Assembly: GCA_002269645.1 (NCBI GenBank) | Contig: NIVC01000690.1 | Location: 1 to 64,000, forward strand | Direction: 5' to 3' | Source: Macrostomum lignano | Taxonomy: Eukaryota | DNA: 64,000 bases | Shown: positions 1-64,000 of the stretch, one piece after another | Position numbering within the stretch: position 1 is the first letter of the stretch | How the letters are laid out: each line of letters starts with the position of its first letter | Program-made: the position numbers and the translations under genes | Notes under the pieces: model-generated | The model's database searches: none | Told to the model about the DNA's origin: nothing | The model's input: only the letters and a program-made list of their open reading frames with translations

Positions 1-3000
1 TCTGATCTCGCCGCTGCATCCGTCATTTGGTTCACTTGCTGCTCACAAGCCGCAGCAGCAGCAGCCGCTATCCGTGCAGGCAGTCAGTCTCTTTGTGAAT
101 TTTCTGGTGGATCTGAAGAAAACCCGTCCGGCACAGGATTAAAGAGAAAGAGACGATCTGTTTTGGGTGAGTATTATCTGCTGTAGAAGTATTGTACACC
201 AGAGTACTTGTGTTACTTGGTAGAGCACAATTCAAAAGCAATGCAACAATCTCAGTGGCATTGTTGGGACACAAGCTACAAACGCATTGAATAGTAAACA
301 CAGCCCAGCCTAGCTCAAGGCTAGTAATTTGTTGGGCATTTATTGGGACATTGCAGCCAGGCCTATTTTTTGAACAGCATTTGTTGGGTCGCACTTATTG
401 GGACAATACTGATTCTAATCGCGACTACTTCTGAGTTCTGACTTTTCAAAACAGACCCAGCATTAGTTGAACACGTTCTATTAAAGGGTTCCTTTATAGC
501 CTATTAATGATTACTAAAGCAAGCCTATCTTAATTGATTTCTTTTCCTCGCAGATTCTGAAGTCAGCCACGCCAGCGACATGCCTAAGAGACAAGAATGC
601 GCTTTAACGATCAGCAGCGAGCATTCTGATCTCGCCGCTGCATCCGTCATTTGGTTCACTTGCTGCTCACAAGCCGCAGCAGCAGCAGCCGCTATCCGTG
701 CAGGCAGTCAGTCTATTTGTGAATTTTCTGGTGGATCTGAAGAAAACCCGTCCGGCACAGGATTAAAGAGAAAGAGACGATCTGTTTTGGGTGAGTATTA
801 TCTGCTGTAGAAGTATTGTACACCAGAGTACTTGTGTTACTTGGTAGAGCACAATTCAAAAGCAATGCAACAATCTCAGTGGCATTGTTGGGACACAAGC
901 TACAAACGCATTGAATAGTAAACACAGCCCAGCCTAGCTCAAGGCTAGTAATTTGTTGGGCATTTATTGGGACATTGCAGCCAGGCCTATTTTTTGAACA
1001 GCATTTGTTGGGTCGCACTTATTGGGACAATACTGATTCTAATCGCGACTACTTCTGAGTTCTGACTTTTCAAAACAGACCCAGCATTAGTTGAACACGT
1101 TCTATTAAAGGGTTCCTTTATAGCCTATTAATGATTACTAAAGCAAGCCTATCTTAATTGATTTCTTTTCCTCGCAGATTCTGAAGTCAGCCACGCCAGC
1201 GACATGCCTAAGAGACAAGAATGCGCTTTAACGATCAGCAGCGAGCATTCTGATCTCGCCGCTGCATCCGTCATTTGGTTCACTTGCTGCTCACAAGCCG
1301 CAGCAGCAGCAGCCGCTATCCGTGCAGGCAGTCAGTCTATTTGTGAATTTTCTGGTGGATCTGAAGAAAACCCGTCCGGCACAGGATTAAAGAGAAAGAG
1401 ACGATCTGTTTTGGGTGAGTATTATCTGCTGTAGAAGTATTGTACACCAGAGTACTTGTGTTACTTGGTAGAGCACAATTCAAAAGCAATGCAACAATCT
1501 CAGTGGCATTGTTGGGACACAAGCTACAAACGCATTGAATAGTAAACACAGCCCAGCCTAGCTCAAGGCTAGTAATTTGTTGGGCATTTATTGGGACATT
1601 GCAGCCAGGCCTATTTTTTGAACAGCATTTGTTGGGTCGCACTTATTGGGACAATACTGATTCTAATCGCGACTACTTCTGAGTTCTGACTTTTCAAAAC
1701 AGACCCAGCATTAGTTGAACACGTTCTATTAAAGGGTTCCTTTATAGCCTATTAATGATTACTAAAGCAAGCCTATCTTAATTGATTTCTTTTCCTCGCA
1801 GATTCTGAAGTCAGCCACGCCAGCGACATGCCTAAGAGACAAGAATGCGCTTTAACGATCAGCAGCGAGCATTCTGATCTCGCCGCTGCATCCGTCATTT
1901 GGTTCACTTGCTGCTCACAAGCCGCAGCAGCAGCAGCCGCTATCCGTGCAGGCAGTCAGTCTCTTTGTGAATTTTCTGGTGGATCTGAAGAAAACCCGTC
2001 CGGCACAGGATTAAAGAGAAAGAGACGATCTGTTTTGGGTGAGTATTATCTGCTGTAGAAGTATTGTACACCAGAGTACTTGTGTTACTTGGTAGAGCAC
2101 AATTGAAAAGCAATGCAACAATCTCAGTGGCATTGTTGGGACACAAGCTACAAACGCATTGAATAGTAAACACAGCCCAGCCTAGCTCAAGGCTAGTAAT
2201 TTGTTGGGCATTTATTGGGACATTGCAGCCAGGCCTATTTTTTGAACAGCATTTGTTGGGTCGCACTTATTGGGACAATACTGATTCTAATCGCGACTAC
2301 TTCTGAGTTCTGACTTTTCAAAACAGACCCAGCATTAGTTGAACACGTTCTATTAAAGGGTTCCTTTATAGCCTATTAATGATTACTAAAGCAAGCCTAT
2401 CTTAATTGATTTCTTTTCCTCGCAGATTCTGAAGTCAGCCACGCCAGCGACATGCCTAAGAGACAAGAATGCGCTTTAACGATCAGCAGCGAGCATTCTG
2501 ATCTCGCCGCTGCATCCGTCATTTGGTTCACTTGCTGCTCACAAGCCGCAGCAGCAGCAGCCGCTATCCGTGCAGGCAGTCAGTCTCTTTGTGAATTTTC
2601 TGGTGGATCTGAAGAAAACCCGTCCGGCACAGGATTAAAGAGAAAGAGACGATCTGTTTTGGGTGAGTATTATCTGCTGTAGAAGTATTGTACACCAGAG
2701 TACTTGTGTTACTTGGTAGAGCACAATTCAAAAGCAATGCAACAATCTCAGTGGCATTGTTGGGACACAAGCTACAAACGCATTGAATAGTAAACACAGC
2801 CCAGCCTAGCTCAAGGCTAGTAATTTGTTGGGCATTTATTGGGACATTGCAGCCAGGCCTATTTTTTGAACAGCATTTGTTGGGTCGCACTTATTGGGAC
2901 AATACTGATTCTAATCGCGACTACTTCTGAGTTCTGACTTTTCAAAACAGACCCAGCATTAGTTGAACACGTTCTATTAAAGGGTTCCTTTATAGCCTAT

Positions 3001-5670
3001 TAATGATTACTAAAGCAAGCCTATCTTAATTGATTTCTTTTCCTCGCAGATTCTGAAGTCAGCCACGCCAGCGACATGCCTAAGAGACAAGAATGCGCTT
3101 TAACGATCAGCAGCGAGCATTCTGATCTCGCCGCTGCATCCGTCATTTGGTTCACTTGCTACTCACAAGCCGCAGCAGCAGCAGCCGCTATCCGTGCAGG
3201 CAGTCAGTCTCTTTGTGAATTTTCTGGTGGATCTGAAGAAAACCCGTCCGGCACAGGATTAAAGAGAAAGAGACGATCTGTTTTGGGTGAGTATTATCTG
3301 CTGTAGAAGTATTGTACACCAGAGTACTTGTGTTACTTGGTAGAGCACAATTGAAAAGCAATGCAACAATCTCAGTGGCATTGTTGGGACACAAGCTACA
3401 AACGCATTGAATAGTAAACACAGCCCAGCCTAGCTCAAGGCTAGTAATTTGTTGGGCATTTATTGGGACATTGCAGCCAGGCCTATTTTTTGAACAGCAT
3501 TTGTTGGGTCGCACTTATTGGGACAATACTGATTCTAATCGCGACTACTTCTGAGTTCTGACTTTTCAAAACAGACCCAGCATTAGTTGAACACGTTCTA
3601 TTAAAGGGTTCCTTTATAGCCTATTAATGATTACTAAAGGCAAGCCTATCTTAATTGATTTCTTTTCCTCGCAGATTCTGAAGTCAGCCACGCCAGCGAC
3701 ATGCCTAAGAGACAAGAATGCGCTTTAACGATCAGCAGCGAGCATTCTGATCTCGCCGCTGCATCCGTCATTTGGTTCACTTGCTGCTCACAAGCCGCAG
3801 CAGCAGCAGCCGCTATCCGTGCAGGCAGTCAGTCTATTTGTGAATTTTCTGGTGGATCTGAAGAAAACCCGTCCGGCACAGGATTAAAGAGAAAGAGACG
3901 ATCTGTTTTGGGTGAGTATTATCTGCTGTAGAAGTATTGTACACCAGAGTACTTGTGTTACTTGGTAGAGCACAATTCAAAAGCAATGCAACAATCTCAG
4001 TGGCATTGTTGGGACACAAGCTACAAACGCATTGAATAGTAAACACAGCCCAGCCTAGCTCAAGGCCAGTAATTTGTTGGGCATTTATTGGGACATTGCA
4101 GCCAGGCCTATTTTTTGAACAGCATTTGTTGGGTCGCACTTATTGGGACAATACTGATTCTAATCGCGACTACTTCTGAGTTCTGACTTTTCAAAACAGA
4201 CCCAGCATTAGTTGAACACGTTCTATTAAAGGGTTCCTTTATAGCCTATTAATGATTACTAAAGGCAAGCCTATCTTAATTGATTTCTTTTCCTCGCAGA
4301 TTCTGAAGTCAGCCACGCCAGCGACATGCCTAAGAGACAAGAATGCGCTTTAACGATCAGCAGCGAGCATTCTGATCTCGCCGCTGCATCCGTCATTTGG
4401 TTCACTTGCTGCTCACAAGCCGCAGCAGCAGCAGCCGCTATCCGTGCAGGCAGTCAGTCTCTTTGTGAATTTTCTGGTGGATCTGAAGAAAACCCGTCCG
4501 GCACAGGATTAAAGAGAAAGAGACGATCTGTTTTGGGTGAGTATTATCTGCTGTAGAAGTATTGTACACCAGAGTACTTGTGTTACTTGGTAGAGCACAA
4601 TTGAAAAGCAATGCAACAATCTCAGTGGCATTGTTGGGACACAAGCTACAAACGCATTGAATAGTAAACACAGCCCAGCCTAGCTCAAGGCTAGTAATTT
4701 GTTGGGCATTTATTGGGACATTGCAGCCAGGCCTATTTTTTGAACAGCATTTGTTGGGTCGCACTTATTGGGACAATACTGATTCTAATCGCGACTACTT
4801 CTGAGTTCTGACTTTTCAAAACAGACCCAGCATTAGTTGAACACGTTCTATTAAAGGGTTCCTTTATAGCCTATTAATGATTACTAAAGGCAAGCCTATC
4901 TTAATTGATTTCTTTTCCTCGCAGATTCTGAAGTCAGCCACGCCAGCGACATGCCTAAGAGACAAGAATGCGCTTTAACGATCAGCAGCGAGCATTCTGA
5001 TCTCGCCGCTGCATCCGTCATTTGGTTCACTTGCTGCTCACAAGCCGCAGCAGCAGCAGCCGCTATCCGTGCAGGCAGTCAGTCTATTTGTGAATTTTCT
5101 GGTGGATCTGAAGAAAACCCGTCCGGCACAGGATTAAAGAGAAAGAGACGATCTGTTTTGGGTGAGTATTATCTGCTGTAGAAGTATTGTACACCAGAGT
5201 ACTTGTGTTACTTGGTAGAGCACAATTCAAAAGCAATGCAACAATCTCAGTGGCATTGTTGGGACACAAGCTACAAACGCATTGAATAGTAAACACAGCC
5301 CAGCCTAGCTCAAGGCTAGTAATTTGTTGGGCATTTATTGGGACATTGCAGCCAGGCCTATTTTTTGAACAGCATTTGTTGGGTCGCACTTATTGGGACA
5401 ATACTGATTCTAATCGCGACTACTTCTGAGTTCTGACTTTTCAAAACAGACCCAGCATTAGTTGAACACGTTCTATTAAAGGGTTCCTTTATAGCCTATT
5501 AATGATTACTAATGCAAGCCTATCTTAATTGATTTCTTTTCCTCGCAGATTCTGAAGTCAGCAACGCCAGCGACATGCCTAAGAGACAAGAATGCGCTTT
5601 AACGATCAGCAGTGAGCATTCTGATCTCGCCGCTGCATCCGTCATTTGGTTCACTTGCTGCTCACAAGCC

Positions 5671-5712
<42 letters not shown>

Positions 5713-5736
5713 GCTATCTGTGCAGCAGTCAGTTAA
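1..5736 (+). repeat. 624/625-bp tandem array, 8 complete units plus a partial first unit (array runs off the window) and a divergent terminal unit
   Basis: The same ORF start recurs at 580, 1204, 1828, 2452, 3076, 3701, 4326, 4951 and 5575. Units differ by only a few SNPs and one 1-bp indel. Confidence 0.98.
1..5736 (+). CDS. Putative tandem-exon repeat protein (79-aa unit with poly-Ala and a KRKRR NLS-like motif), 5' end outside the window
   Basis: Each unit has TTTTCCTCGCAG| and G|GTGAGT, giving exons 554-790, 1178-1414, 1802-2038, 2426-2662, 3050-3286, 3675-3911, 4300-4536 and 4925-5161 (237 nt, phase 1-1, no stops). Terminal exon from 5549 ends in TAA at 5734-5736, with AATAAA at 5857. 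No homology recognised and no expression evidence. Confidence 0.35.
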
Positions 5737-5940
5737 TTCATGAGTTTTTTGGCGGAGCTGGTTATTTTTTTAATTTTCTGAATCGAGAAGCCGATTAACT
5801 GCTGTGTGCTTCACTGGAATATTATTTAGAGGACGCATTTTTTGCAGTCTGTTTCTAATAAAATCCGGTGCAATGACCGCGGTAGAGCTCTAGCATTTGC
5901 TTTTTATAGTATTTGTGTATATTCTTTTTCAAGCTATGCT

Positions 5941-6187
5941 GGAATTGTTGGGACAGCCCTATCCACACTGGCTATGGTGGAATTGTTGGGACAGCCCTTT
6001 CCACACTGGCTATGGTTGAATTGTTGGGACAGCCCTATCCACACTGGCTATGGTGGAATTGTTGGGACAGCCCTTTCCACACTGGCTATGGTTGAATTGT
6101 TGGGACAGCCCTATCCACACTGGCTATGGTGGAATTGTTGGGACAGCCCTATCCACACTGGCTATGGTGAAATTGTTGGGACAGCCC
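5941..6187. repeat. 38-bp minisatellite, about 6.5 copies
   Basis: Unit GGAATTGTTGGGACAGCCCTATCCACACTGGCTATGGT starting at 5941, 5979, 6017, 6055, 6093, 6131 and 6169. Confidence 0.95.
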
Positions 6188-8317
6188 CATACTATAGTGT
6201 GTGCTGGCTTCTGCTATAGTGTGGTTCATTTCCGCATCCTTTTACGTAGCATTCTGTGGGTCCGAATAGCTGACATGTACCTTTTGAGTAATTCTAGTGA
6301 TTGTGTCATAATCAATAAAGTACATTTTTATGAACAGTGGAGTTTCGCTACAGAATTGTTTTTTCCCAGTGGCACTAAATGTAGCAAATTTTGTTTATTC
6401 AGATCGTAAAATTTTTTTGATATGTGTCAATGTCGTTTGTCTTCGATAACCTTAAAGTCCCTTGCCATTTACCATCCTGTCTTCTATAATCTATGATCGC
6501 TGAAATTATCTGGTGAAATTTGACGCGCTGATATTATTGCCTTAGTGGAATTCAGCAAGACACCAGGGTTTTTTAATTCTGTTTTAGACAAGTATACATG
6601 TACAATCTGTTGTGAGTTCAATGCACCTCGAAAAATGCTTTCCAACTGTTTTCAGTAAGCCAAAAGCATGTTGTCAATAAAAATCTATTTGGTGGGTTGA
6701 AAATTGCCTGTGTGGGGACGTGTGTGTGTGTGATTTTTCGTGTGTCGGAGCAGTCCCAATATGTGCAAGTTTTTGCACACTTGGCCAATAAGTGCCTCGT
6801 GCACGTTTGTGTGTGTGTGTGTGTGTGTCTTCTTTGACGGACAGGCAAGTGGCGTTGTTTGGGGTGGATGGATTCGGGAGGGGGGTTAGCTGACAGGCAC
6901 TGCTAAGCAAATGCTTCTGCAACCAGCCTGGAGTGTTTGTGTGTGGTGTGGAGTACCCTAGTGTGAAGAGCTGCAGGGGCTGAGCAACTGAGCAACTGAG
7001 CAACTGAGTAGATTGCGGGGTGCCTAAAGCCTAACAGTGCCTAATACCGCACAGAGAGAGAGAGAGATTGTCTTGAGCTGTCGAAGCTTTATAGCTGATT
7101 GCTGCTGCTGCTGCTAAGACCAAGATTGCTTTATAATAGAAGAGTATAAAACTGAGCTTATAGGCTCTAAGGAGGGGTGTGAGAGCGGAGGTGGAGGGGA
7201 ATTTCGGCAGGCAGTGTCGACCAGGCGCTTGTCTGCGCGCGCTCGGTGTGGTGGTCCTCTTCTTTTTCTCTTTTGCTGACGTCTCTCTCGGTTAAACAAA
7301 TTTTGCTGCTCTTCAAATTTCTTCTTCTGGCTATGGCTCAATACTGCTTGATTATTATTATATCTCTTTATAAGTTATTAGAGACTTCGATTAGTTAGGG
7401 TTCGCAACTGCAGACTTGCGCCTCGGTCTGCTGAACTATGTGAAATTTCGTAGCCTTTTTCGACCAAATCTTCCTACTTGCTTCCTTCGTCCCACTAGCC
7501 AGCTCCCTGCTTTTATATCATTTTCCCAATGAAAAAAACCTCATTCTCTCTTCTCTTTCTAGCTCTGCCTCTGCCCTGCTTCACTCCTCTCGACTCTCGC
7601 TCCTCAATTCAGAACCAATTGTTGTAGAAAATTAGGCCCAAGGCCATATACAGACAGACCCGCGGTCAAGTCGAGAGAGAACTTCAAGGCAGGAGAGTGT
7701 CGGTCGGTCGGTCGGGCACACAGACAGGAGGGGAACTCAATTTGAGCTAGGCGGGGCATGACTGTGCTTTTCGAAAATGGTTCGGCAGATATAAGAAGCA
7801 GAAATAAAAAAAAGAATTTTCCTCCCTCCCTCCTAAGAGAGAAAAAGCAACTGGCACCGCGGGGATGGACCTTGCTGGCTTGCCCCGAAAAAAAAGCATC
7901 AATCAGAGGCAAGGACTTTCTTTTCTCGACTGGCCAGAGAGCTTCCAACAGAAAATACAATCACTTAGATCAATAAGGAGGAAGCTGATTATATTAGTGG
8001 ATACGCCTGGAACTGCCAAACTTGGGGTGTGCCGTGGGACTGGGGGTCCAACAGGCTAGTTAGTTAGCTTGGTATAAAGAGGATTTCGAGGGAAAAGGGA
8101 AAAGAAACGATCCTACCGTCTTTAAATCTACTTGCGATAGAGAAAATCGTATAAAAGTTATATTGAACTAGTTTAAAATCCGATTAAATTTGCGGCGTTT
8201 TACTACTTACTAGTAGGACATTTTGGAATTTCGATGGCACCAATTCGTAGGAATTAAGTGTTGTGAATCTTTTAAGGGAATTTTTATTAAATTTAAGTTT
8301 ATAAGTCAGAGAAAGAA

Positions 8318-9190
8318 AGATCAGGAAGGAAATCTAAGTAGGTCATCAGGAAGGGCCAAGTAGGTCAGGAAGGAAGGCCAAATAGGTCATCAAGGAAGAC
8401 CAAGTAGGTCATCAAAGAAGGCCAAATAGGTCAGGAAGGAAGGCCAAGTAGGTCAGGAAGGAAGGCCAAGTAGGTGAGGAAGGAAGGCCAAGTAGGTCAG
8501 GAAGGAAGACCAAGTAGGTCAGGAAGGAAGGCCAAGTAGGTCAGGAAGGAAGGCCAAGTAGGTCAGGAAGGAAGGAAGGCCAAATAGGTCAGGAAGGAAG
8601 ACCAAGTAGGTCAGGAAGGAAGGCCAAGTAGGTCAGGAAGGAAGACCAAGTAGGTCAGGAAGGAAGACCAAGTAGGTCAGGAAGGAAGGCCTAGTAGGTC
8701 AGGAAGGAAGACCAAGTAGGTCAGGAAGGAAGGCCAAGTAGGTCAGGAAGGAAGGCCAAGTAGGTCAGGAAGGAAGGAAGGCCAAATAGGTCAGGAAAGA
8801 AAGCCAAGTGGGTCAGGAAAGAAAGCCAAGTAGGTCAGGAAAGAAAGCCAAGTGGGTCAGGAAAGAAAGCCAAGTAGGTCAGGAAAGAAAGCCAAGTGGG
8901 TCAGGAAAGAAAGCCAAGTAGGTCAGGAAAGAAAGCCAAGTGGGTCAGGAAAGAAAGCCAAGTAGGTCAGGAAAGAAAGCCAAGTGGGTCAGGAAAGAAA
9001 GCCAAGTAGGTCAGGAAAGAAAGCCAAGTGGGTCAGGAAGGAAGCCAAGTTGGTCAGGAAAGAAAGCCAAGTGGGTCAGGAAAGAAAGCCAAGTAGGTCA
9101 GGAAAGAAAGCCAAGTGGGTCAGGAAAGAAAGCCAAGTAGGTCAGGAAAGAAAGCCAAGTGGGTCAGGAAGGAAGCCAAGTTGGTCAGGA
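8318..9190. repeat. 22-bp purine-rich minisatellite
   Basis: GGTCAGGAAGGAAGGCCAAGTA grading into GGTCAGGAAAGAAAGCCAAGTG. Confidence 0.95.
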
Positions 9191-11465
9191 GAAACAACTA
9201 ACTGTGTTGTGTTTAACGCTACAGCTTGAAGCTCAGGGTCTGTAACTTTATTTGAATAAAAATGTTTTCAATTCTCAAGCTCAATGACACATAGCAGCAG
9301 CAGCAGGTTCAGTTGAAGCGCCAAGGTATTGAAGGTACTCAGATACTGCCATATCTAATCAGAAAATTTCGGCGGTACAAGATCAAAGGTTCCAAATGAG
9401 AGGTCACGCAGATTCGAATAAGAAAGAAACGATAGCTTCAAAATAAATCTCAACACTGCTACATACTTACCAATGAGTCCGAGCTCTTGACAGCTGTAGA
9501 GGACAACATTTTATTTCCTCAGAAATGTGTTGGTTGGTCTTTGCTAGAACAACTTTGGTCGGTAATAAAAGCGTTAGAAAATCGCCTATATAGCAATCAA
9601 TGCCTTTCTGATCTATAAAGTGAATATATATGGGCCTATATAGTTGTGACGTAATTTGTACAGTTGATGTACACCTGCACTTTGATGCGTGCCGGGCGCG
9701 TACACAACACCTCGCTATAGGCTTGTTGGGAATCGATTCAAATAGATATAGACTTTGTAGGAATGCAGTGTGCGGACAACAGCAAGCCTATAGCTATAGC
9801 CAGCTGAGAGAGGACTGACAGGTCTTCAAATCTATGCAAACCTAACGACTATCCTAATAAATCATGGAGCTGCAGTGCGCGTACTGAGTGGGGGTCTTGG
9901 CTATGCTTATACTGCTATATATCTTAGCTGCCTGCCTCTTTAGACTAGTTCGTTGGGCTACAAGGAGGCCCCGGGGTCCTTCCTTTTTAACACAAAAAGA
10001 CCACGGGAGGGGTTGCGTGGGCCTTTGGAGTGTTAGGAAGAGAGCGACAGAGAGAGAGAGGGGGTGGAGGAAGAGAGAAGTGAAGGAGGAAAATGGGCAA
10101 GGGAAAGAATTAAAGGGAGGGTCCCAACCCCGCGTGGAAAGACGGCGATTGTTGTGTGTGTACCGGGCCCACCGGAGTCTGTGGTGAACAAGTCTGGAGG
10201 AACTCTCTGAGGTGGGTAAAATCAAGGAGAGAAGGCCAAGTGGTTGGGAAGAGAGAGAGAGGAGAAAAGGTCGGGAGGTTGTGGTGGCCCGGAGCTTGGA
10301 AACGAAAAGCCGGCCACCTTCTTCAACCAATGCGCCATTGCCTCATCCTGTTACCCCCTCGTCTACCCCCCAAAAAGACGGAACGCCTGCTTGCTCTCAT
10401 TGAAGAGAAGAGCGCCCAAGACTCCTCAGACCAGCCTTACCCTAACTAGAGCTTGCTAACCCCCGCCCACCTAAAGTCACGGTCACATCCATGCTTTCGG
10501 AGATGCAAGGTAGACAGACAGGCAGACAGACAGTCGAGGCATTGGGTTGGGACACACTTTTTTAAAATAAGGTGAACCAAAGAGGGCGATCGACGGGGGT
10601 GGGGAGGGAGAAGAAAGGTTGAGACAGGAAGGCATAGGCTTGAGAAGTTGGAGCAAAAGTTAGTTAGTGGCTAAGAGCGCGATTCTCCTCACTGCGCTAA
10701 GCCTCTTTGCCATCAATTGGAGGAGAAAAAGTGAAGGAGAGATCGAGAGGGAAGCGGTGGGATGCAGCGCGCAGGCAAGCTGGCTGTAGGCAGAGAGACG
10801 TGAGCAGAATAGTCTCAAGGCTTCTAGTTGTGGGGAAAATTAAAAAAAGAAACGTCCCACACCTTTGGCCAAATGCCCACCGCGGCTCTAAAGTCACATC
10901 GCCCACAGAAAAAAACTGCAGGCAGGAAAGCCGCTAGCCAACAGCGACCGGTCAAGCTCCAAGCGTTTCCCAGATTCCTATATAAACGCTTCCCCTATAG
11001 AGAAAAAAGAAGTTTGTTCTTGGATCGGGTGCAGTGTTTGGATCGATTTTTGAGGAAAATAAAATGTCAACAATTCCCGTGTCTGCACAAGTGAGGCCTG
11101 AGGGGCACGCATCGATGAGGGTGATGGCTGAGAAAGACTCCCCAGTATTGAGAACGCACTTCGGGGAGATGCAGACTCTGCAACCACGGCTTCTTGATCG
11201 ATTTCCGGACAATTTTTTGCCCGCTGCTGCAAGCAAGCAAAGCACAGCAGCAAGAGGAGAGGGAGAGCGAGAAAGAAAGTAGGCTTAATGGAATGCAGTT
11301 TGCACCAGCCAATGAAGATTAAGATTTGTTTTCGATGAAATTTCGCCTTGTTCAAACTGTTCAACTAACCGCCCCGATCTCCTAAATTTCCAGTCTCGCA
11401 TTTCTGCATCTTTTAGACTTGACAGAGCTGGTACAGCCTGGGTACCGGAACTGCATGATTCACGA

Positions 11466-11812
11466 ACCGACTCTCTTCTCTGACAACCGACCCTCTTCTC
11501 TGACAACAGACTCTCTTCTCTGACAACCGACTCTCTTCTCTGACAACCGACTCTCTTCTCTGACAACCGACCCTCTTCTCTGACAACCGACTCTCTTCTC
11601 TGACAACCGACTCTCTTCTCTGACAACCTACTCCCTCTTATCAGGCAACAGACTCTCTTCTCTGACAACCGACTCTCTTCTCTGACAACCGACTCTCTTC
11701 TCTGACAACCTACTCCCTCTTATCAGGCAACAGACTCTCTTCTCTGACAACCGACTCTCTTCTCTGACAACCGACTTTCTCTTCCCTGACAACCGACTTT
11801 CTCTTCCCTGAC
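11466..11812. repeat. 20-bp minisatellite
   Basis: CCGACTCTCTTCTCTGACAA repeated. Confidence 0.93.
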
Positions 11813-12370
11813 CAACTTCGTAAACTCTCTGCCCCGACAACCAAATTCAACAGGCCTAACTAACTCCATTGAAAACGTTTCGCTCGAGTAGCTAACTAAA
11901 CCTAAACGCAATTTTAGCTCAGCAACAGAGAGCCAGCCTCCATGATGATGAGGGAATTGATTAGTTTTTCGTTCCCAGCCCTTCATCTTCTTCGTCTTAA
12001 GGTCTCTGGGATAAAAAATCTACAGAGGGAAAGCGATGGGGCAGTGGTGCAGAGTTGAAGACCGAGCCAAAGTCTACTGTTGCGACTCCAAATTGGGAAT
12101 TATTGATTTCCGTCTTATCTCGGCTTCCCCCCTCTCTCTATCTCATTTCTCCCTTTCTCCAAGAGAGGTTTCTACCAACCGGACTCCACTGGTGCAGGAT
12201 AGAATATATATATATTTATACTCTTATATACATACACATAAATCCAGTAAAGATCTCCACCCGCTCGTGCCAGAAATTCAATTGCCTGCTCGTTTCGCCG
12301 AGTTTTCAGGAGACCGTCGCTTCGAATAAGGGAGGGGCTGATGGGTTGGTGGCGGGTGCAATCATCGGCA

Positions 12371-12407
<37 letters not shown>

Positions 12408-12588
12408 CAAAAGCAGCGAGGTATGCGCGAGAAAGTGAAGGATAAATAAAATCCTTTAGTATTTTTTTCTATCCTTTATGTACGAACGAATCCACTGTGC
12501 TTAGGTCCTATAGGCAACCCTTTTTGGGCTTACTTGTTTACGCTTCCTTGATCTCTGGCCTGTCTTCTTCCGAGAAGAAGCTACTTAG

Positions 12589-12590
<2 letters not shown>

Positions 12591-12668
<78 letters not shown>
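12591..12668. repeat. (CT)n microsatellite
   Basis: Direct reading; a shorter (GA)n run lies at about 12377-12400. Confidence 0.97.
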
Positions 12669-12673
<5 letters not shown>

Positions 12674-12894
12674 GTCTTGTGTCGGAATCTCGACCTTCAG
12701 CACTCCTTTCACCTCTCGAATCTTTGCTCTCTGTCTCTCTCATCTGTGTTTATCTCTCGTGTTGTGTCCGCCTGCCTGTTCTTACTGTGTCTAAGTGCCT
12801 GTCCACGCGTATCTGTCTTTCTGCCTGTCTTTTTATGTCACCCTCTGTCTCCCCCTTTGTCATCTTTAGTTACCCCGTGTCACCGCCTACCCCG

Positions 12895-13428
12895 TGTCAC
12901 CCTCTATCAACCTCTATCACTCTCTGTCACCCTCTATCAACCTTTATCACTCTCTGTCACCCTCTATCAACCTCTATCACTCTCTGTCACCCTCTATCAA
13001 CCTCTATCACTCTCTGTCACCCTCTATCAACCTTTATGACCCTCTGTCACCCTCTATCAACCCTTATCCCCTGTGTCACCCTCTATCAACCTTTATCACT
13101 CTCTGTCACCCTCTATCAACCTTTATCACTCTCTGTCACCCTCTATCAACCTCTATAACCCTCTGTCACCCTCTATCAACCTTTATGACCCTCTGTCACC
13201 CTCTATCAACCCTTATCCCCTGTGTCACCCTCTATCAACCTCTATCACTCTCTGTCACCCTCTATCAACCTTTATCACTCTCTGTCACCCTCTATCAACC
13301 TCTATAACCCTCTGTCACCCTCTATCAACCTTTATCACTTTTTGTCACCCTCTATCAACCTTTTTCAGCCGCCGTCACCCTCTATTAACCTTTATCACCA
13401 TCTGTCACCCTCTATCAACCTTTTATGA
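12895..13428. repeat. 29-30-bp minisatellite built from three ~10-bp subunits
   Basis: CCCTCTATCAACCTCTATCACTCTCTGTCA repeated. Confidence 0.93.
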
Positions 13429-15294
13429 CAGATTTGTCTAGTTTTTTAATCCTGTTTACATGCAGTACGTCATGACGATAACCTTATTTAGCCAGGCTGT
13501 TTATTGTCAGTTGTGATCTGTGTTATTTTTATGATTATCGATCTGGTATTATCGGTAAAGCAGACTAAAAACACAGTAAACCTATATCAGAATTTTTCAG
13601 GTGTTGTTCTCGCAGCTTTTTTCATTTCCTATTATTCTTATGTAGGAACAATATTAGCAAAGAAATTGTTATGCAGTTATTACTTAGTTAGTACCCAGAT
13701 TATTGCATTAGAAAATCTGCAACGGCCAAAATGCAACAGACAGCAACGTCAGAAGCGGATCAATGCCGCCCCCCCCGTCCTACTGGCCTGTTGCTTCAGA
13801 CTATAATCCATTTTTTCGATCTGGCGCCTTCATGTATATGCAGTATAATGCTTAGCTTCACCAAGATCCTGCTGTTGCCTCTGCTACCTTTGAGCTGCGA
13901 TTTCTTCCTAATACTGTCTGTCTTTTTCTTCTTTTTTTCTTCTGCTTTTGCTATGCTAGCCCCGCCCAACGGCTAAATGTCTAGATGGCTTATTTTTAAC
14001 CTCGAAGCCAACAATAGCATACGTATAAAGCTTTTTATATGCCTATAAATAATCAGCACGAACAATAGCTTTATATAGGAGGGGCAACACGTGTGACAAG
14101 CGACGCAGGAATCTACTAAAATCTTCCTCAATAATAAAATCCCCCGGGCGGTAAGGGAGGCAGCGTTTTCCTGAGCTCTTCGTGGATTAAACTGCTTCGG
14201 CGGATTAATATAAGTGAAGCAGAATTCTGTGGTGGGGGGAGTTTCCTCTGTTATTCCTGCTTTCCAATCCTGTCAGGCATGCCGCAACGCGCCCCACCCC
14301 TCACCGTCTCCCTACCTGCAAGTCCGGCAAGTCTATTGCAGCCACTGCAGATTCGGGGGGGAACCGGATTAAAAAATCTCTCCTATACTGCATTATGCTT
14401 GTTATAGTCTCTCTTCCCGAGGAGATTATTAGGTTTCCCTTATCCTAATTCATACTTATAGGTAGAGAAAGAGAGAGAGAGAGAATGGCTTGTGTCAGAA
14501 AAGATTTGCCCAGCTGTGCTAACTGGCTGAAACTACTACTACTACAATAGTGGTAAAGTGCCCGCGTATCTACGGCTCCTAATATAGCAGAGCCGCGACG
14601 TTAATTTCAGAAGAAGAGGGCTTGTTCTGTAGTCTGATTATCTTGTAATTAGTTTTTATACTTTGTTTAATCTTCCGCTTTAACCACTCTCTCACCCTTG
14701 ATATCTTTTCTCCCCCATTTCTACTTCTCTTCCTTACTCCTCCTCTTTGCATCTCCGTATTTCCCCTTTTCCCATCTTCCTTCTCCACTAATCATAAGGT
14801 TTCCAGGGTCTCACCATCCCAGCGTTGGTCTATCCGTCTTTCTTTATACTTTTCTTCTAGCATTCAATAATTAGGACCCCTCATCCTCTTTGCAGGTGGG
14901 CTTAATTACCATCATCATCTTCTGAAAAATGTGTCCGACGCCTCGACAGCAAATAAGACGATGTCAGGGAAACGCACATTCTCTCGCAATACAGTTAGTT
15001 GCTTAGGGCATATTTTCTCGTACTAGAATGATGCATCGGTACGACGTATTCTAATGCATTCTGCGTCAGACTACGACTGGGTACGGGCACTGTAATTATG
15101 ACTTGTTTTTCGTCATCCTGCTCTGCATGAAATGCCCTGATTTCCAGGTTCGGAGAGTCAAATTAGGGATTGTGGGGACCCTGGAGGGGGAAGGTGAACT
15201 AGTCCTTCAGTGACTGGAGAGACTAGAAAGAGGCAGTCCTAAAGTATTGAAAGATGTGAGTAACAAGATCTGCTTTAGACGAAACTAGCTCGCA

Positions 15295-15780
15295 GAGTTG
15301 CAGGGTTGTGACGTCATGGAGATTGCAGAGTACGACGTCATAGAGATTGCAGGGTGTGACGTCATGGAGATTGCAGAGTGCGACGTCATAGAGATTGCAG
15401 GGTGTGACGTCATGGAGATTGCAGAGTGCGACGTCATGGAGATTGTAGGGTGTGACGTCATGGATATTGCAGGGTGCGACGTCATGGATATTGCAGGGTG
15501 TGACGTCATGGATATTGCAGGGTGTGACGTCATGTAGATTGCAGAATTGTGATGTCATGGAGATTGCAGAGTGCAAATCATAGAGATTGCAGGGTTGTGA
15601 TGTCATGGAGATTGCAGAGTGCGACGTCATGGAGATTGCAAGGTGTAATGTAATGTTATGGAGATTGCAGAGTGCGACGTCATGGAAATTTCACGGTGAG
15701 ACGTCATGGACATTGCGAGGTGTGATATTATGAAGATTTCAGGGTGCGACGTAATGGACATTGCAGGGTGCGACGTCACG
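15295..15780. repeat. 24-bp minisatellite containing (T/C)GACGTCA
   Basis: GATTGCAGGGTGTGACGTCATGGA repeated with period 24. Confidence 0.93.
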
Positions 15781-16892
15781 AAGAATGCTATTAGACAAAC
15801 CATTCTTAATCCGCTGAAGTTGGTGGAATGTTTTTAATAACATGCACTTCAGTATTATAATTACACATGCCGTTAACATAAGTTGAGTAAATGTGCTAGG
15901 CCGGGTAAATGTAAGGCGTTAACTAAGTATTCCTATATAAGCTAAGAGCCAAGAAGAGATGGGCGTTTTGCAGAAATCAAGAGGGAAAGAAAAGTGAATG
16001 AAGGGCAATGGGCTGTTGCAGTAAGTGGCAGGCTGGTGCTGCTGCTGATGGTGATGGTCATCGGAGTGAATCGGCGAGATGGGCTGTGGTGGTTGGGCCT
16101 AAAGCTGTTGACTGATGTAATGAAGTTTTGGGAAGAAACAGTGGCCATATGGGGTAAAGTTGCTATTTTCCAGCCCCTCTCTCTCCCTCTCGCTCGCCCG
16201 CCCTCCCTGGCTTAGAGCTCATTATCTCAGCTTGGAATCTTCGCGTGCACAGCCTCCTACTCCTCCATCTCTCTTCTCCCAGTGGCGGCTAGCATATGCT
16301 ATATAGTAAGTCTCCCTAAGTGTGGCAAAATTTTCCCATACAAGCTGCAAGACATATGCGAGTAGAAAAAAATCCTGTCAGTCTGTGATCTGATCCCGGC
16401 AGAACAGTGAAGTGTTGATAGTTTTAGCTTTGCCCCCCGCCCCCACCAGTTCTACCCCTCATCTCTCCCGCCCTCTCCCTCCCTCTCCCTCTTTCACTTT
16501 CCCACCCTGTGTGTGCAGTTCTGCATCGATTCCTTTGCAGTCTGGCGGGGGGGGGGGCACGAGGGAGAAAACACAGAAGAATTCGAGCGTTGCTGCACAC
16601 AGAAGTAGCTTCCAGAATGGAGGGGGGGGAGGTTTGCCGTTAAAACAGTGAAGTAAACAGTAGTAAGTATGGTAATAAAAGTATAGAAAGTAGTCCTTGC
16701 TACAGGACTCAAAAAAACTGCTGTCTGTCGCATAAAATAGATGACGGATTTAAATAAGTCGGGATTCCAGATTTAAACATAAAATATTTTGCAATAAAAA
16801 ATACATACTTTTTTATAAATTGTCAAATTACGAATTCCAATTAAGAAGTTACAAATATTACATGCAGGGAACTACATGTAATAATATGAGTA

Positions 16893-17420
16893 GAGAATCA
16901 CAGTGGTAGAGAACCACAGGGGTGGAGTATCATAGGGGTAGAGAGTCATGGGAGTAGAGAATCACAGGGGTAGAGAATCACAGGGGTAGAGAATCACAGG
17001 GGTAGAGAATCACAGGGGTAGAGAATCACAGGGGTAGAGAATCACAGGGGTAGAGAATCACAGGGGAGAGAATCACAGGGGTAGATAATCACAGGGGTAG
17101 AGAATCACAGGGGTAGAGAATCACAGGGGTAGAGAATCACAGGGGTAGAGAATCACAGGGGTAGAGAATCACAGGGGTAGAGAATCACAGGGATAGAGAA
17201 TCAAAGGGGGTAGAGAATCACAGGGGTAGAGAATCACAGGGGTAGAGAATCACAGGGGTAGAGAATCACAGGGGTAGAGAATCACAGGGGTAGAGAATCA
17301 CAGTGGTAGAGAATCACAGGGGTAGAGAATCACAGGGTAGAGAATCACAGGGGTAGAGAATCACAGGGGTAGAGAATCACAGGGGTAGAGAATCACAGGG
17401 GTAGAGAATCACAGGGGTAA
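16893..17420. repeat. 16-bp minisatellite
   Basis: GTAGAGAATCACAGGG repeated about 30 times. Confidence 0.96.
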
Positions 17421-17621
17421 AGAACCACATACGGACACGTGACAAAAACTGTAACCGCAGCACTGTGCAGTACAGAGGGACTTTATAAATTGCGATCTTT
17501 CTGCACAATGTTCACTCTTGCCTGGCAACTATTGAACACAATGGACTGTTTTGTCCCACGTTTCTTCTATCTCAGGAAATGCAGGCGGAAGATGTTTAGA
17601 GCGTAGTGCATGAATTGACAA

Positions 17622-17968
17622 TGACTGACTGACTGACTGACTGACTGACTGACTGACTGACTGACTGACTGACTGACTGACTGACTGATTGACTGACTGA
17701 CTGACTGACTGACTGACTGACTGACTGACTGACTGACTGACTGACTGACTGACTGACTGACTGACTGACTGACTGACTGACTGACTGACTGACTGACTGA
17801 CTGACTGACTGACTGACTGACTGACTGACTGACTGACTGACTGACTGACTGACTGACTGACTGACTGACTGACTGACTGACTGACTGACTGACTGACTGA
17901 CTGACTGACTGACTGACTGACTGACTGACTGACTGACTGACTGACTGACTGACTGACTGACTGACTGA
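17622..17968. repeat. (GACT)n microsatellite
   Basis: Near-perfect tetranucleotide run. Confidence 0.98.
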
Positions 17969-18804
17969 TTTGGCATTACTGCCACTAAACTATCTGCCTA
18001 TTTTTCTCTAATATCTGTCAAAGATTTTTTCTTTTACATTTTCCCTCGCTAAAACTGTCTATCTCCGAATTTCGACTTGGAATTCATTCAAACTTCTCTC
18101 TTTTCTTCATACACTTTCTCTCCCAGGAGAATAACCACCGCCCAAAGATAGATAGGATGCTTGTTTGCCAGACCAGGATGAAGAGTTAGCAGAAAAGGTT
18201 TGCTTGATCTTTCTTCCCCTTGGCGAACACTTCTTCCCCCTTATAGCCATAGTCGGCCATAAAAAGATACAAGAGGGAGGAAGAAGAAGTGCTTGGGAGG
18301 GAGGGTTGGTTAGAAATCGGCTCGATTTGATTTTGCCAGAGCCTATATAGGTCCAATAGATTGGAGTCCCATCTCATCCCCCCAGCCCCAGAGCACGGGG
18401 AAGGCCCATCTCGATCAGATCTGTCGGAGTTGGCGGCATGGTAGTAACTTTGAGGAGTGAGCAGTGGGGGTGAGGGAAATTAATGAGGAGAAAGAAAGTT
18501 GAAATCTTTGGGCCCCGGGTGCTGCTGCATCATGGCTAAGCTTCTATTCGGGTATATTCGATTCCTTCATCTTGCTATAAAATAATCTAAATCTTCCTGC
18601 TTCATCCGCCTCTTTAAGCTCGGCGCCCCAGTCCCACAGCCTCAAATGAATGCAACAGGGAAAGCTATATTGATAGATAAAAGAAATATAGGGATGAAGA
18701 TCCCGCACGCGCTGGCTATCCCTATATAGTTGATACTCGAAATCCGGATGGCTTAATTGAGTTTTTCGTGGGCCGGGCGCCTGATAGAAGGGAAACGCGG
18801 GGAC

Positions 18805-19062
<258 letters not shown>

Positions 19063-19711
19063 GATCAGATCACGTGACGCATAGCAAGGTGGCTGAAGGA
19101 AGACGAAAAGGGGGAAAGGAAGAGGCGAAGATTTTCGCCAAAGCGAATACCGAACAGTTAAAAGAGTTAAAAAGGTTGGAAGGAGGGAGAATTGATGAGG
19201 CAGAGAGTTTGGACGGCTTCCTAGAAACCCAACCCCCCCCCCCCTCAGTCCCCAGCCCATTGCGCTTAGCGGCGTTAATCTAATTCGCATGAAATACTCC
19301 TCTCCGAGTCGGGCGGGGGTTGAGGGAAAATTTGAGAAGATATCTCTGTAGGGCCTCTTCTCTCTTCTTCTGCTTTTTTGCTTGGAGAGATTAAGTTGTG
19401 CGTCGAGGGAAACGACGCGGCTTCTTCTTCTTCTTTTTAACCGCCCGCGCGAAGTCTCGAGTTTCCTTCGACTCTCGCGTTTTAGTCTGTTTTTTTCCTT
19501 TAGTGCGATAAGTTTTTCACCCCCCTATATTCCTAGGTAATATCCCCAATCAACCATGATGTATTACGTTGGCGCAATTAATCGGGTAAAAAAGGCTGAA
19601 TTACTGTAGCCATCTGCTGTCTTGATTTGTGTATATGGCTTCTAATTGCAATTTCTTGATTCATCTGCTTCACTTATAGTAAGACTTTGATTTTCAGTGA
19701 CTAATACTGTT

Positions 19712-20403
19712 TCAGTGATCCGAGTCTGTGCTTCAGTGACCCGAGTCTGTGCTTCAGTGACCCTAAACTGTGTTATCTGTATTTCAGTGACCCCAATCTG
19801 TATTTCAGTGACCTCAATCTGTATTTCATTGACTCCAATCTGCTTTTCAGTGACCCCAATCTGTATTTCAGTGACCCCGAACTGTATTTTAGTGACCCCA
19901 ATTTGTATTTCAGTGACCCCAATCTGTGTTTCAGTGACCCCAAACTGTGTTTCAGTGACAATAATCTGTGTTATCTCTATTTTAGTGACCCCAATCTGTA
20001 TTTCAGTGACCTCAATCTGTATTTCATTGACTCCAATCTGCTTTTCAGTGACCCTAAACTGTATTTCAGTGACCCCAAACTGTGTTTCATTCACCATAAT
20101 ATGTGTTATCTGTATTTCAGTGACCCCAAACTGTATTTCAGTGACCCCAATCTGTATTTCAGTCACCACAATCTGTATTTCAGTGACCCCAATCTGTATT
20201 TCAGTGACCCCAATCTGTATTTCAGTGACCCCAATCTGTATTTCAGTGACCCCAATCTGTATTTTAGTGACCCCAATCTGTATTTTAGTGACCCCAATCT
20301 GTATTTCAGTAACCCCAATCTGTATTTCAGTCACCCCAATCTGTATTTCAGTGACCCCAAACTGTATTTCAGTCACCCCAATCTGTATTTCAGTGACCCC
20401 AAT
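19712..20403. repeat. 21-bp minisatellite in the Musashi intron
   Basis: TTCAGTGACCCCAATCTGTAT repeated about 33 times, ending about 20 bp from the Musashi exon-5 donor. Confidence 0.95.
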
Positions 20404-20423
20404 CGGCATTCCGCAGGACTCAC

Positions 20424-23400
20424 CTTGCCCCCCTGTCCTGGCTTTCTTGGCACAGCAACTTTCGGATCGATCTGAAATGTCAACACAGATGCAATTGATT
20501 AGTTTTAAAATAGAATAAGCTTCAAAAGTAGACAAAATATTTTGAGCATAAAAAACCACATTAACTACTACTTTATTGTCCCAGAGCTCTGCAGCAGAGC
20601 CGGACTAGACTGTTAAAAAAACACTTGTACATCATAAAATTTAAAGAATAGTTACACTCTGCAGTGCCTCTTTGTCTCACAATTTTTCCACGTCAAACCA
20701 TGCCACTCTCCTCTCCACTCTCCCTCTGCCATCTCGTTCAATCCGACACAACACATTCACCCTTCTTCTCATACAAAATTTATGCAGTTTGAGACTTTGC
20801 CAGCTCATTAACTGAGTCCCTTAAAGCCCCCCCGCTCTGATGAAGCGGTTAACGAAAAAAACTCTTCAATCCTTGATGAAGCAGCCTCTCGCTTTTTTGT
20901 GTGCCAGGAAAGTTTCTGAGCACATTTCCCTGTAGGGAATTCAAATTACCAGTTGTATTACTCAGATCTGCAGCTCAGCCAACGCCTCAGCTAATCTCTA
21001 CTGTTATAGCGCTTTTGAGATTTACAAGGCTGCCAATTTTATTATCAGTGCAATTTAGATGCAGCCTAAACTAAATAACCCTTTAATCCTTTGCTAAAAA
21101 TTATACGATGTACCACAGGGCTGGACTGGAAAAGTCTACCATCTGTTACATGAGGATCTGCTCAAATTACTCAATCCGTTCTACTCCCTTTCTCTACTGT
21201 GTTCCCCTGCCTCTGTCTGGACTGTCTTTACTTCTTCTTTCTATATAGTATTCTCTGCATCACCTCGTCTCCCCTTTTACCTGGCCTACAGATGGGCCGT
21301 CTACCCCCCTGTATTTCCTCATCCACCGCGCTCCCCTCGCCCGGATACAGTCTCGCCTCAAATTTTCTACCGCAACTACCCCTCCCACTCTCTCTCTGTC
21401 TCTCTGTCTCACCCCGCCTTCCTTTTTCCCTTTGCCCGCCTCCTCAAATGCGAGAGGGGGGGGGGCACAGATGCAGCGAGCGTCACTTTCTTTTCTCTCT
21501 GCCCCTCACACGGCCTCATCTTCTCTGCTTGCCGCCGGAGGGAAGGCGGGGCAGCAGGCGGCTTGTTCTAAAGCAGCAATCTGGGATAGGAGGGGCGGAG
21601 TTCCTTTCTAACAAGGTACGCCGAATTGCTGCTGCTGCTGACGATGAAGTTTTCTGACAAAAAAAACTCGACACAAATTCAACTAACTATGGGAGGAGAC
21701 CGCCTGCGGCCATGGCTACATAGGAACCCTGGAGACTCATGCACAGCACAAAATCTACAGATATATATATATGTGTAGGCCTTTTGGAAGGGGAGATTTA
21801 GCCGCGAGGAATCTTCTCGTCTCTTTTTTTCCTTCATCAAAGCCGAATCGAGGAGGGATAGGCCGGCCTAACAGAAGTCTAGCCTTAGGGCCTAGGAAAA
21901 CTCGGAGTCTGCAAGCTTCATCTGTCCCCATCGTCTGCAGAGCTGCAGTAGAGAGAGAGAGTCGCTACTCCCGCTTGTTGCAGGCATTGAGTTTGATTTT
22001 CACTGTTGGGCTCCTCAAACTTCCTTCTTCCTGCATAGCTGCTGCCGTTCTGCCGTGTGTGTGCTGACAAAATACACACCCGAACTCCCCCCCTGCCTCG
22101 CTAGATACACAACGAGAACGAGCGACGTCCAGCCTTTTGCTGCTTCAGTAAACTTTGACTATTCCTGCATCTTCTTCTGCCCCCTTTCTGTTAGCTGTTG
22201 GCTTTGCTTCCGCACAGTTTCTCCCTAAAACCTCGCTTTCCCACCTTTACACTTCATTCTATATAGTCAAGCCAAAGCCTCAGAAATCCCCCAGGAAACT
22301 CTGAAATATGCCAGTTACTTTTTCCTGAGTCCTTTTCCTTTCGATTTTTTTTCAGATCAGCCTCCTCCTACAGGAACAGGTGGCTGAGTGACTCGCGACT
22401 ACAAATGCTTTCTATAGAACCCCATTTTCAACCCACTTTCTCTATCCTGAAGTTTGCTACTCTCAACAACGGAATTTAGCAGGGGATCAAGGAAGTCAGT
22501 TGACTCCTCCACTCTCCCAGGAACTCCCAGGAACCGTGAGAGTATAGTGACCAAACATTTTTCTTGCAATAGCTGGGCGAGAAACTTCGTTGGAGCTCCT
22601 ATCTCTAAACGGTATATTCGGTACATATTAGAAACTGGTAAAATTCATTCAAGAGCTCTATATCAGTTCAATGCATTCTGCAATACAATACGCCTTCGCT
22701 TCTGTGCCAACGTTTTGAGGACTGAGTTACGCGAGCTTTGTGTGCTTAAGAAGTGTTTGCTTAAATGCTTATGCATCAACGCGACGCAGTACAGTAATGC
22801 TGTTGAAGCTCCATCTAATACTCTCGATTATTGACATACACAGTGTAATAGAACGGTTGGTAAACGTCAAGAAATCTTAGAGTAGTTAAGAAAAGTATTA
22901 ATAAACGAGCATAATACCTTTTTAGACTCGAGAAAGTGTGGCGCGCTTTCCAACACTCTGTCAACGCTGCCGGGGTCAGCGAATGTGACGAAGCCAAAGC
23001 CTCTGGAGAGCGGGAGACAATGAATAGGATAGCATTTGCTTTTCTTTGCACATTACAATCTTCTGTCAGATCTTGTCTTCGAAAAAGCTCCTAAAACTGC
23101 AGCAGCAGCAGATGCTTAAAGTCACACGCTTCTAAAACCTCGAGATGGCATCGCAGCTCAAGCATCAGACCTGTGCACACCTTAACCCCCGGCTTCCTCT
23201 CCGCATGTGTGGTCCGCATAAAATTTCGATGTTTGGTTTGTAAAATATAATGTAATTTGATATATGGGGGGTTCGTTTTTGAGATTTTCTAAATTCAAGG
23301 AAGCCAAGAAAGTATATAGACAGGGAAATGACGATATTTCTTAGTTGCATACATTATACTAGGGAGGAGAAGCTATAAAGAGTGATTTAGGGTTGAAAGA

Positions 23401-24004
23401 ATAGAACAGTGGGAACTCATCACCTGCTGCTTTCATATGTTCGGTAGCCATGACTGCCTTTCATCGACAAGAAATTCCCCATTACCTAAAGAAAGGTGTC
23501 TTTATGTAGCTGAATTACAAAATTTATTATTGCGCTTACCTCGATCGCTTTGAAATTGGATCCTTCATTATCATGTACTCCTTAATTTCGCCAAATTTTA
23601 TAAAGTACTGATGCAACAGCTCTGAAACAGACGAAATGGTTGTTTATTAAGGATTTTACGTTTAGCGCTAGATTGAGGACATTTCATAGATGCCAATGAC
23701 TTTCAGTCACCTGGAGCAGTTGTTGGGCTAAGTCCTCCAACGAACATTTTTCTGGAACAATTGATAAAAACCAAAACGTTTATTTGAATACTATCGAGTA
23801 GTTGATGTTCGAAAAGATACATGTATTTAACTGCATGTTTTTTTGAAACCGATGTAATCATTTAAATATACAGTAATTTTTTGTCCCTAAAAACTTAAGG
23901 ATCGGATTAGATTCCAGTAAAAGTACTCACCCAGGATCGTTAGATCCAAGACCATTCATAGCCGCTTCCTCCGGGCTTCCACTTTCAATCGCATCCATTG
24001 TCAT
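20424..24004 (-). CDS. msi: Musashi-family RNA-binding protein, exons 1-5 (N-terminus and RRM1); 3' part not found in the window
   Basis: Exons 24004-23931, 23751-23711, 23621-23540, 23002-22918 and 20471-20424, all GT-AG and in frame: [113 protein letters not shown]2 (MFVGGL), RNP1 (RGFGFVTF) and the Musashi-type DPGKMF and IDPKVAxPR motifs are present. Missed by the ORF track. Confidence 0.9.
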
Positions 24005-27000
24005 GATGAATAAATTAAATGCAAACAAACAAGCTGAAAGATTAATTCAGTTATAGTTATAGCGAAGCGAAGATGGCAGGTTCATTCGCCTGATATATGT
24101 CGCTAATGCTACTGTGAAGTTGAGAGAGTTCGTTTAATAGACACTGGCGAAGAAAGAAAATACAATCAGGATCATGCAATCTATATGAAGTAATCTAATT
24201 GGACGAAAAGTTTTGTGGAGTTCAAAAGATTGTCTAAGAGTTTTCGTGCTAATTTTTGAAAAGTATACTCGTCATAAAATAGTATTTAACTTATTTTAAA
24301 GTTTTTAAAATTACTTTCGTTAAAAAACGTTTTAGCTAAGCTTTTTAGTTTGTTATACCACACAAATATTAAGCAAATTTTTTAAGCTCGCGAAATATAC
24401 GGAGAAGAAAAAATTAATCTTGCTCTAATTGTAGTAGCTGTACTCTCCTCGCTCACGACGGCGCGCGTTTGAGCTTGTGTTAAATGATAGATATAAATTA
24501 CTAATGCTTATATCTTGCTAATACGTGTTCATAATTTTAAATTGGAATAGTTTGAACGTTTATTTGATAATTTTTTATCTCCGTTGCGATTATTAATCAA
24601 CCGTTGCATTGATAAGTCTTATACTTTCTTAAAACCTTAAGACGAAGTAGAAGACATAAACATGTTAGCCTTCATGCCACATGGTCAAGACTCAAGTATT
24701 GATAATGATAAGTAATAAAAAAGTTATCAAACTAACATTAACAATGGATAGTATTTTTATTTTTATTTTTTAAATCAACATCTTTGTAATGTATTTTGCT
24801 TAATTTTTAAGTAGACTAGGCCTATCATGACCTGACGATTATTAATCATTAGGCCTATGAGTATGAGTAAGCCTAATAATTATTAATATTTATCATATGT
24901 TCATATGTTCTCATATGTCATATTATATGTTCTATTGCCAATTGCCATTGGCCTAAACAGTCTTGTAGTATTATATTTTATCTTCTCTTCCACAGTTCGG
25001 ATCATGTAGTAGTGTACGCCAAAACAAGAATCCTATCTCAGCTAAATGTACACCAGTGTACGCCAAAAACAAAAAATTCCCTAAAATGTATACCAAAAAT
25101 TCCTCCTAAAAAAGGTAATTTGGTTTTCATGTCCCAGGGCTCTTATTTATTCCTTTTGTTTAGCCTTACTTGCTGCCACCAAAGTTGTAACAGGCCTTTT
25201 GACTCCCTATGAAATTTCAATCGCTGACACCAAGGTGTTGCAGGGGTTATTCCTTCTTGTTAATATTGCTGGTTAATACTTGCCCTTTACTCGTAGCGCA
25301 TGTACTTCTATTGGTAGTGTCTGTACTTCTATTGGTAGCGTCTGTACTTCTATTGTACTTTCTGGCCTGAGCGGTCTATTGGCACTGTCTATTCTATTCC
25401 TATATTCCCTTTTAAAATATTATTCTCCCAGTCCTAGCGTTCCCGGGATCAGAGGGTCACAGCTCTAAAGCGAAATCCCTGCCCTGAGTGAGGCGTTTAT
25501 TCCTGCTCTGAAGCGATTCTTCTGCCCTGAGGCGAATATTCCTGCTCTGAAGCGATTCTTCAGCCCTGAGGTGATTCTCGCTTTTAGCGGATTTCTGACT
25601 CTCCCAATTGGGGTTTATACTCTAAGAAATGAACAAGTCAATTTTCAATTCTTCTTGTCAATTTTTAGCTTTTGCTAAAGCACACGAACAAACAAGTTGA
25701 ATGAGCTGGGCGAGTTGTCCGAGTTAGTCTTCCTGGCCCACTCAGAGCTTCTATTTATAGTAGAAATCATTACAGTTTATAACAAATATTAATCGCGAAA
25801 ATATTTTTGCAACTTACCACATTAAAACAAAGTTTTAGTGTGAATTTGAAATCGGCTCTTCTAAGAAATATAGACAGAAACGAGTAATTACTATGCGCCC
25901 TACCTCATTCACAAGTAGAGTTTTCTAAGAAAGGCTTACATACAAAAATTCGTTCAAATATTATGAATATTTTCATTCTAAACAAACTTCAATTAAACCT
26001 ACAGAAAAAAGAATACAAAATTTATATTCTTAGCAATAATTTACACAAGTTTTATTCATTGTTAATTTTAAAAAAGCAAAAAGTTTATCACTGACTTTTT
26101 AGACTATACAAATTTTCCTTCATTTTACGTAAAAACTAAAAAGGGTTAATTTACATTACAATTTTTATACATGGCATGAATTTATTCACCAAAATTGGTA
26201 TACCAAAAATTTCTCAAGCTCAAAGTGGTAGGCCTACACCAAAATAGTATGCCAAAATAGCCAAACTTTTCAATGGTACACCGAAAAATTCCAGCTTACA
26301 TGTAACCTTCCTGAGTGTGGCTTCTTTTATATATTATGGCTTTTTCCTATTTAGGTTTTCTCTTAGTCTAGGCATTTTTAGGATCAAAAGGTCATAGCTT
26401 ATATTCTAGTAGATATTTTGCCTTTTGATTTTTTGGCATAGGTAATTTCTTCAATTTTAAATCTAGACAACTAAAGAGCTCATTGTGAATAGTTTATTCT
26501 CTAGTCTCTAGGGCTATTCTTATGTCACTATCTACCATTCAAAATAAGTAAAATAGAAGTATTAGCCCCAAGGCTAATTATAAATGTTGTCTCCAAATAA
26601 AATAACTAGAGAGATAGGAACTTGGATGATCAGAAGAATAGATAAGTATCAAAATAAAAACAAGGGCAAGTTTATTTTTTGGCCTTTAGCTGACTCCTAT
26701 TTACAAAAATATTTTATTACTTGGGTAATTGAGGGTGTGTGTGGAGATCCCCCAGTCCTTGGACTAAACAGCCATATGCAGTCTTAAGATGTGCCATGCA
26801 ATAGCTATGACTGAGCTGTCGGTTGCACATCTGGCCCAATTGGGGCAGGTGTAAACAATTATTATCATTTTTGAAATCCCAAGAGTTCTAATAATTGTAC
26901 AAACTATAAATATTTCAAATGAAATATGAATTTCAAAAAATATAGGACTTAATTAGTTGTATGCAGCTTAAAAAACAAGATGCCAAAATTAAAACTGATG

Positions 27001-27127
27001 TCTTGACACAAGAAACCTACTATGCCAACTTTCAATCCACCTCAAATTTTCACTGCATGAAAGTGCATTGCTTTTACAAATTAATCTGCAAGTCCATATA
27101 TTCTAACAAAAAAACAATTGTGCCAAC

Positions 27128-29779
27128 ATGTTTCGCAACCAGTACGACCATGACGTCATCATATTTAGTCCCCAGGGTCGAATCCATCAGATTGAGTACG
27201 CTATGGAAGCTGTGAAACAGGGCTCAGCCACTGTTGGAGTGAAAAATGGCACCCATGCCGCTCTGGTTGCGCTTAAGAGAGCGCCATCTGAGTTGTCTTC
27301 CTTTCAGAAGAAGATTATACCAGTGAGTTTTCTGCATATCTATGAAGACTAGGGATTTAATTTAATAGCTGTTATGTGAGTCGTATAGAGTTAGAAGCCA
27401 TGCCCTAGAAACTAGAGCTCGAATTTTTTTACTTTAAAATACTGACCCTCAGAAGCCTGACCCTCTAAAAGCCAGACCCTCAGAAGCCTGACCCTCAGAA
27501 GCCTGACCCTCTAAAAGCCAGACCCTCTAAAAGCCAGACCCTCAGAAGCCTGACCCTCTAAAAGCCAGACCCTCAGAAGCCTGACCCTCAGAAGCCTGAC
27601 CCTCAGAAGCCTGACCTAAAAGCCCGACCCTAAGAAACCTGACCTTTAAAAGCCTGAGCCTCAATAGCCTGACCTTTAATAGCCCGACTCTCAGAAGCCT
27701 GAACCTAAGAATCCTAACCCTTAAAAGCTTGAAACTAAAAATCCTGACCCCCAGAATCCTGACCTCCAGAGCCTGACCCTAAGAATGCTGACCTCCAGAG
27801 CCTGACCCTAAGAATGCTGACCCCCAGAGCTGACCATAAGAATCCTGACCCTCAGAGCCTGACCTAAGAATCCTGACCCCAATAAGCTTGATCTTCTGCA
27901 GTTGCAATTAAACATACAAAACATCCCAGAAACTAGTCATTATTATCCCGCTCTCCAAATTCAGATTGACAGTCACATTGGCGTATCGATCGCCGGACTG
28001 ACAGCCGACGGTCAAGTACTAAGCCGTTTCGCTCGAGACGAATGCTTCAATCATCGTTGGGCCTACGACAGCGCCCTGACTGTTAGCCGTTTAGTTGATA
28101 ATTTGGCTTCGAAATTGCAGGTACCAACTCAGGTGTACGGTAAGCGACCGTTCGGAGTTGGACTGCTGATTGCTGGCTTTGATATTGGCATTGGGCCGCG
28201 CGTCTTCTACCAGTGCCCGTCTGCTAACTATTACGATTGCAAATCTATCGCTATTGGGGCCAGATCGCAGTCTGCTAGAACTTATCTGGAGGGTAAACTG
28301 GACGAGATTGCTGCCACGAAAACGCCCGAGGAGCTGATCAAGTATGTGTGCTGCGATTTGTTTGACAATCTGCAAATGTTTTGCTGTTAGTTGTCTATCC
28401 TAGTTCTGTAGTAGATTTTGTCTGTCTACCTTAGCTCTGTAGTAGGTTTTGACTGTCTACCTTAGTTCTGTAGGAGGTTTTGTCTGTCTACCTTAGCTCT
28501 GTAGTAGGTTTTATCTGTCTACCTTAGTTCTGTAGGAGGTTTTGACTGTCTACCTTAGTTCTGTAGTAGGTTTTGTCTGTCTACCTTAGTTCTGTAGGAG
28601 GTTTTGACTGTCTATCCTAGTTCTGTAGTAGGTTTTGTCTGTCTACCTTAGTTCTGTAGTAGGTTTTGTCTGTCTACCTTAGTTCTGTAGTAGGTTTTAT
28701 CTGTCTACCTTAGTTCTGTAGGAGGTTTTGACTGTCTACCTTAGCTCTGTAGTAGGTTTTATCTGTCTACCTTAGTTCTGTAGGAGGTTTTGACTGTCTA
28801 CCTTAGTTCTGTAGTAGATTTTGTGTGGCTACCTTAGTTCTGTAGTAGGTTTTGTCAGGCTACCTTAGTTTTGTAGTAGGTTTTGTGTAACTACCTTAGT
28901 TCTGTAGTAGGTTTTGTGTGGCTACCTTAGTTCTGTAGTAGGTTTTGTCAGGCTACCTTACCTTAGTTCTGTAGTAGATTTTGTGTGGCTACCTTAGTTC
29001 TGTAGTAGGTTTTGTCAGGCTACCTTACCTTAGTTCTGTAGTAGATTTTGTGTGGCTACCTTAGTTCTGTAGTAGGTTTTGTCTATCTACCTTAGTTCTG
29101 TAGTAGGTTTTGTCTGTCTACCTTAGTTCTGTAGTAGGTTTTGACTGTCTACCTTAGTTCTGTAGTAGGTTTTGTCTGTCTACCTTAGTTCTGTAGTAGG
29201 TTTTGACTGTCTACCTTAGTTCTGTAGTAGGTTTTATCTGTCTACCTTAGTTCTGTAGTAGGTTTTGACTGTCTACCTTAGTTCTGTAGTAGGTTTTGAC
29301 TGTCTACCTTAGTTCTGTAGTAGGTTTTGTCTATCTACCTTAGTTCTGTAGTAGGTTTTGTCTATCTACCTTAGTTCTGCAGTAGGTTCTTTAGTGAGTA
29401 GAATGTTTCTATTTCTAGTATTTCTAGTAGTACTTTTTGTATTATTTCTAATACATCGTACAGGGCAATAAGTGTCTCAAATTAAAATCATGCTCCGTCT
29501 GCCCTCAGACACGGTCTAATTGCTCTGCGCAACACCCTGCCTAACGAGATGGAGCTCAGCGTCAAGAACTGCTCAGTAGCACTCGTTGGCTCCGATATAG
29601 ATTTCACCGTCTACGAAGACTCAGCTGTTGAGCCATATTTGGCTTTGATTCGCGAGGAGCCGTCGGCGGGCGCCGCCGACGATGGTCAACCGTCGACACA
29701 GTCGACTTCGGGCGATGGTGCCGCCGGCCCTGGCAGCAGCGGAGCCGCCGAAGGCGAGGTTCGGATGGAGGAGGCGTAA
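27128..29779 (+). CDS. PSMA1: 20S proteasome subunit alpha type-1 (alpha 6)
   Basis: Exons 27128-27322, 27965-28341 and 29509-29779 with consistent phases. Motifs [60 protein letters not shown] and [11 protein letters not shown]; acidic C-terminal tail. Confidence 0.95.
27445..27885. repeat. 15-bp minisatellite, PSMA1 intron 1
   Basis: CCTGACCCTCAGAAG and variants. Confidence 0.9.
28392..29388. repeat. 31-32-bp minisatellite, PSMA1 intron 2
   Basis: CTACCTTAGTTCTGTAGTAGGTTTTGTCTGT repeated about 31 times. Confidence 0.95.
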
Positions 29780-29883
29780 TTAATGAAACTTGAAAAAACT
29801 ATTCTTTGATGTTGCTATAATTAAATACCTATCTGTTTATGTTCTTGCTGTCTATCTACTCTGGGATGCAATTTAAAATATTA

Positions 29884-30225
29884 TACGCTACATTTCGGTA
29901 GTTTAACTAAAAGTTTTCAAATTTAATTTTCAGTTATTTAATTATACGCTACATATCGGTAGCCTAGACATTGTCCACTTCCAGGGTAGGTTCCTATATT
30001 GTCCTGGTTTTAATTCCAACTTTTGTTTAATACACTACAAATCGGTAGCTAGACATTGTCCACTTCAAGGGGAGGTTCCTATATCGTCCTGGTTTTAATT
30101 CCAACTTTTGTTTGATACGCTACATATCGGCAGGTAGACATTCTTCACTGTTAAGGCAATTCATATTTAATCCCCAGGCTTAAACCTAAAAAAGTAATTT
30201 AATACTCTACGTATCGGTAGTATGA
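29884..30225. repeat. ~86-bp direct repeat (2 full plus partial copies)
   Basis: TACGCTACATATCGGTAG-like starts at 29884, 29945, 30031, 30116 and about 30204. Confidence 0.8.
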
Positions 30226-30968
30226 TATTGTCCACTCGATAAACCCAGTGAATGTATATCTAGGTATCGAATACTACTAATAATTAATGTGTAAAACGTG
30301 TTCGTTACATAAATTTCGAACTTGTTTAGCTTGCTTTGTAAGCCTAGAATGAAACGAATGTTTTACTTAATTATTGCTTAAATTGGCGCCTAATTTATTT
30401 TGTCTCTTAATAAAAGAGAACTATACTACTAGCCGGTTGAATATACTACTTATTCATATACTACTCAAATAAGCTCGAGAAGCATTTCTATTATTATTAT
30501 TATTATTTCTAATAAAGGAACGTAATTAGCATACCTTCTGCAGGCTAAAATGAAAGGTCTTTAGTTTCTTTGTCTCCGTCACTTGTTAATTTTTACTTAC
30601 TAAATATTACTAAATTTATAAGGTAATGTATTTTGATATGCTCTATCCTGAACTGCAACCACCAAGTTGGCTGTTTCTGCTGTTTAGAAGCGTTTTCTTT
30701 TCTTCAAACAAATAAATATAAGCGAAGTCTACGAAAAGTTAAGAATACAAGCTTAGAGAGAAGTTGTTTGACTTGATACTTTAATCATATCATTCCAAAG
30801 AAATTTGTAGAAGCTAGAAATTAGGCTGCTAAACTGAAGTTTCTGAGATATGAAGTATGAAGCACCCTAAAAGATTTAAAGTTAATCCCTCGGGTTCTTG
30901 TTGAGCAATTAGTCAAATTATTAATGCATTGTGCATAACCTTCGCCTCATGCTATTTCATCATTCTAG

Positions 30969-43356
<12,388 letters not shown>

Positions 43357-43512
43357 CCTGCACTGCCTTCCGTGTGCTGCGCTCCCGACTTCGCGCTTTA
43401 ATATTTTCAGTGAAGTTTTTCTACTTTAAGTAGCATGATACTGGTAGGCTTGAAAAGTTTTTCTAAACTTGTAATCTGTCTAAATGTCCGTCTGTCTTAG
43501 TGTCTGTCTTAG

Positions 43513-43591
<79 letters not shown>

Positions 43592-43618
43592 GTCTGTCTG
43601 TCTGTGTCTGTCTGTCTG

Positions 43619-43649
<31 letters not shown>

Positions 43650-44268
43650 ATGTCTTTTCGGCCTTACCTTTTTATCATTAGTTAAATTGAATATTTAAAA
43701 TCGAAAGTTGCAATCATTGAAACAATACCCAAATTAGCAATTATTCGAAATTCCATCATTGATAATTTTTTTGGAATTTCTACCAGTAAAGAAGTAAATT
43801 AATCGATTAGGTACATGCATTCGGAATAATTTTATTAAAATAATAATTCCTCTGCTTAACACAATTTTTGTCGGAATTTCAGTGCATACTATTTATCGTT
43901 TGATTGTTCAGTAGAGTAATGAGAGCTATTCTCGCCACATTTAGCTTGACCGGTGTATCTGTTTAACATTTTTTTGCTGCTGTATCAACAGTTGAGGACT
44001 TTGAAACAGTCTTGCATGGATTTGATCTCGACTATCAGTTTTTGCTCCACACTGCTTTTTACGGTGAAATTGTCAGCCTTTATCATAATATATGTTACTG
44101 TTATTAGTTTACTGATTTTTTCTGATGGTTTCTTTGAAAGTTCGGATGGTGGATTAGGACGATTTTGCTTTGTGGTTTAGGTGCGATTTTGGATCAGGTA
44201 AGAACCGATTCGACATATTTTATTATTCCCACACTATTGCTACAATTCAACTTCTCTAAAATGCGCAG

Positions 44269-44562
44269 GGCGCCCACGCGCATCGCGACGTGCTAGCCAG
44301 CGGCGTTCGCGTCACCGGCTGCACCGCTCATTTCGTTGTGCCCGAAGTCGACGCCGGGCCCATCGTACTGCAAGCCCCGGCTCCTGTGCTGCCTGGCGAC
44401 TCTGAGGAGACCCTGCAGGACCGAGTCAAGCTGCTCGAGCACCGGCTGTTCCCTGCCGCTGTGGCAGCAGTTGCCAGGGGAGACTGCCGGTTTGTTGCTG
44501 GGCCGCCAGCCGATAAATGCGTGTGGTCATGTGAGCCGCCTTCCATGGCCGAGTTCATGTAG
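44269..44562 (+). CDS. GART: Duplicate of the GART terminal exon (alternative last exon, silent copy or assembly artefact)
   Basis: Intact acceptor TGCGCAG|GGCGCC and the same 97-codon sequence and stop as 43063-43356. Confidence 0.7.
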   Translation, partial: GAHAHRDVLASGVRVTGCTAHFVVPEVDAGPIVLQAPAPVLPGDSEETLQDRVKLLEHRLFPAAVAAVARGDCRFVAGPPADKCVWSCEPPSMAEFM

Positions 44563-44718
44563 CCTGCACTGCCTTCCGTGTGCTGCGCTCCCGACTTCGC
44601 GCTTTAATATTTTCAGTGAAGTTTTTCTACTTTAAGTAGCATGATACTGGTAGGCTTGAAAAGTTTTTCTAAACTTGTAATCTGTCTAAATGTCCGTCTG
44701 TCTTAGTGTCTGTCTTAG

Positions 44719-44777
<59 letters not shown>

Positions 44778-44790
44778 GTCTGTCTGTCTG

Positions 44791-44853
<63 letters not shown>

Positions 44854-44866
44854 GTCTGTCTGTCTG

Positions 44867-44915
<49 letters not shown>

Positions 44916-44918
44916 TAG

Positions 44919-44969
<51 letters not shown>

Positions 44970-45609
44970 ATGTCTTTTCGGCCTTACCTTTTTATCATTA
45001 GTTAAATTGAATATTTAAAATCGAAAGTTGCAATCATTGAAACAATACCCAAATTAGCAATTATTCGAAATTCCATCATTGATAATTTTTTTGGAATTTC
45101 TACCAGTAAAGAAGTAAATTAATCGATTAGGTACATGCATTCGGAATAATTTTATTAAAATAATAATTCCTCTGCTTAACACAATTTTTGTCGGAATTTC
45201 AGTGCATACTATTTATCGTTTGATTGTTCAGTAGAGTAATGAGAGCTATTCTCGCCACATTTAGCTTGACCGGTGTATCTGTTTAACATTTTTTTGCTGC
45301 TGTATCAACAGTTGAGGACTTTGAAACAGTCTTGCATGGATTTGATCTCGACTATCAGTTTTTGCTCCACACTGCTTTTTACGGTGAAATTGTCAGCCTT
45401 TATCATAATATATGTTACTGTTATTAGTTTACTGATTTTTTCTGATGGTTTCTTTGAAAGTTAGTAAATTAATATAACTAATTTACTAACTTTCTTGCGC
45501 ATCTGATTCAGCAACAGTAGTAAAAAACTAACACTTGGAATGAAAACTTAGGTAGCCATTTTGCATTAGCTTTGATTGCAAAAAGTCTTAATTTTCTGAT
45601 AAAATTTGC

Positions 45610-47070
45610 GCTCCCACCCAGAGAGTCACTCATGCGCTCCCACCCAGAGAGTCACTCATGCGCTCCCACCCAGAGAGTCACTCATGCGCTCCCACCCAGA
45701 GAGTCACTCATGCGCTCCCACCCAGAGAGTCACTCATGCGCTCCCACCCAGAGAGTCACTGATGCGCTCCCACCCAGAGAGTCACTCATGCGCTCCCACC
45801 CAGAGAGTCACTCATGCGCTCCCACCCAGAGAGTCACTCATCCGCCCCCCCCTCAGAGGGTCACTCACCCCCCCGTCAGAGAGTCACTCACCCCCCCTCA
45901 GAGGGTCACTCACCCCCCGTCAGAGAGTCACTCATTCGCTCCCACCCAGAGAGTCACTCATTCGCTCCCACCCAGAGAGTCACTCATGCGCTCCCACCCA
46001 GAGAGTCACTCATCCGCCCCCCCCCCTCAGAGGGTCACTCACCCCCCCCCCCCTCAGAGGGTCACTCACCCCCCGTCAGAGAGTCACTCATGCGCTCCCA
46101 CCCAGAGAGTCACTCATGCGCTCCCACCCAGAGAGTCACTCATCCGCCCCCCCCCTCAGAGGGTCACTCACCCCCCCCCGTCAGAGAGTCACTCATCCCC
46201 CCTGTCAGAGAGTCACTCATCCCCCCGTCAGAGAGTCACTCATCCCCCTCGTCAGAGAGTCACTTATCCCCCCTTTAGAGAGTCACTCATCCCCCGTCAG
46301 AGAGTCACTCATCCCCCGTCAGAGAGTCACTTATCCCCCCTTCAGAGTCACTCATCCCCCCGTCAGAGAGTCACTTATCCCCCCTTCAGAGAGTCACTTA
46401 TCCGACCCCACTCACAGAGTCACTTATCCCCCCTTCAGAGAGTCACTTATCCGCCCCCACTCAGAGAGTCACTCATCCCCCCGTTAGATTCACTCATCCC
46501 CCCGTCAGAGTCACTCATCCCCCCTCAGAGTCACTCATCCCCCCGTCAGAGAGTCACTTATCTCCCCGTCAGAGAGTCACTTATCCCCCCTTCAGAGAGT
46601 CACTCATCCCCCCGTCAGAGAGTCACTCACCCCCCCCCGTCAGGGTCACTCATCCCCCCCTTCAGACAGTCACTCATCCCCCCTTCAGAGAGTCACTCAT
46701 CCGCCCCCAATCAGAGAGTCACCCATCCGCCCCCAATCAGAGAGTCACTCATCCGCCCCCAATCAGAGAGTCACTCATCCGCCCCCAATCAGAGAGTCAC
46801 TCATCCGCCCCAATCAGAGAGTCACTCATCCGCCCCCCAATCAGAGAGTCACTCATCCGCCCCCACTCAGAGAGTCAGTCACTCATCCCCCCGTCAGAGA
46901 GTCACTCATCCCCCCCGTCAGAGAGTCACTCATCCCCCACTCAGAGAGTCACTCATCCCCCGTCAGAGTCACTCATCCCCCCGTCAGAGTCACTCATCCC
47001 CCCGTCAGAGTCACTCATCCCCCCGTCAGAGAGTCACTTATCCCCCCGTCAGAGACTCACTCATCTCCCC
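45610..47070. repeat. ~20-26-bp minisatellite with core AGAGAGTCACTCAT
   Basis: CCCACCCAGAGAGTCACTCATGCGCT grading into C-run variants. Confidence 0.93.
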
Positions 47071-47210
47071 TTAGCACTTCTGCTTTTCTCTCGTAGCTAG
47101 AGAAAATTTCCTAACCATTGACAGTGAGGCAAATAATGTAGCCGTCAATTCAATCCACTATTTATTGTTTGCATGCTAGCAAACAATCGAAACTCAATCC
47201 AAGCCGAGCA

Positions 47211-47612
47211 ATGCCCGCCCCAGACAAAGAAGAACAGAAGCGTCAAAAAGCCGAATTAGAGGCTCGCTATCGAGCTAAACAAGAGTTGATAACTGGCGGT
47301 GCAAAGTCTAAACAGCCGCAGGCGTTCCTGCCTCCGCCTGACGCTCTGTCGCGTGATTTAGCTAGCGGCGTTGGCGACACAAGCCAAGAGCGGCCTACTG
47401 GCATCAATCATATTGTGCACAAAATGAAAGAGAATCCTTTAGTGCCGGGCGGTATGCTTCTAACCGTATTCGCTTTGGGCAACGGGTTGCGTTACATGAT
47501 TAAAAGGAATAGCCAAGCTCAGCAGACTATGATGCGATTGCGTGTGTTTGGTCAAGGCTTCACCATGGTGGCTTTGGTTGCTGGCACTGTGTTGCTGGCA
47601 TCTAAGAAGTGA
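47211..47612 (+). CDS. HIGD2A: HIG1 domain protein (HIGD2A/Rcf1-like), single exon, 133 aa
   Basis: KENPLVPGGMLLTVFAL...QQTMMRLRVFGQGFT: two hydrophobic segments and the Q-x3-R-x-R-x3-Q motif of type-1 HIG1 proteins. Confidence 0.85.
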   Translation: MPAPDKEEQKRQKAELEARYRAKQELITGGAKSKQPQAFLPPPDALSRDLASGVGDTSQERPTGINHIVHKMKENPLVPGGMLLTVFALGNGLRYMIKRNSQAQQTMMRLRVFGQGFTMVALVAGTVLLASKK

Positions 47613-47794
47613 TTCAGTAGTGATGTTGTAGCAATTGTTTTTTATAGTCTGTTTTCTGTGTGTGTGTGCGCGTCTTTCTACTCTGATTGTATTATCTGAA
47701 TTTGGAGTTGGACACATTTTGGCGGCGTTTCATAGGGTCGCTTGTATTGAATTAGCTTGAGACTTCATAAGCTCCAAGTATCACAAGCTAGAAA

Positions 47795-48295
47795 TATCTC
47801 TCTCACACCCCCTATCTCCCTCTCACCCCTATCTCCCTCTCCCCCTATCTCCCTCTCACCCCTATATCCCTCTCACCCATATCTCACTCCTCTCACTCCT
47901 ATCTCCCTCTCACCCCCTATCTCCCTCTCACCCCTTATCTCCCTCTCACCCCCTATCTCCCTCTCACCCCTATCTTCCTCTCACCCCTATCTCCCTCTTC
48001 TCACTCCTAGCTCCCTCTCACCCCTATCTTCTCCCTCTTCTCACTACTAGCTCCCTCTCACCCCTATCCCCCTCTCACCCCTATCTTCTCCCTCTCACCC
48101 CTATCTCCCTCTCACCCATATCTCACTCCTCTCACTCCTATCTCCCTCTCACCCCCTATCTCCCTCTTCTCACTCCTAGCTCCCTCTCACCCCTATCTTC
48201 TCCCTCTTCTCACTACTAGCTGCCTCTCACGCCCATCTTCCTCTCACCCTAGCTCCCTCTCATCCCTGTCTCCCTCTCACCCCTACGTCCCTCCC
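47795..48295. repeat. CT-rich minisatellite
   Basis: CCCTATCTCCCTCTCACC-type units. Confidence 0.88.
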
Positions 48296-49490
48296 GCCCA
48301 TACCTCCCTAACCCACAGAAGTTGCACAAGTCTGCAGACTCCGTGTTTAGAAATTACCTAAAATTCAAGATTGTTAAAAGTCCTAAAATCCCAAGAATCC
48401 CTTTTAATTATAAATTTAAAAATGCAACCTAAATGAAATGGTATAAGCAAGCAGTATTTGGAATGACAAATTCTGTGTCCAGAGTGTTGGAGTGGTAGAC
48501 AGATTAATTTAGTATCCATGTAAAAAAGTGCATTAGCAACTTTATAACAAAATAAGTTCTAGAAAACAATATTCTACTGTAAATAAATAAATTAAATAGT
48601 TGCGACCAGATTACCTACTGTAAGTAGTTTTAAGTTTTAGTTTTTTGAGAAAAAATACAAAAATAACCATCTGCCGGTGAAGAACTGTTTGAATTAATTA
48701 AATTTGCTGCCAGCTTATACTGGTGCCTATTTTTCTTTTGTTATAGTATTATTGTTGCTATTTCTTAGAAATCAGTGTAAAGGCAGGTTTAACGTTAAGC
48801 TTTATTTGCTAATTAATAATTACTAGGCATATTGTGTTATGCTCAGCAACCACCACTAGCAGTCTAAAAATATCTGCTAAATAAATTATTAATAATCAAT
48901 ATACTATAACTCTATGCTTTTTATTGCTTAAACTCTAGTGCAAACAAGCCGAAACTGTAGCAAAAGAAATAGTTTGCTCAGCCTCCCACTATTTGCTTCT
49001 TCTTCTTCTTCTTCTTCTGTAATTCCAAGATGATGATGAAGCTGCTGTCTGGTGCGATGCTTAGCCTTATTTGCTTGGCATAACAGTTCCTGGAAAAATC
49101 GATTGAACATTTTATAGGAAACAAGTGTAGGCTCTGGTTGAAGTCCGTTTGCCTCTATTTGACACTCTAATGAGACAAATCGATATTAAAAGTACATGAG
49201 CTGAGTAGCTTTGGGATTTCTTACAGTTTTCCGATTCTTAATTAGTCTAAAATTTCAAAAAAAGAATTAAAAATGAACAGAAATTGAATCTGTATAAATT
49301 TTGGTACATCTCATTAGTGAGGTGATTATTTCATAAGGGAATGTATTGTTGTTAGACTTGATGCTAGACTTGCTAGATGTCTACATTAAAAAGTACTTCC
49401 TGCGTATTCAACTAGATTTAATAATCTAACTATCTAATATTTAATTTCGTGTCACGCGTAAGCCAGTTTTATTATCGCTCATGCACCCCG

Positions 49491-50290
49491 TCATAAACAT
49501 CCATCATAAGCACACCCCTGAGAATCGGTCATAAACCCACCCTGAGAATCGGTCATAAACCCACCCTGAGAATCGGTCATAAACCCACCCTGAGAATGGG
49601 TCATAAACCAAACCTGAGAATCGGTCATAAACCCACCCTGAGAATCGGTCATAAACCCACCCTAAGAATCGGTCATAAACCCACCCTAAGAATCGGTCAT
49701 AAACCCACCCTAAGAATCGTTCATACACCTACCCTAAGAATCGGTCATACACCTACCCTAAGAATCGGTCATACACCTACCCTAAGAATCGGTCATAAAC
49801 CCACCCTGAGAATCGGTCATAAACCCACCCTTGGAATCGGTCGTAAACCCACCCTGAGAATTGGTCATTCACCCAACCTGAGAATCGGTCATTCAACCAA
49901 CCTGAGAATCGGTCATACAACCAACCTGAGAATTGGTCATGCACATAACCTGAGAATCGGTCGTAAACCCACCCTGAGAATTGGTCGTTCACCCAACCTG
50001 AGAATCGGTCATAAACCCAACCTGAGAATCGGTCATTCAACCAACCTGAGAATCGGTCATACAACCAACCTGAGAATTGGTCATGCACATAACCTGAGAA
50101 TCGGTCACACACCCAACCTGAGAATCGGTCATAAAGCCACCCTGAGCATCGGTCATAAACCCTAACTGAGAATCGGTCATAAACCCAACCCGAGAATCGG
50201 TCATACACCCACCCTAAGAATCGGTCATACACCCACCCTAAGAATCGGTGTATGATTATAATCATATACCTACCCTAAGAATCGGTCATA
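49491..50290. repeat. 24-bp minisatellite directly upstream of the Rab gene
   Basis: CTGAGAATCGGTCATAAACCCACC repeated about 32 times. Confidence 0.95.
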
Positions 50291-50322
50291 TCAGTATCAT
50301 TATCAATTCCAGCACAGGGCAG

Positions 50323-52800
<2,478 letters not shown>

Positions 52801-52917
52801 GTACACAGCAATTTCTGTTTGCAACGCTCTTTGATTCTACTGGGGTGTCATTCGTTGGGATTTAGTTCTGCTTGGTTGCTTCCAAAAATTTTATCTTCCC
52901 GCTGAATATCATTTTCT

Positions 52918-53345
52918 GTTCATAATTATCTACTTTTCTGTCTCCCTGTCTGCCTTTTTTGATGTCCATTCATAATTATCTACTTTTCTGTCTACCTGTC
53001 TGCCTTTTTGATTTCCATTCATAATTATCTACTTTTCTGTCTACCTGTCTGCCTTTTTGATTTCCATTCATAATTATCTACTTTTCTGTCTACCTGTCTG
53101 CCTTTTTGATGTCCATTCATATTTTTCTACTTTTCTGTCTACCTGTCTGCCTTTTTGATTTCCATCCATAATTATCTACTTTTCTGTCTACCTGTCTGCC
53201 TCTTTGATGTCCATTCATAATTATCTACTTTTCTGTCTACCTGTCTGCTTTTTTGATGTCCATTCATAATTCTCTACCTTTCTGTCTACCTGTCTGCTTC
53301 GTGTTCTCTATTGATAATTACGAGTAACTACCTTTTGTCTACCTG
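52918..53345. repeat. 49-bp tandem repeat, probably in the Rab 3' UTR
   Basis: CATAATTATCTACTTTTCTGTCTACCTGTCTGCCTTTTTGATTTCCATT at 52921, 52971, 53020, 53069 and onward; first AATAAA at about 53377. Confidence 0.9.
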
Positions 53346-53750
53346 TGTAGAAATTATAGTTATTGTTTTTGTGCCAATAAAATATTAAATATGAATTCTT
53401 GCAGTAGTTCAATTTAGTATTATGTCAGCTCATGTCAGCTTATATCAGATGTAATTATTAATTATTTTTTTATTACAGATAAATGTACACAAAAGTTTTG
53501 TGCTGTCATTTTTTGCTTTTAACGTGCAGAAAAATACTTTTTATTTGTAATGCATTCTCTGTATTGTTTTCCTCTGTGTATGCAAGTTGCGGTTATAATG
53601 CGTATTATTTTTATATGCTAATATTCTGTATCTTATTGAGATTTATTGTGTAATTTAATCAGACAGCTTGTTATAAATAAAAATATTGCAATATATTGCT
53701 AATGTAAAATAGCACCTTCAAATGAAAAAAGGTGGTAGAAAGGTTAGAAG

Positions 53751-53765
53751 CTACTACTACCAGGG

Positions 53766-53819
<54 letters not shown>

Positions 53820-53856
53820 AACTACTACTGCTACTACTACTACTACTACTACTACA

Positions 53857-53914
<58 letters not shown>

Positions 53915-53916
53915 AC

Positions 53917-53967
<51 letters not shown>

Positions 53968-53968
53968 G

Positions 53969-54015
<47 letters not shown>

Positions 54016-54016
54016 G

Positions 54017-54054
<38 letters not shown>

Positions 54055-54059
54055 GCTAC

Positions 54060-54119
<60 letters not shown>

Positions 54120-54124
54120 AACTA
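53751..54124. repeat. (CTA)n trinucleotide microsatellite
   Basis: Direct reading. Confidence 0.98.
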
Positions 54125-55077
54125 ATCCCTAGATTTAAACCCTCTATTAAAATATTCCACCCTCCCCCCCAAAATATTAAAAATTGTTAATGTTGGTGCA
54201 TTCGTTTGTCTTCATCTCTCGCTGATTTTGCGAGCCAACAAGTTTTTAAAATCTGACCCTCAGTTGCCTGTCTAGTGTTATTGTTTCCCAATACTATAAA
54301 ACAATTAATTCCTCAATTTTTTGGGAGCTTTAGATGATATTTTCGCTGTTAACCTGCTGCTACCAGCTTAGAATTCAATAAAAGTTTATAACAAGATCAG
54401 AGAATGTCTGGCTTCCATTGCTGTGGCTCTGATGCCTAATTTGTCATTATCTCTGTTGGTTTTTTCTGCTTCTGCAAATGCCACTTATTCTGGTGCTACC
54501 CGATTTGGGTTAAGTGTGCGTGTGCAGGTAAAACTGTGGTGTAAACTATTTTTGCCTTCATGATACTACTTTTATAAGTAGGTGACAATCGAGTTTTCTC
54601 TAATTTTTTATGAAGTCCTTAAATTTTTATGACAATTTGCTTTTCTTCTACTATAAGTAATTTTTCACAAATTGGTGCTTAATGCGCGTGAGAAAAAAGT
54701 GACTGCGCAGTCGGTTGCGCCTTGCAGAGAGCACGATTAAAATTCTATTTGTTTGTTTCTGCTTATTTAATGGTTTCTAAAGTTTTTTCGATGCATATCT
54801 TCAAATTAAATTTAAAGAAATTTTGACCAGTAATCATTACTCCTGACAAAAATCGTAATGGCTTTAATTTTTACTATTGTTTCTCAATGCGGTTGGCAAT
54901 ATAAATAAAATAAAACAGATTATGTTTGGCCTCTCTAATTTGGCAAATTTGAGTTGCTTTTGTTTATTATTTGATGCTTTTGTTGTGTACTAGCATTGGT
55001 TTTAGAATATGGAAATCTGTGTATGCATCTATCGATTCTGTGCAGTCTGGGTTATTATTGAGAGCTGTTCTCTGTTC

Positions 55078-56577
<1,500 letters not shown>

Positions 56578-57328
56578 CACTGCACTCATTTGTATCTGGT
56601 TCCCTTATTTTTAAAAGTTTAGAAATAAAGTTTCTGTACAAATCAATCAGGCTCACATGCATTTTATGTTTATATTGATTTCTATTGCACTGAATTTGCA
56701 GAATCCCTGCCTTCGACTTGAGTTGTGTTAACGCATTTATAAGTAAGCTACAGAGCTATAGACCATTAGCATTACGGAACAATTGCATTAGAACAGATAT
56801 TTAAAAACAAGGGTTTTAAGTTTACCCCACTGTAATTACAGTGCTTTTTATCATCATTTGTTTCTCCTTTTCATGTGCTTATCCACGCCTTGAACCCTTT
56901 GTTGATGTAGATAGAACTCGTCTTCTTTTCCTTTTTATCCTCTTTGATCTGTAGTAGATAAAAAGTTGATAAAAATCTCTTTGCCGAGTCAAGTCAACGG
57001 AAATGGAATCTGGGCTTTCACTAGCTTATCAAACGCAACTTTGATATGCCTCTGCTTAGCTTTTGTTAATTATTTTAGTCCCTGTTACCGAAATGACAGG
57101 TAGTTGTCTTTCAAGTTCTTTCGGTTAGATACAAAGGGTGCTAGCTGGGATAGTGATCGTTTGGGCACTACTTTCTACAACAGCATCTAAATTGCGTAAA
57201 GCAGCAAGTAGTTTAAAGAAAAACTATCAATGGTCTAGTTGAGTGTTGATTTTTTTTCTCTAGCACTTTTATTGGCTGAGTTATGGCCCATCGCGTGGTG
57301 ATATCTATGGCCGTGAGTTGCTATTTCA

Positions 57329-57949
57329 CTAGCTGCGGGTGACAGATTGCGCTCTAAAGCTGCAAATTGCAGCATCAAAGGATCCAGATCGAAGGAAAGC
57401 GTTGCAAATGCTCTTCATGATAAGATTGGCGGCATGAAAGGCTTTATCATTTATTATGTCAATCGCTCGCAACTTCATAATATGGCGAAACAAACCAGAT
57501 CGGACTCCAACCACAGTGTTTGGTAAATAGAAGGAACCGTCAGACTTCCTCAATCCAGCATAAAAGTACCTCACGAATTTAGCTATATCATCCACAGAGG
57601 CAACTTTGAGATCTAGTTGTACACCATTGTCAGTCAGAAACTTCTCGAAACGACCGACGGAAGCCAATTCCTTTGCAATGGTTGATTGACACTGATTCTC
57701 ACGTTCAACTTGCTGAGCAAGGCTCTCCAGTTCATCCAGACTTGCATTCGACATCGGGTCAGTCGCTAGCAGCTTCTCTAAATCGGCGTCAGCAATTGCA
57801 TCCAACATGGGCAGCAGCCATTCGTTCTCTCTTTCCCACTTGCTAGAAATGGCTGCAATTGCCACCTCTTCGGATGACAAACCGTCGACGGTTGCGTATC
57901 GCATGTCCATAAGCGGAGGAAGAATCGACGGCTTGATTAGAGAAACCAT
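57329..57949 (-). pseudogene. Truncated Crypton/DUF3504-type tyrosine recombinase-like fragment (core-binding region only)
   Basis: FVRYFYAGLRKSDGSFYLPNTVVGVRSGLFRHIMKLRAIDIINDKAFHAAN matches the recalled RKxDGxxYxPxT...GLxRH...DIxxDxxF pattern of Crypton/KCTD1/ZMYM/QRICH1 proteins. The ORF stops inside the left TIR before any catalytic domain. Confidence 0.6.
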
Positions 57950-58249
57950 TGCTTTGTTTTTATGGTGGCAACTAGCTTTCAATTGTAATCTCCTTTCGTT
58001 ACCCCCTCCCCTCACCATCTCCAGCGTGCAAACCTCCTTTTTTGGGCAGAATGTAAAATTTAAGAATCAAATAAGAATAAGATTCATGCACGCGCACTCG
58101 TGCTTTTGCCAATGACGCACTCGTTAGCGTTCAAGAATCCTAACAGTCTACCCTGCAATCCCTCTGCTTAATCAGTCTTTAAGCAAATCAGTTTAACAAT
58201 TGGCACAAGTTAACCATTCAGTATGCTAAATTTTGCTAAAAAACACAAG

Positions 58250-58378
58250 ATGGCATCAGCTTCAAAGAAAGACCTCAAACCAACAATGCGTGGCGTCATT
58301 CGCTTTTGGATTGACAGCGGACGCACAAATGTGGCTGAACTGCACGCAGAGCTTGTTGCGACATATGGGGATGTTTGA
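58250..58378 (+). pseudogene. Mariner transposase N-terminal HTH remnant (42 codons)
   Basis: MASASKKDLKPTMRGVIRFWIDSGRTNVAELHAELVATYGDV* followed in frame by RTV, resembling RxVIxF...G...EIHxELxxxYG...RTV of mariner HTH. Not in the ORF track. Confidence 0.6.
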
Positions 58379-58721
58379 AGAACAGTTGTGTCCCCGTTTG
58401 ACCCTTGACCCTCCAATCCTAGTGGCTTTAAACTTTTATCTTTCAGCAGCTAGTGAAATTGCAACTTATGGCCATAGATATCACCACGTGATGGGCCATG
58501 ACGCAGCTAATAAAAGTGCTAGAGAAAAAAATCAACACTCATCTAGACCATTGATAGTTTTTCTTTAAACTACTTGCTGCTTTACGCAATTTAGATGCTG
58601 TTGTAGAAAGTAGTGCCCAAACGATCACTATGGCAGCTAGCACCTGTATATGTGTATTTGTATGTGTATTTTTATATGCCAATCCTCATATTGTAAAAGT
58701 ATTTTGTACCCTACTTGATTA

Positions 58722-59722
58722 GCAATTATCCCCAACCCGATTAGCGGTAATCTTCAATCCGATTAGCGATAATCCCCAATCCGATTAGCGATAATCTCCA
58801 ACCAGTTAAGCGATAATCCCCAACCAGATTAGCGATAATCCCCAACCAATTAGCGATAATCCCCAATCCGATTAGTGATAATCTCCAATGCGATTAGTGA
58901 TAATCTCCAACCAGATTAGCGATAATCCCCAACCAGATTAGCGATAATCCCCAACCTGATTAGCGATAATCGCCAACCTAATTAGCGATAATCGCCAACC
59001 TGATTAGCGATAATCCCCAACCTGATTAGCGATAAACCCCAACCTGATTAGCAATAAACCTCAACCTGATTAGGGATAAACCCAACCAGATTAGCGATAA
59101 TCCCCAACCAGATTAGCGATTGTCCCCAACCAGATTAGCGATAATCCCCAACCAGATTAGCGATTGTCCCCAACCAGATTAGCGATAATCCCCAGCCAGA
59201 TTAGCGATAATCCCCAACCTGATTAGCGATAATCGCCAACCTAATTAGCGATAATCGCCAACCTGATTAGCGATAATCCCCAACCTGATTAGCGATAAAC
59301 CCCAACCTGATTAGCGATAAACCTCAACCTGATTAGGGATAAACCCAACCAGATTAGCGATAATCCCCAACCAGATTAGCGATTGTCCCCAACCAGATTA
59401 GCGATAATCCCCAACCAGATTAGCGATTGTCCCCAACCAGATTAGCGATAATCCCCAGCCAGATTAGCGATAATCCCCAACCAGATTAGCGATAATCCCC
59501 AGCCAGATTAGCGATAATCCCCAAGCAGATTAGCGATAATCCCCAGCCAGATTAGCGATAATCCCCAACCAGATTAGCGATAATCCCCAACCAGATTAGT
59601 GATAGTCCCCAACCAGATTAGCGATAATCCCCAGCCAGATTAGCGATAATCCCCAACCAGATTAGCCATAATCCCCAGCCAGATTAGCGATAATCCCCAA
59701 CCAGATTAGCCATAATCCCAAC
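58722..59722. repeat. 22-bp minisatellite
   Basis: AGATTAGCGATAATCCCCAACC repeated about 45 times. Confidence 0.96.
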
Positions 59723-60503
59723 TAGTTTAACAATTTGTGTGCGCTGTAGGTGGGAAAATAATTATCAAGAAAGTGCACTCAATAGTCTACTTGCTCAGAT
59801 CCTTGAGTCCTTGTTTGTATTAAAATTCTTCAATAATGGTGAAGTGCAATTCCACAGACATTGCAAAGGACGAACGCTGTTAGCTTAATGCATAGCAAAT
59901 TTTGTTTATATGCTCTTAGAAATTGATTGATTGCACATGAATTCATCATTCTGTGATAGAAGTACTTTGATTAGCCTAGGTTTTTTTCTAACTACGAGCG
60001 TAGTTACTATCTGAGAAACTATATGGCGTAATTAATAATTAATTTAATGTAGTAGTTAATCAGCTGATATATTTAGCTCTGAATCAGTAAAGGTGCTATT
60101 TCATTTACTCTAGGCTTATCTATATCGTAAACATTGTAATGTAAAATAGCTCCTACTAATGCTTAGTTGTTCTTAACTTAGCACATTCTTCATTTTGAGT
60201 TACTGAGGGCAGAGTGGGGCCACATGGGATTGCGATCCTGCTGCTGCTGGGCACCCTCCAGCAGTCACATGGCTCTGGCCTCGGTGTATATCTTATGTTA
60301 TTGTGTCCCTAGCGTATTGGCTGCTAGTGTTTATCATTGTCATGATTACTCTTAGTAACTTGCAGTTCCACCGCTGCTCTGCTTCCATTCGCAGTGGGTG
60401 CAGGACTTTCGCGACAAAGTGATGCTGGAGGATGAGTCTCGCATACCTGTTGTACTTCTGGCTAATAAGGTGAGTGCGGGCTGTCTGTCTGTCTGTCTGT
60501 CTT

Positions 60504-60542
<39 letters not shown>

Positions 60543-60551
60543 GCCTTTCTA

Positions 60552-60594
<43 letters not shown>

Positions 60595-60631
60595 TTCTGT
60601 CTGTCTGTCTGTCTGTCTGTCTGCCTTTCTA

Positions 60632-60664
<33 letters not shown>

Positions 60665-60691
60665 GTGTCTGTCTGTCTGTCTGTCTGTCTT

Positions 60692-60728
<37 letters not shown>

Positions 60729-60951
60729 GTCTGTCTGTCTGTGTGTCTTTGTCTTTCTATCTGTATGTCTGTCTGTCTTTGTCTTTCTATCTGTCTGTCT
60801 GTCTGTCTTTGTCTTTCTATCTGTCTGTCTGTCTTTGTCTTTCTATCTGTCTGTCTGTCTTTGTCTTTCTATCTGTCTGTCTGTCTTTGTCTATCTGTCT
60901 GTCTGTCTGTCTTTATCTTTCTATCTGTCTGTCTGTCTTTGTCTTTCTATC

Positions 60952-61788
60952 TGTGATGATGGGGCTCAAGGGCTCGGTCCTTTCGTGCCCCTTTCCCAGA
61001 CCCGGGTTCGTGTACTGACCCTGGCTGCGGTCCTCCACTGACACGCGTACGACGCGGTGTCCGTCGGGACTAGGCTGCTCGAGCGTACGACGCACGACAG
61101 CCTACAGACTCGCGTACGACGCAGAGCTGCTTGGGGTGGGACCGGCGTACGACGCACTTAATCCCTCTAAGGTGCCTAGTACAGATGCAGACCCAAATGA
61201 CGTACAAATTGGAAGGCTTACCAGCCGCGATTTCAGTCGTACAAGAAACAGCGCCGTCAGAGCAGTGGTGATCTCGATATTCTTTACTTATATATTTGTC
61301 TAGCAATTCTGCGAGGAATAGCAATTCAGCAACCAACGCTGGCACAATCGCCGAGGAGCCACGAAGACGACGAGAATGGGGTCTCACGGGGCTCTGAATA
61401 AATAGGCAGCAAACTGGGGGTCGAGGGCGCGGGATAAAGGCAGAAAAGGGGGCTTAGACATCAGCCAAGGCAACGCATGAGCTGTACCAGCCAATCGCCG
61501 GGGCGCAGCACGGCAGACTGGGACTGGCAGCCAATCACAAACAGGGGCGGGGCAGCAAAGCTAACAAAATAATGGGGCGGGGTCGCACAGGGGGGGGGGG
61601 TCGCACGCAGAGCATGGGGGGTTGACTCAACAGAAAAGGTCTAGGCAGGGAGGGGAGGGGTACGCACGCGCAGAAGTGCAGGTGAGTGAGTCAGAAAATA
61701 TCTAAGGAGGGGGGAGGGGGAGAGGACGGCCCACTGGCCCGGTGCAGCAACTTAGCAAAGAGCACACTGTCATAACACATTCATGACA
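60952..61788 (-). mobile_element. Probable solo LTR (837 bp) inserted in a GTCT microsatellite
   Basis: TGTGATGA...TCATGACA near-inverted termini (TG...CA), TATC on both flanks, GC boxes and CCAAT at 61490-61585, TATATAA on the minus strand near 61290, no ORF. Confidence 0.6.
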
Positions 61789-61824
61789 TATCTGTCTGTC
61801 TGTCTTTGTCTATCTGCCTATCTG

Positions 61825-61861
<37 letters not shown>

Positions 61862-61890
61862 TTGTCTATCTGTCTGTCTGTCTTTGTCTA

Positions 61891-61939
<49 letters not shown>

Positions 61940-61962
61940 TTGTCTGTCTGTCTGTCTGTCTG

Positions 61963-61999
<37 letters not shown>

Positions 62000-62057
62000 T
62001 TGTCTATCTGTCTGTCTGTCTTTGTCTATCTGTCTGTCTGTCTGTCTGTCTGTCTGG

Positions 62058-62101
<44 letters not shown>

Positions 62102-62160
62102 GTGTCTGTCTGTCTCTGTGTCTGTCTATCTGTCTGTCTTTCTGTCTGCCTGTCTGTCTT
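61789..62160. repeat. (GTCT)n microsatellite, right half of the run split by the LTR-like element
   Basis: Left half lies at 60481-60951. Confidence 0.95.
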
Positions 62161-62617
62161 TAGCCTGGCATTCGCACTCAGCATCAATCAAACGAACCCC
62201 CGCCCCACCCAGGCCGACCTGACCCAACGCAATACCAGATCGCAGACGAGATTGTCGAGTCGCTGAGCCTTGATCTCCAAAGTCAGCTCCAACTCCAAGC
62301 TCACCTCAAATACAGTGGCGCATGCATTATCCAATAGTCGTGGCCTTTGTGTTGGGAAAATTTTCCCCAGATGTAAGAGACTATGTTAGCTCTCTATTGG
62401 CTCAGCGGCTTCATTGGCTGCCGTGTCTTCCCTTATTCTCAGTCTCCCTCTCTCCATTCAACAAGCCTATAAAACTGCCTCCCTGACTGCCTGCTCAGCT
62501 CTCTTCGCTGCCAACTATTTTGTTATCGAAATTGAGGCGAGTTTTCCAACAGGAAACGACATTTTACGCTGGTTAATTATTTGTGATTATAAAAATAATA
62601 AGCTCTAGTTGAGGCCA

Positions 62618-63174
62618 ATGTCTCGCTTTGTTGTTCTGTCTCTGGCGGCCCTGCTGCTTGTGTCAACTCTGTTGGTTTCGTCTGCTTCTGCCGCCGCTGC
62701 TGCTTCTGGCGGTCCGCCGAGTCGCCCGTCGGCGGCCAGCAGCGCCAGGCAGTCGCAGTCGGCGATCGTTGAAGACGAGAACACCGACGATTCCGCTATC
62801 CTACCGTTGGAATATTTCCCGCTAATGGAGCCCCACCATCGCTGCCTGTTTGTCTGCCGCTACTGCTACCAGCATAATGTAAATGCAATTTTCTTCTCTC
62901 TTAACACTACTGACTTCAATAAGTAGACAATTAGCAAATTAACATTAAATTTTTTATTGCATTTACAAATTTTTATGACTATGTTTTTATCCTACTATTA
63001 GTAGTTTTTTTCTTAAAAACGAGAAATATTCCGTTTCAGACCGCCGGCCTGCTGCACTGTGCCAACAATTGGTGCCTGGCCCGCGTTAAGAACATGCTGA
63101 AACTGCCGCGTAGCGCCTACCGGGAGTGCCCGGCCATGGGCCTGGTTGACTTGGCCGGTCGAAGCGTCGCTTAA
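62618..63174 (+). CDS. Secreted 6-Cys peptide precursor, eclosion hormone-like (131 aa)
   Basis: Exons 62618-62878 and 63040-63174 (phase 0, GT-AG). Signal peptide MSRFVVLSLAALLLVSTLLVSSASA, acidic pro-region, then CLFVCRYCYQHNTAGLLHCANNWC...REC. The gene model is solid; the EH identity is tentative. Confidence 0.7.
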
Positions 63175-63639
63175 TTAAATGAGAACTTGTGAACCTGCTG
63201 ACCCCGAACTATTCTGCGTTTTTGTAGCGCTGACAATACGGATGAGACCATTTTTAACAAGTGCGCCGCGCGATAGCGGAGAATGCAAACCCAGAATAAG
63301 CACGAGAGGTGATTATATTGTCGAAAGAAAGTTTTTTTCGATACATATCGTTCGGTAAGAATAATATCAAAAAAATATTAATAATCAAGACTAATCACCT
63401 CTGGTGGCTTCTAAACATTCGTAATAACATGATTATTAACATTATTGGTCAATGCGGTTGGCAAAATAATAAAGCAGATTCCGTTTCGTCTGTGATGTTT
63501 GGCAGAATGATTCGTTTTGTTTGAATTATTTCACTTCACAGTACTTAGAATATGGAATGTGTGTAGGAATCCTGACCGAGCTCCGGCTATACATTGCCTG
63601 GGTTTTTCGGTGGGATCTGTCATAATTGACAGCTCTACT

Positions 63640-63887
63640 GTATCTGTCTGTCTGTCTAATCTATCTGTCTGTCTGTCTGTCTATCTGTCTAATCTATCAA
63701 TCTATCTATCGAATCTTCTGTCTGTCTATCTAATCTGTATGCCTAATCTATCTGTCTGTCTGTCTATTTCCCTGTCTGTCTATCTATCTAATCTATCAAT
63801 CTATCTATCGAATCTGTTTGTCTGTCTGTCTATCTATCTAATCTATCAATCTATCTATCGAATCTGTTTGTCTGTCTGTCTATCTAG

Positions 63888-63963
<76 letters not shown>

Positions 63964-64000
63964 ATCTGTCTGTCTATCTATCTATCTATCTATCTATCTA
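63640..64000. repeat. Mixed (GTCT)/(TATC)n microsatellite, runs off the window
   Basis: Direct reading. Confidence 0.95.

What the first reader, a model, noticed from the sequence alone, without database searches (positions are those of the whole stretch)
1..5862. A satellite that is built like a gene: tandem array of in-frame, splice-competent exons ending in a stop exon and poly(A) signal
Seen: every 624/625-bp unit has a strong acceptor (TTTCTTTTCCTCGCAG|) and donor (TTGG|GTGAGT) bounding a 237-nt exon. The exon is phase 1 at both ends (G+AT = Asp), so the exons chain without stops into a 79-aa repeat: DSEVSHASDMPKRQECALTISSEHSDLAAASVIWFTCCSQAAAAAAAIRAGSQS(I/L)CEFSGGSEENPSGTGLKRKRRSVL. The only length polymorphism (AAAG/AAAGG) is intronic. 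The last unit loses a G, giving TAA at 5734-5736, expands poly-Ala from 7 to 16, and is followed by AATAAA at 5857. Inference: a lineage-specific repeat protein with one NLS-like KRKRR per unit whose length is set by array copy number or exon skipping.
Basis: partly seen in the sequence, partly recalled or inferred. Interest (0 to 1): 0.72.

Follow-up and report, generated by a model that had tools for sequence, protein, structure and literature searches.

The report
Spliced exon array inside a transposon
The 624-bp repeat really is a chain of splice-ready, in-frame exons, but it is the tandem-repeat core of a mobile element found at ten or more places in the flatworm Macrostomum lignano genome, and its 'protein' shows no sign of being maintained by selection.

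Summary
Window 1-5862 holds 9.4 units of 624/625 bp. Each unit has a 237-nt phase-1/phase-1 open exon bounded by TTTCTTTTCCTCGCAG| and TTGG|GTGAGT. The last unit ends in TAA (5734-5736) and AATAAA (5857).

The organism is the flatworm Macrostomum lignano. The array is not a gene locus. It is the variable-copy core (7 to 19 or more units) of a dispersed element with a 2.46-kb left arm and a 1.07-kb right arm (ending at window ~6808). The element always sits in the same orientation inside a (GT)n microsatellite, with unrelated DNA beyond. I recovered 11 copies.

Transcript-derived NCBI models (family Mlig029855) use exactly the predicted junctions, so splicing is real.

Coding constraint is absent. 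Exon and intron carry equal variant densities (0.074 vs 0.072). Only 3 of 15 exon substitutions are synonymous (neutral expectation 22.5%). 45 of 130 exon copies elsewhere are frameshifted or stopped. Database "proteins" mix two reading frames, and no homologue exists outside this species.

Best reading: a transposon-borne, spliced but neutrally evolving exon-intron satellite. A functional protein from intact arrays such as this one is not excluded (about 15%).

The parts
1..5548 (+). Tandem array of 624/625-bp units (0.9 partial + 8 full). It runs off the left edge of the window.
   Evidence: spacing 624/625 bp, ~99.5% identity, 6 variable columns.
1..166 (+). Partial exon of the first unit in the window, cut by the window edge, with donor TTGG|GTGAGT at 163-172.
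554..790 (+). First full 237-nt exon. The others are at 1178-1414, 1802-2038, 2426-2662, 3050-3286, 3675-3911, 4300-4536 and 4925-5161. Phase 1 at both ends, open, with an internal ATG at 580.
   Evidence: translations; (GACATGCC at 577-584).
791..1177 (+). First full 387/388-nt intron, repeated in each unit. It has GTGAGT at its 5' end, three TTGGGACA motifs, ATTAAA, TACTAA 41 nt before the AG, and a 13/14-pyrimidine tract followed by CAG.
5549..5736 (+). Terminal ('stop') exon. It is a diverged edge copy of the unit, homologous to about exon position 186-200, with a one-G deletion, 16 Ala codons and TAA at 5734-5736.
   Evidence: In copy L002 the G is retained and the frame runs 15 codons further.
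5857..5862 (+). AATAAA poly(A) signal, 121 nt after the stop. It is conserved in the right arm of the other copies.
5737..6808 (+). Right arm of the element (~1.07 kb), shared at 91-99% identity with the copies in L001, L002, L004, L005, L006 and L010.
5933..6187 (+). 38-bp minisatellite (6.7 copies) inside the right arm. Each copy carries the AATTGTTGGGACAGCCC motif.
6753..6759 (-). The single inverted copy of the TTGGGAC motif, near the right terminus.
6763..6778 (.). Short palindrome GTGCAA-GTTT-TTGCAC near the right terminus.
   Evidence: Its fold energy is not exceptional (z = -0.7).
6780..6804 (-). Right terminal inverted-repeat-like sequence. Its reverse complement GTGCACGAGGCACTTATTGGCCAAG pairs imperfectly with the left terminus GTGCATTAGGCATTTCTTGGGACAAG of complete copies.
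6809..6828 (+). (GT)10 microsatellite abutting the right terminus. The same arrangement is seen at every copy. Unrelated DNA follows.

Best explanation
Window 1-6808 is the right-hand part of one copy of a multi-copy, non-autonomous mobile element of Macrostomum lignano. Complete copies are 8.0-9.9 kb. They consist of a 2.46-kb left arm without long ORFs, a central tandem array of 7 to 19 or more units of ~0.63 kb, and a ~1.07-kb right arm. The right arm carries the terminal exon, AATAAA and a 38-bp minisatellite. The ends are imperfect inverted repeats. They share a TTGGGAC(A) motif that recurs three times per unit and in each minisatellite copy. These are probably binding sites for the enzyme that moves the element (inferred). 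Every copy lies in the same orientation within a (GT)n tract. This points to site- and orientation-specific integration (shown as a pattern; the mechanism is inferred). The repeated unit is an 'exon + intron' module that was amplified by unequal exchange and kept near-identical by concerted evolution or recent expansion (inferred from ~99.5% identity within an array against 1-7% divergence between arrays). RNA from such arrays is made and spliced exon to exon (shown indirectly by transcript-derived gene models), and it probably ends at the element's own poly(A) signal (inferred). The 79-codon open frame is most likely a relic or by-product, for example of a captured terminal coding exon, and not a maintained protein. 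It currently evolves neutrally.
For: (1) Dispersed element. Eleven copies were recovered on 11 contigs (window, L001-L014). They have the same arms and abrupt loss of homology at the same nucleotides: left ...gtt|TGTGCATTAGGCATTTCTTGGGAC, right ...AATAAGTGCCTCGTGCACG|ttt(gt)n. DNA beyond is unrelated. Three copies are complete: L001 9,863 bp, L002 8,024 bp, L004 9,367 bp. One lies antisense within a TIR-domain gene model and one in sense within a myosin gene model. (2) Orientation. All 9 independent loci with a readable junction have GT/TG-rich flanks on the element's + strand and never AC/CA. The two-sided chance is ~0.004. (3) Motif. 34 of the 35 + strand TTGGGACA copies in the 64-kb window lie in 1-6830. 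One sits at the left terminus and one inverted copy near the right terminus. (4) Splicing. P0008 and P0004 equal the genomic sequence spliced at the predicted sites. P0002, P0028 and P0035 use the same junctions. The annotation derives from RNA-seq and a de novo transcriptome. (5) No coding constraint, 112 units. Substitution variants are 15 in 204 exon columns against 28 in 387 intron columns (0.074 vs 0.072, Fisher p = 1). Synonymous changes are 3 of 15 against a neutral expectation of 0.225. Nucleotide diversity is 0.0080 in the exon and 0.0044 in the intron. Using only variants shared by 2 or more units gives 7/204 vs 13/387 (p = 1) for substitutions and 3/204 vs 11/387 (p = 0.40) for indels. 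Omega <= 0.2 is rejected (P = 0.002). (6) Broken copies. Of 130 exon copies, 85 are intact, 36 frameshifted and 9 stopped. A TGG>TAG nonsense change is shared by 11 units of L003. Only 2 of 11 arrays are intact throughout. (7) Frame mixing. Database models read the same DNA in frame 0 (SDLAAASVIWFTCCSQAAAA) and frame +1 (SILISPLHPSFGSLAAHKPQQQQ), joined by alternative sites (GGCA|GTCAGT, AGCAG|CGAGC, ACCC|GTCCGG). One model retains the intron. (8) Orphan peptide. No Pfam domain reaches threshold for a single or double unit. All hits among 5.8 billion and 1.84 billion proteins are M. lignano repeat-only models, apart from one spurious PKD protein.
Against: The exon is open, exactly 3n long and phase-symmetric, which is roughly a 2% coincidence for random sequence. 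A second subfamily (P0054), only 42/80 identical, is also open through three units with nearly the same unit length. This hints at past or weak constraint. However, only open variants can be seen in protein databases. The power of the selection tests is limited (15 exon variants), and omega ~0.5 cannot be rejected. Many frameshifts are single-base deletions in a PacBio-based assembly, some in homopolymers, and may be assembly errors. The nonsense substitution and the substitution-based tests do not suffer from this. Mobility is inferred from multiple loci. No empty site, target-site duplication or autonomous partner was found. The inverted-repeat similarity of the ends was not tested against shuffles. 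Which genomic copies are transcribed is unknown. The window's own array is fully intact, and it fits the 7-Ala transcript model P0035 exactly, better than the locus where that model is annotated.
Confidence: 0.68

Rival explanations
1. A real, lineage-specific repeat-protein gene, carried by or nested in the element. Intact arrays such as the window's would be translated into a modular protein whose length follows exon copy number. Each module has a hydrophobic stretch and an RKRR motif, so the product could be a nuclear protein (NLS) or a secreted polyprotein cut at RKRR by a furin-type protease. Broken arrays would be pseudogene copies.
For: An open, 3n, phase-symmetric exon. The window array (8/8) and L011 (6/6) are fully intact. 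The diverged subfamily B also stays open. Spliced transcripts exist. The transcript-derived model P0035 matches the window exactly. UniRef labels some models 'Secreted protein'. Omega ~0.5 is not excluded.
Against: Exon and intron have equal variant density, the synonymous fraction is neutral, and a nonsense allele has spread over 11 units. 9 of 11 arrays are interrupted. Transcripts use frame-shifting alternative sites. Between subfamilies only the exon ends next to the splice sites are conserved, and the middle is not similar above shuffles in frame 0. No start exon or promoter was identified in the left arm. No homologue exists outside the species.
Confidence: 0.15
2. A tandem array of independent mini-genes. 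Each acceptor would receive the spliced leader by trans-splicing. Translation would start at the ATG 27 nt downstream (MPKRQ...), and the RNA would be cleaved after the intronic ATTAAA about 68 nt before the next acceptor. This would be an operon-like polycistron yielding many copies of a ~76-aa protein.
For: 38.8% of M. lignano genes are trans-spliced and ~7% of transcription units are polycistronic. There is an ATG at exon position 27 and an ATTAAA in each intron. Many models begin with MPKRQ. One model reads through the donor (P0042...SVLGEY).
Against: Annotated transcripts join exon to exon across the intron. The donor GTGAGT is intact in 113/113 copies. There is the same lack of coding constraint. 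No trans-splicing or poly(A) data could be examined here.
Confidence: 0.05
3. Not mobile. The copies would be paralogues of a single locus multiplied by the known large-scale duplications of the M. lignano DV1 genome, or by recombination between (GT)n tracts.
For: The assembly is highly redundant, with 180-312 Mb duplicated. L006 and L010 share the same right flank. No empty site or target-site duplication was shown.
Against: Homology stops at the same nucleotide in every copy, and the flanks beyond the (GT)n tract are unrelated at 9 loci in different gene contexts: myosin intron, TIR-domain gene, near a cathepsin gene. Whole-chromosome duplication would preserve the flanks.
Confidence: 0.05

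Closest known systems
Non-autonomous Helentrons (HINEs: DINE-1 of Drosophila, Cg_HINE of the Pacific oyster) that carry central satellite-like tandem repeats
   Same: A dispersed element with conserved left and right modules flanking a variable-number central tandem array in fixed orientation. It has inverted-repeat-like ends, a short palindrome near the 3' end, an association with microsatellites, T residues at the junctions, no evident target-site duplication, and copies inside introns of genes (PMC7492417).
   Different: The unit here is 624 bp (HINE repeats are typically ~100-200 bp). It is a complete exon + intron with working splice sites and an open frame. The arms are kilobases long, not tens to hundreds of bp. 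The palindrome lies upstream of the right inverted repeat, not after it. The microsatellite is outside the element on both sides, not inside the left module. No Rep/helicase partner is known.
Crypton-type (tyrosine-recombinase) integration
   Same: Orientation-specific insertion into a short sequence that matches the element's own terminus, with no target-site duplication (model summarised in PMC9977147). Here the right end ...GTTT(GT)n and the (GT)n target would play that role.
   Different: The element encodes no recombinase, and its ends look like inverted repeats, which Cryptons lack. The only nearby lead is a weak (E = 0.035) SAM-like integrase-domain match in an unrelated ORF at 57329-58018. 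This is an analogy, not a membership.
Gene-fragment capture by transposons (Pack-MULEs, Helitron gene capture) and exonisation of transposon sequence (my knowledge of the field)
   Same: A mobile element carrying what looks like the last intron, last coding exon, stop and poly(A) signal of a gene. It is transcribed and spliced and yields chimeric or 'hypothetical' ORFs in annotations.
   Different: No donor host gene could be found. The captured module has been amplified into a homogeneous in-frame tandem array, which is not a usual feature of captured fragments.
Genes with tandemly duplicated, phase-symmetric exons that encode repeat proteins (my knowledge)
   Same: 3n-long, same-phase exons separated by near-identical introns, so that copy number changes protein length without breaking the frame.
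   Different: Such genes show purifying selection and sit at one conserved locus. Here the array is multi-copy, transposon-borne, neutrally evolving and often interrupted.

Membership tests
Protein-coding gene with tandem exon duplication | Canonical acceptor and donor at every exon, symmetric phase and a continuous ORF | tested here: met
   (window). The donor is intact in 113/113 copies across loci.
Protein-coding gene with tandem exon duplication | Exon-exon junctions present in RNA | tested here: met
   Indirect evidence. The transcript-derived NCBI models P0008 and P0004 equal the genome spliced at these sites, and other models use the same junctions. The annotation method is described. 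Raw reads were not examined.
Protein-coding gene with tandem exon duplication | Purifying selection: exon more conserved than intron, and an excess of synonymous change | tested here: not met
   0.074 vs 0.072 variants per column. 3 of 15 synonymous against 0.225 expected. Omega <= 0.2 rejected.
Protein-coding gene with tandem exon duplication | Reading frame intact in paralogous copies | tested here: not met
   45 of 130 exon copies are frameshifted or stopped, and 9 of 11 arrays are interrupted. Some indels may be assembly errors.
Protein-coding gene with tandem exon duplication | A start exon or promoter, and homologues in other taxa | tested here: not met
   The left arm has no ORF over 90 aa and no similarity to the unit. 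No homologue exists outside M. lignano. A promoter is not testable here.
Transposon-borne tandem repeat (HINE-like organisation) | Many dispersed copies with identical termini and unrelated flanks | tested here: met
Transposon-borne tandem repeat (HINE-like organisation) | Conserved left and right modules around a copy-number-variable central array in fixed orientation | tested here: met
   7 to 19 or more units between the same arms in all copies.
Transposon-borne tandem repeat (HINE-like organisation) | 11-12-bp subterminal inverted repeats, with a palindrome following the 3' repeat | tested here: inconclusive
   Imperfect inverted similarity of ~25-38 nt, not tested against shuffles. The palindrome at 6763-6778 lies before the right repeat, not after it.
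Transposon-borne tandem repeat (HINE-like organisation) | Insertion at TT without target-site duplication, with an empty site demonstrable | tested here: inconclusive
   The junctions read gtt| and |ttt inside (GT)n. A possible 9-bp repeat GTGTGCATG is seen only in L002. The empty-site search failed.
Transposon-borne tandem repeat (HINE-like organisation) | An autonomous partner encoding Rep/helicase (or any transposase) with the same termini | not testable with these tools
   No tool here searches the M. lignano genome by DNA.
Crypton-like site-specific element | Orientation-specific insertion into a sequence shared with the element terminus | tested here: met
   9 of 9 loci have (GT)n on both sides on the same strand.
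Crypton-like site-specific element | Tyrosine recombinase encoded by the element or by a partner, and absence of terminal inverted repeats | tested here: not met
   There is no ORF in the arms, and the ends resemble inverted repeats. A partner is not testable.
SL trans-spliced polycistronic gene array | Spliced-leader addition at each acceptor and poly(A) cleavage upstream of it | not testable with these tools
   Only sequence hints: an ATG 27 nt after the acceptor and ATTAAA ~68 nt before it.

The most novel reading that the evidence does not exclude
A mobile element that carries a copy-number-variable array of splice-competent, in-frame coding modules. Intact copies would make a transposon-encoded modular protein (hydrophobic segment + RKRR per module, so possibly a secreted polyprotein or a nuclear protein). 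Alternatively, copies inserted in sense orientation in host introns would act as natural gene traps that graft these modules and a poly(A) site onto host transcripts. Some UniRef names attached to repeat-only models (UCH, Rho-GAP, BAF250_C, dymeclin) hint at the second case.
Probability: 0.12. Interest if true: 0.7.

Novelty: new variant of a known kind. Interest (0 to 1): 0.4.

Why it matters
First, it is a caution for annotation. One transposon family has seeded at least 16 'hypothetical protein' genes (BOX15_Mlig029855 g10-g16 among them) and dozens of UniProt entries in M. lignano. These entries consist of nothing but this repeat, some read in two frames.

Second, it shows that a satellite-like array can be built from a complete exon-intron module and still be processed by the spliceosome. 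The result is a ready-made, length-variable ORF that is currently neutral, which is raw material for de novo gene birth or for exon shuffling into host genes when the element lands in introns.

Third, the strict (GT)n, single-orientation insertion pattern points to a site-specific integration mechanism that has not been described in flatworms. This could be useful in an animal where transgenesis exists but targeted integration is limited.

Tried and rejected
TRF missed the array because its period cap is 500, so direct dissection was used instead.

Rfam and tRNA scans of the window found nothing.

A guess at the HIG1 protein for locating the window's contig found nothing. P0035 led to another copy, L014, and not to the window's contig. 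The left continuation of this particular array therefore remains unseen, and sister copies were used as proxies.

Pfam hits for the peptide (Bd3614_N and others) were rejected as noise. The one hit just above its cutoff (25.9 vs 25 bits, four-unit model P0001) has no single matched stretch that passes on its own.

P0053 was rejected as a PKD-repeat metagenome protein.

A search for subfamily-B DNA found no copy with a contig, so dN/dS between subfamilies could not be computed. The idea that B's middle is A's +1 frame is only suggestive (25 of 500 shuffles reach the score).

DNA folding of the termini showed only small hairpins with unremarkable energies.

The idea that the arm ends are decayed units got little support. 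Only the terminal exon, to about position 186-200, and the TTGGGACA motif are shared.

A literature search for 'Mlig029855' gave no paper.

Classification as a Helitron, a canonical HINE or a Crypton was considered and not adopted. For Crypton a defining feature was tested and not met; for the HINE organisation the terminal features were inconclusive; and the canonical Helitron end sequences were not seen on inspection of the termini.

Full report
**1.

- There are nine copies of the acceptor TTTCTTTTCCTCGCAG (538 to 5533) and nine of the donor TTGG|GTGAGT (163 to 5158), spaced 624 or 625 bp apart.
- There are eight full exons of exactly 237 nt, plus a partial exon at 1-166.
- In phase 1 the exons translate without stops into the stated 79-aa repeat.
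- The units are ~99.5% identical. Among eight full units only six alignment columns vary: two in the exon, both non-synonymous (C>Y and I/L), three intron substitutions, and the intronic AAAG/AAAGG indel.
- The last unit lacks one G, which brings TAA (5734-5736) into frame. It has 16 Ala codons instead of 7 and is followed by AATAAA at 5857.
- A TACTAA branch-point-like motif lies 41 nt upstream of each acceptor AG.
- TRF did not report the array because its period limit is 500.

**2. Organism and setting**

The rest of the window carries exons of a proteasome alpha subunit, trifunctional GART, a HIG1-domain protein and a Rab-like GTPase, identified by eye from the ORF translations. Their introns are packed with mini- and microsatellites.

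The repeat peptide hits 27 proteins among 5.8 billion, and all named ones are from the flatworm Macrostomum lignano. An exhaustive HMMER scan of 1.84 billion representatives adds only more M. lignano models and one spurious PKD-repeat protein.

Pfam gives only noise. The one hit just over its cutoff (Bd3614_N, 25.9 bits, on a four-unit model) has no stretch that passes on its own. The peptide is therefore an orphan.

**3. The database 'proteins' are made of nothing but this repeat, in two frames**

The retrieved sequences are chains of the unit. Many switch between frame 0 (...SDLAAASVIWFTCCSQAAAA...) and frame +1 of the same DNA (...SILISPLHPSFGSLAAHKPQQQQ...).

The switches occur through alternative sites that I located in the window: donor GGCA|GTCAGT, acceptor AGCAG|CGAGC, and donor ACCC|GTCCGG. 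One model retains the intron (P0042).

The NCBI annotation of assembly Mlig_3_7 was built from RNA-seq and a de novo transcriptome with TransDecoder (PMC5730564). It contains a family 'BOX15_Mlig029855' with members numbered up to at least g16.
- P0002, P0028 and P0035 use the same junctions. They differ only by gaps inside the (GCA)n tract, and one placement of P0028 (L004) also leaves out one unit. This is what is expected if one transcript sequence was mapped onto several loci.
- P0035 is an exact substring of the window's own spliced product. It fits the window better than the locus where it is annotated (L014).

So spliced RNAs of this kind exist. Which copies produce them is unknown.

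**4. The array is the core of a dispersed element**

Looking up the contigs that encode these models gave 14 loci on 10 contigs of GCA_002269645.1. None of them contains the window.
- In every locus the array starts at unit position ~68 and ends within the exon part of a last, diverged unit.
- Homology between loci continues 2.46 kb to the left and ~1.07 kb to the right, then stops abruptly.
- All six left junctions read ...gtt|TGTGCATTAGGCATTTCTTGGGAC.
- All seven right junctions read ...AATAAGTGCCTCGTGCACG|ttt(gt)n. In the window this is 6805|6806, followed by (GT)10 at 6809-6828.
- Beyond the GT-rich tract the flanks are unrelated.

Three copies are complete, at 9,863, 8,024 and 9,367 bp. 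Arrays range from 7 to 19 or more units.

One copy lies antisense inside a TIR-domain gene model, and one lies in sense inside a myosin gene model.

The left arm has no ORF over 90 aa and no similarity to the unit.

The two ends are imperfectly inverted-repeat-like. The motif TTGGGACA is almost confined to the element: 34 of its 35 + strand copies in the window lie in 1-6830. It occurs at the left terminus, three times per 'intron', and once per 38-bp minisatellite copy (5933-6187). A single inverted TTGGGAC sits near the right terminus.

All nine independent loci have the (GT)n tract on the same strand on both sides. Insertion is therefore specific for site and orientation.

I infer a non-autonomous mobile element that integrates site-specifically into (GT)n. 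The repeated motif probably provides binding sites for its (unknown) mobilising enzyme.

**5. Test of coding constraint**

The window's units are too similar to be informative, so I used 112 full units from ten non-redundant arrays.
- Substitution variants: 15 in 204 exon columns (GCA tract excluded) against 28 in 387 intron columns, 0.074 vs 0.072, Fisher p = 1.
- Of the 15 exon variants, 11 are missense, 1 is nonsense and 3 are synonymous. The neutral expectation for synonymous change is 22.5%.
- Nucleotide diversity is 0.0080 in the exon and 0.0044 in the intron.
- Restricting to variants shared by at least two units, to exclude sequencing errors, gives 7/204 vs 13/387 substitutions (p = 1) and 3/204 vs 11/387 indels (p = 0.40).
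- Omega <= 0.2 is rejected (P = 0.002). Omega ~0.5 is not rejected.

Exon integrity:
- Of 130 exon copies, 85 are intact, 36 are frameshifted and 9 carry a stop.
- That includes a TGG>TAG change shared by 11 units in L003.
- Only the window (8/8) and L011 (6/6) are intact throughout.
- Part of the single-base deletions may be PacBio assembly errors. The substitution-based results do not depend on them.

**6. A diverged subfamily**

P0052 and P0054 reveal a second unit type that is 42/80 identical to the first and also chained in frame.

Conservation is concentrated at the exon ends: 12 of the first 13 residues and 10 of the last 10, including KRKRRSVL. The middle is not similar above shuffles in frame 0 (175 of 500 shuffles reach the score). 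It matches frame +1 marginally better (25 of 500).

The exon ends are purine-rich (0.58 and 0.62, against 0.46 in the middle). I infer that what is conserved there may be splicing-enhancer-like sequence, not an NLS.

The fact that subfamily B is open is the best argument for some coding constraint. But only open variants can be seen in protein databases, and its DNA was not obtainable.

**7. Synthesis**

Shown:
- the array and its splice-ready exons;
- its location inside a multi-copy element with fixed termini in (GT)n;
- the use of the predicted junctions in transcript-derived models;
- neutral evolution and frequent disruption of the ORF.

Inferred:
- mobility and its mechanism;
- the role of the TTGGGACA motif;
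- the origin of the unit as a captured or ancestral 'last intron + last exon' module, amplified by unequal exchange and homogenised;
- termination at the element's own AATAAA.

Its functional reading, a maintained repeat protein with one NLS per unit, is not supported, although a functional product from intact arrays such as this one cannot be excluded (about 15%).

**8. Comparison with known systems**

The organisation matches the known theme of non-autonomous transposons carrying central satellite-like arrays: conserved arms around a variable central array in fixed orientation, dispersed, often intronic. Examples are HINE/Helentron elements such as DINE-1 and Cg_HINE (PMC7492417).

The order of terminal features, the size of the arms and the position of the microsatellite do not match, and no Rep/helicase partner is known. 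I therefore do not file it as a HINE.

The orientation-specific insertion into a sequence resembling its own terminus works like the Crypton model (PMC9977147). But the element has no recombinase, and it has inverted-repeat-like ends.

What seems unusual is that the repeated unit is a complete exon-intron module that is spliced and open. I rate it a new variant of a known kind.

**9. Limits**

- No raw reads, proteomics or whole-genome DNA search of M. lignano were available.
- The empty-site attempt failed.
- The left part of this particular copy lies outside the window.
- No step had to be referred.

Noticed in passing
window 57329-58018 (-): A 229-aa ORF with a weak match (E = 0.035, below cutoff) to the SAM-like N-terminal domain of phage-type integrases. 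It may be a fragment of a tyrosine-recombinase element (Crypton/DIRS-like). It ends near a long (GTCT)n tract.
   Followed up: partly
window 27902-28390, 32528-33043, 35888-36286, 38687-39148, 40429-40860, 47169-47612, 51472-51861, 60398-60480 (+): Exons of ordinary housekeeping genes, recognised by eye from the ORF translations: proteasome alpha subunit, trifunctional GART (GARS-AIRS-GART), HIG1-domain protein and a Rab-like GTPase. They show that the window is gene-rich animal DNA.
   Followed up: no
window 8321-64000: The introns and spacers are extraordinarily rich in minisatellites (periods 14-49 bp, up to 104 copies, e.g. 40760-42852) and in tetranucleotide tracts ((GTCT)375 at 55078-56577, (TGAC)87 at 17622-17968). 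There is also a (TAC)120 at 53766-54124. TRF listed 80 rows for 64 kb.
   Followed up: no
P0052 / P0054 (UniProt A0A1I8FV09, A0A1I8HX90); no genomic locus obtained: A second, ~50% diverged subfamily of the same spliced tandem-exon repeat exists in M. lignano. One model joins a subfamily-B exon to a subfamily-A exon.
   Followed up: partly
P0013, P0022, P0023, P0025-P0027, P0051, P0057 (UniRef names): UniRef names such as 'UCH domain-containing', 'Rho-GAP domain-containing', 'BAF250_C domain-containing', 'Dymeclin' and 'DRIM domain-containing' are attached to sequences that consist only of this repeat. These are either mis-annotation or a trace of the repeat being joined to host genes in the older gene set.
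   Followed up: no
L014 ~21080-21650 (NIVC01003988.1): A scaffold gap (run of N) begins right after the terminal exon of that copy. Several arrays also end at contig ends (L003, L008, L011). So these arrays are places where the assembly breaks, and copy numbers are lower bounds.
   Followed up: no
L006 ~11644-11700 and L010 ~14491-14550: Two contigs (NIVC01002364, NIVC01005200) share the same right flank after the element. They are probably the same insertion present on duplicated or haplotype contigs.
   Followed up: no
window 763-1063 region, - strand of each unit (cf. L001 8763-9068): The minus strand of each unit has a 101-codon stop-free stretch that overlaps the exon-intron boundary. It was not examined further and is probably fortuitous.
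   Followed up: no
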